The notes beneath the pieces were generated by a model. That model ran no database searches. It saw nothing but the letters and a program-made list of their open reading frames with translations, and was not told the origin of the DNA. This document shows positions 1 to 61,929 of a stretch of DNA of 61,929 bases, piece by piece; the stretch's first letter is position 1, and every line of letters begins with the position of its first letter. The position numbers and the translations under genes were made by a program. The DNA comes from Bacilli bacterium. Its GTDB lineage: Bacteria > Bacillota_I > Bacilli_A > RF39 > UBA660. The stretch is from contig JAGCSA010000034.1 of the NCBI GenBank assembly GCA_017964405.1, positions 1-61,929 of the forward strand, in the 5' to 3' direction.

Positions 1-1
1 A

Positions 2-1684
2 AAGAAAAAGAAAAAAATCAAGGTAAAGAAAAAAGGTCTTTTGATTGGAATCATGGTATTTCTATTAGTATTAATAGGTGGCTCTATCATTGGATATCAT
101 TTCTTTGAAAAAGAAACAGTCTCTTCTATCCAAAAGAAATATAATGAAAAAGTAATCACAACAAAGAATACAAAGTTATATAACAAAAAAGGAAAAGAAA
201 TTGGTTCTATTACAAAAGACTATGCATTAGACTTGGAAAAAGTAAAAATAACGTCTCTTAAGAATCGATATCTTCAAATCAAAGATTCTGATTATTATGT
301 TTCTTATAAAGATATTAAAAAGAGAAAAGAAACAGAAGAGAAAAAAGAAAATTCTTATTATCTACCATTAGAAAAAGAAATTACTTCCAAGGATTCTGTT
401 GTCTTATATGATGGAAACAAAGAAATCATTACCTTAAAGAATGGAATCACAACTCCTATTAATAAAATGGATGATGAAAATTACTATGTAACCTTCTTAG
501 GAAGAACCTTAAAAGTACCAAAATCAAAGAAAATTAAAGAACAAGATACAAAAATTACGTTGGAAGAAAAACCAGCGGAACATGTCAGTGTAATCTACTA
601 CGATAAAATTCAAAATGATTGTGGTGCAGATGATACTTGTCTTATGCCTGCTAGTGTTAGATCTCATATCACGCATATGCAAAAAGCAGGATATTACTTT
701 ATTACAAAAGAAGATTATGTATCTTACATCAAAGGATATATTCGTCTAAAAGAAAAAGCAGTCTTCTTAGCAATCGGAAATCCGAGTGAAGAAGCAAATC
801 AATTAAAAGAAAACTTAAAAGTAGATATTGGAAAGATAGAAGAAAATGATGGAATCAAACTAGTCGTAACCAATAAAACTTCTACTCCAAGTGATGATAA
901 AAATAATGTGAATTGTTACCAAGCAAAATCTTATACAATAATTGATAACTATGCTGCTATGGCTTATGGAGCCGATATGCCAGATAATGGAAAAGAAACT
1001 CCTAATAATCAAGGAATTGCTGTATTAAACTATCACTTCTTCTATGATCAAACCATTCTAGGAGAAAGTGATGCTTGTCATGAAAGTATTTGCTTAGAAA
1101 GAGAAAAATTTAAATCTCACCTGCAATGGTTAAAAGATAATGGATATAAGACATTAACAATAGAAGAATTTGCTGATTGGATGGATGGTATTATTGAAGT
1201 ACCAGAAAAATCTGTTTTATTAACAATCGATGATGGAGCTCATGGAACAGGAGCTCATAATGGAAATGTATTAATTCCTCTATTAGAAGAATATCAAGAA
1301 TATGCAACTCTATTCTTAATTACTGGATGGTGGGGACTAGAGAATTATCAATCTCCATACTTAGATGTACAGTCTCATACGAATAATCTTCATTATGAAG
1401 CACAATGTGCCGATGGTCGTGGAAAAGTAGCTTGTTCCGATTACCAAACTGTCTACGATGATATTAAGACATCCATTGATGTTCTACAAGATAATACATC
1501 TTTCTGTTTCCCATTCTATAGTGCTGATAGAGAAGGAATTCAAGCTGTAAAAGATCTTGGATTTAGAGTATCTTTTGTAGGAGGAAGTGTAAAAGCAAGA
1601 AGAAGTAATAATCACTATCTAATTCCAAGATACCCTATTATGGATGATATTACATTAAATGAATTTATTTCCATGGTAAGTTAA
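2..1684 (+). CDS. membrane-anchored polysaccharide deacetylase family protein (NodB-type domain); 5' end probably upstream of the window
   Basis: ORF track 41..1684 starts at TTG. The frame stays open back to nt 2 and encodes a Lys-rich stretch (KKKKKIKVKKKG) before the TM helix IGIMVFLLVLIGGSIIGY. C-terminal part has NodB-like motifs TIDDGAHG and SHTNNLH. Followed by hairpin terminator 1689-1715. Confidence 0.65.
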   Translation, partial: KKKKKIKVKKKGLLIGIMVFLLVLIGGSIIGYHFFEKETVSSIQKKYNEKVITTKNTKLYNKKGKEIGSITKDYALDLEKVKITSLKNRYLQIKDSDYYVSYKDIKKRKETEEKKENSYYLPLEKEITSKDSVVLYDGNKEIITLKNGITTPINKMDDENYYVTFLGRTLKVPKSKKIKEQDTKITLEEKPAEHVSVIYYDKIQNDCGADDTCLMPASVRSHITHMQKAGYYFITKEDYVSYIKGYIRLKEKAVFLAIGNPSEEANQLKENLKVDIGKIEENDGIKLVVTNKTSTPSDDKNNVNCYQAKSYTIIDNYAAMAYGADMPDNGKETPNNQGIAVLNYHFFYDQTILGESDACHESICLEREKFKSHLQWLKDNGYKTLTIEEFADWMDGIIEVPEKSVLLTIDDGAHGTGAHNGNVLIPLLEEYQEYATLFLITGWWGLENYQSPYLDVQSHTNNLHYEAQCADGRGKVACSDYQTVYDDIKTSIDVLQDNTSFCFPFYSADREGIQAVKDLGFRVSFVGGSVKARRSNNHYLIPRYPIMDDITLNEFISMVS

Positions 1685-1688
1685 AAAA

Positions 1689-1715
1689 AAGAGATCATTT
1701 GATCTCTTTTATTTT
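1689..1715. terminator. bidirectional rho-independent terminator between convergent genes
   Basis: Stem AAGAGATC (1689-1696) pairs with GATCTCTT (1701-1708) around a 4-nt loop. A-run upstream and T-run downstream. Confidence 0.7.
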
Positions 1716-2155
1716 GGTTGAATTTGAATACGAACGTTAAAGGGAAGTTTTTGATCCTCTATCGTAGCTTTCTTTAAAGTAATGGTAACAGTACCATGAG
1801 CAATCTCTCCTTTGGAAAGAGAATCATTCGTGTGACATTCTACTCGAAAGAATTCATCTTCATAAGAGGAAGATCCATCGACAAGAGCGATCACATCACC
1901 ATCATAATTACTTTGATACTCAAAAGAAATGGTTTTCGTCTCCCCTACTTTCGATAAAGAACAATTTTCTACTTGAATTCCTTTTCGATGAGAAGTAAGA
2001 CGTACCTGACAAGAATCAGATTCTGCTTTTATAAAAGAAGCATCTACCTGCATGGTTTGATGAACACTGGTTGATAAATACTCTGGCTTTTGGGCAATCC
2101 ATACACTAAAAGCAGAGATACAGGCAAAGATAGCACATAATATTTTTTCAATCAT
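1709..2155 (-). CDS. small signal-anchored/secreted hypothetical protein
   Basis: 148-aa ORF with RBS GGGGGCGACATT before the ATG and an N-terminal hydrophobic helix (ILCAIFACISAFSVWIA). Upstream TTGCAA-17-TATGAT promoter-like sequence. No recognisable family. Confidence 0.55.
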   Translation of the reverse strand: MIEKILCAIFACISAFSVWIAQKPEYLSTSVHQTMQVDASFIKAESDSCQVRLTSHRKGIQVENCSLSKVGETKTISFEYQSNYDGDVIALVDGSSSYEDEFFRVECHTNDSLSKGEIAHGTVTITLKKATIEDQKLPFNVRIQIQPK

Positions 2156-2230
2156 AATGTCGCCCCCGAACCTAAATCTTATCTATATCCATCATACAAT
2201 GGATAAAAATGAATTGCAAGAAAAAAGAAG

Positions 2231-4165
2231 CTAAGCTTCTTTTATTTGATATTGAACTTCTGTTGGAATCGTAATCGGTCTTGTTTCAATCAAAGTAGCA
2301 GAAACATCAAAATCTAAATCATCTGGACGACTCCAAGGAAAATAATAATTATAGAAACCAATGGAGCGGATTCCATTTTCTGCATATTTATCAATACCAG
2401 AAATATAGTTTCCTTTTTGGAAATTCGCAATAATTCTCGTTCGCATCAACTCTGTATTTTGTTCAACGAGTCCTGGCTCAATCGTATCTTTAACAGGTAA
2501 CGTTAAATATCCCATATCCTCTAAGAAAGATTCTGCCATGACTTTTAAATAACCCCGATCACAATCATCACTATCTCTCTTACTAGCAAGGAATAAATAA
2601 CGAGTAAGTCCTTCCGTTAAACCAATTTTCGAACTATGAATATAACCATTCCAGTTACTATAACCAATTAAATAAGTCATAGGAATATGAGTCGCATCAT
2701 AATTACTTAGATTATTGATTAAGAAATGATCTTCTAAATAATCAGCATCATTCACAATAACGGTTGGTACATGATTATGAATATTCTTTAAATAATGAGT
2801 AAGTAACTGATTAGCCGTTGCTTCTCGAAGTTCAGGAACAGTCTTACAATAAACCAATATTTCAAGATCTTCATCTTTTTCTACATTTCCAACATCTAAA
2901 TCACTTAATAACGTACTCATATAAGATCCATAAGTATCGGTACTTCCAACAACTACTTGATTAGGATCTCCATAATACGTTACTTTTACATTTGGTTTTC
3001 GAGAAACAGAATCTAATAATAAATCAGCAAACACAAACTCTGACATAGAAGAAGCTCCATCTTGAATCGGAATTACCATTTCCTTCTTCATAGCCAAAGA
3101 ACGAATATAAGAAATATCATTTGCTTGAATACTTGTAGGATTTCCACTATCATCAATTCCATAATAAAGATGAATATTTGGATTCTTACTCTCTTCTATC
3201 ATCGTAATAATATTTTTGGTAATCGTTAATTTTCTCTTTCTAGCAGCTAAATACTTCTCTAATTTTGTAGAATCTAATGTTGTCTCTATTGGATTTCCAT
3301 TCTCATCAGATGAATAGGCTTCTGCAATCTTCTTAATCGTTAAATCAGCTCCCTTTAATGACTTTCTAGGAACAGCTGTATAATTACGAAGTAAAACAGC
3401 ATCTTCTCCCGTAAAATCCATAAATCCAGGAGTAACTGTTAACCCTACAACAGAATCAATCAAATAAATATGATTCTGACTATCTTTCATAAGAGTGATT
3501 AAGATGTTATTAGAAGCATCAACACCTTTTCCATAGACTTTAATATCATCATCACTTAGGTATTGAGATCCAACTAATCCTCCAGAATACATTTGGTCTA
3601 AAGATAAAATATAGTAATCGCATCCAGCTTCTTCTTGTTCCTCTAACCATTTCGCTACTTTATCAGGATTTCCATATTTGGTGGAATATCCTGCATAAGA
3701 ATTATCTCCTGTTGTTAAATACGTTTTAATATACTTCGTATCTGGCATCTTTAATTTCATACCAAAAGAATCAGCTAAATAAGCAATACGAGTCTTATGA
3801 ATGGGACGATCATCCATAGGAACATAAGCCACTAATTTACCAGGTAATTCACTATCATAGTTTCCTTCGGAAGAGTCTTTCTTTTTCTCTTTTGAAAAGA
3901 AATGAAAAGAAGGCATTTTAAAATCCCATTTAGGCATTTCAAATTTAATTTTAGGCATCTGAAAACCAGAACCTTCTTGATTAAACTCTATATGAAAACC
4001 TTGTTCATAAAAAACAAATACGAGTACAAAAACAAGGATAAAAATAGCTACTTTTACCCATTTTCTCTTTCTAGCTCTTTTAATAGCTTGTCTTCTAGCT
4101 TGTTGCTTCAACCGTTTTTGTTCTAATAATTGTTGTTGACGTCTTTGCATTTCAATTGGATCCAT
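2231..4165 (-). CDS. membrane-anchored protein, possibly DUF4127 family
   Basis: Long ORF. Start moved to the ATG (MDPIEM) 9 nt after GGGAGAG. Basic N-terminus plus TM (VAIFILVFVLVFVF). The segment YVPMDDRPIHK resembles the N-terminal PLDxRP signature I recall for DUF4127; family call is tentative. Confidence 0.5.
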   Translation of the reverse strand: MDPIEMQRRQQQLLEQKRLKQQARRQAIKRARKRKWVKVAIFILVFVLVFVFYEQGFHIEFNQEGSGFQMPKIKFEMPKWDFKMPSFHFFSKEKKKDSSEGNYDSELPGKLVAYVPMDDRPIHKTRIAYLADSFGMKLKMPDTKYIKTYLTTGDNSYAGYSTKYGNPDKVAKWLEEQEEAGCDYYILSLDQMYSGGLVGSQYLSDDDIKVYGKGVDASNNILITLMKDSQNHIYLIDSVVGLTVTPGFMDFTGEDAVLLRNYTAVPRKSLKGADLTIKKIAEAYSSDENGNPIETTLDSTKLEKYLAARKRKLTITKNIITMIEESKNPNIHLYYGIDDSGNPTSIQANDISYIRSLAMKKEMVIPIQDGASSMSEFVFADLLLDSVSRKPNVKVTYYGDPNQVVVGSTDTYGSYMSTLLSDLDVGNVEKDEDLEILVYCKTVPELREATANQLLTHYLKNIHNHVPTVIVNDADYLEDHFLINNLSNYDATHIPMTYLIGYSNWNGYIHSSKIGLTEGLTRYLFLASKRDSDDCDRGYLKVMAESFLEDMGYLTLPVKDTIEPGLVEQNTELMRTRIIANFQKGNYISGIDKYAENGIRSIGFYNYYFPWSRPDDLDFDVSATLIETRPITIPTEVQYQIKEA

Positions 4166-4243
4166 TGATATCAACTCTCCCTATTCTTAAAAAAATTATA
4201 TCACAAACCAAAAAAGAAAACAAAAAAAATAAGAACTTCGTTC

Positions 4244-5368
4244 TTATCTTTTCAAACTCTTTACGTGTTTTCTAATATCCTCTATCTGATGATGTTTCAA
4301 AGAAGCATGTGGATAAATCTTAGGGAAATATAAAGCATCATTTGCTTTATATCCAGCAGCATCCAAATCTGGGAATAATCCTCTTAAAGTAGGACAACAT
4401 TGATAAATCTGATTATCAATAACAAAATTACTCCAACAATGACTTTCTCCTGAAGGAATTTTTCCATAGATAGGAGCAGCCGGAATCTGAAATTCTGGAC
4501 TACAGATAACTGCATTGAATAAACGACTTTGTCCGGTACAAACACCTTGATTATGTTTCAAAGTACCAACAGGTCTTGATTCCCATTTGGTTTCAGATGG
4601 TTTTAAGATTTGAACTCCATGTTCATCTCTTGATGTCTGACAATTCGCATATGTAATTCCAAGTGGTGGAAGAGCTAAATGACAGAATGCAGGATGATCA
4701 AATAAGAAATGGTAAGCAACAAAGGCTTTATCAAAATCCGTAAATTGATCAAAACGGTATTTCTCATTTAATTTAATCTTTAAACCTCTTGCAAAATACT
4801 TCAATTGGAAAGCATCTTCTAAAACAGTATCATTTGTCTTTCCTTTTATTAGACGTAATGTCTGATCTGGGAACCACATCAAATTCTCTTCATCGATCAT
4901 AATACGTCCTTTAGCAGTCTCAATCGGAATATTCTTAGGAGTAGCAGGATGACGATCCATTGTCATTTGCAAAATCGTATTTTTCTCTTTTTTCCAACCC
5001 ATGTGATTTAAAAAATAAATATAAGCTGGAAGAGTCGAATCAGAACATTGGAAATTATAAATCGCATAAGGAACATCTTGTAAATACTTTAAGAATTGTA
5101 AACGAAGCATTCCATCGTCTTTAGTATTTAATACTCCCTCATCTTGAATAATAAAGTAATAGAAATGATCACGATCTTTATATTTACCTGCATTCATACA
5201 AGCAACAAATTGATCATAAGAAATTTTAACGGTATAAATACAAGGTGAAGTACTACCTACTGGGAAATATTCAGCTAAATGGCTCCCAGGAGTTACCTTT
5301 CTACCTGGTAATGGTTTAGGGTCCATACTACAACGACCCTTTTTTTCATATGGTTGATAACGATCCAT
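4244..5368 (-). CDS. transglutaminase-like (papain-fold) domain protein
   Basis: Start at MDRYQ, 6 nt after AAGGGGGA. C-terminal GVCTGQSRLF ... GESHCWSNFVID matches the Cys...His spacing of transglutaminase-like cysteine peptidase cores. Terminator hairpin ATAAGAAC/GTTCTTAT at 4229-4247. Confidence 0.55.
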   Translation of the reverse strand: MDRYQPYEKKGRCSMDPKPLPGRKVTPGSHLAEYFPVGSTSPCIYTVKISYDQFVACMNAGKYKDRDHFYYFIIQDEGVLNTKDDGMLRLQFLKYLQDVPYAIYNFQCSDSTLPAYIYFLNHMGWKKEKNTILQMTMDRHPATPKNIPIETAKGRIMIDEENLMWFPDQTLRLIKGKTNDTVLEDAFQLKYFARGLKIKLNEKYRFDQFTDFDKAFVAYHFLFDHPAFCHLALPPLGITYANCQTSRDEHGVQILKPSETKWESRPVGTLKHNQGVCTGQSRLFNAVICSPEFQIPAAPIYGKIPSGESHCWSNFVIDNQIYQCCPTLRGLFPDLDAAGYKANDALYFPKIYPHASLKHHQIEDIRKHVKSLKR

Positions 5369-5446
5369 GAAAAGTCCCCCTTTTTCATGATGCATATTAT
5401 ATCATAAATTAGAAAAAAATGCAAAAAAAAGGAACCAAACGTTCCT

Positions 5447-6841
5447 TTAAGCATCTTGTAAGAAAGCTAAATAACATTTATAAGCTTCATAAATATCTGC
5501 TTTAGCAGTTACTTCCCAAGGAGCATGCATGCTTAATACCCCTACTCCACAGTCAATGACATTGACATTTTTATTAGCTAGGATATAAGCAATCGTACCT
5601 CCTCCACCAGCATCTACTTTTCCAAGTTCAGAGATTTGGAAATTGACATAGTGTTTATCCATTACATTGCGTATCTTCGCAATGAATTCAGCCGTCGCAT
5701 CATTGGAACCACTCTTTCCACGAGAACCCGTATATTTACAGAAAACAACTCCTTGATTAAAGTAAGAAGCATTTCTCTTATCCATGACATCACTATATAG
5801 TGGATCATAAGCAGCATTCACATCACTTGATAACATATTAGAATTTCTAAAACATCTTCCAACAGCTGTATTTTCCGTATGACCCATTAAATTACAGATT
5901 TCTAGTAAAGCATCTTCATAGAAATTCGATTGCATTCCGGTAGCACCCATACTACCAATCTCTTCTTTATCAACTAAAATACAGCTAATGGTTTTATTAC
6001 AGGCAGGAGCATCTAAAAATGCACGAAGAGACGTATAAGCACAAACCTTATCATCTTGACCATATCCCATAATCATAGAACGATCTAATCCAAAATCTCT
6101 TGCTTTTCCAGCAGGAACCACTTCTATTTCTGCAGATAAGAAATCATCTTCTTCGATATCATAACGATCTTTTAAAATCGCTAAAATGTTTTTCTTGACT
6201 AACTCTTTGTCTTTTTTCTCATCATCCTCTTCAGGGAAAGGAACACTTCCAATTAAAAGATCTAATCCTTCTCCTTCAATCACTTTAGAAGCTTCTTTCT
6301 TTAATTGTTCATTTCCTAAATGAGGAAGTAAATCTGTAATACCAATGACTGGATCATTCTCATCTTCCCCTACTTCTACATGAATCTTTTCTCCATTCTT
6401 TCGAATAATGACACCATGTAGAGCAAGAGGAAGGGTAACCCATTGATATTTCTTAATTCCTCCATAATAATGAGTATCCAAATAGGCAAAATCTTTTTCT
6501 TCATATAGAGGATTTGCTTTTAAATCAAGTCTTGGAGAATCAACATGGGCTCCTAAAATATTCATACCCTTCGTAATATCTTCCGATCCAATGATAAAGA
6601 AAGCAACACTTTTTCCTCGATTATTGACATAGATTTTATCTCCAGGAACCAAAGGAGCTTGATTCTCAATATACGTATTTAAATTCACAAAACCAGCTTT
6701 TTCAGCTAATTGAATGGAATTACGAACAGCTTCTCTTTCAATTTTACTTTTACTAAGAAATTGACGATAATCATCACAAATCACATTTAATAAAGTAAAA
6801 TCATCCCCTCTATATTTCTTCCATACATTTTTCTTATCCAT
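5447..6841 (-). CDS. M18-family aminopeptidase (aspartyl aminopeptidase-like)
   Basis: Start at MDKKNVWKKY, 9 nt after GGAGG; the longer track ORF has no RBS. Motifs GAHVDSPRLDLK, HYYGGIKKYQW and C-terminal SMHAPWE are typical of M18 aminopeptidase 1. Confidence 0.85.
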   Translation of the reverse strand: MDKKNVWKKYRGDDFTLLNVICDDYRQFLSKSKIEREAVRNSIQLAEKAGFVNLNTYIENQAPLVPGDKIYVNNRGKSVAFFIIGSEDITKGMNILGAHVDSPRLDLKANPLYEEKDFAYLDTHYYGGIKKYQWVTLPLALHGVIIRKNGEKIHVEVGEDENDPVIGITDLLPHLGNEQLKKEASKVIEGEGLDLLIGSVPFPEEDDEKKDKELVKKNILAILKDRYDIEEDDFLSAEIEVVPAGKARDFGLDRSMIMGYGQDDKVCAYTSLRAFLDAPACNKTISCILVDKEEIGSMGATGMQSNFYEDALLEICNLMGHTENTAVGRCFRNSNMLSSDVNAAYDPLYSDVMDKRNASYFNQGVVFCKYTGSRGKSGSNDATAEFIAKIRNVMDKHYVNFQISELGKVDAGGGGTIAYILANKNVNVIDCGVGVLSMHAPWEVTAKADIYEAYKCYLAFLQDA

Positions 6842-6909
6842 ATCACACAGCCTCCTATTATTAATAGTATAACATAAAAAAAGAACTATCAAAAGTTCTT
6901 TTTTTGTTT

Positions 6910-8148
6910 TTATCCAATACGGAATGCTGGAGCAATACCTTCTACAGCATTAGCAGTTGTATAAGTAATTCCTCCACTTGTAGATACTTCAGATAAGTTA
7001 GAACCTGAGTAAGTACGTAGAACCCAATTACTTGCTGTATTATTATATTTCTTAATAGCTCCACCAGTATTACCAGAAGTAACTCCTACTTCATAGTAGT
7101 AATCAAGTTGTCTCGTAGCATTGCTTCCTGGTTTAGAAGAATCATCATAGATTTCTTTTTCATTTAATAAATATAGACGAGCTGTTGAATTCGTAGCTGC
7201 TCCATTAGAAGCGGTAACCATTGGTGTAGAAATAACCATAGCCTTCAATTCAGCAGGCATAGCATTATAAACTGTATCATTTAAGTATGTATTAATATCA
7301 GCTGTTTCCCAAACATGAGAAGCATGAGTGGTATCGAATGCTCTCTTCGTAATAACATCACTGAACTCTAATACAAATCCACATCCTGTTTGACTGAATC
7401 CGGTTCCAGCACATTCATCTGGAGTTGTTAAGTTAGCAATACGGATATAGTAAGTACCTAATCCATTTAATTCAACTTCCTTCATATCTCCTACACTATA
7501 AGCTCCTGTAAATCCAGAACGTGCAGCATATAGAATCGTTGCCCATGAATCGGTTTCGAAGGATTCAGGATAATCTCTAACAGCAACGGCTTCATCAGTT
7601 GCCTGTACATAGGTAACTCCAAAAGTAAAGGTTAAAGTTGTATCCGTTTCAGGAAGATCATCTTCATCGACATCTTTCTTAAATCCTACATAAACATCAA
7701 GGGTTTCAAATTCACCACTTAATAATTCTTGATTTTCAGTAATAGCTGTTCCATCTTCATATGTAACACGATAATCTAAATAAGCTGGTAAAGTCGTAAT
7801 CTCTACATTGTTCATTTTAGAAGAGACAGCACCGATCATCGCATCTAAGGTTCCATCATTGACAACATCTACTAAGAACTCATAGCAATCACCAGGTTTT
7901 GTTAACGTAACCGTATAACTAACCTCTGTATCATTACTAGGATTAATAGCAGCAGCCACATCTCCAGTAGATAATGCAACACTGTTATCTAAGACATCCA
8001 CATTATCAAAGTGAATATCCCAAGTAGCAACTCCAATTCCGCTGGAACCACTAATATTTAAGGTTGTACTCAAATAAGAATAACCAATTGTAATCAAAGC
8101 AATTACAATAAAAAATACAACCGCAGCAATCATTTTTTTCTTCTTCAT
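6910..8148 (-). CDS. surface protein: signal anchor + TasA/camelysin-like module + DUF6273-like C-terminal domain
   Basis: N-terminus MKKKKMIAAVVFFIVIALITIGYSYLSTTLNISG, then WDIHFDNV and KPGDCYEFLVDVVNDGTLDAMI, shared with 44038..45042 and 45130..46134. C-terminus (YLNDTVYNAM..., LYLLNEKEI, NWVLRTYSG, GIAPAFRIG) looks like DUF6273. Confidence 0.6.
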   Translation of the reverse strand: MKKKKMIAAVVFFIVIALITIGYSYLSTTLNISGSSGIGVATWDIHFDNVDVLDNSVALSTGDVAAAINPSNDTEVSYTVTLTKPGDCYEFLVDVVNDGTLDAMIGAVSSKMNNVEITTLPAYLDYRVTYEDGTAITENQELLSGEFETLDVYVGFKKDVDEDDLPETDTTLTFTFGVTYVQATDEAVAVRDYPESFETDSWATILYAARSGFTGAYSVGDMKEVELNGLGTYYIRIANLTTPDECAGTGFSQTGCGFVLEFSDVITKRAFDTTHASHVWETADINTYLNDTVYNAMPAELKAMVISTPMVTASNGAATNSTARLYLLNEKEIYDDSSKPGSNATRQLDYYYEVGVTSGNTGGAIKKYNNTASNWVLRTYSGSNLSEVSTSGGITYTTANAVEGIAPAFRIG

Positions 8149-8171
8149 AAATACACACTCCTACGATAATA

Positions 8172-8199
8172 AGTATAACATAAAAAACCAATGTATCAA
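8172..8199 (-). promoter_or_regulatory. sigma-A type promoter with extended -10 for the 6910..8148 gene
   Basis: Minus strand reads TTGATA-16 nt-TATACT preceded by TGT (ATGTTATACT), 24 nt upstream of the ATG. The same 10-mer ATGTTATACT also precedes the genes starting at 6841 and 27052. Confidence 0.55.
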
Positions 8200-8256
8200 T
8201 ACAAAATGTAGATTTCTGTCACTAGTTGACACAAAAAAAAGAGTCAACTGACTCTT

Positions 8257-9237
8257 TTAAACCCAAACTCCAAAAACAATACCAGCCATTGCTAGGATAA
8301 GACCTGCTACCCAAAACATCTTGACAATATCTCTCTCATCCCAACCCAATTTTTCAAAATGGTGATGAAGGGGTGTCATTAAGAAGATTTTCTTCTTAAA
8401 GACAATCATCCAAAATGTTTGTAAAATAACCGATAAAGTTTCAATTACAAAGATAAAGGCAACGACTAATAATGTTAATTCTCTATGCGTTAGAATGGCA
8501 ATCGCACCCATGGCAGCTCCTAAAGCAAGAGATCCAGTATCTCCCATAAAGATCTTCGCAGGATTCGTATTATAAACTAAGAAACCAGCTAAACTTCCCA
8601 TTAAGATCAAACTGAATAGTCCAATATCTTCAAATCCAACGGATAGAGAAATTAAAGCATACGCAACAAAGGCAATCGCACTAAGTCCTCCAGCAAGTCC
8701 ATCTAACCCATCTGTTAAATTAACCGCATTACTAGCTCCTACTAATACAAACAATATCGCAAGTCCATATAACCATCCCATCTCTAGATCAATATGTAAA
8801 GTACCAACAACCCAAGCAGTCTGTCCTCCACTTCTCATATAGATATAGAAGAAACCAATCGCAATTAATACTTGCATAAATAATTTCTGATAGACAGTTA
8901 ATCCTTCATTGTTTCCTTTCTTGATCGATAAAAAATCATCCAAGAAACCAATTAAGGTATATCCAATAAATACTAATAATACAATTCCCAAATTAGACGT
9001 ATAGGTAATCTTATCGGTAAATACAAGTGCTAAAGTTGCAAGGACAGTGGGAACAATAAAGATAAGACCCCCCATCGTAGGAGTTCCTTCTTTTTTACGA
9101 TGAGCTTCTCCTACAAAGATGGATATTTTTTGCCCTACTCTCATTTTCCTTAAAATAGGAACTAAGAGATATCCTAATACAACGGAGGACAAAAAACCAA
9201 TCATAATTGCAAAAACAGCTTTTGTTAATAATAGCAT
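8257..9237 (-). CDS. mraY: phospho-N-acetylmuramoyl-pentapeptide transferase
   Basis: Start at MLLLTK, 9 nt after GGAG. Polytopic membrane protein with MraY motifs (GTPTMGG, NAVNLTDGLDGLA, MGDTGSLALG, HHHFE). Terminator AGAGTCA/TGACTCT just downstream (about 8239-8255). Confidence 0.95.
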   Translation of the reverse strand: MLLLTKAVFAIMIGFLSSVVLGYLLVPILRKMRVGQKISIFVGEAHRKKEGTPTMGGLIFIVPTVLATLALVFTDKITYTSNLGIVLLVFIGYTLIGFLDDFLSIKKGNNEGLTVYQKLFMQVLIAIGFFYIYMRSGGQTAWVVGTLHIDLEMGWLYGLAILFVLVGASNAVNLTDGLDGLAGGLSAIAFVAYALISLSVGFEDIGLFSLILMGSLAGFLVYNTNPAKIFMGDTGSLALGAAMGAIAILTHRELTLLVVAFIFVIETLSVILQTFWMIVFKKKIFLMTPLHHHFEKLGWDERDIVKMFWVAGLILAMAGIVFGVWV

Positions 9238-9315
9238 GTTTTTCAACTCCATTTCTTGAAATATTATAACACAATCAAAATGAAAAGAGAAAAGAAACAA
9301 TATCTTTTTCTAATT

Positions 9316-11076
9316 TTAGTTGACAGGATATTCCCCTATCGTTTTCACCTTGGCATCGTTCTTCTCTAATTCTAGTTCCTGTTGTTGTTTGATTTTCTTC
9401 ATTTCATATTCTTTTTCTTCTAATTCACTTTTTATCTTTTTCAAATTGGCAATCAAAGAATCACATTCCGGTACTTTTCCCAAATAGTCTTTATAACGAT
9501 CTTGAATTTCGAAAATCATCTTATCGACTTGATCACTGGTTTTTCCCAGTAACCGGATGGCATCATCAATTGCTGTAATACTATCTTGAATCTCATTATG
9601 ATAATTGGTAACAGTAATCACCTTATAACGAGTCGTACGAGTATTCGGACGAATCACATTGTTCATAAAATATAAATAGGTGGCAGCAGAAGCAGCCAAT
9701 CCCTTCGCAAAACGAGGACCTGGTAAAAACATTTGAAACATCATCAAATTTAATAATCTTCTACTCTGTCTGTCTAATCCAACGACTTCTTCATGAACTC
9801 TCTCCGTAACAGTAGTTGCATTTCTAACTCGTTCCTGAATTTCTCTTAATTGACGACTCTGATCATATTGAAATTCTAATAATTGATTATTGAGTTGATC
9901 TAAAGAATAATAACGACTCTTCAATCGATCAAACTCTTCTTCACGATCTTCAAACTTCTCTTTCTTATCTTCTACAACCTTAGAAAATTTTCCTCTCTTC
10001 TGATCTAATTCCTCTAACTTTTCTTCTAATAATACATAAAGAGGAGAATCTTTAATTTCATCGACTAATTTCTTATCATGAAATTCTTCCAAATATCCTT
10101 GAATTAAATAATAGATGTAGTTGTCATCATATTGATCTAAATTATCAATCCGAATCTTTCTCTTTAATTCTTCAATTTTATCAATAATTTCAGATAATCG
10201 ATCTAAAATAATTTCGGCATCTTTACTTAAGACAACTTCTTCATTATCTTCTACTAAGACATTGTATTCATAAATGACTTTTCTCAGTTCAAATCGAATA
10301 TCTTTTAATTGTTTTTCATATTCTTCTACAATCTTTCTAGATTTTAACTGATCTAATTTCTCTTTCACTTCCGGAGAAAGATTAGGGAAATCCATCGTTG
10401 CAATCTCATGATCAATAAAAGATTCAATATCCACTTCCTCAGAACCCAAATCCACTTTAGGTTTCGGAGTTGTTTTTGGCTGAATCGTAGGAATTACATC
10501 TTCTAATATAGAAGGACTGGTTGCGGGAACACTTTCCTGCTTCTTAGGAGGATTGGTTGCTTTAGGAGCAACCGCTTCTTCTTTGTAGACAGGAAAAACA
10601 ACAGGAGTGGTTTCACTCTTTGGAATATCCCCCATTTCATTCGATACAGATGGTTGCTCAATAACCAAATCTTCTTCTTTTACTTCTACCGGAATTGTAA
10701 TATAAACAACCACTTTTTCTCCTGTAGGAGTCGTAATCACTTTTCTTCTTCTTTGTTTTTCTGCAAACTCTTCTGGTGTCAAATGCGTAATATCTTGATC
10801 ATATTCTTTAATTCTCCACTGAGAATTTTCTTCTTCAATCGTATCTCTCTTTTTACCAGTTGCAACATCATAGAGAGTTTGAATGGTTCCTCCTCCAACG
10901 ACAATAGGAAGAGTCTTAATCAAGGTATAAATTTGTTGTTTCCGAACCTTTTTCTCTAGTTCTCGAATTTCTCGTTCTTCTTCATATTCTTGTAGTTTTT
11001 TTGCTTGATTCTTTGTAATCACAAGAACTCGTTTTCGATCCCTAGAACCTCCTTTTTCCCCTATTGCTTCATTCAT
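9316..11076 (-). CDS. coiled-coil protein of unknown function with Pro-rich linker
   Basis: Start at MNEAIG after GGTGGTGA. Glu/Lys-rich heptad-like sequence, central PKxxP-rich linker, and a hydrophobic patch LLNLMMFQMFLPGPRFAKGLAASAATYLYF near the C-terminus. No family recognised. Confidence 0.6.
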   Translation of the reverse strand: MNEAIGEKGGSRDRKRVLVITKNQAKKLQEYEEEREIRELEKKVRKQQIYTLIKTLPIVVGGGTIQTLYDVATGKKRDTIEEENSQWRIKEYDQDITHLTPEEFAEKQRRRKVITTPTGEKVVVYITIPVEVKEEDLVIEQPSVSNEMGDIPKSETTPVVFPVYKEEAVAPKATNPPKKQESVPATSPSILEDVIPTIQPKTTPKPKVDLGSEEVDIESFIDHEIATMDFPNLSPEVKEKLDQLKSRKIVEEYEKQLKDIRFELRKVIYEYNVLVEDNEEVVLSKDAEIILDRLSEIIDKIEELKRKIRIDNLDQYDDNYIYYLIQGYLEEFHDKKLVDEIKDSPLYVLLEEKLEELDQKRGKFSKVVEDKKEKFEDREEEFDRLKSRYYSLDQLNNQLLEFQYDQSRQLREIQERVRNATTVTERVHEEVVGLDRQSRRLLNLMMFQMFLPGPRFAKGLAASAATYLYFMNNVIRPNTRTTRYKVITVTNYHNEIQDSITAIDDAIRLLGKTSDQVDKMIFEIQDRYKDYLGKVPECDSLIANLKKIKSELEEKEYEMKKIKQQQELELEKNDAKVKTIGEYPVN

Positions 11077-11147
11077 TGGTATCACCACCTTTAGTTTATC
11101 ATAAAAAAAGAAAAAACAACGTTTTTTCTTCTGAAAAAAGTTTCACT

Positions 11148-12041
11148 TTACTTAGAAGAAAATAAAGATAAAACTGCTTTTTTATAAATATTTTTAGCGA
11201 TTTCTTCTCCCTTTTCAAAATAAGGAACAATGTTTGTTACGACCCCACTATTAATCTCAATAATAGAGAAAGAATGATCTTCTAATTCTACAATATCAAC
11301 ACTCACAAAGTTTAAATGTAACTTTTCAGTTGCTTGTAGAGCTAATTCTTTTAATTGCTCCATTAATTTCTCATCTTCTATTAAATAAGGAATAGATCCT
11401 TTCGATAGATTATGTTGCCATCCATAAGAATAGACTTCTCCTTTTTCTAATACCCTATGAAGAGAAGAATCTTCTACTTTGATAAAGTATGGTTCATTAA
11501 ATTCTCTTAATAATTCAATAATAGAATGAACTCCATCTCCCACAACAACAGGTCTCTTCTTCCCAAAAATAAGTTCTACTTCTTGGTTTAATACAATGAC
11601 ACGGTATTCATGTAAGATAGAATAAAAAGGAGACATACTGATGGAATGATGTTTTTGAAATAAGAGATCCATCTTAGAAAATAAATCTTCTTCGTTGGTA
11701 ACAGGAAACATATCATCTCCATAGCTTCCACTATTTGCCTTCACAACCACATTTTCTTGATAAGAGTGGAAGGAGGACAATACTTCTTCCCTGGAATCAT
11801 TTGGATAAAAGATATGATGTTCTAAAACAGGAAGATGATGATATTTTAAAGCTTCATAACAAGCATATTTATCATTACAGATTTTAGCAGATACATAATT
11901 ATTACAATCAAAATGAGATCCAGCAATATAATGAATCTCTTCTCCTTTTTCTAATACTAAAATCCAGTCTTTCGAAATTGCATGACAAGAAATACCCTCT
12001 TCTTCACAAATCTCTTGGATTAATAACTGAATGGAATTCAT
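11148..12041 (-). CDS. ATP-grasp family ligase (GshF C-terminal / cyanophycin-synthetase-like subtype)
   Basis: Start at MNSIQLL, 5 nt after GGAGGG. Motifs VVVKANSGSYGDDMF, HEYRVIVLN, RPVVVGDGVHSIIELL and SVDIVE...IIEINSG follow the pattern seen in the GshF ATP-grasp half at 23200-23800. Flanked by its own terminators. Confidence 0.6.
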   Translation of the reverse strand: MNSIQLLIQEICEEEGISCHAISKDWILVLEKGEEIHYIAGSHFDCNNYVSAKICNDKYACYEALKYHHLPVLEHHIFYPNDSREEVLSSFHSYQENVVVKANSGSYGDDMFPVTNEEDLFSKMDLLFQKHHSISMSPFYSILHEYRVIVLNQEVELIFGKKRPVVVGDGVHSIIELLREFNEPYFIKVEDSSLHRVLEKGEVYSYGWQHNLSKGSIPYLIEDEKLMEQLKELALQATEKLHLNFVSVDIVELEDHSFSIIEINSGVVTNIVPYFEKGEEIAKNIYKKAVLSLFSSK

Positions 12042-12079
12042 AGAATCCCTCCCTGTAGAAAGATTATAAATGATTTTCA

Positions 12080-12110
12080 CAAAAAAAAATAGACTGAAAA
12101 TCAGTCTATT
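12080..12110 (-). terminator. rho-independent terminator after the HerA-like gene
   Basis: 10-bp stem AATAGACTGA (12088-12097) / TCAGTCTATT (12101-12110), followed on the minus strand by a T-run (12080-12089). Confidence 0.7.
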
Positions 12111-13659
12111 TAAAGAATTGTTTCATTAAGGTGTTTAGTCCTTTATTAATTAATTTATCAGCAGCTTTATTAGCAACTTTTTTACCTAATTTGTATTCAA
12201 TCGAATTCTTCTTAGCTTTTTCTGCTTCTTTTTTCTTTTTCTCTGCTTCTTTCTCAGCTGCTAACTTTTCTTTTTCTGCTTGTTTAGCAGCTTTTTCTGC
12301 TTCTTTCGCTGCTTTCTCTGCAGCTTTTGCTTCTTCTTGAGCTCTCTTTTCTGCTTCAATTGCCTCATATTTCTCTTTGATCATTTGATCTAACTCTTCA
12401 TAAGCAGAATCTCTTTCTTGGGCTTCTTCATATTTACCAAGAATCATAGAAGAATTAATAATCTTATTACGAGAAATATCATCTAAAACTCCCATCATAC
12501 TTTGAGGAGGTAAGATCGTAGCTTTATCAACAACAGCAGGTTCTCCATTTTCTGTTTGGAAAGAAACCAAAGCTTCTCCGGTTCCTAAAGCAAGAATTGC
12601 TTCTGTTGTATTAAATTCTGGGTTGGCTCTGAAAGAGTCAGCAGCAACTTTGACCGTTCTTTGTTCAGCAGGAGTATAAGCTCTTAGAGTATGTTGTACT
12701 CTATTTCCAAGTTGAGCAATAATCTCATCAGGAACATCCGTAGGACTTTGAGAAATAAAGTATAGACCAATTCCACGAGAACGAATTAATTTCACAACTT
12801 GTGTAATTTGTTTTAAACGATAATTTGGCATTCCATTAAATAATAGATGGGCTTCATCAAAGAAGAATACAATCTTTGGTTTATCTAAATCTCCTACTTC
12901 AGGCATCGTATTAAATAAATTGGTTAATAACCATAATAAGAAAGATGCATATAGATCAGGAGATTGGAATAATTTAACCGCATGTAAAATATTAATCATT
13001 CCTTTTCCTTCAGAATCAACCGCAATAAAATCATGAATATCTAATTCTGGTTGTCCAAAGAACATATTCGCACCTTGATTCTCAAGCGTTAATAAACATC
13101 TTTGAATAACTCCTACACTTTGGGTCGTAATATTACCATATTTCGTAATAAAGTCATTCTTGTTATCTCCTACATATTGTAGTAAAAGTCTTAAGTCTTT
13201 GACATCATCTAATTTCCAACCATTATCTTCTGCAATCTTAAAGACAATCGCAAGAACTCCCTCTTGTGCTTCTGAAAGACCAAGCATCATCGATAAGATT
13301 TCTGGTCCAACAGAATCGATTGTTGTACGAATGGGATGACCATATTCTCCAAAAATATCCCAGAAACGAACAGGGAATCCTTTGTACTCAAAATTTTCAA
13401 TTTTTAATTTGGCAAGTCTGTTATCCAAGTTTTCATTTGGAGTACCAGGAGCAGCTGTACCACCTAAATCCCCTTTTACATCTGCTAAGAAGACAGGAAC
13501 ACCTGCATCTGCAAATCCTTCTGCCATGACTTTTACAGTTGTCGTTTTTCCAGAACCACTGGCTCCCGTAATAATACCATGACGATTTGCCATCTTAGGA
13601 AGAATAGCAAATTCTTCATCTCCCTTTTTACCAATTACAATTTTTTGATTGATATACAT
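12106..13659 (-). CDS. HerA-like ATPase, DUF853 (YjgR) family
   Basis: RBS AGGAGG. Walker A GASGSGKTT and Walker B-like IVFFFDEAHLLF. Overall pattern resembles E. coli YjgR-type DUF853 proteins. C-terminal Ala/Glu/Lys-rich tail. Confidence 0.8.
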   Translation of the reverse strand: MYINQKIVIGKKGDEEFAILPKMANRHGIITGASGSGKTTTVKVMAEGFADAGVPVFLADVKGDLGGTAAPGTPNENLDNRLAKLKIENFEYKGFPVRFWDIFGEYGHPIRTTIDSVGPEILSMMLGLSEAQEGVLAIVFKIAEDNGWKLDDVKDLRLLLQYVGDNKNDFITKYGNITTQSVGVIQRCLLTLENQGANMFFGQPELDIHDFIAVDSEGKGMINILHAVKLFQSPDLYASFLLWLLTNLFNTMPEVGDLDKPKIVFFFDEAHLLFNGMPNYRLKQITQVVKLIRSRGIGLYFISQSPTDVPDEIIAQLGNRVQHTLRAYTPAEQRTVKVAADSFRANPEFNTTEAILALGTGEALVSFQTENGEPAVVDKATILPPQSMMGVLDDISRNKIINSSMILGKYEEAQERDSAYEELDQMIKEKYEAIEAEKRAQEEAKAAEKAAKEAEKAAKQAEKEKLAAEKEAEKKKKEAEKAKKNSIEYKLGKKVANKAADKLINKGLNTLMKQFFK

Positions 13660-13674
13660 AATAACCTCCTATTA

Positions 13675-15078
13675 TTATTTTTCTCCATCTAAAATATCAT
13701 CATTTCGATCGTTAATATAACGATTTTTTAATTGTTTTTTATGTTGTACTAATTGATCCACTTTTCGTAAGTTTGTAATTTCATGTTTAGTTTCTTTTTC
13801 ATACGTATGCCGAGCAGATTTATTTCTGTATTTCGCATACATCGCACCATAATAGATAAATCCACCTAAGAATAACAACAAGAATAGGATGGGTGCATCC
13901 TCATCATCTTCTGAATAAGTTGCAAAAAATAATATTAACCCTAAAATACCACAAAGTATTTCAATAATGCCCGATACGAGTAACAATAATGGTGTATTAA
14001 TCGGAACACTTCCCATGGTCTCTCCGGTTCTTGCATTGACAGCAACATAATGAAGAACTTTTTTATCTCCTTTATCCTCTTGATAACTATAAAGCCATAC
14101 CGGAAGATAAGCAGCTAACCACTGCGTACCCATCACATTAAAATACTGACTATCCCAATGAACTCCTCGATCATAGAACTTCATATCCTCATGCATCGAA
14201 AACTTCGCAACATCTTTTAATTGACGTCTCACTTTATCATTCAAATCATCGACATTGACATCTCTTCTCTCCGAAGTATAACCAACCAAATAATTGGAAT
14301 GATATTCAATACAGTTCTCCGTATCAAAAGGCATAACGGCATTGATAATATTATTGGTTTGTTCATTACTCGTTTTATCGAGTCTCATCGAATTAGATTC
14401 AATCTCTAATCCATTAACAGTAATGTCAAATTCTCTCTCTACATGATAAGAATCGGCATCATAATACGTAGTGGAATTCTTTTCATCCCCCATTGTATAA
14501 CGACGAACCAAATGTTCTGCTTCTCCTTGAAAGTTCGCATGACAATTCGCATCGACCAACATATAAGGAAAATAAACACCCATAATATTATCAGTCGTAA
14601 ATTCCTTCTTAAAAGTTGGATGGGCATAGAATTGTCTAGCTCCTACAAACTTCTTAATCGAAGATTGAGCATCTTCCTTTTTTACTTGAAAAGGCAGAAT
14701 GACATCCGGAATAGCACCATTCTCTAATTGAGAATTAATGGATAAATAACTACGGCACCAGTGACATCTTGCATGAGGAGCATTTGCCGTATCAATGACA
14801 ACTTCTGCTCCACAACCACCACATTTTAAGGTGATAACGTCATTTGCATCTTTCTTGATATCTTTTGCTCCCGATCCTTTTACCCTACCATGAAGCTCTT
14901 TGATATCTTCTACCATTCCCTCTAATTTCTTACCATCAAACTCAGAAGAACAATAATTACATCTCAATTTCCCTGATTTCGAACTAGGAACAATTTCACT
15001 TGCTCCACAATAAGGGCATTTTAATTGACCATCTTTTGCATGTTTTTTGGTATCAACAACGACCTCTTTTTCTTTCAT
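13675..15078 (-). CDS. zinc-ribbon membrane protein of unknown function
   Basis: RBS AGGAG and extended -10 TGTTATAAT upstream. Two CxxC...CxxC pairs (CPYCG...CNYC; CGGCG...CHWC), a roughly 250-aa middle domain, and two C-terminal TM helices (LLLLVSGIIEILCGILGLILFF; ILFLLLFLGGFIYYGAMY). Stop lies 15 nt before the HerA-like start. Confidence 0.65.
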   Translation of the reverse strand: MKEKEVVVDTKKHAKDGQLKCPYCGASEIVPSSKSGKLRCNYCSSEFDGKKLEGMVEDIKELHGRVKGSGAKDIKKDANDVITLKCGGCGAEVVIDTANAPHARCHWCRSYLSINSQLENGAIPDVILPFQVKKEDAQSSIKKFVGARQFYAHPTFKKEFTTDNIMGVYFPYMLVDANCHANFQGEAEHLVRRYTMGDEKNSTTYYDADSYHVEREFDITVNGLEIESNSMRLDKTSNEQTNNIINAVMPFDTENCIEYHSNYLVGYTSERRDVNVDDLNDKVRRQLKDVAKFSMHEDMKFYDRGVHWDSQYFNVMGTQWLAAYLPVWLYSYQEDKGDKKVLHYVAVNARTGETMGSVPINTPLLLLVSGIIEILCGILGLILFFATYSEDDEDAPILFLLLFLGGFIYYGAMYAKYRNKSARHTYEKETKHEITNLRKVDQLVQHKKQLKNRYINDRNDDILDGEK

Positions 15079-15114
15079 AGATAACTCCTATACGAATTTA
15101 TTATAACAGATTTT

Positions 15115-15145
15115 AAAAAAGAAAAAAATGCAAAAAATTGCATTT
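15115..15145 (-). terminator. rho-independent terminator after 15145..15687
   Basis: Stem AAATGCAA (15126-15133) / TTGCATTT (15138-15145) with a minus-strand T-run. It separates this gene from the zinc-ribbon/HerA-like pair. Confidence 0.6.
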
Positions 15146-15687
15146 TATGAAAAAGCTAATATCGTTACTTTACTCTCATCCGTAGTAGCAGTAATCGGAC
15201 TTCCTACTTTCTTTAATTCATCTTGGTAATTATAAATCATAAATTGAACTTCTTCATCGACATCTCCCTGTTGTTGTACAAAGTATTTCGCATAAAAATT
15301 CTTTCCACTACCAAAGACTTCTACTTTTTTATTTTGAATCGTAACCGTTGGTACATTGGATATTTCTTCATTAAAAGAAAAACTAAGAGTAATCATATTC
15401 CCATAGACTGCAATATGATGACCATTAATATTATCACTCTCAATATGAACAGTAGATACCATAGGAGCTCGATTCATAATATACATATTGTAGACAGAAT
15501 AAGCAGCCACCCCAATTAATACAAGTGCAACAACAACAAATACGACTAAAATCGTTGCCTTCGTACGATGATTCTTCTTCTTTTCCTTTTTTTCTGCTTG
15601 AAAATCGTCTTCTACGATATCATCATTCGGATCGGGAAAGAATTCTTCATCATCAACTAATTCATCTTCAAAATATTTTCCTGCCAT
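15145..15687 (-). CDS. bitopic membrane protein, acidic N-terminus, beta-rich ectodomain
   Basis: 180-aa ORF with RBS AGGATG and TM helix ATILVVFVVVALVLIGVAAYSVY. No family recognised. Confidence 0.55.
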   Translation of the reverse strand: MAGKYFEDELVDDEEFFPDPNDDIVEDDFQAEKKEKKKNHRTKATILVVFVVVALVLIGVAAYSVYNMYIMNRAPMVSTVHIESDNINGHHIAVYGNMITLSFSFNEEISNVPTVTIQNKKVEVFGSGKNFYAKYFVQQQGDVDEEVQFMIYNYQDELKKVGSPITATTDESKVTILAFS

Positions 15688-15775
15688 CGTATCACATCCT
15701 AAAATGATTATAACACAAAATTCTTTCTTATTAAAAAAATTCTATGATATAATTTTATCAGAAAGGTAGGTTTTT

Positions 15776-16963
15776 ATGAGAGACTTAGGAACGGTAGTAA
15801 GAGGAGTACGTACTCCCATTATTAAAGAAGGAGACGATTTAGCAACCATTGTAGTAGATTCTGTAGTAGGAGCTGCGAAAAATAATAATATTGAATTTAG
15901 AGATAGAGATGTTGTTGCCATTACAGAAGCAGTTGTAGGTATATCAGAAGGAAATTATGTTACTGTCAATACAGTATCAAAAGATATTAAGGAGAAATTT
16001 GAAAATCCAGAAGAGTTAGGAATTGTATTCCCGATTCTATCAAGAAATAGATTTTCATTAATTTTAAAAGCAATTGCGAGAAGTACAAAAAAACTATATG
16101 TACAATTATCTTTCCCATCTGATGAAGTAGGAAATGGAATATTAGATGAAGAAAAATTATATAGAAGTGACTTTACAAAAGACTCTATTATTTCAGAAGA
16201 AGAATATAGAGAGTATTTTGGAGATTGGATTCATCCTTTTACAGGAATCAATATGTTAGATTTCTATAAAGAATTAATAGAGGCAGAAGGATGTGAAGCA
16301 CACTTCTTATTATCCAATAATCCTGCTGATATTCTGAAATATACGAAAAACGTATTATCCTGTGATATTCATACGAGATATCATACCAAATATATCTTAG
16401 AAGAATATGGTGCCAAAGTATTCGGTCTATTTGATATTATGAAGGAACCAATTGGAAATAGTGGTTATAATGAAAAATATGGAATGTTAGGATCTAATAA
16501 ATCTACAGAAGAAAGATTAAAACTATTCCCAAGAACGGGACAAGCTTTAGTAGAAGAAGTTCAAAGAAGATTAAAAGAGATTACCGGAAAAACAGTAGAA
16601 GTCATGGTTTATGGTGATGGAGCATTTAAAGATCCTGTTGGATTAATCTGGGAACTAGCAGATCCAGTAGTATCTCCTGCTTATACATCTGGTCTAGAAG
16701 GAACTCCAAATGAAATTAAATTAAAATATGTATCCGATAATAAATATGCAGACTTAAGAGGAGATGCTTTAAAAGAAGCCATTAAACAAGAAATTCGAAA
16801 TAAAGAAAAAGACTTAAAAGGACAAATGATTACACAAGGAACAACTCCTAGAAGATTAACCGATTTAATTGGATCCTTATGTGACTTAACATCAGGCTCT
16901 GGAGATAAAGGAACTCCTGTTGTATGGATTCAAGGATATTTCGATAATTTAGCAGATGAATAA
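15776..16963 (+). CDS. CofE-like (F420-0:gamma-glutamyl ligase fold) protein
   Basis: N-terminus RTPIIKEGDDLATIV...RDVVAITEAVVGISEGN parallels the CofE N-terminus (LPLIKEGDDLAELI...VVCSTVISKAEGR, as I recall it). Later TGKTVEVMVYGDGAF parallels TGKRVGVIITDTNG. RBS GAAAGGTAGG. Confidence 0.6.
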   Translation: MRDLGTVVRGVRTPIIKEGDDLATIVVDSVVGAAKNNNIEFRDRDVVAITEAVVGISEGNYVTVNTVSKDIKEKFENPEELGIVFPILSRNRFSLILKAIARSTKKLYVQLSFPSDEVGNGILDEEKLYRSDFTKDSIISEEEYREYFGDWIHPFTGINMLDFYKELIEAEGCEAHFLLSNNPADILKYTKNVLSCDIHTRYHTKYILEEYGAKVFGLFDIMKEPIGNSGYNEKYGMLGSNKSTEERLKLFPRTGQALVEEVQRRLKEITGKTVEVMVYGDGAFKDPVGLIWELADPVVSPAYTSGLEGTPNEIKLKYVSDNKYADLRGDALKEAIKQEIRNKEKDLKGQMITQGTTPRRLTDLIGSLCDLTSGSGDKGTPVVWIQGYFDNLADE

Positions 16964-16988
16964 AAAAAACACCAAACGGTGTTTTTTT
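16962..16988. terminator. bidirectional rho-independent terminator
   Basis: Stem AAAAACACC (16965-16973) / GGTGTTTTT (16978-16986), loop AAAC, with A- and T-runs on both sides. Confidence 0.75.
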
Positions 16989-17187
16989 ATAAAGTTTTTG
17001 GAAATAATAGAATTCCATTCTCACGACTCATAATCGTTGTACGACGAGAATTAAGACTTAATCCTCGATTTTTAGGAACTTCATTCTTTTCCATTAGGAG
17101 ACACTTAGAGGGGGTTCTAGCAAAGTAGAGTTTCTTTGCAGAATAAAAGGTATATCTACTTGTCTCACGATTGCGAATAGCGGCCAT
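16987..17187 (-). CDS. possible small basic protein (66 aa), unverified
   Basis: ATG 9 nt after AGGAG, extended -10-like TGTAATAT upstream, and it ends at the 16962-16988 terminator. Arg/Lys-rich with no recognisable family. Could instead be a non-coding transcript. Confidence 0.3.
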   Translation of the reverse strand: MAAIRNRETSRYTFYSAKKLYFARTPSKCLLMEKNEVPKNRGLSLNSRRTTIMSRENGILLFPKTL

Positions 17188-17291
17188 ATATTCACACTCC
17201 TAAATTTCCATTTCTCTTAATACCATATTACAATAGAGTTTTGTTATAAATCAAACAGCAATTTTTAATAATTTTTATAAAATTTATTTAT

Positions 17292-17333
17292 AAATTAAAA
17301 AAGAAATAAGTCCCATTTATAAATGGGACTTAT
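17292..17333 (-). terminator. rho-independent terminator ending the lysR-rSAM-NADAR-CYTH-kinase operon
   Basis: Perfect 28-nt palindrome ATAAGTCCCATTTA/TAAATGGGACTTAT (17306-17333) overlapping the stop codon, followed on the minus strand by ATTTCTTTTTT. Confidence 0.7.
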
Positions 17334-17898
17334 CTGTTTTTATCTTTTGAAATGTTTCAGAACATACTTCTTCTAATGCTTTATTATTAGTAACATAAAT
17401 AGTACGTTTTGGATCTAATAATTGAGAAAACTCTCCTAAGAATTTTTCTCGATTCTCAAAATCATCTAAAACAACATCTAAACAATCTTTTCCTCTCTCC
17501 TGTAACCGTCTCTGTCTTGTTTCTTCATCTAATCGTACAAAGATAGTTAAATCTGGTACTAATAACTGATTTCCATAGAGATTATAATCTAAATCAACAT
17601 CAATTCCTCTAGCACGACTCGATACAACCGTATCAATTAAATAGCGAACTAGATAGACATTATGATTTTTGTAATCACAATGATTCTTAATATAATCGGA
17701 AATATAAATATCAGATGATAAATAATAAAGCATATGAGCAACCGGAGATTCATCATGAAGAGCTTCATCCATTCTCTTTCTATCAGCATACTCTGGAGAA
17801 GGAGTCTTCAATAAATAAGAACCTGGATCCATTTCGTGTAATTTCTTCGCAACAGAAGAAGTTCCACTGCCATCTAAACCAGTAACGACAATTAACAT
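17317..17898 (-). CDS. thymidylate-kinase-like P-loop nucleotide kinase
   Basis: N-terminus MLIVVTGLDGSGTSS is the Tmk/dNK-type P-loop. Size and the LVRY...DLTIFV layout fit the dTMP kinase-like fold. RBS AAGGTGAG sits directly after the preceding stop. Confidence 0.65.
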   Translation of the reverse strand: MLIVVTGLDGSGTSSVAKKLHEMDPGSYLLKTPSPEYADRKRMDEALHDESPVAHMLYYLSSDIYISDYIKNHCDYKNHNVYLVRYLIDTVVSSRARGIDVDLDYNLYGNQLLVPDLTIFVRLDEETRQRRLQERGKDCLDVVLDDFENREKFLGEFSQLLDPKRTIYVTNNKALEEVCSETFQKIKTDKSHL

Positions 17899-17907
17899 GT
17901 TCTCACC

Positions 17908-18495
17908 TTACATTCTATTTTTAATAATTTGATAGGCTTTTTTGACATCATAATCATCAGAAACCTGTAACTGATAATCTCTTAGTTCTTGAAGCATTCT
18001 CTTCTTTTCCTCTAAGATTTCTTCCTTGGAAACATTTGTATAATCATTAGGAGATTCCCATTCACAAAGAAGACCTAACTCTTCTACTTCTTGGAAACAT
18101 AATTCAACTGTTCCCTTTTGATAAACCGTAACGTCATAAGAAACATCTACAAGCTTCTGATATCCCAAAGCTTCTAATAATTGACGAGCTTTTTCAGTAT
18201 CCATGATTCCAAGATTAATCTTCTCTTCTGATAAAACCGTATCTCCATCATAAACTTTTTTCTTATACGTTAATTTTTTATATTCATCTTTTCCATCTAA
18301 ACATAAATAACGAATAATTAAAGAACGAGATAAAATATCGAGAATCGTATCTTCTCTAAGAGCTTCTTTCTCCATCGACATATATTGATCCTCTACTCTA
18401 CTTTTACGAATCACTTTAAAACCTTGATTCGTTAATACATGATCTACTTCTGATAAACTCTGTAAAACATTCGTCGTAATTTCAATTTGTTTCAT
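17908..18495 (-). CDS. CYTH-like (class IV adenylate cyclase / triphosphate tunnel fold) protein with degenerate ExExK
   Basis: TEKARQLLEALGYQKLVDVSYDVTVYQKGTVELCFQEVEELGLLCEWE parallels the CyaB-type C-terminal half (...LGY...V.GLG.F.E.E). The N-terminal signature reads QIEITT instead of ExExK. Confidence 0.5.
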   Translation of the reverse strand: MKQIEITTNVLQSLSEVDHVLTNQGFKVIRKSRVEDQYMSMEKEALREDTILDILSRSLIIRYLCLDGKDEYKKLTYKKKVYDGDTVLSEEKINLGIMDTEKARQLLEALGYQKLVDVSYDVTVYQKGTVELCFQEVEELGLLCEWESPNDYTNVSKEEILEEKKRMLQELRDYQLQVSDDYDVKKAYQIIKNRM

Positions 18496-18550
18496 TTTAT
18501 CCCCTTCCTTTCATGGATAGTATACAACTTCTTTTAAAAAAGTCCTATCA

Positions 18551-18997
18551 TTATTTTTGATATTCTTGTTGGAAAGAATCTCTTACCTGCATTAAAATCT
18601 TTCCCATATGATTTTCTCCATCAAGATTAGAACCGACTCCCCAATAAGATTCTTTCGTAGTCATCTCCCGAATTTCTTCTTTTCCGGTAGAAAGTAATTT
18701 CTCTAATATATCTGGATTCTGACGAAACTTTTCATAGACTCCTTGATACATCTTCTCAAGTTTTACATTTCGAAAATCAGGAATTCTTTTGAAACTTCTA
18801 TCTCTTCCAATTTGAGAAGCTTCTTTGGGAGTATCACAATCTAAGATTCTTTGAATAATTACCGGATCATCAAACTTACTAGCTTGGTAGAAATGTTCAG
18901 CCGTCTTATAGTAAACACCATCTACCGTAAATCCATGATTCGAATAATTCGCTAAATAACCAAGATCTCCAAACTCTTTATAAAAATCAATTGACAT
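18551..18997 (-). CDS. NADAR (YbiA/DUF1768) family protein
   Basis: LANYSNHGFTVDGVYYKTAEHFYQASKF and ESYWGVG are typical NADAR motifs. The ATG overlaps the stop of the radical SAM gene (TAATG). Confidence 0.8.
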   Translation of the reverse strand: MSIDFYKEFGDLGYLANYSNHGFTVDGVYYKTAEHFYQASKFDDPVIIQRILDCDTPKEASQIGRDRSFKRIPDFRNVKLEKMYQGVYEKFRQNPDILEKLLSTGKEEIREMTTKESYWGVGSNLDGENHMGKILMQVRDSFQQEYQK

Positions 18998-20622
18998 TAT
19001 TCCACTTCTCCTGGAAATAAATATTTGGTATTCTCATCAATTTGAATATTAAAGTTAGGAATTTCCACTCTTCTTTTGAACGATACTTGTCCTTCTACGG
19101 AAGCCGTATTAAATAAGTCTAATTGTTCTATCAATAGATTGTGATGAAAATCACAAGCAAGTAACCAAGCTGTATTTTCTTGTTTCATCGTAGAACAATG
19201 TCTTCCATAATTTCTTTCATGAGTAGGAGTTAATGGTTCATTCACAAACTTCGTAAGTCCTTTGAATAAGCTAATTGCTCTACCTAAGTTACAAATCATA
19301 CCCGTATCAATCGTAAAGTTCTTATCAAAGAACACATCAGAAGAATAACCAGCTTCTTGTAATGCTTTGATATAAGCTTCAATCAAAGGAACAACATGTT
19401 CTAAAATATAAACACTTTTTTCTTTTTTACCAATTTCTTGGTAATACTTAGAATATTCCTTTAAGATATTCACTACCTCATAGCAATCATCAAAACTACT
19501 TTGATGTACTAAATCTCTTAAAGAAAGTCCTCTTCTCTTCTTAAAATTATAGAGAGCATTTAAGAAGAATCTTTCCGTTACAATATAACCAGATTTGGTA
19601 CGAACATCCGTAGTAGGATAAATATGCATACCAAAATTACCTTCTCTTGTTAATCTAGGATCAATGGAATAATAAATACCATCTTTATTCTTAAATAAGT
19701 ATACTTCTACTTCTCTTTCAGAATTCTGTTTTTGACTGAAAAAATCTTCTATTTGTTTTTCATTTTCTACCATAAAAGGTAAATTATATTCTAAAAATTT
19801 TTCTCCATCATTCGTAAAAGATAAAGAATGATTATAAGGATCATCAATGAATGTCTCTTCTAAAGTAATATTTTCATTTTGGGATACAAATAAGTAATTG
19901 GAAACGGCTAAAACAAAATGACCATCATAATCCATTTGAATCACTTTTGCATTCTCTACTAACGGATTAAAACGTAATTCACAACACATTCTTCTACTAC
20001 CAGCACCAAATTTTTCAAAATAAATTTTATAAATGGATAAGAAGTTCGCAATATCCTTACAATATTCCTCTAAAGAACTTCTTCCATCTTTCTCTTCCCA
20101 TACACGTCCGTATTGACTAACAGAAAGACGAACTCCTCCTAATGCACAAATTAAACCCTCTCGACAGATTCGTTTGTGCATTTCATTTAATTCGTGATTG
20201 TGTCTAGAAAAACCAACCGTAGAAATACGAGTTCTAGCACCTAATTCACGATAACAAAGACTAATATATTGATCTAAGTAAGGATAAGCTGCAATATCAT
20301 TATTTAAATAAGGAAAGATAACACCAATACGATGTTCTCTTCTATCCCATGCCAAAAGTAAATCATCGTTCGTATAATTTTTCGCCGTATATTTTAACGC
20401 ACATATAACATTTCTTAGGGAAGACTCTCCCCAATATTCACTCTTACAAACAGAAAACTTACTACAAAAACTACAGTTATTAAAACATCCAACCTGTGGT
20501 TGTAAGTGTCTCATTTTCGAAACAAAGTTTTCTGGTAAATCCATAAATTCTGCATATAATTGTTTACGAATTGCTAAATCTTCTTCCGAAATTTCCTTCT
20601 CATCGTTTAATAAGAATTCCAT
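18997..20622 (-). CDS. radical SAM protein, unclassified (541 aa)
   Basis: Single CX3CX2C cluster motif in GCFNNCSFCS near aa 46-53. The ATG lies 2 nt after the lysR stop, preceded by AGAGGA. The long C-terminal region could not be placed. Confidence 0.7.
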   Translation of the reverse strand: MEFLLNDEKEISEEDLAIRKQLYAEFMDLPENFVSKMRHLQPQVGCFNNCSFCSKFSVCKSEYWGESSLRNVICALKYTAKNYTNDDLLLAWDRREHRIGVIFPYLNNDIAAYPYLDQYISLCYRELGARTRISTVGFSRHNHELNEMHKRICREGLICALGGVRLSVSQYGRVWEEKDGRSSLEEYCKDIANFLSIYKIYFEKFGAGSRRMCCELRFNPLVENAKVIQMDYDGHFVLAVSNYLFVSQNENITLEETFIDDPYNHSLSFTNDGEKFLEYNLPFMVENEKQIEDFFSQKQNSEREVEVYLFKNKDGIYYSIDPRLTREGNFGMHIYPTTDVRTKSGYIVTERFFLNALYNFKKRRGLSLRDLVHQSSFDDCYEVVNILKEYSKYYQEIGKKEKSVYILEHVVPLIEAYIKALQEAGYSSDVFFDKNFTIDTGMICNLGRAISLFKGLTKFVNEPLTPTHERNYGRHCSTMKQENTAWLLACDFHHNLLIEQLDLFNTASVEGQVSFKRRVEIPNFNIQIDENTKYLFPGEVE

Positions 20623-20624
20623 TC

Positions 20625-21518
20625 TTATTCCTCTGATGTATGATTCGTTAATAATTCGATGAATTTGTGAGTAGCCGTTGTTAAGAAATCTTCAATATAG
20701 ACACAGCAAACATCAACAGCAGGTAATTCATCTTCAAATGTAATCACCTCAAACTGATCTTGATCACTTTGTGTATCAATCACATTCTTAACAAAGTATC
20801 CAATACCAACACCTTCACGAACCATCTCCAACATAATTTCCGTTGTCCATGATTCTAATACCGGTACTAACTTGGTATTATGACTCTCCATATATTCATC
20901 TAATTTTAAACGGATAGAAGACGTAGCACTAGGAAGAACTAATGGATAATTCTTTAAATCTTCCACTTTCTTAACAGAAACATCTCCCATAGCTTTCTTA
21001 TTATATGCAAAACAGTTTTGTAATTTAGCAAGTGTTACCTTTTTAACATCTTTCTTACTGTTGATTGGTAACGTATCAACAATTAAATCTAACTTTCTCG
21101 TTTCCAACATCTCTACCATATCAGAAGTCGATTTACAAACAATCTCAAATCGAATTCCTGGATAGATCTTACGAAAATCAGAAATGAAATTAGATAAGTA
21201 GAATACTCCAATGTGCGATGGAGTTCCAATTCGAATACAACCAATATTCAAACTATTTAAATTTTTTATATGTTCTTCTGCATCATGTAAGATATTAAAA
21301 GCCGTAGAAATATAAGAGTATAATTCTTTTGCTTCCAACGTAGGTTCAATTCCCTTACTATTACGATAGAATAATGTATACCCTAATTGATTCTCTAACT
21401 CTTTTAAACTATAACTGATAGCAGGTTGAGAAACATATAATTTAGCAGCGGTTTTTGATATACTTTTTTCTTCAAATAAGTATAAGAAAATCCTATATAA
21501 ATTATAATCCGTATTCAT
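20625..21518 (-). CDS. LysR-family transcriptional regulator
   Basis: N-terminal wHTH (SISKTAAKLYVSQPAISYSLKELENQLGYTLFYR) plus a roughly 200-aa substrate-binding domain. RBS AAGGGGGA. Confidence 0.9.
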   Translation of the reverse strand: MNTDYNLYRIFLYLFEEKSISKTAAKLYVSQPAISYSLKELENQLGYTLFYRNSKGIEPTLEAKELYSYISTAFNILHDAEEHIKNLNSLNIGCIRIGTPSHIGVFYLSNFISDFRKIYPGIRFEIVCKSTSDMVEMLETRKLDLIVDTLPINSKKDVKKVTLAKLQNCFAYNKKAMGDVSVKKVEDLKNYPLVLPSATSSIRLKLDEYMESHNTKLVPVLESWTTEIMLEMVREGVGIGYFVKNVIDTQSDQDQFEVITFEDELPAVDVCCVYIEDFLTTATHKFIELLTNHTSEE

Positions 21519-21538
21519 ATGATCCCCCTTGGGGACAT

Positions 21539-21567
21539 ATTATAGGTTATCTTTATAAAAAAGTCAA
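21539..21567 (-). promoter_or_regulatory. sigma-A promoter of the lysR operon
   Basis: Minus strand reads TTGACT (21567-21562), 17 nt, TATAAT (21544-21539), about 20 nt upstream of the lysR ATG. Confidence 0.65.
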
Positions 21568-21629
21568 TTGTTATAATCATATTTTATAAAAGAAAAAAGG
21601 CACATTTTTGACACAATCACTTTCAAGAA

Positions 21630-21658
21630 TGGACTTTTTTCTAAATATATGATATAAT
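21630..21658 (+). promoter_or_regulatory. sigma-A promoter of gshF (extended -10)
   Basis: TGGACT (21630-21635), 17 nt, TATAAT (21653-21658), with TG at 21650-21651. Back-to-back with the lysR promoter. Confidence 0.55.
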
Positions 21659-21697
21659 ATATGCGATATTGTGAAAAAAGAGAGGAATTAAATTGAA

Positions 21698-23884
21698 ATG
21701 ATATCGAACAGCTATAAAGTTGGGATTGAACGTGAAGGTTTGAGAACTAACGAATCAGGCGAGTTATCAGACCGTCCACACCTGAAGGTTTTTGGTAACA
21801 GAAACACCAATGCTTTCGTTACAACAGACTTCGGTGCTGCCCAACTAGAGTTAAGAACAACACCATGTCCAACAACAAAAGAATGTTATGAAAAGTTACT
21901 AAATGTAACAAATGTAGTTCTAGAAGAATTACGGAAAGAAGGAGAATATCTATGGCCTTATAGTATGCCTTGCATCTTGCCAGATATTGAGAACTTCAAT
22001 TTCGGGGAATACGGTGACAATGTAAAAGAACATGAATATGAAATGTATCTATATAAAAAATATGGATACGAAATGTACTGTATGTCTGGAGTTCATTTGA
22101 ATTTTTCAATTAATGAGAAGTACTATAAGGAATTAAGAAAATTAAATCAAGAATTACCAGAAAAGTTAGAAGATGGTTACTTTAAAATAATCAGAAACTA
22201 TCTAAAAAGACTTTGGATGTTAATAGCACTTTTTGGGGCAACACCTAAACAGTATAAAAAAGACTATGAAGCAAATTGTTCTATTCGTAATAGTAATAAA
22301 CAAGGATTTAAAAATATTCATCTAGCAGAAGTAAACTATGATAATAAAGAAAAACATATTGCGAGTCTAAGAAAGAATATTAAAGAGGGAAATATTATAT
22401 CGATATCAGAATTATATACCCCTATCCGTATTAAGGGTAAATGGAAATATGATGTAGATGATTTAGCAAATAACCCTATTAGTCATATTGAGGTCAGAGT
22501 ACTAGATTTAAACCCATTTGATAAGACATCTGTCACATTAGAAGAAATTGATTTTATCGTAGCTTTCTTATTCCATTGTTTACTATCTAAAGAAGATGAA
22601 AACTACCCTACTTTTGATTACAGACAAGTAGCAGAAGAAGGAATGACAGAAGAACAAAAATCGTTATTAAACAAAGAAATAAGAGAAATACTAAAAACAA
22701 ATAAAATCTATGAATTAGGATTTGAAAAAAGTCTAAAGAAGATTCAAAGTGATTGTAAACAAGGAATTACTCTATCTTCTAAAGTAACACAATTAGTAGA
22801 AGAAAAAGGTTATATTAAAGCCTTAATGGATTTAGCAAAACAATATAATGAAGAAGCACATGATGCGAAATATTCTGTTATTAATTTAGGAAAGAAAATT
22901 TATGATGCACCAGCTGCTTTAGTAAGAGATGCGATTCTAAGAGGAGTAGACTACAGAGTCATGGATCATAGAGAAAATAATTCCATTATTGAATTTATGA
23001 AACATGGAAAACATGAATTTATTGTAGGAGCTACGCAAACAAGAAAAGATAATTATATTGTTCATTATCTAACAAATGATAAATTTACATCCAAAGAAAT
23101 TCTACAACAACATCGTCTAAGAGTTCCAAGAGGTATTATGATTAATAATCGTTTATCAGAAGAACAATTAGAAGATTTATATGAAAACTATGAAGAAAAA
23201 GCAATTGTTATCAAACCAAGAACCACAAATGGTGGTGTAGGAATCACCGTATTCACAACACCTCCAACTAAAGGACAATTTATAAGAGCGGTTAATTATG
23301 CATTTGAATTTGACCAAGATGTTCTAATCGAACAATATATCAAAGGAGAAGAATATCGTTTCTTAGTCGTGGGTGGTAAATGTATTAGTGTCATTAATCG
23401 AAGAAGTGCCCAAGTAATTGGGAACGGAAAATCAACAATTGAAAAACTAATAGAAGAAAAGAATAAAGAAGAATGGCACGTATTATTAGATACAAAAATC
23501 AGAATGGATTCACCATTACGTGTATTCTTAACAAAATCTGGTAGAACCTTAGAAGACATTCCCAAAAAAGGAGAAATTGTCAAACTAAGAAAGAATTCAA
23601 ACTGTTCTACAGGAGGAGAAAGTATTTCTCTAACGGATAAAATACCAGATCGTTTTAAAAGAATTGCAGAAAAAGCTGCAAAAGCATTTGAATCCTATGT
23701 CTGTGGAGTCGATATTATTATTGATGATCTAGAAGGTGAAGAATATGCCATTCTAGAGACAAACGCAGATCCAGGATATGATATTAATCAATGGCCATAT
23801 GAAGGACCGGATGCTCATATCGGTATCGAAATCTTAAAAATGCTTGGTTTAATTACTGAGGAGGATGAGATGTATGAGGAATAA
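21698..23884 (+). CDS. gshAB: bifunctional glutamate-cysteine ligase / glutathione synthetase
   Basis: 728 aa. N-terminal GshA-type motifs (VGIEREGLR, TTDFGAAQLELRT) are fused to a C-terminal ATP-grasp domain (IKPRTTNGGVGITVF, EYRFLVVGGK, NCSTGGES, ETNADPG), as in GshF of Listeria and Streptococcus. Confidence 0.9.
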   Translation: MISNSYKVGIEREGLRTNESGELSDRPHLKVFGNRNTNAFVTTDFGAAQLELRTTPCPTTKECYEKLLNVTNVVLEELRKEGEYLWPYSMPCILPDIENFNFGEYGDNVKEHEYEMYLYKKYGYEMYCMSGVHLNFSINEKYYKELRKLNQELPEKLEDGYFKIIRNYLKRLWMLIALFGATPKQYKKDYEANCSIRNSNKQGFKNIHLAEVNYDNKEKHIASLRKNIKEGNIISISELYTPIRIKGKWKYDVDDLANNPISHIEVRVLDLNPFDKTSVTLEEIDFIVAFLFHCLLSKEDENYPTFDYRQVAEEGMTEEQKSLLNKEIREILKTNKIYELGFEKSLKKIQSDCKQGITLSSKVTQLVEEKGYIKALMDLAKQYNEEAHDAKYSVINLGKKIYDAPAALVRDAILRGVDYRVMDHRENNSIIEFMKHGKHEFIVGATQTRKDNYIVHYLTNDKFTSKEILQQHRLRVPRGIMINNRLSEEQLEDLYENYEEKAIVIKPRTTNGGVGITVFTTPPTKGQFIRAVNYAFEFDQDVLIEQYIKGEEYRFLVVGGKCISVINRRSAQVIGNGKSTIEKLIEEKNKEEWHVLLDTKIRMDSPLRVFLTKSGRTLEDIPKKGEIVKLRKNSNCSTGGESISLTDKIPDRFKRIAEKAAKAFESYVCGVDIIIDDLEGEEYAILETNADPGYDINQWPYEGPDAHIGIEILKMLGLITEEDEMYEE

Positions 23885-24890
23885 TAGTACCGCAGGATTC
23901 TTAGAAAAATGTGTACTAGATGGATATCCCGCATTAGAGCCATCTACCGTATGTGTCATTAAAGCAGCAATGAAACATAACTTAAAAGTAGAAATCTTAG
24001 ATGAAGCAAGAAGCTTTATTAAAGTCTATAATGATGAACAAACAGAATATATTAAAGAAGCAACCAAGACCAGTAAAGATGTATCTACCTTCCCTTTTGT
24101 TACCGATAACAAAGAGATTGTAAAAGACATCTTAAGAGAAAATAATATTAATACTCCTAATGGTATTATCATTCAAAAAGGTCATACCAAAAGAGATTTA
24201 GATTATTTAATCGCACCATTCGTTGGAAAAAGTGTCGTGGTAAAACCAAACACAACCAATCGTGGTGTAGGAATCACTGTATTTGAAAATCCAGTTACAC
24301 AAAAAGATCTACAAGCAGCCGTTAAAAATGCTTTCAGACATGATTCTCAAGTAATAATTGAAGAATTTAAAAAAGGATTAGAATATCGTTTCCTAGTAAT
24401 TGGAGATGAATGTGTCTGTGTCATTCATAGACGTGCCGCATCTGTTGTAGGAGATGGAAAAACAAATATTAATGATTTAATTACCTTAAAGAATCAAGAA
24501 CCATGGCATGGTCTATCTGGAAGATTAATTGTAATCGATGATTCTTTAAAACAAATCTTAAAGAGACAACACTATTCTCTAAGATCTGTTCCTGAAAAAG
24601 GAAAAAGAGTTTATCTAAGAGATAATTCAAATTGTTCTACTGGAGGAGAAAGTATTGATTTAACCGATCAAGTACCAGATGAATTTAAAAGAATTGCTGT
24701 AAAAGCTGCTAAACTATTCAATGCAAAGATCTGTGGAGTCGATATCTTAATAGAAAACTTTAATAAGTTTGATTACTCCATCGTAGAATTAAATGATAAT
24801 CCAGGTATTGGTATCTGTGAATGTCCTTATGAAGGAAAAGGAAGACCAATCGGAGATTACATTCTAAGATTATTAGAATTTATTGAATAA
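23874..24890 (+). CDS. stand-alone ATP-grasp ligase, paralogue of the GshF C-terminal half
   Basis: Aligns by eye with GshF residues about 500-720 (VKPNTTNRGVGITVF, EYRFLVIGDE, VVGDGKTNINDLI, NCSTGGESIDLTD, GVDILIE, ELNDNPG). The ATG at 23874 is 9 nt after GGAGG and overlaps the gshF 3' end. Confidence 0.8.
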   Translation: MRNNSTAGFLEKCVLDGYPALEPSTVCVIKAAMKHNLKVEILDEARSFIKVYNDEQTEYIKEATKTSKDVSTFPFVTDNKEIVKDILRENNINTPNGIIIQKGHTKRDLDYLIAPFVGKSVVVKPNTTNRGVGITVFENPVTQKDLQAAVKNAFRHDSQVIIEEFKKGLEYRFLVIGDECVCVIHRRAASVVGDGKTNINDLITLKNQEPWHGLSGRLIVIDDSLKQILKRQHYSLRSVPEKGKRVYLRDNSNCSTGGESIDLTDQVPDEFKRIAVKAAKLFNAKICGVDILIENFNKFDYSIVELNDNPGIGICECPYEGKGRPIGDYILRLLEFIE

Positions 24891-24921
24891 AAGAAAGAAC
24901 CAATCATTGATTGGTTCTTTT
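24891..24921. terminator. bidirectional terminator between convergent genes
   Basis: 10-bp stem AGAACCAATC (24896-24905) / GATTGGTTCT (24909-24918), loop ATT, flanked by A/T runs. Confidence 0.75.
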
Positions 24922-27052
24922 AGTCTGATTCAATTGTATAAGGATTTTCCATACTTCCATCTCCATCAGTATAAACAATTCCAGGCTTTATGGAAATAGC
25001 AGGCCGAACTCCATTATCAAAAGAAACAGTAAAAGATTCGAAAACCCCATCAGATTTTATAAAATAACTATATGCGTCGCCAGAGTTATAAGTACTAGCC
25101 GCAAAAATCCAATAATTTTTACCTGTTTTACGAACATGATAATCACCTAGCAGTCTCATCTCTGAACCAGTCATCAGTCCGACTTTATGCGTTAACTTAG
25201 CACTATTATTAGAAACACTAAATTGATCAGTAACATTGGTACATTCTAAACTGTTTCCAATATCATGGTTTGAAAAATATAAATTATTTAATCCTCCACC
25301 ATTAGGATCCATTCCATTTAATGCTTGTATACTTCTATCATTGCAAAATATAGTGTCTTCTAGATATTCATCGTAATCTAATAAAAAGTGTGCATACCAT
25401 GCATCTATTCCCGTTTTAATCATAGAATTCTTACTATTAACATTACTATCAAATAACATTTCATTGAGAGCAGTCTCAATATTTTTTCCATTTTGTAAAT
25501 TAATATAGATTTGGTCTTCTCCAGCCGAGATTATATTACCATGTGAATCACCAGTAGTCCATGATAATATTTGAAAAACGTAGGAAATAGTTGTACATTC
25601 ACCTGTACTATTAAAGCATGTATAATGTGCATGCTTGAGCAAATCTTGATTGGTACTATCATGTAAATTCCAAAAACTTACAGAAGTATCATCATCCAAT
25701 ATATATTTGCTTCCATCCCATGTAAAACTGTTGGAATACTTATATAAATTAGTCACTCTAAGATAATTCATTCGATATGATACAGCTGATATTTCATACC
25801 ACAAATCACTACAAGTATTGTTTACAGCATTTTTACATACATATTTATTATCCCCCATGTTTTCAAGTTCATTGTACCAATCTATTGTACTGATAGTTGC
25901 CGGATTATTAATTGTATAAGTTCCATTTCCGTTGTCCGTATAACTGTCACCATACGTATAAGTGTTATTATAATAACTCAAATCGTGAGTGGAATTAGTT
26001 TCGTTTCTTAGAAGAATATAATACATAGTGGATCCAGAGACCCCCACGATATAATAAGCATATGAATTTACAGCATTCTGATCATTCCTGATTAAAGTAT
26101 ATTTCCCTACTAAATTGGAATAATCATCAGTCGAAGTTATTTGATATGGGTTCACTAAACTATATACCCTAGTTGATGAATTCCAAGAAATATCATCAGC
26201 ATACCAATAATTAGTACTAATGCTTCTATAGTCAAGAACAGGTTCTTCCAAGCGCTTCTTGGTAACAGTTGGATATACTGTATTATACATATAACCGACA
26301 TAGGAAATGGAATCATTAGTAGGATTAAAATCTAATTCTCCAAATTGAGAATAATGAGAATTCTGTTCTATTGGTATTACATAGCCACTACTAGAATCGC
26401 TATAAGATTCAATTAAATAGATTGTTGAGCAAGTCCCACTAACATCAGTCGATTTACAAGTATATTTTCCAATTAATCCTGGTCCAGTAGTAGAATCCCA
26501 CCTAACTTGTTCTGTTTGACCACTAACTCTAAATAATTGTAACGAACTATCATAAATATAATCCGTTCCATACCAATAATTAGAAGAAAGAGATTGCCTA
26601 GTCTGTGAAAGATATCCAATATGAGTGCCTCTGGTATCAAGACATTTTCCATCTTCTACTTCACCATTATAAATCATTTTAACTCCACCAGTATCAGTGG
26701 TTCGAATCATCTGCCAACAATGATTTGCAAAAATAACATTGTTTTTATTTAAGACCTGTGTCGCTTGAGTTTGAGTTGCAGCATACCAATGATATATTTT
26801 TTTATTTCCTGTTTGTGTAAAAGAATCTTTATGAGATCCTGTATATTCTATAACAATAGAACCTTTACGGAATTCTTTTTCAAATACTCCATACAAAGTA
26901 TGATCATATTTTTCTACACCAATACTTCCATCAATATCGAGATGAGTACTAAAAACAGAGTACCCTACTCCCATTGTTAATAAAAGAAAGAGAGTAAGTC
27001 CTATGATGATGGTCTTATGAGAATACTTTTTATACCGATTCTTTTTCATCAT
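24920..27052 (-). CDS. large Ser/Thr/Asn/Tyr-rich surface protein with family-type signal anchor and DUF6273-like C-terminus (710 aa)
   Basis: Start set at MMKKNRYKKY directly after GAGGAGGAAT; the 838-aa track ORF runs into the ABC permease gene. Anchor IIIGLTLFLLLTMGVGYSVFSTHLDIDG carries the family motif. C-terminus has YWIFAAS...GVRPAISIKPG. Own promoter (ATGTTATACT) and the upstream hairpin TAGGTT/AACCTA isolate it. Confidence 0.65.
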   Translation of the reverse strand: MMKKNRYKKYSHKTIIIGLTLFLLLTMGVGYSVFSTHLDIDGSIGVEKYDHTLYGVFEKEFRKGSIVIEYTGSHKDSFTQTGNKKIYHWYAATQTQATQVLNKNNVIFANHCWQMIRTTDTGGVKMIYNGEVEDGKCLDTRGTHIGYLSQTRQSLSSNYWYGTDYIYDSSLQLFRVSGQTEQVRWDSTTGPGLIGKYTCKSTDVSGTCSTIYLIESYSDSSSGYVIPIEQNSHYSQFGELDFNPTNDSISYVGYMYNTVYPTVTKKRLEEPVLDYRSISTNYWYADDISWNSSTRVYSLVNPYQITSTDDYSNLVGKYTLIRNDQNAVNSYAYYIVGVSGSTMYYILLRNETNSTHDLSYYNNTYTYGDSYTDNGNGTYTINNPATISTIDWYNELENMGDNKYVCKNAVNNTCSDLWYEISAVSYRMNYLRVTNLYKYSNSFTWDGSKYILDDDTSVSFWNLHDSTNQDLLKHAHYTCFNSTGECTTISYVFQILSWTTGDSHGNIISAGEDQIYINLQNGKNIETALNEMLFDSNVNSKNSMIKTGIDAWYAHFLLDYDEYLEDTIFCNDRSIQALNGMDPNGGGLNNLYFSNHDIGNSLECTNVTDQFSVSNNSAKLTHKVGLMTGSEMRLLGDYHVRKTGKNYWIFAASTYNSGDAYSYFIKSDGVFESFTVSFDNGVRPAISIKPGIVYTDGDGSMENPYTIESD

Positions 27053-27111
27053 ATTCCTCCTCTCTACTATATCAATATTAGTATAACATAAGAGATAAAA
27101 AAAGTATAGGT

Positions 27112-27888
27112 TTAAGAACCTACACTTGCATATCTTTTCATACCCCAATAAAAGATTAAAACACAAGGAATCAAGAATAATATGACTAGTAATGGAGAAA
27201 AGGCATATAAAATCGATTCCTTTCGTCCTAGAAAGAATAATAAGGGATAGTAATTGACAAATGCATACGGAATAATAAAAGTAAAGAACCATACGAATCC
27301 TTTTTGAAAGACTCCAATCGGATACTGTGCCATATGTTTTCCACCATCCGTAAAGACATTCCGAACTTCTAATCCTTGAACAGTAAAGAAACAGTAAGCA
27401 GCAGCTGCCAAAAAGATTCCAAAAAAGATGACACAACTAGAAAATAACATGAGAATTAACGTAATTACTTTCCAGATATTCCATTCCACATGTAAATGTA
27501 CCAAAGCAACAATCATCACAATAATTGCTTGAATGAGTCTTGATGATTTTACAAAATCACTATCACTACATAATACTTGTAGGATGATACTACGAGGTCT
27601 TAGAAGAAGACGATCAAAATCTCCTCGAATAATTAGATTATCGAATCGATCGACTCCTCTTGCGAAGACCTCATTAAAAGAGAAACCAAATTGAATAATA
27701 CTAAAACATAATAATACTTCATATAAAGTAAAACCTTTAATATGATCAAATTTGGTAAATAAAGCAAGAATTATAAAATAATAAGTAAAAAATACTAATA
27801 TTTGGGATAGAAAAGATAAAATGAAATTCACTCGATACTCTAATTCTCCTTTTAGATGCATCGCAAGTGATTCAAAATATATTTTCAT
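27112..27888 (-). CDS. ABC-2 type transporter permease (DUF990-like)
   Basis: Six predicted TM segments. FDRLLLRPRS motif typical of ABC2_membrane_6-type permeases. ATG directly abuts the upstream stop. Confidence 0.7.
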   Translation of the reverse strand: MKIYFESLAMHLKGELEYRVNFILSFLSQILVFFTYYFIILALFTKFDHIKGFTLYEVLLCFSIIQFGFSFNEVFARGVDRFDNLIIRGDFDRLLLRPRSIILQVLCSDSDFVKSSRLIQAIIVMIVALVHLHVEWNIWKVITLILMLFSSCVIFFGIFLAAAAYCFFTVQGLEVRNVFTDGGKHMAQYPIGVFQKGFVWFFTFIIPYAFVNYYPLLFFLGRKESILYAFSPLLVILFLIPCVLIFYWGMKRYASVGS

Positions 27889-28692
27889 CTATCCTCCTTG
27901 AACAACAACTCTTTTTAAACTTCTTTTCATTAAGATATTTCCTAAAAGAATAAAAATTACAATCCAAATAGCTTGGATACAAATACCGAAAACTCCGTCT
28001 TGAACAGATATATTTCCAACATAAAGTCGAAACGGCAAATCACTAATATATTGGAATGGTAATACACGAGAAATAACTTGTAAAAACTTTGGGAAGAAAG
28101 GGATTGGTACAACAATACCAGATAAAATATCGGCTAAAGTCATGACCAAATTGACAATACCTTTCTCATTCATCGTTACTAATGTAATGATGGGATAAAA
28201 AACCGTTAATGCCGTAACCAGTAACGTTCCAAATCCAAGAGATACGAAAAATAATACAAAATGTGAGAAAGAAGCAGGACCTCCAAAATGAAATGGATAT
28301 GGTAGTAAAGAAGTAACAATCACTAAAGGAATAAAGCGAAGAAGAACACTTGCTAATCTCTGACCGATTACTTTAAAATACCACATAAAATATAAATTCT
28401 TAGGTCTTGCTAATTCATAGGAGATTCCACCTTCTCGAATTAACTTGAATAATTCTTGATCTCTTGAAAACTGATTGACTAAAGCAAGTAACGCTTGATT
28501 AAGCCATAAATACGTAACGACTTGAGAAAGACTCATCGGAAGATTTTCTCCTCCTGATTCATAGAAAGCAATATAGACCATAATATAGACAAATCCAAAA
28601 AAGAATTGGGTCGCGATACCAGCCCATGCTGCTGTACGATATTGAAGACTACTGATGAACTTTAATTTAAAATAGGTAAAATAAGCTTTCAA
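27889..28692 (-). CDS. ABC-2 type transporter permease
   Basis: Polytopic protein paralogous in layout to 27112..27888. TTG start overlaps the ATPase stop (TTGA). Confidence 0.65.
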   Translation of the reverse strand: MKAYFTYFKLKFISSLQYRTAAWAGIATQFFFGFVYIMVYIAFYESGGENLPMSLSQVVTYLWLNQALLALVNQFSRDQELFKLIREGGISYELARPKNLYFMWYFKVIGQRLASVLLRFIPLVIVTSLLPYPFHFGGPASFSHFVLFFVSLGFGTLLVTALTVFYPIITLVTMNEKGIVNLVMTLADILSGIVVPIPFFPKFLQVISRVLPFQYISDLPFRLYVGNISVQDGVFGICIQAIWIVIFILLGNILMKRSLKRVVVQGG

Positions 28693-29669
28693 ATCTTATA
28701 ATCCTCATATAACTTTACGATAATATTATCGATACTTTCATGATCAATCTCAATATCTTCGATATGAATCTTTTTCGAAATGATATTTAATACCTGAGAA
28801 ATACTCAAGATTCTGGTATCAATCGTTAGATCATATCCTTCCTTTGTCTTTGTCTTTTTAAGAATCCCTTTATTTCGAATGTTTAACTTATCATTAGTCT
28901 TAATCGAAACATATTTCTCTGTTTCATAATGATTTTGTAGTTTCTTTAAACTACCATCATATAAGACATGACCCTTTCCAATCAAAATAATTCTTTTTGC
29001 GAGTGATGTAATATCGTTCATATCATGGGATGTTAAAATTACGGTTGTTTGTTTTTCTCGATTCAATTGTTTAATAAAATCTCTTACTACTTGCTTCGAT
29101 ACTGCATCTAATCCAATTGTTGGTTCATCTAGGAATAACAATTCTGGATTATGTAGTAAGCTTGCCGCAATCTCACAGCGCATTCTCTGTCCTAGACTTA
29201 ATTGTCTAACAGGAATGTTTATGATATCTTGAAGATTTAGACGACGGATTAAATCTTCTTTGGTAGCCTGATATTCTTCTTCTGGTATCTCATAGATATC
29301 TTTTAACAAATCAAAAGTATCTTCTGCGGGAATATCCCACCAAAGTTGACTTCTTTGTCCAAAGACAACACCAATTTTTTTGACATACTTTACTCGATCT
29401 TTCCAAGGAGTCATAGAATCAATCTTGCACTCTCCTGAATCTGGAATCAAAATACCACTTAAGATTTTAATCGTTGTACTTTTACCAGCTCCATTGGGTC
29501 CAATATACCCTACGATTTCCCCACGATCAATGGAAAAAGATATATCTTCTACTGCTTTCACATCTATAAATTCTCTCTTAAAGAAAGACTTAATAGATTC
29601 CTTGAGTCCACTCTTCTTTTTAGCGACTCTGAAAGTTTTCGATATCTGCTTAACCTCGATGAATGACAT
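28689..29669 (-). CDS. ABC transporter ATP-binding protein
   Basis: Walker A GPNGAGKST, signature LSLGQRMR, Walker B LLFLDEPTIGLD and H-loop TSHD, plus a C-terminal extension. Confidence 0.9.
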   Translation of the reverse strand: MSFIEVKQISKTFRVAKKKSGLKESIKSFFKREFIDVKAVEDISFSIDRGEIVGYIGPNGAGKSTTIKILSGILIPDSGECKIDSMTPWKDRVKYVKKIGVVFGQRSQLWWDIPAEDTFDLLKDIYEIPEEEYQATKEDLIRRLNLQDIINIPVRQLSLGQRMRCEIAASLLHNPELLFLDEPTIGLDAVSKQVVRDFIKQLNREKQTTVILTSHDMNDITSLAKRIILIGKGHVLYDGSLKKLQNHYETEKYVSIKTNDKLNIRNKGILKKTKTKEGYDLTIDTRILSISQVLNIISKKIHIEDIEIDHESIDNIIVKLYEDYKI

Positions 29670-29810
29670 TTTTAAATTTCACACTCCTCTCCAACGCAAA
29701 AAAGCCACATGTACAAATACCATGGGTATATGTCATCTAGCCTTCTTGCAAAAACGTCATAGACAACATATCATAAATTGAAAAAAAAAGCAAATGTTTT
29801 TTTGCTTTTT

Positions 29811-30128
29811 TTATTTTTTTAATTTAACAGCTGTTCCATAAACAATGATTTCAGCAGCTCCTTGCATCACAGCAGAAGATCCATATCTGACTCCTACAAT
29901 GGCATCGGCTCCTAAGTTTTCTGCTTCCTCAACCATTCTTTTCGTAGCAATCTGTCTTGCTTCTCGAAGCATTTCTGTATAACCAGCAATCTCTCCTCCG
30001 ACTAAGGTTTTCATACCAGCCATAAAGTCACGTCCAATATTTTTAGATTGAACGACTTCTCCTTTGACAACACCAAGTGTCTCCTGAATTGTTCTCCCCT
30101 TAATTTCTTCTGTCGTAGCAATGATCAT
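29811..30128 (-). CDS. YbjQ/UPF0145 family protein
   Basis: Start at MIIATTEEIKG, 5 nt after AGGAGGG. Sequence (GVVKGEVVQSKNIGRDFMAGMK...GGEI..Y..ML..AR..A..RM...A..LGADAIVGVRY) is typical of YbjQ. Confidence 0.85.
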   Translation of the reverse strand: MIIATTEEIKGRTIQETLGVVKGEVVQSKNIGRDFMAGMKTLVGGEIAGYTEMLREARQIATKRMVEEAENLGADAIVGVRYGSSAVMQGAAEIIVYGTAVKLKK

Positions 30129-30138
30129 ATGATCCCTC

Positions 30139-30372
30139 CTAATACTTCTTAGCTTCCTCTTCTTCTCCACTATCAATTTCTTTCATGCGAAGAACAAGAG
30201 AGACAATAATTCCAACCAGTGGAATACAAAGCATGATAATAATAAAAATAAAAAATGGCATAGGAATATCTTTAGAAAAGATACCAGTAGAAATAAAGAT
30301 TGCTAATAAGAAAGCAAAATAAAGTATAACAGCTAAGGCACAGACAAGTGCTCCTATTTTTTTCTTTTTCAT
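30139..30372 (-). CDS. small two-TM membrane protein
   Basis: 77 aa, RBS AGGAGGAAGT, two hydrophobic helices and an acidic tail. Immediately upstream of ybjQ-like. Confidence 0.55.
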   Translation of the reverse strand: MKKKKIGALVCALAVILYFAFLLAIFISTGIFSKDIPMPFFIFIIIMLCIPLVGIIVSLVLRMKEIDSGEEEEAKKY

Positions 30373-30451
30373 ACTTCCTCCTATTCCTACCTATAGTATA
30401 CAAGAAACGAAAAAAGAAGTCAAAAAAAGATATTAGAGACTAATATCTTTT

Positions 30452-33400
30452 TTATCTTTGAGCTTGTTTTTCTTCTTCCTCTACTTGTCCTTCTTGATGA
30501 GCAAGGTATTCATCCATCATCTGAGTAACTTCATTACCATAAGTACCTTTCTTTTGTCCAGCACGACACATCGTACTAGAAACATTAGAAGCAAGTAAAG
30601 CAGCAGAAGCAGCACACACTAAGGTAGAAGCCATATCACTTGGAAGATATCCTAAAGCAGACATTGGGCTTGCAGAAAGATTTTGTAACTCTCCTGCAAT
30701 ATTGGTAACATCTACCATAGCTTGATTCATATCAGCAATCGCATTTGGATGAGCAACCACATATTGCATAGATTGTTCAACAGCAGATAAATCAAATTGT
30801 GGGTGACTAGCAGCGTATGGTCTTAAGATATTCAAACTACTTTCTACAACATCTCGTAGAGTAGCTTGAGCATCACTACTAATTTGTGCCATTCTCTCTA
30901 AAGCTTGTGCTTGCGTAATGAAACCTTGTGCATATTGAGAAGTAACAGCATTAATTTGACTCGTTACATCCAAATTAAATTGATTATAAGCAGCATGTCC
31001 AGCAGCATCGGCTGCATGATATGCATCATTAAACTTCCAATTCGTACTATCTAAATGAGCACGTTCTCTAACAGTAGCATTCGTTAAAATATCTTGCTCT
31101 GCTTGTGCTTCCATTCCTTCTTGGAAGGTACCACTCTTGGATGCTATCGCATCGCCAGCTTCATGAACTTGATCCATCGTTTTTTGTTGTTCTTCTAAGA
31201 TTTGTTGAGATTCAATTTGATGAACACGAATCGCATTAATGGCACTAACAGCAGCTGACGTAACAGCAACGGTCGTGAATAAATCACGAATGAATGGATC
31301 ATCACGATAATCAAATTGTTCTGCTACTGGAGAGTAATATTTACTTCCAACACTTCTCTTACCAGCAACACTTCCTCTAATTTCGGTATTCTCATAGTAG
31401 CAAGTTTCTAATCCCATGAAGTTTTGAACAATTTCTTCATCATCACCATTTGCTAAAGCAGTATTTAATTTTCTGCCAAATTGTCCTAGTTTATGTTGAA
31501 GGTCATTATCAAAGTCACTCGTCTTTGCAAAACGCATACCAACATAACTTAACTTCGTAGCAACTGCTTTGAAATCTTCTTCTAATCCATGAACACCACT
31601 CGATAGAATGTTATTAGCTTTCTTACGATTCTCAATGATTTCACGAACATGAACAGCTGCCTTCTTCATAAGAGCTTGTCTCTCATTTTCAAGAGAACTA
31701 CTGCCCTTCTCTTCTTCTTTAATCTTTTCTTCTAATGCTTTGATTTGACCAAGTAATGTGAATAAAGAAGCATAATCTTTTTGAATACGATCATTTAATA
31801 CGGCAACTCGATCTAATCCAAATTGTCTTAGACGATCTAAGATTAATGGATTAATCTGATTATTCATATCCGTCTTTAATTGAGTACCCTTGTATTCCTC
31901 AAATAAAACATCTAATTCTTCTTCACTTAAGTTTGCTAATCTCTCTTCAATCATTCTCATAGCATCTTTTGCTCTGGTAGTTGTTAGTAATGCTCCCGAT
32001 AATTTACGGAAGAATCCAACTCCTGCTTTCAAAGTAGCTGGAACAATGTGAACGATATTATAAGCATAATTACCACTATGTAATTCATCAGCAAACTCTT
32101 TCGCAACATGTAAGTTGCTAGCACGATAGTGTTTACTATCTTGTGCATGAATTTCAAGTCCTGTTGTTACTTTATCTAAAATATCTTCTACATGAGGTCT
32201 TGGAGTCTCTTGAGAAATTTCTTTTACTTGTACATCTACATATTGAACAACAATCTTAGGATTCTTGCTCATCTTCGCAATACTATTAATAATTTGATCC
32301 GTATCACGACTAATCTTATGACAAGGAACCCCTTCAATCATCGTAGGCTCTGCTAAAGCCTTAATACCAAAGTTACTTAGAACAGAATCAGGTGCATAAA
32401 CTTGATTATTATCATTAACATCTCTATAAAGAGTAATGGTTTCTTTCTTCGTTCTCTTTGGTTTCTTTTCTTCTTTTTCTTCTACCGTATCTTCTGTTAC
32501 AGGAAGATCTTCCTCTTCTGCAACGGGAGGATTGGTTGTAACCTTTTTAGGTTCAGGTGCTGATTTTTCATCTACCATCTGACCCATAGGGATTTTCTTA
32601 TAGATAATATTGTATGGAGAAGTTGAATCATTCTTTAATCTCTCCATCTTCTCTAAATCTTCTACAGCAATTTCATATCCTGCTACTCCGTCAAGTCTTA
32701 CTTCTACGTCATTAACAGGAATGGCATTGAATCGTTCAAAGACAGGTTTTCTTGCATAATACTTACCATTATCTCCAAGGAAGATGGTAAATTGTTCCTT
32801 CGTACCAGAATCACTCTTTGCTTCTGGTTCAGGAGAAATAACATTATCTCCTTTTAATCCAAATCTCTCTTCATAATAATTCTTTAAGTACTCAACATAT
32901 TCCTCATCTGTTTCATAGATACCTCTTGTACGAGGTTTTGGAATATTCGTACCAGGAATATACTCTACTGTCTCCTCTTCTACTACTGGAGGAGTAATCG
33001 TCTCTTCAGAAGTCATCACTTCTTCAGGAGCAGGTTTTTCAACCTCAGGAGTTCTTCCTAAATTAACTTTCTTATAAATCACTCTATAAGGAGAAGTTTC
33101 ATTATTACGATCATCAACAATTCGCTGAACATCCTCTTTCGCAATTTCATATCCAGCTACTCCATCAAGTCTAACTTCTTCCTGACTAACAGGGAATGCA
33201 TTGAATCGTTCAAAGGCAGGTTTTCTTACATAGTATTTACCATTTTCATCTAAGAAAACCGTTAATTGTTCACGAATGTTCTTTTGTTCTCTTTCCTCTT
33301 CTACTACTGGAGGAGTTACAACTTCTTCAGTAGTCATCACATCTTCTGAAACTGGTTTTTCTACCTCAGGAGTTCTACCTAAGTTAACTTTCTTATAAAT

Positions 33401-36199
33401 GATTTGATAAGGAGAAGTTGAATCATTCTTTAATCTTTCCATCTTCTCTAAATCATCTATTGCTATTTCATATCCAGCTACTCCATCAAGTCTAACTTCT
33501 TCCTGACTAACAGGGAATGCATTAAACCGTTCAAAGACTGGTTTTCTTACATAATACTTACCATTTTCATCTAAGAAAACAGTAAATTGTTCTGTTGATC
33601 CTCTAGACTCCATTGCATCCTCTACAACTGGAGGAGTAACAACTTCTTCAGGAGTTCTTCCTAAAGTTACTTTCTTATAAATAATTTGATATGGAGAAGT
33701 TGAATCATTCTTTAATCTCTCCATCTTCTCTAGATCTTCTATTGCTATTTCATATCCAGCTACTCCGTCAAGTCTAACTTCCGTGTCATTAACAGGAATG
33801 GCATTGAATCGTTCAAAGACAGGTTTTCTTGCATAATACTTACCATTCTCATCTAAGAAAATTATAAATTGTTCTATTGATCCTCTAGACTCCATTGAAT
33901 CTGCTACTACTGGAGGAGTAATGACTTCTTCTAGAGTTCTTACAACTGTTGTCTTACGGAAGATGACATCATAAGGAGAAAGTTCATTATTTTGATTAGT
34001 AACAATTGTCTCTATATCAGAATAAGATACTTCATAACCTGCTGTACCATCTAATCTTACTTCTTCCTGATTAGCAGGGAAAACATTAAACCGTTCGAAT
34101 GCAGGTTTTCTGATATAATATTTTCCTTGATCATCCATAAAGACAGTTAATTGATCTCTTAAACCTCTTGCATGGAATGCTTCTTCTTGTACTTCTTTTG
34201 GTGGAACTTGTTTAGAATCACGTACGACAACAACAGGCGCAAATTTATGTTCCACAAAATAAGGAGAATAATCATTATTAGCATTCGCATCAATGGCTTC
34301 TACACTTTGATCAGATACTTGATAACAAGCAGTTCCTTCAATACGAACTTCTGAACTTAATGGATCTAAATCAAATCGTTTAATAATTGGTTTTCTAACA
34401 TAATATTTTTGATCCTTATCTTCAAAGACAGTAATTCTTTCTTTAATACTTCCCATATCATCAACAGGAGTGGTCTCTTCTGATACCGTTTCTCTCTCAC
34501 GAGATGGTAACGTATGAATCTCAATGATATAAGGATCTTCTTCGTTATAAGCTTCTTTTAAGACTTCATCAACATCTGCTAAAGAAATCTCATAAGCATC
34601 TTCTCCCTCAATGGAAATAGGATCTCCTATTTCTTCTAAATTAAAGCGAGCAAAGAAAGATTCTTTCGCAAATAACTTACCAGGTTGATCAGGATCACGA
34701 TATAAGATATATCTCTCCAACGTATCAAGTCTCTGCATGGTCTTTTCTAATTGACGTTTCTCATCCTCTGCTCTCTTTTCTAGAACAGCAACCATATCTT
34801 CTGGAACTTCTCCCGGTTGATAATTTGGATTCACAGCTTCTTTACCAGGAATCTTCTCTGGCATTTTAGAAGCAGCATCCCGAATGGAATCTAAGGAATG
34901 AGGACGAACCACTAAGACTCTTTGTTTTCCTTTTAATTTAACTTCTGTCTCAATTCCATATAAAGCTTCAACTACTTTTAAGACAGATTTTTCTTCATTT
35001 TCTTTCTTAACCTTTGCAATCTCCGTAAAGACTTCTTTACGAATTGCCTTAATTCTTCTCTTTTGTTCAGGAGTTCTATCTTTAGCAGGAACTGCAAGGA
35101 TTTCTCCTAAACCTTTCTTCTCAAGAATCGCATTAACTAAATTACGACTTCTAAAGTTATCGGTTAATTCACGATACTCAGCAGCAGAAAGACCTAAAGC
35201 TTGTGCAGCAATAAAGTCTTTATGAATCTTATCTCTCTTCTTCGTCAATTTCTTAATATCTTCTAATTGACGATCAATAACTTCTCGAATGGATAAAGAC
35301 TCTGCATTTTCTGCATACTTTTCTTTCATAATCTCACGAATTCTTGCTTCAAACTCTTCTGGATTGGTAGCCGTACTTACTAAATCTGCTTGTTCTCCGA
35401 CTAAAGATTTAATTCTTTCATAAGATTCAGAATAAACTTGCATATTCGCAAGAATTTCTTCTTGAACAGAACGAATCTGTTCTTCTACTTCTGAGAAGGC
35501 TCTCTCAAATGGAGAATAATCTCTTGTAGAAGTATCTACTAATTGATCTAGGGCATCAGAGATTTCTCCCATACGGATCGAAAGTCTTGATAATTCATCG
35601 GTATTATTCGTACCATGAACTTTATCTCTTAATGCTTTTAATTCTTCATAAATAATTCTTAATTTTTCTTCAGAAGGAAGGCTTTCATCTAAATGAAAAG
35701 TATCTTCTCCTTCTTGTAATCTTTCTCTTCTTAAATGATATACAACAAATTGAGTCGTCTGTGTTTCACTAATACCTTCGTTATCAGATACTCCTTCATA
35801 CCCAATTTCATATTCATCTTCATTTTCTACCTTAATTCCTGCCGTACGCATTTTTCCAAAGATCTTCTTTCTTTGTTCTGCAGGAGTCATTCCAAGTCCA
35901 TCTAATACCCATTCTCCACGGAATACTTCATCTCGTACTAATTTATAGGGAACTTGTTTTTGATACGTTCTGGTTACTACAAAATGAGAGGTTTGTGTTT
36001 CACTAATACCATTGTCGTCTTCTACACCATCATATCCAATTTCATATTCATCTTCATCGTAAACAGGAATATGAGCATCTCTCATCATCTGAAAGATTGC
36101 TTGTCTTTGACCTTCTTCACTGATGGCACGATCAAGGATATAATCTCCTTCGAATACAACTTCCTTTACGGTTTCTTTTTCATAAATAATATCTTCCAT
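30452..36199 (-). CDS. giant repeat protein (1915 aa), unknown function, no signal peptide
   Basis: Uninterrupted ORF with RBS GGTGGTGA. Duplicated N-terminal module, coiled-coil-like region, 8 internal repeats, a helical Ala/Gln-rich C-terminal third with two Ala/Ser-rich hydrophobic segments (aa about 1639-1659 and 1856-1876), and an acidic tail. Terminator AGATATTAG/CTAATATCT just downstream (about 30430-30450). Confidence 0.85.
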   Translation of the reverse strand: MEDIIYEKETVKEVVFEGDYILDRAISEEGQRQAIFQMMRDAHIPVYDEDEYEIGYDGVEDDNGISETQTSHFVVTRTYQKQVPYKLVRDEVFRGEWVLDGLGMTPAEQRKKIFGKMRTAGIKVENEDEYEIGYEGVSDNEGISETQTTQFVVYHLRRERLQEGEDTFHLDESLPSEEKLRIIYEELKALRDKVHGTNNTDELSRLSIRMGEISDALDQLVDTSTRDYSPFERAFSEVEEQIRSVQEEILANMQVYSESYERIKSLVGEQADLVSTATNPEEFEARIREIMKEKYAENAESLSIREVIDRQLEDIKKLTKKRDKIHKDFIAAQALGLSAAEYRELTDNFRSRNLVNAILEKKGLGEILAVPAKDRTPEQKRRIKAIRKEVFTEIAKVKKENEEKSVLKVVEALYGIETEVKLKGKQRVLVVRPHSLDSIRDAASKMPEKIPGKEAVNPNYQPGEVPEDMVAVLEKRAEDEKRQLEKTMQRLDTLERYILYRDPDQPGKLFAKESFFARFNLEEIGDPISIEGEDAYEISLADVDEVLKEAYNEEDPYIIEIHTLPSRERETVSEETTPVDDMGSIKERITVFEDKDQKYYVRKPIIKRFDLDPLSSEVRIEGTACYQVSDQSVEAIDANANNDYSPYFVEHKFAPVVVVRDSKQVPPKEVQEEAFHARGLRDQLTVFMDDQGKYYIRKPAFERFNVFPANQEEVRLDGTAGYEVSYSDIETIVTNQNNELSPYDVIFRKTTVVRTLEEVITPPVVADSMESRGSIEQFIIFLDENGKYYARKPVFERFNAIPVNDTEVRLDGVAGYEIAIEDLEKMERLKNDSTSPYQIIYKKVTLGRTPEEVVTPPVVEDAMESRGSTEQFTVFLDENGKYYVRKPVFERFNAFPVSQEEVRLDGVAGYEIAIDDLEKMERLKNDSTSPYQIIYKKVNLGRTPEVEKPVSEDVMTTEEVVTPPVVEEEREQKNIREQLTVFLDENGKYYVRKPAFERFNAFPVSQEEVRLDGVAGYEIAKEDVQRIVDDRNNETSPYRVIYKKVNLGRTPEVEKPAPEEVMTSEETITPPVVEEETVEYIPGTNIPKPRTRGIYETDEEYVEYLKNYYEERFGLKGDNVISPEPEAKSDSGTKEQFTIFLGDNGKYYARKPVFERFNAIPVNDVEVRLDGVAGYEIAVEDLEKMERLKNDSTSPYNIIYKKIPMGQMVDEKSAPEPKKVTTNPPVAEEEDLPVTEDTVEEKEEKKPKRTKKETITLYRDVNDNNQVYAPDSVLSNFGIKALAEPTMIEGVPCHKISRDTDQIINSIAKMSKNPKIVVQYVDVQVKEISQETPRPHVEDILDKVTTGLEIHAQDSKHYRASNLHVAKEFADELHSGNYAYNIVHIVPATLKAGVGFFRKLSGALLTTTRAKDAMRMIEERLANLSEEELDVLFEEYKGTQLKTDMNNQINPLILDRLRQFGLDRVAVLNDRIQKDYASLFTLLGQIKALEEKIKEEEKGSSSLENERQALMKKAAVHVREIIENRKKANNILSSGVHGLEEDFKAVATKLSYVGMRFAKTSDFDNDLQHKLGQFGRKLNTALANGDDEEIVQNFMGLETCYYENTEIRGSVAGKRSVGSKYYSPVAEQFDYRDDPFIRDLFTTVAVTSAAVSAINAIRVHQIESQQILEEQQKTMDQVHEAGDAIASKSGTFQEGMEAQAEQDILTNATVRERAHLDSTNWKFNDAYHAADAAGHAAYNQFNLDVTSQINAVTSQYAQGFITQAQALERMAQISSDAQATLRDVVESSLNILRPYAASHPQFDLSAVEQSMQYVVAHPNAIADMNQAMVDVTNIAGELQNLSASPMSALGYLPSDMASTLVCAASAALLASNVSSTMCRAGQKKGTYGNEVTQMMDEYLAHQEGQVEEEEKQAQR
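32231..34717 (-). repeat. eight in-frame coding repeats (about 72-76 aa units plus linkers) inside the giant gene
   Basis: Unit consensus: QFTVFLDENGKYYVRKPVFERFNAFPV..EEVRLDGVAGYEIA..D.E......N..SPY.IIYKK. Units: R1 34505-34717, R2 34235-34444, R3 33944-34159, R4 33650-33877, R5 33368-33595, R6 33017-33244, R7 32585-32800, R8 32231-32446. R4 and R7 share long identical nucleotide runs (for example gtcattaacaggaatggcattgaatcgttcaaagacaggttttcttgcataatacttaccatt at 32708 and 33785). Confidence 0.9.
35741..36178 (-). repeat. tandem duplication of a roughly 70-aa N-terminal module of the giant protein
   Basis: aa 8-75 (...RQAIFQMMRDAHIPVYDEDEYEIGYDGVEDDNGISETQTSHFVV) versus aa 85-153 (...RKKIFGKMRTAGIKVENEDEYEIGYEGVSDNEGISETQTTQFVV). 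Confidence 0.85.
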
Positions 36200-36213
36200 C
36201 GTATCACCACCAA

Positions 36214-36486
36214 TTATTCTGTTTCTTCATCAAATTTCATCAAAACTTCACTGATCATTTGAAGTTCTGCTTCATCCGTAATATCTTCTAAAACTAATCT
36301 AGCTCCAAAAGGTTGGAAAGAAGAAACATAAACGTTCTTACGACCATTAGACGCAATAGAATGATCTGTATATCCTACATAAGACTTCAAAGTATCCTCA
36401 GAATCAAATGTAAAAAGTACATCACAATCTACGGTTTTACCATCTTTTTCAAGTTGAATTTTATCATTTTCAAAATCTAAATCCAT
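36214..36486 (-). CDS. DUF1292 (UPF0473) family small protein
   Basis: Start at MDLDFEND, 10 nt after GGAGG. Pattern ...DGKTVDCDVLFTFDSED..KSYVGYTD.....G.K.VYVSSF......L.LEDITDEAELQMISEVL is typical of DUF1292. Stop is 14 nt before the giant gene ATG. Confidence 0.7.
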   Translation of the reverse strand: MDLDFENDKIQLEKDGKTVDCDVLFTFDSEDTLKSYVGYTDHSIASNGRKNVYVSSFQPFGARLVLEDITDEAELQMISEVLMKFDEETE

Positions 36487-36572
36487 AATCTGAAAACCTC
36501 CGTCCACTCTCTCATTATATACTACTTTAGTGTACCATTAGAATAAAAAAAAGTCAATGAACTTGACCCTTT

Positions 36573-37160
36573 TTAGCTAGCAACTTCGATACGAATTTTA
36601 TCGCCTGCTTTTATCTTATCAGATTTCGTAACTCTAAAGTAATAAACAACCTCTTCTTTTTCTTCTGTACCAAGGGTTTCACCCTCAATAACAGTCCTCT
36701 TGGCATCCGTCATTAAGTTCTTTCCCTGATTCTCTTTTAAGATCTCAATTTCACCCTCTGTCTCATTGGTAACGGTAATAGTATATTTAGCACCATTTTT
36801 ATTGATCTTATTTCCACGATAATTGGTTACTTTTAAAGTATATTCTTTTCCAACTAAACTCTCTAAATCCATATCTAAATAATTATGAGTATTTTCTTCT
36901 AAAATAGAGAATACAATATTACTCTTATTACCAACATCTTCTCTACTACGAACAAATACCATAATCGCAAGTAAAGCTACAATGATAAATAATACAGCAA
37001 AAGCAGTATATAAAAACTTATAAGATGAAACAAATCTTCTAAATCTTAATCCAAATGGTTCTTCATTTGGTAAAGCACTCCTCGTTTCTTTCTTAACTGG
37101 CTTTTTAACCTCTTTCTTTTTCACTTCTTTCTTTTCTACTTTCTTCTTTTTTTCTTCCAT
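36573..37160 (-). CDS. bitopic membrane protein with poly-Lys N-terminus and beta-rich ectodomain
   Basis: 195 aa, RBS AGAGAGGA, TM helix LYTAFAVLFIIVALLAIMVFV. No family recognised. Confidence 0.6.
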   Translation of the reverse strand: MEEKKKKVEKKEVKKKEVKKPVKKETRSALPNEEPFGLRFRRFVSSYKFLYTAFAVLFIIVALLAIMVFVRSREDVGNKSNIVFSILEENTHNYLDMDLESLVGKEYTLKVTNYRGNKINKNGAKYTITVTNETEGEIEILKENQGKNLMTDAKRTVIEGETLGTEEKEEVVYYFRVTKSDKIKAGDKIRIEVAS

Positions 37161-37176
37161 ATAAAATCCTCTCTTT

Positions 37177-38556
37177 CTATGTTTCCAATCTATTTTTTAT
37201 TTTATCACGTAAAGTATCTAATCCACTAGACTCTTCTTCACTTAAAGTAGATCTTAGAACCGAAGATGAAACATCTTCTTCTATTTTAGCACTTCCCGTA
37301 ATGTTAGAATTTACTTCTACATTTCCTTGTAGAATCGTAATCATATCATCCATGATCTTAAAGGATAATACATCTTCTCTTTTGTAAGAATTGTTTTCTA
37401 AATCCTTATTCTTCATCGTATAAGTAACATCATACTTCTTCTTGTCTAAATCGAGTGTCATCATGAGCATCAAACTATTCTTATCTTTTTCTCCTTTGAT
37501 CGTACCAATCTGATTATTAAACTGATCATAAACTAAAATCGTCATTCTCTTAGAAGTAGAATGGTAAGTAGCACGATACTTCGTTAAATTATTCAAAGAA
37601 TAATAGAAAGTACCATCTTTTAAATCCCCTTCATAAGTATAGATCTCTTTTTGATCATCTTTCAAATAAACAACTTCATATTTGACAGGATGAAAGAATG
37701 GTTTAGAGACATAAACACTAATCGTATAACTCTCATTTCCCTTTAAATATTTCTTCTTCTCATCCACTTTTAAATCATCTAAGTTGGGATAAGCAACTGA
37801 TAAGATTTGATGAGCTCTTGGATCTTTCTTTAAATCTTTTAAAACTCTTGAGAGTAACTCTTTATAGCTTTTATCCGTAATCTTATAAGAAATCTGTCCT
37901 ACCTGAATCGTGTCCTCTCCCACAAGAGTTTCCACATCATATCCATTTAATTCTTCTTCTGTAATATTATTCTTAATAGAATCTCGAATAAACGTATATA
38001 AATAATCAATATTATCTAAAGTAGTAGCTTCCTCTTGATAAGACTCAAAGTAATTAGCAGCTCCATCATTGACATAATTGCTTAAAATCCCATTGACAAA
38101 GATATAACGAGTAGAATCTTCAATATAATACTTTCCAGAAAAGATTTCTTCTTCTCCAATCGTCTCATGTAAACTAGCAAATACTCTTCCATTATCTTTA
38201 TTTTGTCCGATTTGATACGTCGTATTCATTAAAGATAAATTTTCTAGCATTCTTACCTTTTTCCCATATTCAATATCGGTCAAACTCTTATTTCGATAAT
38301 CTTCACTCGAAAGATCCATCTTGAGAGTTCCTTCTACAAAAAAAGAATCTCCTAATAAATAATCTGAATCAATCGAAAAAATATGATTTGTCTTATCAAA
38401 TACTTGGTCAATCATAGTACCAAATATATATTGTTTTTGAGAAATCTTGGAATAATACAATCCAATTAAAATTAAGGAAACTGCAAACGCAACGAATACT
38501 AAAAAAAAGAATACTTTGATAACTTTTTTCAATATTTTCCGAATCACGTTTTTCAT
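37177..38556 (-). CDS. bitopic membrane protein, large extracytoplasmic domain, unknown function
   Basis: About 459 aa, ATG after AGGATGTG, TM helix VFFFLVFVAFAVSLILIGLYY. No family recognised. Confidence 0.6.
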   Translation of the reverse strand: MKNVIRKILKKVIKVFFFLVFVAFAVSLILIGLYYSKISQKQYIFGTMIDQVFDKTNHIFSIDSDYLLGDSFFVEGTLKMDLSSEDYRNKSLTDIEYGKKVRMLENLSLMNTTYQIGQNKDNGRVFASLHETIGEEEIFSGKYYIEDSTRYIFVNGILSNYVNDGAANYFESYQEEATTLDNIDYLYTFIRDSIKNNITEEELNGYDVETLVGEDTIQVGQISYKITDKSYKELLSRVLKDLKKDPRAHQILSVAYPNLDDLKVDEKKKYLKGNESYTISVYVSKPFFHPVKYEVVYLKDDQKEIYTYEGDLKDGTFYYSLNNLTKYRATYHSTSKRMTILVYDQFNNQIGTIKGEKDKNSLMLMMTLDLDKKKYDVTYTMKNKDLENNSYKREDVLSFKIMDDMITILQGNVEVNSNITGSAKIEEDVSSSVLRSTLSEEESSGLDTLRDKIKNRLET

Positions 38557-38580
38557 CACATCCTACTATAATTAATTATA

Positions 38581-38613
38581 TCAAAAAAGAGGTAGATGTC
38601 AAACCTACCTCTT
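38581..38613 (-). terminator. rho-independent terminator after 38622..39155
   Basis: 9-bp stem AAGAGGTAG (38587-38595) / CTACCTCTT (38605-38613) with a T-run on the minus strand. Confidence 0.6.
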
Positions 38614-38621
38614 GGATTTTT

Positions 38622-39155
38622 TTATTTTTTTGATTCTGCAATAATTCCAATTTTTCCAGATAAATCAAACTTTGTCTTTTCACTAGGAATCTCTCCTGGA
38701 TTATAAATCGCACTAATCTTAATCGTTGTTTCTTCTCCTGGTTCTAAGACTTTACCACTAATATCAGAAATACTAATGGTAATGGGAGAAATCTCTTTAA
38801 TAATCTCCTTGGAACGAAAATCAGGACTCGATAAAAGACGAACTACACTGGCTTCTACCGTTCCTTCATTTTTAATCGTTACTTCATAGTCAATCTCATC
38901 ATGCTCTTTAAATAAAGAGAAATCCATATTGAGTACTTTTCCGGTATCATCGACTTTTAAGTGACCAATGGGTTCCCTCTCTCCTCCCTTAATGGAAGAT
39001 AAAAGACGAACTGTTGTAAAACGAACATCAAAGACTTCTTCTTCGTTTTTATAACCTTCTAATGTCATTGATAAAACACTAAAACCAATTCCCATGGCAA
39101 TAATCGTGATACATAACAAAACAATAATGATGTTCTTCACATTCCATTTTCTCAT
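38622..39155 (-). CDS. minimal member of the signal-anchor + TasA-like module family (177 aa)
   Basis: IIIVLLCITIIAMGIGFSVLSMTLEGY carries the family motif, followed by one beta-sandwich-like module (DYEVTIKNEGTVEASV, LEPGEETTIKISAIYNP). ATG overlaps the upstream stop (ATGA). Confidence 0.55.
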   Translation of the reverse strand: MRKWNVKNIIIVLLCITIIAMGIGFSVLSMTLEGYKNEEEVFDVRFTTVRLLSSIKGGEREPIGHLKVDDTGKVLNMDFSLFKEHDEIDYEVTIKNEGTVEASVVRLLSSPDFRSKEIIKEISPITISISDISGKVLEPGEETTIKISAIYNPGEIPSEKTKFDLSGKIGIIAESKK

Positions 39156-40012
39156 GATTCACATTCCCCTTTCACTCTTAAATCAATCGATCCTTGATAA
39201 CAATAAGAGTAGAATTTCTCTTTATCTTGAAATTCAATAAAAGCATAGACTTTTCCATCCCTAACAGAATACCAACTTCTAGAAGTAGGATAATACAAAT
39301 GAGAAGAATCTGCCGGTACTAACGATAAATCGATATCAGCTTCTCCCTTATCTAAAGAAGTAATATTCTTCTCTTTCACCATCTTCTCAATTTTTAAATA
39401 GATGGAATTCGCATATTCCTTAGAAGACTCTTCTGTTAAAGGAACATAGACTTCTTTTGGTCTTTCTTTCGCAAACTCTTTTGAATAAAAATCTAAATCT
39501 AACAACATAGAACTCTCAGAAGAAGTATCCATTCCCAATTCCCTAGCTTTCTCTTCTAATGTTTGCACCTTCTCAGAGGTCTCTATTACTAGAGAATACT
39601 GTAGGATGATTTTATCCCAGGATTTTTGAAATTGAGGATACAAAGTATCCGATGCTCGAAGAATGGTAACAGAATCACCATTCTTTAAGTATTGATTTTC
39701 AATTAAAATAGGAATGGTTGTCGCAATACTTTTTTCAATACTCTGATATTCTATATTTTTATTATAGAGAATGGATGACGTATTGTCAAAGAAGAATAGA
39801 TGATAAACCTGTTCTTTTGAATTGAGGATATAAGCAAAATCGGTTTGATCATTGATCCGAATCTCAATCATATTCTCATAATCATCGGATCTAATAAAAG
39901 CATCGCTCGATCCTTGACTCTTTTTATAATCGGGATAAACAACAAAGATGGTATATAAAACAAGCAAGACAATCACCAAAAGGAATTCTAACAGCATACC
40001 TTTTTTATTCAT
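39152..40012 (-). CDS. bitopic membrane protein, unknown function
   Basis: 286 aa with RBS GGTGG. Starts 9 nt after the PBP stop. TM helix LLEFLLVIVLLVLYTIFVVY. Translationally coupled to 38622..39155. Confidence 0.6.
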   Translation of the reverse strand: MNKKGMLLEFLLVIVLLVLYTIFVVYPDYKKSQGSSDAFIRSDDYENMIEIRINDQTDFAYILNSKEQVYHLFFFDNTSSILYNKNIEYQSIEKSIATTIPILIENQYLKNGDSVTILRASDTLYPQFQKSWDKIILQYSLVIETSEKVQTLEEKARELGMDTSSESSMLLDLDFYSKEFAKERPKEVYVPLTEESSKEYANSIYLKIEKMVKEKNITSLDKGEADIDLSLVPADSSHLYYPTSRSWYSVRDGKVYAFIEFQDKEKFYSYCYQGSIDLRVKGECES

Positions 40013-40020
40013 AATACCAC

Positions 40021-42180
40021 CTACTCACTTGCAAATTTAGGAGCAAGCTTTAAGTCGATGACAAGACCTTCGGTAATTTCTGTTCCTTCTGGAAGAGATT
40101 GTTCCGTAACATATCCCACTCCATCTAGATTCACCGTAACTCCCATGGTATTTAATAAATCTTTTGCTACTTTCGAAGATAATCCAACAACATTTGGTAT
40201 CTTTAAGTTCGAATCATTGGTAATCAAATAAACAGTATCTTTATTCGTAATAACTTCTCCCTTACTAGGAGTTTGTCTCATGACTTTATTACCTTCTCCT
40301 ATGACAACATAAGGGATTCCATTTGTATCAAGAGTTGTCTTCGCAACATCTAGCTTTTTATTAATGAAACTTGGCATTTTGTAATCAACAATCGCAATAG
40401 ACTCTGTTTGCGTATCACTGTTTCCATAGTATTTAGAAACATTTTGAACGATTTCTTTAACTGCATTACTTAATGGTTTTTGACTACCACCGCTTGGTTT
40501 TTTAACAGATGCATAAATAATAATTTGTGGATTACTCTTTGGATAAATACCAGAGAAAGAAGAAATAACATCATCGGTTCCTGTTAGATATCCTCCTCCA
40601 TTTTCAGAGGCAATCTGAGCAGTACCTGTCTTTCCAATTAATTCTCCGCCTTCCATACGGAAACCACTTCCGGTATTTCCATATCCATTAACGGTATCAT
40701 CCATTAAAGAAATCATCTTTTGAACCGTTTGAGTCGAAGCAACTCTCTCAATCTCTTCGCGACCCTTTTCATAGGTTACTTCTCCTGTTTCAGAATCAAC
40801 GATTTTAGAAACCAAATAAGGTTCTAATAAAATACCATCATTCGTCAAAGCAGTCATTGCTTTTGCATTCTGAATAGGAGTCGTTAAAATACCCTGTCCA
40901 AATCCAGCATTATAAATCTCTGTCTCATATTTGAAATTTAATTGTCCTTTATTTTCTCCTGGTAATTCGATACCTGTCTTTTTTCCAAAACCAAGTTTCT
41001 TAAAGTATTGTCGTAACATGGTACTATTCATATGACGATGAATCATATTGATAACTCCTACGTTACTACTGTAAGCATAGCCTTTATCAAAAGAAATGAC
41101 ACCCCAACCATTACGATTCCAGTCACCAATCACGGTTCCATCGGACGTCTCATACGTACCAGAACGATACGTTTCCGTTCCATCATAAACACCATTTTCC
41201 ATAGCAGCCATATACGTAAATGTCTTCATGGTACTTCCTGGCTCATAAGGAGTTTGACAGAAAATATCTAAGTAATTGGAAATATTACGGACATTGGGAT
41301 CAAATCCTGGATCAGAAGAAGTAGCCAAAATAGCTCCTGTCTTCGCATCCATAATCGTTACCGTAAACCATTCCCATCCATAATTCTTATGAGAATTATT
41401 AATAGCTTGCTCTACAAAGAATTGAATATTCGAATTAATCGTTAAATAAACATCTTTTCCTTGCACAGCATCTTCTTGAATGACAGGAGTATCGGCAATT
41501 CGATATCCTTTTAAATCTTTTTGATACGTAATAGAACCATCTTGTCCTCTTAAAACAGAATCAAATTCTTTTTCAATTCCCATTTCTCCTTGAATGGTTC
41601 CTACTTCATCCTCAGACTCTTTCGCATAACCAATGACATAAGAAGCAAATTGTCCTTTCGGATAATAACGTTTAAAGCTTTCGATAAAATCAAGTCCTGG
41701 TAGATTTAAATCTTCAATCTGTTTCTTCGTAATTTCATTTAAACCTTTTCCTTTTGTACCAAACTCTGTCTGATAGATATTTTCTTTGTTTAAATAGTAA
41801 AGAATTTCATCTTTTTCCATCCCTAAAATAAGAGAAAGTTTCTCAGCCGTCTCCTCTTTATTGACTACATGTTGTGGTCTTTTTTCATTGGTCGTTCTTT
41901 TCGGATCCAAATAAGCAATTAACTTATAAGAAGCAACATTCTGTGCTAAAGCATCTCCATCAGCAGAATAAATCGTACCACGTTAGGCACTGATAATATC
42001 TGTTTTGGTTGTTCTCTTACTAGCTAATTTTTTTAAATTCACTCCATCAATTTCACTAGAAGTTCCAAGTTGAATGACTCTTCCAATCATAATGCAAAAT
42101 AAAAGAAGAGATAGAAAAATAACCAACTTAGAATATTGTATCGTATTTTTTCTCTTCTTTTTCTTTTTCAATTTAATCAC
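40021..42180 (-). pseudogene. class B penicillin-binding protein (PBP2B/FtsI type, two PASTA domains) interrupted by an in-frame TAA
   Basis: Track ORFs 41983..42180 (basic N-terminus plus TM anchor) and 40021..41910 are in the same frame. The 72 nt between them encode RGTIYSADGDALAQNVASYKLIAY, the conserved start of the PBP dimerisation domain. They are separated only by TAA at 41983-41985. Catalytic motifs STMK, SSN and KTGT are intact, as are two C-terminal PASTA repeats. Confidence 0.8.
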
Positions 42181-42192
42181 GTCCTAATATGA

Positions 42193-42498
42193 TTAGCTAT
42201 CTTCTTCAACTACCGTTTTAATATTACTATTATTATAACTTAATCCTTGCTCTTCTGCAACAGCTTGAATCTTCGTTAAAGAAGCTAACTCATCGATAGC
42301 CATTGCTAGCGATTCATTTGTCTTCTTTTGTTCTTCTATTTCTTTTTTCTGTTTTTCTACTTCAAAATTAACTTTCGCTAACGTAGCTTTGGAAAAAACA
42401 ATAGAAACTGGTGCAATGACCAACAAGAAAACTGCTAAGGTATATAGTAACTTTTCAAACTTAGATGTTTGTGCAACCCTTTTCTTTTTCTTTCCCAT
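42193..42498 (-). CDS. ftsL: cell division protein FtsL
   Basis: 101 aa with a basic N-terminus, one TM helix and a coiled-coil ectodomain. Canonical position between rsmH and the PBP gene. RBS AGGAGGA. Confidence 0.8.
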   Translation of the reverse strand: MGKKKKRVAQTSKFEKLLYTLAVFLLVIAPVSIVFSKATLAKVNFEVEKQKKEIEEQKKTNESLAMAIDELASLTKIQAVAEEQGLSYNNSNIKTVVEEDS

Positions 42499-42511
42499 GT
42501 TTGTCGTCCTC

Positions 42512-43444
42512 CTATTTGACTCGTTCGATGACCCTCAGTTTCGAGCTTCTTGCTCTTGGATTTTCTTGTAGTTCCTCCTCACTAGGAACAATGGCTTTAT
42601 TGGTAACCAATCGAAAATCCGGTAAATATTCCGAAGGAATGTTAGGCACTCCTTTTACTTTCTCATTAATTTCACATTTTTTCTTAAAATAATTCTTAAC
42701 AATTCGATCTTCCAAAGAATGGAAAGTAATCACACAGACTCTTCCCCCTACTTTGATCAAATCTAATGCTTGTTCTAAAGCAGGTTCTAAAACATCTAGT
42801 TCATGATTCACTTCAATTCGAATGGCTTGAAAGATTTGTCTTGCAGGATGCTTCTCTAATCGAAACTTCATCGGAACAGCACTTTTAATCACTTCTACTA
42901 ATTCCAAAGTCGTTTCAATTGGTTTTTTCTCCCGATACTCTACTATCTTTTTCGCAATATTGGAAGAAAAACGATCCTCTCCATATTCATAAAATATTCG
43001 AGTCAATTTTTCTCTCGAATATGTATTTACAACATCATAAGCTGTTAATTTCTGGGATTGATCCATTCGCATATCAAGTTTTGCATCATGATGAAAAGAA
43101 AAACCTCTTTCTTCATCATCTAATTGAGGCGAAGAAACCCCCAAGTCGAATAATACTCCGTCAACTTGAGATACACCTCTTTTTTCTAGTTCTTCTTTCA
43201 TATGAACAAAGTTACTTTGTACGATAGTGAAGTTAGCACCGATCTTAGATAAGCGATCGGTGCTATGCCGAATTGCTTCACTATCCTGGTCAAAGGCGAA
43301 TAAATACCCCATATTTATTCTCTCCAAGATGTTACTACTATGTCCACCATAGCCTAACGTTGCATCTACAATAATACTATTTTCGTTTAAATTTAGGGAG
43401 GAAATAGTTTCATTCAGTAGAACGCTGATATGCTTCTCCATCAT
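42512..43444 (-). CDS. rsmH: 16S rRNA (cytosine1402-N4)-methyltransferase
   Basis: HISVLLNE, DATLGYGGHS, FDLGVSSPQLD and HSLEDRIVK motifs. ATG overlaps the mraZ stop. Confidence 0.95.
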   Translation of the reverse strand: MMEKHISVLLNETISSLNLNENSIIVDATLGYGGHSSNILERINMGYLFAFDQDSEAIRHSTDRLSKIGANFTIVQSNFVHMKEELEKRGVSQVDGVLFDLGVSSPQLDDEERGFSFHHDAKLDMRMDQSQKLTAYDVVNTYSREKLTRIFYEYGEDRFSSNIAKKIVEYREKKPIETTLELVEVIKSAVPMKFRLEKHPARQIFQAIRIEVNHELDVLEPALEQALDLIKVGGRVCVITFHSLEDRIVKNYFKKKCEINEKVKGVPNIPSEYLPDFRLVTNKAIVPSEEELQENPRARSSKLRVIERVK

Positions 43445-43878
43445 AGATTCACACTCTCGTTAAATAAATTTTCGGCTATGTCTGACATATTATCCTGTGT
43501 AGAATTAAAGAATTGAGTCCAGTCTTCTAAAGACCATATTTCTAGTCGATCCCCCGTACCGATTACAACACACTCTTTGGATAAATGTGCATATTCGATT
43601 AATGGGGTAGAAATATTAATACGACCCTGTTTATCCAATTCTACTCCGGTAGCACCTGACATAAAGAAGCGATTAAAAACTCTCGCATCTTTTTTAGTGA
43701 AAGGTAATGAATTTAATTTTTCACAGATATCATTCCAATTCTTATTAGGGTACACGAAAAGACAGTTTTCAATACCTCTAGTAACAATGAAAGAATCTCC
43801 TAACTCGTCACGAAACTTTGCAGGAATAATGATTCTTCCCTTTTCGTCAATTGAATGATGATATTCTCCTATGAACAT
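43441..43878 (-). CDS. mraZ: transcriptional regulator MraZ
   Basis: Start at MFIGEYHHSIDEKGRIIIPAKFR. A second DxxGR repeat (LDKQGRINI) is present. First gene of the dcw block. Confidence 0.95.
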   Translation of the reverse strand: MFIGEYHHSIDEKGRIIIPAKFRDELGDSFIVTRGIENCLFVYPNKNWNDICEKLNSLPFTKKDARVFNRFFMSGATGVELDKQGRINISTPLIEYAHLSKECVVIGTGDRLEIWSLEDWTQFFNSTQDNMSDIAENLFNESVNL

Positions 43879-43886
43879 ATCCATCC

Positions 43887-43911
43887 CCCACTTTTCACCA
43901 CAATCAACCAC
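43887..43911 (-). promoter_or_regulatory. three direct GTGG(T/G) repeats at 10-nt periodicity: candidate MraZ operator
   Basis: Minus strand reads GTGGTtgattGTGGTgaaaaGTGGG (boxes at 43911-43907, 43901-43897, 43891-43887), between the -10 element and the mraZ ATG. Confidence 0.7.
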
Positions 43912-43922
43912 TACTTAATAAT

Positions 43923-43951
43923 ATACTACAAAAAAAGTGTAAAAAAGTAAA
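43923..43951 (-). promoter_or_regulatory. putative mraZ (Pmra-like) promoter
   Basis: Minus strand reads TTTACT (43951-43946), 17 nt, TAGTAT (43928-43923), preceded by TG. Confidence 0.45.
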
Positions 43952-43994
43952 GTCTCCAAAAAGAACTTTTACAATTTTTACACATCTTTGACAA

Positions 43995-44031
43995 CTAAAA
44001 AAAGAAACTGTGGAAAAAATTTCCACAGTTT
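43995..44031 (-). terminator. rho-independent terminator after 44038..45042
   Basis: 11-bp stem AAACTGTGGAA (44005-44015) / TTCCACAGTTT (44021-44031), followed on the minus strand by CTTTTTTTAG. Confidence 0.8.
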
Positions 44032-44037
44032 CATAAT

Positions 44038-45042
44038 CTATGCTGTCCAACAATTAGTTTTATTATCATCAGATGCACATCCACCTGTACTATCATTAAA
44101 ATCTGCTGCTATAAATGCATTTCGAGAAACAGAAGCATATAGGCCTGGTATAACACAATGAAATTCCCAAGAACTTTCAGAACAATTTTCTGCTCCAAAG
44201 GCACTAATCAAAATATCCTTGTTAGACTCATAATAAATGGAATCCCCATAATAAGTATGGGCTTGAGAGTTATATCCTCTTCCACCCACTCGCAGCTCAT
44301 AAGGAACATTATCCTTCAAAAACATAACATAAGATTCTTTTATTATATCATTTATTACAATATGCTTAATACAAAATGGCATGCCGAAATCATCCATTGC
44401 TTCTTGATAAGTATTATAAGTTGTTTCTCCATCAGGAATACTGAATCCTATCCTAAAATCAGTAGTAGATACAGAATATACCGTTGTTCTCAAACGAACA
44501 GCACTACTATCTGCCTGGATATAAGATAATCCAAAACTCATAGAAAGGGATGCTGCTTCACTTGGTAATTCATTCGCATCAATATTTTGATTATATTCAA
44601 CCCTTACTTTATAAATCTCTTTATGATTAGCCTCTAATAAATGTTTAGAAGCAATTTCTTCATCATCACCATAAGTAACCGTATAATTCAAATAACTAGG
44701 AACAGTAGTACTATTATTAATAGTCTTTGTAATCGTATCGATCATGGCATCAATTGACCCATCATTCTTCGCATCAACAGTAAACTCATAGAAGTCTCCT
44801 GGTTTAGACAAATGAACACTAAACGTAACTGTTGTTTTACTAGAATCAATGACAGGAGTACTAGCACTAACAGATCCTTCTGTTACAACTACATTATCCC
44901 AATAAACATTCCAAGTATTGGAATCTACATCAGTCGTACCAGATATATTAAGAGTCGTCGTTAAAAAAGCATAACCTAGTCCTAGGAACAAAATCAAAAA
45001 CAAGATACAAACAACAATTGTATTTTTTCTTTGATTTCTCAT
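44038..45042 (-). CDS. signal anchor + TasA/camelysin-like module + Cys-containing variable C-terminal domain (334 aa)
   Basis: FLILFLGLGYAFLTTTLNISGTTDV, WNVYWDNV and KPGDFYEFTVDAKNDGSIDAMI. The first roughly 180 aa are collinear with 45130..46134 and 6910..8148; the C-terminal half is unrelated. Confidence 0.65.
   Translation of the reverse strand: MRNQRKNTIVVCILFLILFLGLGYAFLTTTLNISGTTDVDSNTWNVYWDNVVVTEGSVSASTPVIDSSKTTVTFSVHLSKPGDFYEFTVDAKNDGSIDAMIDTITKTINNSTTVPSYLNYTVTYGDDEEIASKHLLEANHKEIYKVRVEYNQNIDANELPSEAASLSMSFGLSYIQADSSAVRLRTTVYSVSTTDFRIGFSIPDGETTYNTYQEAMDDFGMPFCIKHIVINDIIKESYVMFLKDNVPYELRVGGRGYNSQAHTYYGDSIYYESNKDILISAFGAENCSESSWEFHCVIPGLYASVSRNAFIAADFNDSTGGCASDDNKTNCWTA
44725..44985 (-). 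repeat. copy A of a 261-nt near-identical block shared by the tandem paralogues
   Basis: Aligns without gaps to 45826-46086 (offset 1101 nt) with only scattered mismatches by eye. Encodes GLGYAF...AMIDTITKT. Confidence 0.85.
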
Positions 45043-45129
45043 ATCTTCACTCTCCCCTCAAAAAAAGATATAGAAAAGGATAATTATAATTTCACATCAT
45101 TTACTTTAATGCTACGAGAATCATAAAAA

Positions 45130-46134
45130 CTATCCATAACATTCTGTTGTATGAACAAGACTACAGGAAGAATACCCTGTATCCCTTATTTGACAATCTA
45201 AGCAATCATTTTGTGCACTGATACTGCCATTCTGATATACTTTCACATATGGAAAATATCCGCCTTGGTTATTAATATAACACTGCATTCCCGTTGTACC
45301 AATAGCTTCACAAGTCCCTTCTGAAAAAGCTTCCGTTATTGTAGAAACATTTCTATCATATTGTTCTTCCCCTGGATATAAATATATAAGTTGGTTCTCA
45401 GATACAGATAATCCAACAGCTAGATTGGTTATAATCTCATTATCATCATATGTATAACGAATAAATGAGGATAATGAAGCAAATCCATCTAAATCATCAT
45501 AGCAGCCTTGACTATAAAAAGCTCCCTGATTATGGTACAAATCTGGAATAGAATCTTCCAATCGATAACTATAATTTAATCTTCTAAAATAACGATAATT
45601 TCTTACTCGAATCGCACTGCTATCTGATTGAAGATAAGAAATACCAAATGTTAGATTGATAGAACTTGCTGTAGAAGGCAAATCACTTGAATTGATATCG
45701 GTTCTATATTCTACTTTTACTTTATAAACTTCTTTTTGATGGGATTTCAATAGTTGTTTATCAACGATAGGATAATTGTCTTCATATGTAACAGCATAAT
45801 TTAAATAGGAAGGAATATTTGTTGTCTTTGTAATCGTATCGATCATCGCATCAATCGACCCATCGTTTTTCGCATCAACAGTAAACTCATAGAAATCACC
45901 TGGTTTAGACAAATGAACACTAAACGTAACTGTTGTTTTACTAGAATCAATGACAGGAGTACTAGCACTAACAGAAGCTTCTGTTACAACTACATTATCC
46001 CAGTAGACATTCCAAGTATTGGAATCAACATCTGCCGTACCAGATATATTAAGGGTTGTTGTTAAAAAGGCATAACCTAGTCCTAATCCTAGTACTAATA
46101 GGATTAAACCTAAGAATAAAGATCTCTTTCTCAT
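45130..46134 (-). CDS. signal anchor + TasA/camelysin-like module + Cys-rich variable C-terminal domain (334 aa)
   Basis: N-terminal roughly 105 aa almost identical to 44038..45042. Shares the RBS context GAGAGTGAAGATATG. Extended -10 TGTATAAT upstream. C-terminal half is different and Cys-rich (CEAIGTTGMQCY, NDCLDCQ, CSLVHTTECYG). Confidence 0.65.
   Translation of the reverse strand: MRKRSLFLGLILLVLGLGLGYAFLTTTLNISGTADVDSNTWNVYWDNVVVTEASVSASTPVIDSSKTTVTFSVHLSKPGDFYEFTVDAKNDGSIDAMIDTITKTTNIPSYLNYAVTYEDNYPIVDKQLLKSHQKEVYKVKVEYRTDINSSDLPSTASSINLTFGISYLQSDSSAIRVRNYRYFRRLNYSYRLEDSIPDLYHNQGAFYSQGCYDDLDGFASLSSFIRYTYDDNEIITNLAVGLSVSENQLIYLYPGEEQYDRNVSTITEAFSEGTCEAIGTTGMQCYINNQGGYFPYVKVYQNGSISAQNDCLDCQIRDTGYSSCSLVHTTECYG
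45826..46086 (-). repeat. copy B of the 261-nt near-identical block
   Basis: See 44725-44985. Confidence 0.85.
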
Positions 46135-46187
46135 ATCTTCACTCTCCTATGATGTAATTATACAATAAAAAAAATAAAAAAAGAAGT

Positions 46188-47207
46188 CTAAATAAGACTT
46201 CTTCTCATAAACGTATCCACATCTTTATCGATATAAACATCGATAACTCCTTTATCAACAATCTTAACAAAACCAAGACCACTGATGACTAAATCTTCAT
46301 CGTATTTAACATTATACGTAATTTTATTCTGATCTTTTAATTCTTTATTATGAAAGATATTTAATAAACGTTTTACTTTTAAATCGTTCGATACAAATAA
46401 AGTAAAACTGTTCTTCTCTCCTTCTACATAGTCAATTCGAATTAAGTTTTCAATCACGATAGATTGATTCTTCTTTAATTGATAAGTACGAGGTTTAATC
46501 TCCGCTTTGGGAGAGATTTTCTTGACCATTTTCGGATCTACATGATTCAAGATTGAACCGGTATCGACAAGTCCTGGTGTATCAATTAAAGTTAAATGTT
46601 CATTAATATCAATTTGAATCGTACTTAAAGTGGTACTAGGTAGTGGACTCATGGTTAATTCTTGTGTATTTTCAGAATAGTTCTTGATTAACTTATTAAT
46701 CAAACTACTCTTACCCGCATTCGTATGACCTACTACATATACATTCTTAGAAGTTTGATAGTACTTGATTCTCTTTAATAAATAATCGATATTATAATTT
46801 TTCGCAGTACTAATCACAATAATCTCTTCAAAATGAATATTCATTCCCTCTAAGTAGGCTTTTAGTTTTTCTTCTTTCACGGATTTTGGTAAAACATCCA
46901 TTTTATTTAATACTAAAATCATTTTATTCGGAATAATAGAACGAATTTGTTCAATATTCTTTTCTAGATTTAGTAAATCCGTAATATATAAAACTAAATC
47001 TTTGGTTTCTCCTACTTCTTTTAAGATATCAATATATTCATCATTTGATTTTACAACCACTTGGTATTCCCCATAGTTTTTCATACGAAAACATCTCTGA
47101 CAAATATCATTCTCTAAATTCGTAGTGTATCCTTCTTGTAATACATTTTGATCTTGTAATAAGACACCACAACCTTGACATCGTTTCTCGCTTTCTTCAT
47201 TATTCAT
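46188..47207 (-). CDS. yqeH: ribosome biogenesis GTPase YqeH
   Basis: Start at MNNEESEK after AAAGAGGGA. N-terminal zinc finger CQGCG...CQRCF. Circularly permuted GTPase motifs (NKMD, then GHTNAGKSS, DTPG). Confidence 0.9.
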   Translation of the reverse strand: MNNEESEKRCQGCGVLLQDQNVLQEGYTTNLENDICQRCFRMKNYGEYQVVVKSNDEYIDILKEVGETKDLVLYITDLLNLEKNIEQIRSIIPNKMILVLNKMDVLPKSVKEEKLKAYLEGMNIHFEEIIVISTAKNYNIDYLLKRIKYYQTSKNVYVVGHTNAGKSSLINKLIKNYSENTQELTMSPLPSTTLSTIQIDINEHLTLIDTPGLVDTGSILNHVDPKMVKKISPKAEIKPRTYQLKKNQSIVIENLIRIDYVEGEKNSFTLFVSNDLKVKRLLNIFHNKELKDQNKITYNVKYDEDLVISGLGFVKIVDKGVIDVYIDKDVDTFMRRSLI

Positions 47208-47718
47208 AGTATTTCCCTCTTTCAAATATTCCTTTTTTTTGATATCTTCTAATAATTTTCGCTTCTAGATCTCGATTAATTCCCGTAATGAGTAATTCTT
47301 TTTCTCCCATCGGATCCACTAACACACTCATAATATGGAATCTGTTAGCAGCTAAAATATCGGTAACCATTTGATCTCCAATCATACACATTTCTTTTTT
47401 CTTCAAATGGTATTTCATTTTAATTCTTTGAAGTCCAAGAGTAGATGGTTTCATACTCCAGCAAACTCCCCCTACCCCTAGATCTTTTAAATAAGGTTTA
47501 ATTCTTCTTCTCATATTATTAGAACAAATTAAAACTAAAAACTCTTCTTTTAAAGATTGAATTAATTGTTTTACTTTCCGAGGACATCTTTTATGTTCCA
47601 TTAAACCAAGGGTATTATCCAAGTCAAAAACAAGGCAAGTAATGCCAAGTTCTTTTAAATGAGCATAATCAATCTCAAAAATACTTTTTTGATATATCGT
47701 TGGTCTAAAATACCCCAT
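47200..47718 (-). CDS. yqeG: YqeG-family HAD-IIIA phosphatase
   Basis: VFDLDNTL motif I and GDQMVTDI motif. Conserved yqeG-yqeH order with an 8-nt overlap. Confidence 0.85.
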   Translation of the reverse strand: MGYFRPTIYQKSIFEIDYAHLKELGITCLVFDLDNTLGLMEHKRCPRKVKQLIQSLKEEFLVLICSNNMRRRIKPYLKDLGVGGVCWSMKPSTLGLQRIKMKYHLKKKEMCMIGDQMVTDILAANRFHIMSVLVDPMGEKELLITGINRDLEAKIIRRYQKKGIFERGKYYE

Positions 47719-47761
47719 AAAAAACCTCTTTCAGTATTATATATGATTTTGAATGGTTTGT

Positions 47762-48646
47762 CTATTTTCCCATAATCCCTTTTTGGTTTAAAACAAAAGT
47801 ATCTTTCTTTTTATCGACAGTGGTTCCACAAGAATCGCAAACTCTACTCGTAAGTTTCGCCCCACAACTAGGACAATTCTCAACACCATCTAAATCCATA
47901 ATAAATTCTAAATCATAAGAATTGGTAATAACAGTTTCCTTATCTCCTCTGATTACTTCTCCTGTATCTTCATTGATCACATAATCTTTCAAAGAAACAG
48001 CAAGAAAGGCATCGACAACTACTTGATGTTCTTTTTCTTCTATTTCACGAATAGCGGAATTCTTTAATTGAAAATCACTCATGATATTCTTACCATGTTT
48101 TTCTTTTAATGCTTCCAAGTCAGACCGATAAGATTCAAATAATGTATTAGAACAATATTTTTCTAAAGAAACATAATCAAAATCCATCCAAGCTTTTTGT
48201 ACTTCTAAATAGATGTGATAGAACTCTTCTAATAGTTTCTCTTCAGAAGAATCTGGTAAATATTTTTGAATAATCATATCATAATTCGAATCTAATAATT
48301 CTACAGATTCATGGTCTCTTTCCATTCCACGAGAAATAATAACATCTTCTGCCTTATTATTATCATCCGGAATAAATCCACCACTCTTTTTCTTTTTCTT
48401 TCGCATAGTAGAAATAGCAACAACAGCTGCGATAATAACTCCCGTAAAAGAAGGAATTCCGAATCCTCTAAAAGAGATTCCTCCACTACCTCCTCCATAA
48501 CTGTCATAGTCAGAAGAAGAACCAGAATCGAAATAATCTCCTCCACTATATCCACTATCATAACTACTATCCCATCCAGAATCAGCATAGACAGGTGTTA
48601 GAAAAAAAACACTAAGTACAAGGAGAATGAAAAATACTTTTTTCAT
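47762..48646 (-). CDS. membrane protein: signal peptide, Gly/Ser/Asp/Tyr low-complexity ectodomain, TM, Tim44-like domain and C-terminal zinc ribbon
   Basis: MKKVFFILLVLSVFFLTPVYA; SGWDSSYDSGYSGGDYFDSGSSSDYDSYGGGSGG; TM helix GVIIAAVVAIS followed by KKKKK. The segment FYHIYLEVQKAWMDFDYVSLEKYCSNTLFESYRSDLEAL resembles bacterial Tim44-like domains. CPSCG...CDSCG. Confidence 0.55.
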   Translation of the reverse strand: MKKVFFILLVLSVFFLTPVYADSGWDSSYDSGYSGGDYFDSGSSSDYDSYGGGSGGISFRGFGIPSFTGVIIAAVVAISTMRKKKKKSGGFIPDDNNKAEDVIISRGMERDHESVELLDSNYDMIIQKYLPDSSEEKLLEEFYHIYLEVQKAWMDFDYVSLEKYCSNTLFESYRSDLEALKEKHGKNIMSDFQLKNSAIREIEEKEHQVVVDAFLAVSLKDYVINEDTGEVIRGDKETVITNSYDLEFIMDLDGVENCPSCGAKLTSRVCDSCGTTVDKKKDTFVLNQKGIMGK

Positions 48647-48649
48647 ACA

Positions 48650-49150
48650 TTACAACCCCATTTCTTTGATCACATAATCAAATAATGCCAAATCATAGAC
48701 TCTTCCACATTGAGGACAAACTCCATTTCGATCAATCGGAAGAGGATTTCCACATCCTAAACAACGATCGACCATAACGTCTTTTGCATCCTTCTTTTTT
48801 TCAAATAAAACAGGAAAAGCAAAGGTCGTACGACGATCCTTTAATCCAAATAATACTTCCTCTTTTCTTGCTATATAAGAAATACATTTACAAGTACAAA
48901 GTACTTCTACAAAGAAAGAATCATTTTCTGTATATTCCCGATTCAAAGTAGAATCTACATGAATCTCTTCATACACTTTTCTTTGATCATTTTTTAAATT
49001 AAAATTGAGTTCTTTTTGAAGTCTTTGATATAAAACAGGATCTAGAAAATGCTGAACTCTCAATAAGTCTCCTGAAGAATATTCTTGTAAAATCTTTTTT
49101 ACTCGAAAACTAGCCGTTTCTAAAAAGGCAGATAATTGTTCTTCACTCAT
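48650..49150 (-). CDS. cytoplasmic Tim44-like domain protein with C-terminal zinc ribbon
   Basis: 166 aa. ILQEYSSGDLLRVQHFLDPVLYQRLQKEL resembles a Tim44-like domain. CLGCG...CPQCG. Separated from the next gene by 3 nt. Confidence 0.5.
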   Translation of the reverse strand: MSEEQLSAFLETASFRVKKILQEYSSGDLLRVQHFLDPVLYQRLQKELNFNLKNDQRKVYEEIHVDSTLNREYTENDSFFVEVLCTCKCISYIARKEEVLFGLKDRRTTFAFPVLFEKKKDAKDVMVDRCLGCGNPLPIDRNGVCPQCGRVYDLALFDYVIKEMGL

Positions 49151-49161
49151 GAAATCATCCC

Positions 49162-50580
49162 TTAATTATTAACCTTTTGTGTAATCATTGTTGTACAATT
49201 ATTAATCTTTTTCATTTGATATCCATTTTCTTTACAATAATGAATAATATCTCTTAAAGCATCTCTAGTATGAGGTTTAATATCATGCATTAAAACCATA
49301 TTGACACGATCTTTTCGAAGACCAGATACCACATTCCAGTAAACACCTTTTGCTTGGGTAGTTCCTCCTGCATCTCCAGAAGAAATATTCCAGTCATAAT
49401 ATTTATAACCTCTATTTAATACTTCTGTTGTTAGACGAGACATAATACCAGGAGAATAACGACGACTAATCGTGTTACTAGCACCTCCTGGGAAACGAAT
49501 AAACATAGACTTTTGTCCTGTAATTCTCTCTACTCGGTCACTAACAATTTGTAAATCATTGAAATAAGATTCATCTGAACGATAAACAATCGAATAATCA
49601 TGAGAAGCCGTATGAAGAGCAACCGTATGACCTTCATTATATTCTCTCTCAATTAAATAATCAGGTCCTTTATTGGTGACAAAGAAAGTAGCTTGTACTC
49701 CTTCTTCTTTTAGAATATCCAAAATGACATCCGTTGTTCCTTCATTAGGACCATCATCAAAGGTTAAATAAACAACACCTGGAGCATCCGAATCACTGAC
49801 AACGACTTTTCTACTAGCAGATCCTTCATTTCCTGCTTTATCTTTTACTTGATACGTTAATTGATATTCTCCAATCAAACTATTATCAACACTACCATCT
49901 ACAACAACTTGATTCGTTAAATCAGAATCACAATTATCCATAGCTTGATAACCTGGTTCCTTATAAACTTCATTCGCACAGATAGAGACAACTTCTCCTC
50001 CATTTAACGTAACAACCGGTTTCTCTATATCTTCAAATAATAATTTCTTCGTAACTGACTTTTTATTTCCACTACTATCCGATACAGAATAAATCACTTT
50101 ATCTTTTTTAATCGTATTCGTAACTTTCTTCGTTAAATCTCCATCATAATTATCATGAGCAGCTACTTCTACTGCTTTATATTCAGTACCAGGGCACACA
50201 TAAACATCTTTATTATCAATTTCTAATTTTGGTTTTGTCTGATCAACAACCGAAATATATCTCGTTACTTTTTTAGAAAAGAATCCCTTTCCTACTTCAT
50301 ACGTAATCGTATAATCTCCTAATTTATCAGGATTTACTTTTCCTTTTACTTTGACTTCCTCACTAATATCTTGTCCTAAGAAAGAAGCTTCATATCCTTT
50401 TTCTTTATATTTTTCTTGATACTCTAAAGTAATTCTAGAATTACCTTTTAGAATTATTTCAGGGAATAATGCTACTTTTGCTAAATAGATCGCAACAAAG
50501 AAAAGGATCAAACAAAATCCCCATAATAGAAAGTTCTTCGTAAATCCAAATTTTCGAAATAATTTTTTCATAAGGACCAT
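49162..50580 (-). CDS. membrane-anchored polysaccharide (peptidoglycan GlcNAc-type) deacetylase with Ig-like repeats
   Basis: TM anchor, two repeats of the type D.YDGDLT..V (DUF5011/Ig-like), then a NodB domain (LTFDDGP, HTASH, FPGG). Start may be the second ATG (MKKLF). Confidence 0.8.
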   Translation of the reverse strand: MVLMKKLFRKFGFTKNFLLWGFCLILFFVAIYLAKVALFPEIILKGNSRITLEYQEKYKEKGYEASFLGQDISEEVKVKGKVNPDKLGDYTITYEVGKGFFSKKVTRYISVVDQTKPKLEIDNKDVYVCPGTEYKAVEVAAHDNYDGDLTKKVTNTIKKDKVIYSVSDSSGNKKSVTKKLLFEDIEKPVVTLNGGEVVSICANEVYKEPGYQAMDNCDSDLTNQVVVDGSVDNSLIGEYQLTYQVKDKAGNEGSASRKVVVSDSDAPGVVYLTFDDGPNEGTTDVILDILKEEGVQATFFVTNKGPDYLIEREYNEGHTVALHTASHDYSIVYRSDESYFNDLQIVSDRVERITGQKSMFIRFPGGASNTISRRYSPGIMSRLTTEVLNRGYKYYDWNISSGDAGGTTQAKGVYWNVVSGLRKDRVNMVLMHDIKPHTRDALRDIIHYCKENGYQMKKINNCTTMITQKVNN

Positions 50581-50655
50581 CTCACTACTCTTATATTATA
50601 TAAGAAGAAGTCATTTTTGTAAATTCATAAAAAAGAGAATCAAATGATTCTCTTT

Positions 50656-52065
50656 TTATTCATGTTTAATTTTATGAAATATCGTTAAAAAACTACTCTT
50701 TAAGAAATCATAGTTTGTAAGGAATGCATAAATACAAACAACAATCAAACTAATAATATTCGTATACCACTGATTATAGTAGTAAAAGAAAATAGCAAAT
50801 ATAAAGATACAAAAACTCTTTAAGAATAATCCTTTTTCATATTGAATCTTTACATATTTCTTTAAATCAATATGTCGGTAGAAGAACATAACAAAGTAAG
50901 AAATCGTTGTGGAAATAGCAGCTGCAAATAAACCAATATATTTGATAAAGATAACATTGATGACAATATTGATAATGGCTCCAATTATGGTAGTAGTCGC
51001 AACTTGTTTACTCATCTTCTTTGCTAAATAGATTTGACTATACAAGCAGATCGCCACATTAAAGATGGTTGCTAATACTAATGGTGGAATATAAAAATAA
51101 GCATCGTCATATTCTTTATTAATCATAATCGGAAATACAAATGGCATACAAGCAATCATGCCTACTCCTAATGCAACAAATAACTTCATAATCGTATTCG
51201 CAATATCCGAAAAGAATTCATCTCGATCCGGACTATTAATATGGAGAGAAGCACTCTCACTCCAACTTAAATTAAAGATTCCTGTTAAACTAGAAAGAAT
51301 CGTTGGAAATTTGTTACTAATCGCATAAACTCCATTAGCAGCAGCTCCTAAAATAAGAGAAATAATACTACGATCACTAACGTTCACAATCCACCAACTA
51401 ATTCCATTCGGAACTAAAGGAATCGAATACTTATACATTTCTTTTAATAATTTGTGATCTACTAGATTAAAATGAATCTTTTTAATTAATCCCAATCGAA
51501 TAAACAAATAGAAAGCACAGACAAAATTAGCCAAAGCCATCGAAATAATCATACCTTCTGCCTGCATTCCACAATATACAATTAAGAAAATATTACTACA
51601 AACCGTTGTTAATCCCGTTAAAATACAACTAATTGAAAAATCTAAGGTCTTTCCAAATCCTCTCGCTACTTGCAAAAAGTTACCAGATAAGACACAGACA
51701 ATGACATCAATCCAAATGACAAAACGGAAAGGAATATTAACAAAACTCGTCACAATAAAATAGAGAATCGTAAATATCGTTAAACTAATTCCCAGTACAT
51801 AAAAATCATTACTAATCAGTTTCTCCGTATCTTTCTCTTTTCCTCTAGAATCAATCAAAAAACGGAAGATACTCATTTCTAATTCCATCGTAATAATCGG
51901 AACAAATAAAGTAACATACGTCTGAATTAAATCAACTATACCATATTCTGCTTTTACCAAATAAGCAGTATATAAAGGCAATAAAAAGAAAGAAATTAAT
52001 TGCGTACAAACTTTTCCAAAGAAAATAATAATCGTTGTTTTTGCAAATTGTTTTTTCTTATTCAT
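50656..52065 (-). CDS. Wzx/MOP-family oligosaccharide flippase
   Basis: 469 aa, about 12-14 TM segments, N-terminus FGKVCTQLISFFLLPLYTAYL typical of polysaccharide flippases. RBS AAGGAGGA. Overlaps the vanZ-like stop. Confidence 0.75.
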   Translation of the reverse strand: MNKKKQFAKTTIIIFFGKVCTQLISFFLLPLYTAYLVKAEYGIVDLIQTYVTLFVPIITMELEMSIFRFLIDSRGKEKDTEKLISNDFYVLGISLTIFTILYFIVTSFVNIPFRFVIWIDVIVCVLSGNFLQVARGFGKTLDFSISCILTGLTTVCSNIFLIVYCGMQAEGMIISMALANFVCAFYLFIRLGLIKKIHFNLVDHKLLKEMYKYSIPLVPNGISWWIVNVSDRSIISLILGAAANGVYAISNKFPTILSSLTGIFNLSWSESASLHINSPDRDEFFSDIANTIMKLFVALGVGMIACMPFVFPIMINKEYDDAYFYIPPLVLATIFNVAICLYSQIYLAKKMSKQVATTTIIGAIINIVINVIFIKYIGLFAAAISTTISYFVMFFYRHIDLKKYVKIQYEKGLFLKSFCIFIFAIFFYYYNQWYTNIISLIVVCIYAFLTNYDFLKSSFLTIFHKIKHE

Positions 52066-52516
52066 GTTTCCTCCTTAATCGGTAATAAAAGGAATACAGT
52101 AATACTCCAAAATAAGAACCAATACTATCAATTCCTACATCTATTATACTACCACTTCTTCCAGGAACAAAGAGTTGATGAATCTCATCACTAAAAGCAT
52201 ACAAAGTAGAGAACAAGAAAGCTAAAAATAATAGCTTCCAATGCATCTCTTTATATTCAATCAGTAAACTAATCATCAAGAATCCTAATACAAAATAAAT
52301 CAAAAAATGAGCTCCTTTTCTTACCAATGTAACATACTCTTCTATTTTTTCTTCTCTCTCTTCTAAAGAAAGATTATGTCCTACAAATAATTCTGCAATA
52401 GAGACAATGACATGATTACTTTTCATAGTAGATTCATCTGCTGTATCAGCAGAAAAACAAAAAATACTAATCATACAGCTAACAACAAGCATCCATTTAA
52501 TAATTTTAACTGCCAT
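52058..52516 (-). CDS. VanZ-family membrane protein
   Basis: 152 aa, four TM segments, KGAHFLIYFVLGFL and DEIHQLFVPGRSGSIIDV motifs. Confidence 0.8.
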   Translation of the reverse strand: MAVKIIKWMLVVSCMISIFCFSADTADESTMKSNHVIVSIAELFVGHNLSLEEREEKIEEYVTLVRKGAHFLIYFVLGFLMISLLIEYKEMHWKLLFLAFLFSTLYAFSDEIHQLFVPGRSGSIIDVGIDSIGSYFGVLLYSFYYRLRRKHE

Positions 52517-52564
52517 GTCTCATCACCTACCTAACTATATCATAGAAGAAAAAAAATACAAAGA

Positions 52565-53566
52565 CTAGCTTTGTATTTTGGAATTTTCTTTACAATCTTC
52601 ACTAGATTCATACGTAGAAGCAATTCGATCAAAGATTTCAAAAGAACTGGTAACATCTAACTGATCTTTTTCTAACGTACCAAGTCCAAAAGAAGAATAT
52701 TTAGCTTCTTTAATTTTACCCATACAGCACATCATATCAATCAAATCATTCCCTTTTTCAGGATCTTTTTTAAATTCATCAAACATCTTCATACAAAAAT
52801 CTTTGGAAAACATAGCTTTTGAAAAAGCATGTAGACAATCATCCATAGAAGATTTCTTTTCCTCTGGAATAAAATCCAAACACTTTGCAAAACGATAAGC
52901 TAATTCTTGAAACTCACGGTATTCTGCAAAATTTGTTAGAAATTGACCATTCGGATATAAAACAGGTTGAATGGATACAAATGGTTCTGGTCTAGGAATA
53001 CGATTTCGATCATATAAAACAGCTTCTCCTACATTTTCTGCAACCACTTCATCTAATAATTCAATTCCTTTTTGAAAATAATAAGGTTCTTTAGAAATAT
53101 CAGTAGGATGGAAAACACAAGTTTGCAAAAACTCTAAATCTTCTTTATTACAAGAAGTAATAATATGACCTAATTCATGATACATCGCTAATTGAAAAGA
53201 AGAAGATTGATCTAATCCCGAATAATTTTGAGGGGTTGGATTCATAATCATACGACCTTTATAGGTAAGACCATTGATTCTCTCTCTTAAAGCAGGATCT
53301 AATAATTCAACCGATTGAATACTTTTCATTTGTTCTAAAACAGTAGAAAAATTACTTTTTCCAACAAATCCTAATTTCATAATAGCTGCAAAATAATATT
53401 CCATGAAACCAAACATCATTTGTAGAGACCTTTTATCTTGTTCTTCATTCTTCTCAAAAGGTACTTGTTGATAATATAACAAAGAACGATCATATAAATG
53501 ATCCATGCATTCTTGATATCCTGGAAAACGATCAGAATCCCAACTATCATATACACACGTATACAT
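52565..53566 (-). CDS. hypothetical protein with HExxH zinc-metallopeptidase motif
   Basis: RBS GAGAGGGGGG. Single HELGH motif (LAMYHELGHIITS). No signal peptide and no family recognised. Confidence 0.5.
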   Translation of the reverse strand: MYTCVYDSWDSDRFPGYQECMDHLYDRSLLYYQQVPFEKNEEQDKRSLQMMFGFMEYYFAAIMKLGFVGKSNFSTVLEQMKSIQSVELLDPALRERINGLTYKGRMIMNPTPQNYSGLDQSSSFQLAMYHELGHIITSCNKEDLEFLQTCVFHPTDISKEPYYFQKGIELLDEVVAENVGEAVLYDRNRIPRPEPFVSIQPVLYPNGQFLTNFAEYREFQELAYRFAKCLDFIPEEKKSSMDDCLHAFSKAMFSKDFCMKMFDEFKKDPEKGNDLIDMMCCMGKIKEAKYSSFGLGTLEKDQLDVTSSFEIFDRIASTYESSEDCKENSKIQS

Positions 53567-53629
53567 AAAAACCCCCCTCTCAAAATTTGCCTGTTATTAT
53601 ACCACAAAACAACAAAAAAAGCAAAAGAT

Positions 53630-55066
53630 TTACTCTTTTGCTTTTCGATTCTCTACTGCTTGATAAGCTTCTTCAATATCGTTAAAGTAGATAGTCTCTG
53701 TCTTTAACTTCTCATAGGTTTCATTTCCTTTTCCAAGAATTAGAACCATATCTCCTTCTTCTGCCATATCAACTGCTTTTTGAATCGCTTCTCTTCGATC
53801 AATCACAATCTCATAATTATCGTGTGTCTCTTTTAATTCGGAAATAATATCCTCACAAATTTTTTGTGGATCTTCACTTCTAGGATCTTCATAGGTAAAG
53901 ATCGCATAACTAGCATTCTCCACTACCACATTTCCTACTTTAGGTCTCTTATAAGGATCTCTTTCTCCTGCTTGTCCAATCACTACAATACTTCTGTTAA
54001 TCTTTAATGTATGAACAAAGTTTAATAGTTTCGAAATACCATTCGGAGTATGGGCATAATCAACCATGACATAGTAAGGAGTATTAGTATCAAGTAGTTC
54101 TAATCGACCACTGACTTTTACTTCTCCTATTCTATTTTCTAACTCATCCCAAGAAAATCCTAATGCAAGACAACACAACATAGCACAAGCTAGATTATAG
54201 ACATTGAAGTCTCCCAGTAACGGAGAAGTAAAGGAATGTTTTTCTCCATTATAAATTAATACAATATCCGTATGATCAGGAGATACCTCAAAAGACTGAA
54301 TTTGTAAATCATTTTCTTCTCCTACTCCATAAGTAAGAACTTTTCCATTACAAGCTTCTTTCGCTTGTTCAAAATAGGGATCATCATGATTTAAAATACA
54401 ATAACCGTCTTTTTTGGTTTGACGGAATAGATTTAATTTAGAATCTAAATAATTCTCAAAAGAACCATGAATATTTAAATGTTCAGAAGTAATATTCGTA
54501 TAAGCACTAATATCATATTCCATCGCTAGTAGTCTTCCACGAAAGAATGCTTCACTAGAAGCCTCCATGGCCGTATACGTACAACCATAATCCACAAATT
54601 CTGATAAATATTTATATAAGTTATGGGCATCTGGTGTTGTATTAGGATTATCTCCCGTAAACTTAGCACAGTTTCTTCCATTCGTTCCAATATAACCACA
54701 TTTATCACTACCAATTAAGGTTTGAATAATCGTAGTTGTCGTTGTCTTTCCATCCGTTCCCGTAACACCAATCATCGTAAGTTTGTGATCAGGATAATCA
54801 TAGAAACGTTGACATAGAAAAGGAAGTTCTTTATTCGTATCTTCTACTTTGACAATCGGAACACTTTTTTCTCCTACATCTTTGGATACTACAACAGCAC
54901 TTGCTCCATGAAGAATCGCATCATCAATATAATCATGTCTATCTGCTGTAACACCTTTCGTACAAACAAAAATATCTCCTTCTTGTGCTTCTTTGGAATT
55001 AATACATATATTTTGAATTTCGACATCACTCGAAATTTCTGGATAGATTTCACTTAGTTTTTTCAT
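53630..55066 (-). CDS. murE: UDP-N-acetylmuramoyl-L-alanyl-D-glutamate--diamino acid ligase
   Basis: GVTGTDGKTTT P-loop, Mur ligase middle and C-terminal domains. EDPRSEDP occupies the DNPR position and the retained Arg hints at meso-DAP specificity (tentative). Confidence 0.9.
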   Translation of the reverse strand: MKKLSEIYPEISSDVEIQNICINSKEAQEGDIFVCTKGVTADRHDYIDDAILHGASAVVVSKDVGEKSVPIVKVEDTNKELPFLCQRFYDYPDHKLTMIGVTGTDGKTTTTTIIQTLIGSDKCGYIGTNGRNCAKFTGDNPNTTPDAHNLYKYLSEFVDYGCTYTAMEASSEAFFRGRLLAMEYDISAYTNITSEHLNIHGSFENYLDSKLNLFRQTKKDGYCILNHDDPYFEQAKEACNGKVLTYGVGEENDLQIQSFEVSPDHTDIVLIYNGEKHSFTSPLLGDFNVYNLACAMLCCLALGFSWDELENRIGEVKVSGRLELLDTNTPYYVMVDYAHTPNGISKLLNFVHTLKINRSIVVIGQAGERDPYKRPKVGNVVVENASYAIFTYEDPRSEDPQKICEDIISELKETHDNYEIVIDRREAIQKAVDMAEEGDMVLILGKGNETYEKLKTETIYFNDIEEAYQAVENRKAKE

Positions 55067-55164
55067 GTTATCACCTAGAGTTATTATACAGTAAAGGCCT
55101 TATAAATGAAAGGTTTTTTCTTGAAGCCAAACGAAATTTACGTTAAAATGAATATGGTGATAAT

Positions 55165-56070
55165 ATGAGAACAATGATCTTTGGAGCAGGATCTGACTTA
55201 GGAGTCCATATCGATGGAGCAAGTCTTGGTCCTAAACAATTAATGAATGACTTAAGTACTTTTTATAAAGGAGAAAGTATGCTTCTACAACAAGATGCTA
55301 ATATTATAAAAAGTAGAAACTTCGGAGATAGAAGAAAAAACGAATATGAAGTAGAAAAATTTAATACCGAATTATATAAAAATATGGTAGATAAGATGAA
55401 AGAAGAGTATTTTCCGATTATGATTGGAGGAGACCATTCAGTTGCGATTGCTTCTGCCCTAGCCTCCTGTAAGGTAAATGTCGATGTTGGAATTATTTGG
55501 ATTGATGCCCATACAGACTACAATACCTTTGAAACAACGATTACTGGAAATATTCATGGTCTACCACTCGCAGCCATTACCGGTTATAAGTGTAATGAAT
55601 TAAGATATTACCATGATGGTAAAATTATTCAACCATCTCGTACCGTAGTCGTTGGAGCAAGAAGTATTGATGATGCAGAAAAAGATAATCTTCGTTATGC
55701 AGGAGTAACCGTTTTCTCAACAGAAGATATTCGAGAAAAAGGAATTGAAGCTGTCATGGATGAAGCTTTTAAAATTGCAGGATTTAAAACAAAAGGAATT
55801 CATGTTAGCTATGATATTGATGTAATAGATCCTTATGTAGCTCCGGGAGTATCCGTTCCAGAATATGAAGGAATTACCGAAGAAGAAGCCATGAAAATCA
55901 ATGAATACTTAGTCAATCATATGAAAGATATCTTATCTTTTGATTTAGTAGAATTTAATCCCCTAAGAGATCAAGAAAGAAAAACAGAACAAATTGCTTT
56001 AAATATTTTAACCCAGATTATAACAGCAGCTGAAAAGAAAAAGAAATGGGAACAAAAATCTTATTATTAA
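55165..56070 (+). CDS. rocF: arginase
   Basis: Ureohydrolase motifs GGDHSVAI, IWIDAHTDYNT, GNIHGLPLA and SYDIDVIDP. The GNxHGxPxA loop favours arginase over agmatinase. Confidence 0.8.
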   Translation: MRTMIFGAGSDLGVHIDGASLGPKQLMNDLSTFYKGESMLLQQDANIIKSRNFGDRRKNEYEVEKFNTELYKNMVDKMKEEYFPIMIGGDHSVAIASALASCKVNVDVGIIWIDAHTDYNTFETTITGNIHGLPLAAITGYKCNELRYYHDGKIIQPSRTVVVGARSIDDAEKDNLRYAGVTVFSTEDIREKGIEAVMDEAFKIAGFKTKGIHVSYDIDVIDPYVAPGVSVPEYEGITEEEAMKINEYLVNHMKDILSFDLVEFNPLRDQERKTEQIALNILTQIITAAEKKKKWEQKSYY

Positions 56071-56098
56071 AAGAAAAAAACAACGTAAGTTGTTTTTT

Positions 56099-57157
56099 TT
56101 AGTCAGAAAGAACAAATCGAATCATTTCGGTATTAGAAATGGCATTACTTCCGGCACCACCATGACTGGTATTCGGAAGAATGGTATATTGAACAGTTTT
56201 GGCATAAGGTTTCACTGCATTCACACTACTCTGCATACAATTGGCATATGTATCATCATTACTAGAACCAGATCCTGCTCCACTACCACGCATAGCCCAT
56301 ACTTTGACTCCTGTAAAACTCTCTGGATGAAAGCCACTCGATTTGCAACAACTAACCGGTGCTGCCGCATGGAAGAAACCGGGATATTGACTGACCATCA
56401 TCCAAGTACCAATCGCTCCCCGAGAGTGTCCTCCAATATTGATATTTTTTAAATCACATTGATACTCGGAACAGACCTCATCAATGATTTTTTTGAGTTC
56501 TCCTAGATGTCCCCCTTCATACCAACCAGGATTTCCTGTACTACCTAAATTCGGAGTATGAGGAGAAACAACAATCGCAGGATATCCTGCTTTTTCAGCA
56601 TTCGCTCCCAAAGGATTATTTTTCGCATTATTGGCACTACCACCATCTCCATGTAACCACATGAATAAAGGAAGTCCTGCCGTCGCATTTTTTGGAACAT
56701 AAACATAATAAGTAATGCCACCTTGGGCACCCTCTGAAACTCCAGGATCGGCAACAATCTTAGGAGTACCCTTTTCATATTGAGAAGGATCGGTATATGT
56801 TTTTGTTTTCTTTTGTTCATAAGGATCAATATAAGAGGGAGTTCCCGTTTCTGCTTTCGCAGAATTCCAACAAGAACTAATCGTAAAATTCGTTCCCAAT
56901 ACATTCATCAAAACATCCACAAGCATCGGAATAAAAAAGAGAATCGCTGCAGCCAACAAAGAATTTTTAATACGAGATAGCCCCTTCTTATCCTCTGGAT
57001 CTTTGATTAATCGAATCAAATGAATGACAGCCATAACCATTAATAAAATAGGTGCAATGATCTGTATAAGTTGAAGAATCTTCCGAACAGCTGACATAAT
57101 AGGAATCAAGTCCGGAGAAGAACAATCATTCATGGTCCATAAAAACATCATAAGCAT
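56099..57157 (-). CDS. membrane-anchored alpha/beta-hydrolase (esterase, PHB-depolymerase-like) with N-terminal two-helix hairpin
   Basis: Nucleophile elbow GGHSRGA and LFMWLHGDGG oxyanion-type segment. N-terminal ILQLIQIIAPILLMVMAVIHLIRLI...LLAAAILFFIPMLVDVL hairpin. Start codon uncertain (several ATGs within 57133-57157). Confidence 0.65.
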   Translation of the reverse strand: MLMMFLWTMNDCSSPDLIPIMSAVRKILQLIQIIAPILLMVMAVIHLIRLIKDPEDKKGLSRIKNSLLAAAILFFIPMLVDVLMNVLGTNFTISSCWNSAKAETGTPSYIDPYEQKKTKTYTDPSQYEKGTPKIVADPGVSEGAQGGITYYVYVPKNATAGLPLFMWLHGDGGSANNAKNNPLGANAEKAGYPAIVVSPHTPNLGSTGNPGWYEGGHLGELKKIIDEVCSEYQCDLKNINIGGHSRGAIGTWMMVSQYPGFFHAAAPVSCCKSSGFHPESFTGVKVWAMRGSGAGSGSSNDDTYANCMQSSVNAVKPYAKTVQYTILPNTSHGGAGSNAISNTEMIRFVLSD

Positions 57158-57222
57158 TACCTCTATTTTAATATATCACAAAAAAGAACAAAAAAATAAA
57201 AAAGTAAACTTTCGTTTACTTT

Positions 57223-58386
57223 TTAATAATTTCGATTTCTTAGGAAAGAAGGAACTTCGTAATCTGCTCCAGAAGAGGTATCATCAGAAGAATCATCTTC
57301 TCCTAAAGCTTCTGGTTGATAAGAAGTATATTCCTCTCTAGGAGTACTTCTTCTTTGTCCTTGAACACCTGGGTTATTCGCAGGAGCAGGAATTTCTTTA
57401 TTAGCTCCATTGCTATAAATTGGTTCTGGTGCTTTCTTTTTATCAAATCCTGTTGCAATAACAGTAACAATCACTTCATCACTTAAGTTCTCATTAATAA
57501 CAGAACCAAAGATTGTATTGATATCCGTATTAGCAGCACTTCTAACAACCTCAGCAGCTTGTTCAGCTTCGAATAAGGTTAAGTTAACACCACCTGTAAT
57601 ATTGATAATGGCATCGGTTGCTCCTTCAATAGATTGTTCTAGTAATGGAGAAGAAACAGCTTGTCTAGCAGCTTCTAATGCTCGATCTTCACCCATTCCA
57701 ATACCAATACCGATAATAGCACGTCCAGAATCTTCCATAATCGCTTTAACATCTGCAAAGTCTAGGTTAACTAATCCTACAACAGCAATTAAATCGGAAA
57801 TAGATTGAACACCACGACGTAATACATTATCAACTTCTTTAAATGCCTCTAACATTGGAGTAGATTTATCAATAATCTCTCTTAAACGATCATTTGGAAT
57901 AACAATTAAGGTATCAACATGTTTTCTTAATTCTTCAATACCTGCTAATGCGTTATCCATTCTTCTCTTTCCTTCAAAAGAGAAAGGTTTTGTAACAATC
58001 GCAACCGTTAAAGCACCTAATCCTTGAGCAATTTCAGCTACAACAGCAGCAGCACCTGTTCCAGTACCTCCACCCATTCCAGCTGTAATGAATACCATAT
58101 CGGCACCACTCAAAGCGTCTTCAATTTCTTTCTTAGACTCAACAGCAGATTCACGACCAACTTCTGGTTTTCCACCTGCTCCAAGACCATCCGTTAAAGT
58201 AGCTCCAATTTGGATTTTAATATCCGCTTTAGAAGAATTTAATACTTGCAAATCTGTATTAGCAGCAATAAACTCTACTCCTTTAACTCCTGACTCTATC
58301 ATACGATTAACAGCATTACCACCGCCACCACCAATACCGATGACTTTGATTTTTGCTAATTGATCCATTTCTAATCCGCCTATCAT
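57223..58386 (-). CDS. ftsZ: cell division protein FtsZ
   Basis: [20 protein letters not shown] and a C-terminal DYEVPSFLR peptide. RBS AAGGAGGA. Terminator AGTAAAC/GTTTACT just downstream of the stop (about 57203-57220). Confidence 0.97.
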
Positions 58387-58398
58387 ACTTTTTCCTCC

Positions 58399-59634
58399 TT
58401 AATCATCGAAAAAGTGTCCAAACACTTTACCACTAATATTATCTAAAATCTCGGAAGCATCAACCTTTGTCATTTTTTCTCTTTCCTCATCAGAAAACAT
58501 ATTATAGGTTTTACCTCTTAAATCTAGTTTATCATTAAAATACTTAATAATTCCATAACAACTACTAAATTGATTATGACGAATCCCCATAGCAGTTAAA
58601 TTACAAACAGTGGCCATCACTCCAAATTCTTGTTCTACCAAGTATTGGAAACCAGCCAATTCACTTAAGCCACCTGTTATTATTATATAACGTATTTCTC
58701 TATTTGTTAAGTTTTTTATTTCATTTTTACTAACATTTAATATCTCACGAACCCTTGCTTCTACAATTTTAGAAGCATTAACTTGATTCACCATTTTGAC
58801 TTCTTCAGAATCTACTGGTAACTCCCAAGTTTCCCCTTCTTCTGCATAACTAGCAACCGCAACAGCAAACTTTTCTTTCATCGCACGAGAGTCACTCAAT
58901 TTACACTTATAAGCATACGTTAAGTCTTTATCAACATTCTTACTACCAACAGGAATACTACCATGTTTAATCTGAATACCTCGATTAAAAATAGAAATAT
59001 CTGTCGCTTCTTCTCCAATGTTAATAACAGCTCCTACAACTTCATCATATTTAGAATCTTTTAAACAATAATAATCTCCAAAAGATCCATAACAAATATC
59101 AATCGTCTCTAAACCAGCTAATTTTAAGACTTCTAGCATCCGATACAATGGTTCTTTGGGAGTTGTACTAACAACTACCCTTGCAGATAGTCTTTGTCCT
59201 TTCATCCCCTTTGGATCATGCACCGTTGTCTCTTCATCTATATTAAAATTAATCGGCATAGCCGTTACTAATTCATCTTCCTCAAAATTAATATCTTTTA
59301 AAGAATCCTGTAATACATTACTAACATCAGTTCCTGTAATATTTTCAGGATCTAATACATCTGCTTCTCCTGTAATAATATCCATCGTACAACCTTCAGG
59401 AGGAACACAAGCGACTACTTTCGTAACTCTTACTCCTAAATGTTCACTTACTTCTCTTACTGCATTCTTACAACTAGAAACAGCAGACTTCATATCAGAG
59501 ATAAAACCATTTTTTACACCAGAAGAGGGACTACTGGTACAAGCTAAAACATGATAGTTCTGATCGATTTTTTCACATACGATGATTTTTATCTTATCGC
59601 TTCCAAGATCAATGCCAGTATAAATCTCACTCAT
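58399..59634 (-). CDS. ftsA: cell division protein FtsA
   Basis: Actin-like ATPase (GIDLGSDKIKI, IITGGLSELAG) directly upstream of ftsZ. RBS AGGAGA. Confidence 0.95.
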   Translation of the reverse strand: MSEIYTGIDLGSDKIKIIVCEKIDQNYHVLACTSSPSSGVKNGFISDMKSAVSSCKNAVREVSEHLGVRVTKVVACVPPEGCTMDIITGEADVLDPENITGTDVSNVLQDSLKDINFEEDELVTAMPINFNIDEETTVHDPKGMKGQRLSARVVVSTTPKEPLYRMLEVLKLAGLETIDICYGSFGDYYCLKDSKYDEVVGAVINIGEEATDISIFNRGIQIKHGSIPVGSKNVDKDLTYAYKCKLSDSRAMKEKFAVAVASYAEEGETWELPVDSEEVKMVNQVNASKIVEARVREILNVSKNEIKNLTNREIRYIIITGGLSELAGFQYLVEQEFGVMATVCNLTAMGIRHNQFSSCYGIIKYFNDKLDLRGKTYNMFSDEEREKMTKVDASEILDNISGKVFGHFFDD

Positions 59635-59662
59635 CGAATTTCATCTCCTATCTTCAAACTTT

Positions 59663-59690
59663 ATTATACTATAATTTCCTTTTTTTGCAA
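59663..59690 (-). promoter_or_regulatory. sigma-A promoter for ftsA-ftsZ
   Basis: Minus strand reads TTGCAA (59690-59685), 16 nt, TATAAT (59668-59663). Confidence 0.6.
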
Positions 59691-59697
59691 AGAACAT

Positions 59698-61008
59698 TTA
59701 TTCTTTATAATAAACATCAAAAATCCATACAGAATAAGAATAAGTAGAGGTTTCTTTAATATGTTCATAGATTTCTTTCGCATATTGAATATTTTCATGA
59801 TCCGAAACATAAAAGTATACATCATGCATATCATCCACCTTCTTAATCATAGAATTTGTTCCATCATATCCAAAATTTCCATATAAAGGAATATCCATAT
59901 AAGAAATTGGATGATTCGATGCAATATCAAAAAACATATTATGATAATTAAACATCCAGTTATTCTCTCTCGATTCATAATCTTCTAATACTTCTTGAAA
60001 ATGTTCTTCATATTCCCTAGTCGTTAAATATCCCATAAAGTGATTTGTTTGACTAAACTGACTATGAGAATAGACATCTGCATGATAACAAACATTTAAT
60101 AGAATAGAAAAGACAAATAAAACAATCACTCCCGATTTCACAACTTTAGGAATCTCTTTATCTTTAAGATTCATCAGAATCAGAATCAATGTCATACAAG
60201 CTAAGTATTGAAAATGAAATAAATCAACTAAAGGAAATAGAAAGAAGAAACTTCCTAAATAATAATAATTGGAAACATCCCCCTTATATTTGATAAACCG
60301 ATAAATACAATAAAGGAAACAAATAAGGGATAATACTAGGAAGAAAGGACTTCGATAATGATTATTGCCTCCAAAATCAAATAATCCTGCTACAGATAAA
60401 TTCCAAAAAGAAGGAAATGCTCCTGTAACCAAAAGAAAAACTACAAAGAGGATTCCTAGTCCCAACATTCCTAAAATACGATGCCAACATTTTTTAATAC
60501 TCTTAGTAGATAAAAAAGAACAAAGAATAATCACAACTCCCATCGTATGTTTGGTTAATACAAGAAGTCCTAAGATAAATCCAATTAAATAATCACTCTT
60601 CTCCTCTTTTTCCAAATAAAGTAAAAGAACTAAAAACACTAAAACTAAAAAATTATAATTCGGAAAGAATAAATAACCAAATCCTAATAAAATAGCTGGT
60701 ATCAAATAAAATACTTTTTTCCCAATCATTTGATAAACAAAAGAATAAGCAAATACTCCTAAGAAAGATTGTCCGAATACAAAGAATAAATACTGATCAG
60801 AAAAGAGTAAAAAGAAACTCATCAAATAAGCATATAAAGGAGTCGTAATAATATTAAAATCCCGATAAGGAATCTCCCCTATTCGGATCGCATGAGCCAT
60901 TCCATAATTCCAAATATTATCGGTATTGTTATATCCTAAAAAAAGAATTCCAAAAAAGAAAAGCAAAAAACAAAGATAATAATGATAATACTTCTTCAAA
61001 TATTTCAT
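59698..61008 (-). CDS. polytopic membrane protein, putative GT-C (PMT_2/ArnT-like) glycosyltransferase
   Basis: Start at MKYLKKYY after AAAGGAGGAATTCT. About 11 TM segments. First loop is GMAHAIRIGEIPYRDFNIITTPLY. C-terminal roughly 120-aa soluble domain. Function tentative. Confidence 0.5.
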   Translation of the reverse strand: MKYLKKYYHYYLCFLLFFFGILFLGYNNTDNIWNYGMAHAIRIGEIPYRDFNIITTPLYAYLMSFFLLFSDQYLFFVFGQSFLGVFAYSFVYQMIGKKVFYLIPAILLGFGYLFFPNYNFLVLVFLVLLLYLEKEEKSDYLIGFILGLLVLTKHTMGVVIILCSFLSTKSIKKCWHRILGMLGLGILFVVFLLVTGAFPSFWNLSVAGLFDFGGNNHYRSPFFLVLSLICFLYCIYRFIKYKGDVSNYYYLGSFFFLFPLVDLFHFQYLACMTLILILMNLKDKEIPKVVKSGVIVLFVFSILLNVCYHADVYSHSQFSQTNHFMGYLTTREYEEHFQEVLEDYESRENNWMFNYHNMFFDIASNHPISYMDIPLYGNFGYDGTNSMIKKVDDMHDVYFYVSDHENIQYAKEIYEHIKETSTYSYSVWIFDVYYKE

Positions 61009-61021
61009 AGAATTCCTCCTT

Positions 61022-61929
61022 TCATGCATAATAATAAATCGTAAATAAACCCACTTTTCCTACTTCATGGGAATTGTCAATAACGTATCCCACAATATCA
61101 ACATCAAACTGCGTATCATCTGGATTCTTACCAGAAATAATCGCATCATAATAACGATAATCTAAATAAAAATATGTATCATGCATTTTTTCTATCCTTT
61201 GAATCATTTTCTGACTACCATTGTATCCATAATTTCCATGCAAAGGGACTCCAAAATAATCAATCGGACGATCCATAATAATATTGAAAAACATTCCTGT
61301 ACCATCAATCACAACGGACTTCTCGTGAGAAGAAACCTCTTCTACTACCTCATTAATCGCAGGAATAGAAGGTTCATACATAAATGTCCCTTCAAAATGA
61401 CGATAAGGAGAAAACGTAATTTCTTTGTACGTATCCCATCGAAGAATAACATTCATCGCTACAAAAACTAGAATCAATAAATAAGGTAATAATTGGAGTT
61501 TGATTTTATCTTGATATAAATCTAAAAAAGGAAGTAACGTAAAAGAAAAGAAATAAGGAAAATGTCCCAAATCACAAATAGGAAATACTAAAAAGAAAGC
61601 TCCTAATGCATAATAAAACCCCATGTTTTTAGGATGTTTCCATAAATGATAACCAATAAGAATTAAAAAAATCCCTGTTAAAACAACACACCAATTAATG
61701 AGTAAATGATTACTACTACCAAAATCAAATAATCCAAAGAAACATAAATCTAAAAAAGAAAAGAAAGATCCAGTAATCACTAAATATAAACAAAAGATTA
61801 AAAGAGGAATCACACATCCATTCACTCTTTTCAAGATTCTCTTCCAATCTCTCACTCCTATACACGTAAGAACAAAGACAGGAAGACCTATCGTATGTTT
61901 CGATAAAATTAAAAGCCCTAATACAAAAC
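61022..61929 (-). CDS. paralogue of 59698..61008, 5'-truncated by the window edge
   Basis: The frame stays open beyond the track start (GTG at 61855) to nt 61929. The extra residues FVLGLLILSKHTIGLPVFVLTCIG align with ILGLLVLTKHTMGVVIILCSF of the neighbour. The C-terminal domains also align (PLHGNYGYNGSQKMIQRIEKMHDTYFY versus PLYGNFGYDGTNSMIKKVDDMHDVYFY). Confidence 0.6.
   Translation of the reverse strand, partial: FVLGLLILSKHTIGLPVFVLTCIGVRDWKRILKRVNGCVIPLLIFCLYLVITGSFFSFLDLCFFGLFDFGSSNHLLINWCVVLTGIFLILIGYHLWKHPKNMGFYYALGAFFLVFPICDLGHFPYFFSFTLLPFLDLYQDKIKLQLLPYLLILVFVAMNVILRWDTYKEITFSPYRHFEGTFMYEPSIPAINEVVEEVSSHEKSVVIDGTGMFFNIIMDRPIDYFGVPLHGNYGYNGSQKMIQRIEKMHDTYFYLDYRYYDAIISGKNPDDTQFDVDIVGYVIDNSHEVGKVGLFTIYYYA

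Follow-up and report, generated by a model that had tools for sequence, protein, structure and literature searches.

Prokaryotic viperin loci reportedly (Bernheim et al. 2021) pair nucleotide kinases with an adjacent radical SAM enzyme, and second-messenger systems typically pair synthetic with hydrolytic enzymes. The operon described here lies in a 61,929-nucleotide window (the whole stretch of DNA that was analysed) from a Bacilli bacterium and comprises five minus-strand ORFs (17317-21518) between a promoter and a terminator. These ORFs encode a LysR-type regulator, a protein hereafter called X, a NADAR-domain protein, a CYTH-like protein and a Tmk-like protein. With slightly less than even confidence, we read them as a LysR-controlled, undescribed pathway for the processing of a nucleotide or a nucleotide-derived ribosylamine, of which X and NADAR would be the core. 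From upstream to downstream, the features of the locus are the following.

21571 to 21589, minus strand: perfect dyad TTATAA-N7-TTATAA (T-N11-A type), 3 nt upstream of the -35 hexamer
21567 to 21539, minus strand: sigma-70-type promoter TTGACT-17-TATAAT, 11/12 match
20625 to 21518, minus strand: LysR-type regulator, first gene of the operon, 297 aa
18997 to 20622, minus strand: X, radical-SAM-like Fe-S protein, 541 aa
18551 to 18997, minus strand: NADAR-domain protein, 148 aa
17908 to 18495, minus strand: CYTH-like protein, 195 aa
17317 to 17898, minus strand: Tmk-like protein, last gene of the operon, 193 aa
17335 to 17304, minus strand: intrinsic terminator with a 14-bp stem, a 4-nt loop and a T-run
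16987 to 17187, minus strand: small ORF, 66 aa, with homologues at the same place in Bacilli loci

The five ORFs, the promoter, the palindromic terminator and the tight gene junctions had all been listed in an earlier, sequence-only reading of this DNA, and each is found as described. The TAA of the LysR gene is separated from the ATG of X by two nucleotides (ga), the stop of X overlaps the start of NADAR (TAATG), and the TAA of the CYTH-like gene is followed, after nine nucleotides (ggtgagaac), by the ATG of the Tmk-like gene. Between NADAR and the CYTH-like gene, the sequence reads as a 55-nt gap containing a ribosome-binding site, GGAAGGGG. The final codons of the Tmk-like gene fall within the terminator.

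The regulator is recognised by the Pfam models HTH_1 (1.2e-16) and LysR_substrate (7.3e-26) and reaches no NCBIfam equivalog (best 121 bits against a cut-off of 250). An orthologue stands immediately upstream of X in all 24 loci at 55% identity or above. TTGACT-17-TATAAT is the sole 11/12 promoter match in the region; because promoter-like matches are as numerous there as expected from shuffled sequence, the scan alone proves nothing. Of 28 non-redundant loci, however, 24 have identical hexamers and spacing upstream of the LysR orthologue, although on inspection the loci differ in the sequence further upstream, and a TTATAAA half-site is present within the promoter spacer in 24 of the 28. The dyad, a candidate LysR operator, recurs at the same position with at most two mismatches in 25 of the 28 loci, a count weakened by the AT-rich background. 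On sequence comparison, then, the regulator, promoter and dyad are conserved across the Bacilli. The LysR control proposed at the outset would be confined to this branch; Clostridial and distant loci have a Gre-factor homologue instead.

Protein X belongs to a rare, unnamed family (205 clusters in 1.84 billion representatives), and profile and sequence searches of Pfam, NCBIfam, PADLOC and PDB sequences gave no match, in keeping with the original view of it as an orphan. Its only CX3CX2C, also noted at that time, is GCFNNCSFCS (C46, C50 and C53). Across 58 aligned family members (22-50% identity), these three cysteines, in the form CX3CXFC, are kept at 90% or more, and no other cysteine is conserved. 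The surrounding segment, Q-x-GC-x3-C-x-FC-S, resembles the cluster loop of RlmN/Cfr. The radical SAM profile PF04055 is matched below threshold by 31 of the 58 members (best 1.1e-4); the gathering score is 29.5 bits, and these hits reach 13-17.5. Most of the sub-threshold profile matches that were inspected span little beyond the cysteine motif. In the AF2 model (pLDDT 78.5, pTM 0.83), the motif sits after beta-1 of a predicted N-terminal alternating beta/alpha domain, whose weak matches are mostly radical SAM enzymes. Foldseek matches to X include lipoyl synthase (LipA), DesII, NosL and a phage radical SAM protein, all with E-values of 0.05 or worse; lipoyl synthase, DesII and the phage protein are among those of highest probability (0.63-0.80), and GH10 xylanases score similarly. 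Weak matches with a sensible rmsd include radical SAM structures in two independent libraries, together with GH10 TIM barrels in the PDB search. The C-terminal region, of about 310 residues, has no detectable relatives, and the canonical GGE SAM-binding motif is not seen in X. We propose that X is a highly diverged member of the radical SAM enzymes, on the basis of the motif, the sub-threshold profiles and the weak fold match; this much of the initial label stands, but no significant sequence or structure match links X to radical SAM enzymes.

The neighbouring NADAR assignment is firm, with 110.9 bits against PF08719 (9.6e-32) and 106.9 bits against TIGR02464, whose curated cut-off is 73.7. 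The latter model bears the name 'riboflavin biosynthesis intermediates N-glycosidase'. The closest solved relative is E. coli YbiA (2b3w, 2.7e-21), with the EH-x-x-Q and YWG segments aligned, while the NADAR-domain protein 8bau is found only at 2.9e-5; the operon protein is thus a putative N-glycosidase of the YbiA type. In all 36 non-redundant Firmicutes loci whose X is at least 40% identical to that of the window, such a NADAR comes next. Four of the 58 aligned X-family members carry a NADAR domain themselves, two of them confirmed as fusions at their loci; these fusions occur in distant relatives. Near some distant X homologues there is no NADAR. Judged by gene content, the conserved unit is X with NADAR, not the quartet of X, NADAR, CYTH and Tmk.

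The remaining partners are interchangeable. The full quartet recurs in Clostridia at about 45% identity and in a changed gene order. Of 24 close Bacilli relatives, 22 have a DHH domain fused to NADAR in place of the CYTH-like and Tmk-like genes, and the commonest architecture is LysR-X-NADAR::DHH, with no kinase, CYTH or Gre factor. Synteny of the quartet therefore holds for the X-NADAR pair and in Clostridia, but not for the last two genes in most close relatives. More distant relatives have NUDIX genes (adjoining X in loci L055 and L095 and on one Streptomyces plasmid), dNK-type kinases (directly after X in L071 and L078) or a Gre factor. Of 12 Clostridial clusters, 10 include a Gre-factor homologue, as do those at L045, L049 and L070, and the acidic tip of a bona fide Gre factor is kept in 21 of 22 homologues from Clostridia and distant members. 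Every cluster encodes a transcription factor, be it LysR, Gre or a wHTH protein.

Modelling of the CYTH-like protein (AF2, pLDDT 93.2) confirmed the triphosphate-tunnel fold suggested earlier, with SaTTM (7ns9) as a Foldseek match (E 3.4e-10, TM 0.69/0.75), followed by 1yem and CyaB (2fjt). Profile scores stay below threshold (Pfam CYTH, 17.2 against 23.2 bits; TIGR00318, 51 against 57.95). The protein has the motif MKQIEITT, that is, QxExT where ExExK is expected, and this degradation, which had been remarked upon, is itself conserved (KQ[IV]E[IV]T in 118 of 120 homologues). The family is also found alone, away from X. The Tmk-like protein matches PF02223 (8.2e-12, 45.6 bits against 27) and falls short of TIGR00041 (44 against 83.25). 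Its GLDGSGTSS aligns with the Tmk motif GIDGSGKST of 3hjn and 2pbr; the fold call was sound, but this is not the canonical P-loop, as Thr takes the place of the Walker-A Lys. The same replacement is seen in all 116 homologues that have the motif, which makes kinase activity doubtful. Since key catalytic or phosphate-binding residues are missing from both proteins, their enzymatic roles are uncertain.

In the pathway that we favour, a [4Fe-4S] cluster held by C46, C50 and C53 would enable X to cleave SAM, and the 5'-deoxyadenosyl radical would initiate, on the base or the ribose of the substrate, either a rearrangement or the cleavage of a bond. NADAR, whose translation is coupled to that of X, would hydrolyse the ribosyl-N bond, giving ribose phosphate and a free heterocycle; in an alternative order, NADAR would act just before X. 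The phosphate tail of the substrate would be handled by the remaining proteins, here those of triphosphate-tunnel and Tmk fold, and in most relatives by the DHH phosphoesterase fused to NADAR. Because the phosphate-contacting Lys is replaced by Thr in both, the CYTH-like and Tmk-like proteins may bind, deliver or trim an unusual phosphorylated form rather than serve as a classical triphosphatase and kinase. LysR, co-transcribed from the conserved promoter with its dyad, would induce the operon in response to the substrate or an intermediate. A nucleotide theme runs through the partners (Tmk-like, CYTH-like, DHH, NUDIX and dNK-type kinases), and gut anaerobes probably use the operon to salvage or catabolise a nucleotide that is unusual or modified. 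The undescribed nucleotide pathway first suggested from the letters alone thus gains support, X being unmatched to known families and the genes being syntenic elsewhere. A simple salvage pathway does not explain the Gre factor of Clostridial and distant clusters.

That factor would have a role in a viperin-like scheme, which we consider unlikely, in which the cluster would make an antiviral or antibacterial nucleotide analogue. X would convert an NTP to a modified, for example chain-terminating, nucleotide; the kinase-like protein would bind the nucleotide or feed it in; any excess would be destroyed by NADAR, CYTH, DHH or NUDIX to protect the producer; and Gre would release the host's RNA polymerase from transcripts blocked at their 3' end. 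The intact acidic tips of the Gre homologues, the presence of nucleotide kinases alongside X, as in viperin loci, and one IMG/VR contig on which X is followed by NUDIX are consistent with this, as are accessory-protein matches to PADLOC candidate defence models (PDC-M51B, 2.1e-25, for the Tmk-like protein; VakA, 1.9e-13; PDC-M42C, 2.8e-18) and to an NCBIfam anti-phage NADAR model (3.8e-20). The last, however, amounts to only 71.8 bits against a cut-off of 240, X matches neither the PADLOC viperin nor any other defence model (best E 0.021, to the unrelated HEC-01B) and does not occur in 50,697 phage genomes, there is no Walker-A Lys in the Tmk-like protein, and the commonest architecture has neither kinase nor Gre. 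Rather than in defence islands, X loci sit among housekeeping and redox genes on the chromosome, with stable synteny; GC content is even across the window and the flanking genes are common to related species, so that the operon is, by its setting, chromosomal and not mobile. The redox genes (in the window a gshAB-like one; elsewhere desulfoferrodoxin, at 10 loci, or glyoxalase and glutaredoxin/ArsC-like genes) would suit a rather improbable alternative in which X does not cleave SAM. The Fe-S cluster at its CX3CX2C would be structural, redox-sensing or catalytic in a non-radical way, and the operon would be a hydrolytic nucleotide-housecleaning set with an Fe-S accessory protein, perhaps tied to the adjoining redox-stress genes. 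The missing GGE motif and the want of a significant radical SAM match agree with it; yet these neighbours vary by lineage and lie outside the operon, and the sole conserved cysteine set has radical SAM spacing, an aromatic residue before the third Cys, a position after beta-1, a likeness to the RlmN/Cfr loop and weak radical SAM fold matches in two libraries.

We give little credence to a route of flavin-, deazaflavin-, pterin- or benzimidazole-like chemistry that starts from a ribosylamino-pyrimidine or an aminoimidazole ribotide and makes or recycles a heterocyclic cofactor or metabolite, X performing radical ring chemistry and NADAR removing ribose 5-phosphate, as YbiA does on riboflavin intermediates. 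Besides the TIGR02464 score and the kinship to YbiA, this would accord with an AIR-synthase-family gene directly upstream of X in L045, with HisG and three more radical SAM genes surrounding X in L053, and with a CofE-family (F420_ligase) gene that adjoins the operon both here and in L007-L009. Neither the CofE-like nor the AIRS neighbour is family-wide, though, and in the window the former is convergent and beyond the terminator. X is unlike the Pfam and NCBIfam models of CofG/CofH, ThiC, BzaF, MoaA and QueE, the operon holds no other cofactor-pathway genes, and interchangeable phosphohydrolases (DHH, CYTH, NUDIX) suit disassembly more than biosynthesis. Very improbable, finally, is a cluster for the synthesis and breakdown of a signal derived from a nucleotide, which LysR or, in other lineages, a Gre-like secondary-channel factor would read, by analogy with ppGpp and DksA. 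The CYTH fold does include class IV adenylate cyclases (TIGR00318 at 1.5e-13, CyaB among the fold matches), putative synthetic and hydrolytic enzymes are paired, and a transcription factor is always encoded. Against this, only one of the three ExExK residues is left in the CYTH-like protein, CYTH is wholly missing from the commonest architecture, there are no sensor or effector domains of a signalling type, and we know of no precedent for a radical SAM step in second-messenger synthesis.

Directly after the terminator of what we take to be a nucleotide-processing operon lies the 66-aa ORF, which has its own ribosome-binding site and no Pfam match. Another 10 Bacilli loci have a homologue (31-57% identity) on the same strand, directly 3' of the final gene of the operon. 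This position is kept whichever gene comes last, and the ORF may be associated with the operon.

The operon consists of five minus-strand genes, which lie at the following positions of the window:

20625-21518, minus strand, LysR regulator, 297 aa
18997-20622, minus strand, protein X (radical-SAM-like), 541 aa
18551-18997, minus strand, NADAR protein, 148 aa
17908-18495, minus strand, CYTH-like protein, 195 aa
17317-17898, minus strand, Tmk-like protein, 193 aa

The tight gene junctions described by the sequence-only reading are all present: the LysR TAA is followed after 2 nt by the X ATG, the stop of X and the start of NADAR share TAATG, and 9 nt separate the CYTH-like from the Tmk-like gene. 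The NADAR-to-CYTH-like spacer is 55 nt long and holds a strong ribosome-binding site. The promoter proposed 5′ of LysR (TTGACT-17-TATAAT, 21567..21539) is the best promoter-like match of the region. The scan alone is no evidence, because the count of promoter-like matches equals the expectation from shuffled sequence. The promoter is instead supported by comparative conservation, as 24 of 28 non-redundant loci have the same hexamers and spacing 5′ of their LysR orthologue. Directly next to the -35 hexamer, 25 of these 28 loci carry a TTATAA-N7-TTATAA dyad (at most 2 mismatches), and a third half-site, TTATAAA, lies within the promoter spacer in 24; by inspection, the sequence farther upstream is unlike between loci. 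The window's copy of the dyad (21571-21589) has no mismatch and is of the T-N11-A type, the form of site used by LysR-type regulators, which makes it a candidate LysR operator, albeit in an AT-rich background where dyads easily arise by chance. The proposed terminator is likewise found, as a hairpin with a 14-bp stem and a T-run (17335..17304) that overlaps the last codons of the Tmk-like gene. No riboswitch or other known RNA reaches Rfam gathering scores anywhere in the window, the leader included, and downstream of the operon Rfam matches are at chance level only. Just past the terminator lies a 66-aa ORF (16987-17187, minus strand) with its own ribosome-binding site. Directly 3′ of the operon's final gene, 10 more loci from Bacilli carry homologues of it (31-57% identity), whether the operon ends with Tmk or with NADAR::DHH, and these share the motif LYT[FY]YSAKKIYF...SL.SRNT..IS..NG.LLFPK; the ORF has no Pfam match.

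Protein X matches no characterised family; a strong match to one with an unrelated role would have counted against the sequence-only reading. It has no match in Pfam, NCBIfam, PADLOC, PHROGs or PDB sequences (phmmer in the last case), and against PF04055 the window protein gives nothing at E<=0.1. A word-indexed search returned 386 homologues, few of which carry a source name, in each case 'hypothetical protein'. An exhaustive profile search found only 205 clusters among 1.84 billion representatives, which makes the family rare. All of 27 close homologues keep seven cysteines (C46, C50, C53, C59, C213, C444 and C490). Across 58 members of 22-50% identity, C46, C50 and C53 are the only cysteines kept, each in at least 90%. 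These three form a CX3CX2C motif, C46-x3-C50-x-F52-C53, with an aromatic residue before the third cysteine, and the motif is invariant in the 27 close homologues. Further positions conserved in the 58 members include G45, S54, Y105, D109, R165 and S167, and a conserved FPYL(D/N)ND segment follows beta-2; no canonical GGE SAM-binding motif is seen in X. Matches to PF04055 were obtained for 31 of the 58 members at 13-17.5 bits (best E 1.1e-4), below the gathering threshold of 29.5, and these span the Cys motif, covering at most profile positions 2-98. A profile of the N-terminal domain recovered only RlmN among PDB sequences, at the Cys motif and with an E of about 1.3. In hhalign comparisons with two radical SAM neighbours from one of the collected loci (L053), 30 columns at the Cys motif were aligned (probability 45%), and nothing more. 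The full-family profile matched only the 'Cake' designed propeller repeats among PDB sequences, through a spurious N-x-DG-x-YY match that was set aside.

Between residues 37 and 218, strands alternate with helices in the AlphaFold model of X (pLDDT 78.5, pTM 0.83), and the Cys motif follows the first strand (37-41); the C-terminal region beyond is beta-rich and helical. Foldseek searches against PDB and viral libraries gave nothing at E<=1e-3. The matches of highest probability include LipA (4u0p, E 0.052, prob 0.77), DesII, NosL, a phage radical SAM protein (prob 0.80, rmsd 5.0) and PFL activase, all non-significant, as is the weaker match to MqnE (6xig, E 0.53). GH10 xylanase TIM barrels match the model at probabilities similar to those of radical SAM enzymes. 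The C-terminal region that the sequence-only reading could not place, about 310 residues, receives no fold assignment from structure prediction followed by these searches. Altogether, X represents a family that has no curated model and combines a radical SAM cluster motif with a large domain without structural relatives. It is probably a strongly divergent radical SAM enzyme, with putative SAM cleavage activity, and would then add a new family, found in a gene setting not seen before, to a superfamily already known.

The identity of the NADAR partner is unambiguous and agrees with the original assignment. The protein passes both PF08719 (110.9 bits for a cut-off of 35.1) and the YbiA-type TIGR02464 (106.9 bits for a cut-off of 73.7), and matches YbiA (2b3w) at 2.7e-21 over residues 3-142 and the NADAR-domain protein 8bau at 2.9e-5. 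It is thus of the YbiA type, with a putative N-glycosidase activity. Known NADAR enzymes, such as YbiA and the ADP-ribosyl-guanine hydrolases, hydrolyse the bond between a ribosyl group and an exocyclic amine.

The CYTH-like protein falls below sequence cut-offs (Pfam 17.2 for 23.2; TIGR00318 51 for 57.95). Its model (pLDDT 93.2) is nonetheless predicted to adopt the eight-stranded tunnel fold of triphosphate tunnel metalloenzymes such as SaTTM (7ns9), CyaB (2fjt) and thiamine triphosphatase, reaching E 3.4e-10 with a TM of about 0.7 and giving 63 PDB matches at E<=1e-3, led by SaTTM, PH1819, 1yem and CyaB. Unlike these enzymes, it carries QxExT in place of the signature ExExK (MKQIEITT in the window). 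This loss, already noticed from the sequence, is general, since KQ[IV]E[IV]T is kept in 118 of 120 homologues, and QxExT is therefore a conserved variant rather than the product of decay. Several invariant basic and acidic residues are retained, including the E145-x-E147 pair, and a canonical EFEAK is present in the CYTH protein of a related cluster (L070). The QxExT family also occurs alone in L051 and L052 (8001-8612), from a very common gut bacterium (more than 100 contigs), between ABC exporter genes and the genes for a tRNA synthetase and S-adenosylmethionine synthetase, with no X near.

In the case of the Tmk-like protein, the fold assignment stands (PF02223, 45.6 for a cut-off of 27), the equivalog TIGR00041 being below its cut-off (44 for 83.25). 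Its P-loop is not that of a standard kinase, a point missed at first: GLDGSGTSS aligns to the GIDGSGKST of 3hjn and 2pbr, and threonine occupies the Walker-A lysine position in 116 of 116 homologues, at all loci, which argues against a standard kinase activity. The protein also matches the PADLOC VakA model at 1.9e-13. The regulator carries both domains expected of a LysR protein, as originally proposed (PF00126, 1.2e-16, residues 6-63; PF03466, 7.3e-26, residues 93-293), and reaches no named NCBIfam equivalog.

The genomic context of X was compared over 95 loci gathered from genomes and metagenomes, with partners identified by iterative profile searches and Pfam.

Partners of X in 55 non-redundant full-length X loci, binned by identity to the window protein
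Identity: loci; NADAR; LysR; DHH-NADAR fusion; CYTH; Tmk-like; Gre; NUDIX
At least 55%: 24; 24; 24; 22; 2; 2; 0; 4
40-55% (Clostridia): 12; 12; 1; 1; 10; 11; 10; 2
Below 40%: 19; 2 (both fused to X); 0; 0; 0; 3; 3; 3

These counts identify X and NADAR as the invariant core in Firmicutes, where a NADAR N-glycosidase is a nearly obligatory partner of the family. A fused NADAR domain is present in 4 of the 58 diverse members. Phosphate-handling partners are interchangeable between loci, and the regulator varies by lineage. The co-occurrence of X, NADAR, CYTH and Tmk anticipated by the sequence-only reading does recur in Clostridia, in the different order Tmk-X-NADAR-Gre-CYTH, but the four genes do not form the core: most relatives use the DHH variant, and the five-gene arrangement of the window is a minority one. 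A LysR gene is present at all loci of at least 55% identity but not across the family as a whole; in other lineages a Gre factor is part of the cluster. The acidic tip motif is intact in 21 of 22 Gre homologues. At least four loci below 40% identity carry dNK-type kinases with a normal GxxGxGKT directly 3′ of X, and L070 has the order CYTH (canonical ExExK), Tmk(Thr), Gre, X. A Streptomyces plasmid carries an X fragment beside NUDIX.

X loci are chromosomal, with flanking genes common to related species. Carriers include many uncultured gut bacteria of human and animal hosts, namely Clostridia and MAGs bearing the labels Bacilli, Mollicutes or Erysipelotrichaceae. A mobile or phage origin was rejected: X was not found in 50,697 phage genomes, and the only other traces are a gene fragment on two Streptomyces plasmids and one IMG/VR contig.

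The recurrent partners all act on, or bind, a nucleotide, a nucleoside or a phosphoribosyl-N compound. A nucleotide-processing pathway is the best-supported model: X would perform a radical step on the substrate, NADAR would split ribose phosphate from the heterocycle, and the partner proteins would handle the phosphate tail. Salvage or catabolism is the likeliest role, as inferred from LysR control, from the interchangeable hydrolases and from the occurrence of the cluster in uncultured gut MAGs. The initial interpretation thus holds with four refinements, namely the X and NADAR core, the DHH variant as the commonest form, the missing Walker-A lysine, and Gre at other loci. Known pathways offer analogies for its two central steps, which serve as leads and do not test the model. 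In the futalosine pathway (MqnE then MqnB) and in hopanoid side-chain synthesis (HpnH then HpnG), radical SAM adenosylation is followed by a nucleosidase. The likeness lies in a radical SAM enzyme whose product is taken by a hydrolase of N-glycosidic bonds; yet those nucleosidases have the MTA/SAH-nucleosidase/PNP fold rather than NADAR, phosphate-handling partners have no counterpart there, and no menaquinone or hopanoid genes lie near the X operon. The operon NADAR aligns along its entire length with YbiA, an N-glycosidase whose substrates are ribosylamino-pyrimidine phosphates of the riboflavin pathway. YbiA acts on its own and is not known to have a radical SAM partner, whereas in the X clusters NADAR is coupled to X by translation or by fusion, and in most relatives it is joined to a DHH phosphoesterase in one protein. 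C-P lyase, whose logic joins a nucleosidase, a triphosphate hydrolase, a radical SAM enzyme and a kinase, offers a further analogy. Searches of the literature found, in the library covered, nothing linking the NADAR domain with radical SAM enzymes or describing the cluster, most 'NADAR' matches being to an author surname.

Queuosine salvage comes close in kind, as queuosine or queuine is reportedly recovered in gut Firmicutes by a nucleoside hydrolase and a radical SAM lyase (attributed to Yuan and colleagues, 2019). By analogy, a glycosidase and a radical SAM enzyme that recover a base from a modified nucleoside may play the same kind of role here. The sequence-only reading had judged the operon not to match this system. 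Neither X nor NADAR matches any named queuosine-related NCBIfam or Pfam model, and the operon contains no tgt or transporter genes. The same reading had also distinguished the operon from viperin (pVip) loci, which share a nucleotide theme and a radical-SAM-type gene beside a protein of the P-loop nucleotide-kinase fold. X gives no match to the PADLOC viperin model at E<=1, shows no viperin similarity in Pfam or NCBIfam and has a C-terminal region of its own. NADAR, rather than a kinase, is the invariant partner, the Walker-A lysine is missing from the kinase-like protein, and the X locus is LysR-regulated and chromosomally stable. Because a Gre factor falls outside the salvage model, a viperin-like or signalling reading is kept in view. 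In its boldest form, X would be the first enzyme of a new route, independent of viperin, to a nucleotide aimed at RNA polymerase (a chain terminator or alarmone-like compound); Gre with its intact acidic tip would protect or reprogramme the producer's polymerase, NADAR, CYTH, DHH or NUDIX would set the level, and the Lys-to-Thr changes in both phosphate-binding partners would reflect a chemically altered phosphate or ribose-5′ end of this nucleotide. We consider this unlikely. Should the nucleotide-processing model be true, X would extend radical chemistry on nucleotide-type substrates by a new reaction, in gut Bacilli and Clostridia whose nucleoside salvage and modified-nucleotide chemistry have been little charted. 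The exchangeable partner proteins (Lys-less Tmk with QxExT CYTH, DHH, NUDIX, dNK) offer an experimental handle on the substrate, the conserved candidate LysR operator one on the inducer, and the recurrent Gre factor a possible link to transcription.

Other X loci show different surroundings. In L053 (796-9865), an X homologue of 36% identity is accompanied by a B12-binding radical SAM gene, two further radical SAM genes, a FecCD-type ABC transporter, HisG and a HAD hydrolase, without NADAR. In L047 (1161-11342), a homologue of 31% identity lies in a sugar-nucleotide-like context, also without NADAR, with an NAD-dependent epimerase, a family-2 glycosyltransferase, an APH-type kinase, NUDIX, two phosphodiesterase-family genes, a LigT-like 2′,5′-ligase-fold gene and a Fic-like protein. 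A close relative of the window (L007) carries a class I/II aminotransferase gene (9084-10544; PF00155, 8.7e-31) between NADAR and the CYTH-like gene.

In the window, a bifunctional GshA/GshB-like gene (21698-23884, plus strand; NF002688, 555.8 bits) diverges from the operon and is overlapped by a second ATP-grasp gene (23865-24890, plus strand) resembling the GshB/cyanophycin-synthetase half. At the same site upstream of LysR, other species have desulfoferrodoxin, glyoxalase, DUF4186 or glutaredoxin/ArsC-like genes, so that redox-stress genes recur beside the locus. An OxyR-like redox role for LysR, prompted by these neighbours, was dropped for want of a named equivalog. Convergent with the operon is a gene for a 395-aa F420_ligase (CofE-family) protein (15776-16963, plus strand), found at the same position in the collected loci L007-L009; its match spans a far longer stretch than the 218-position Pfam model, and no other F420 genes are seen near it. 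The CofE-like and GshA/GshB-like genes were dropped as pathway members, being conserved among the closest species only. Farther along, a HerA-like helicase gene (12106-15078, minus strand; PF05872, 8.5e-187) lies beside a gene whose 467-aa product has several CxxC zinc-ribbon motifs as well as hydrophobic C-terminal segments.
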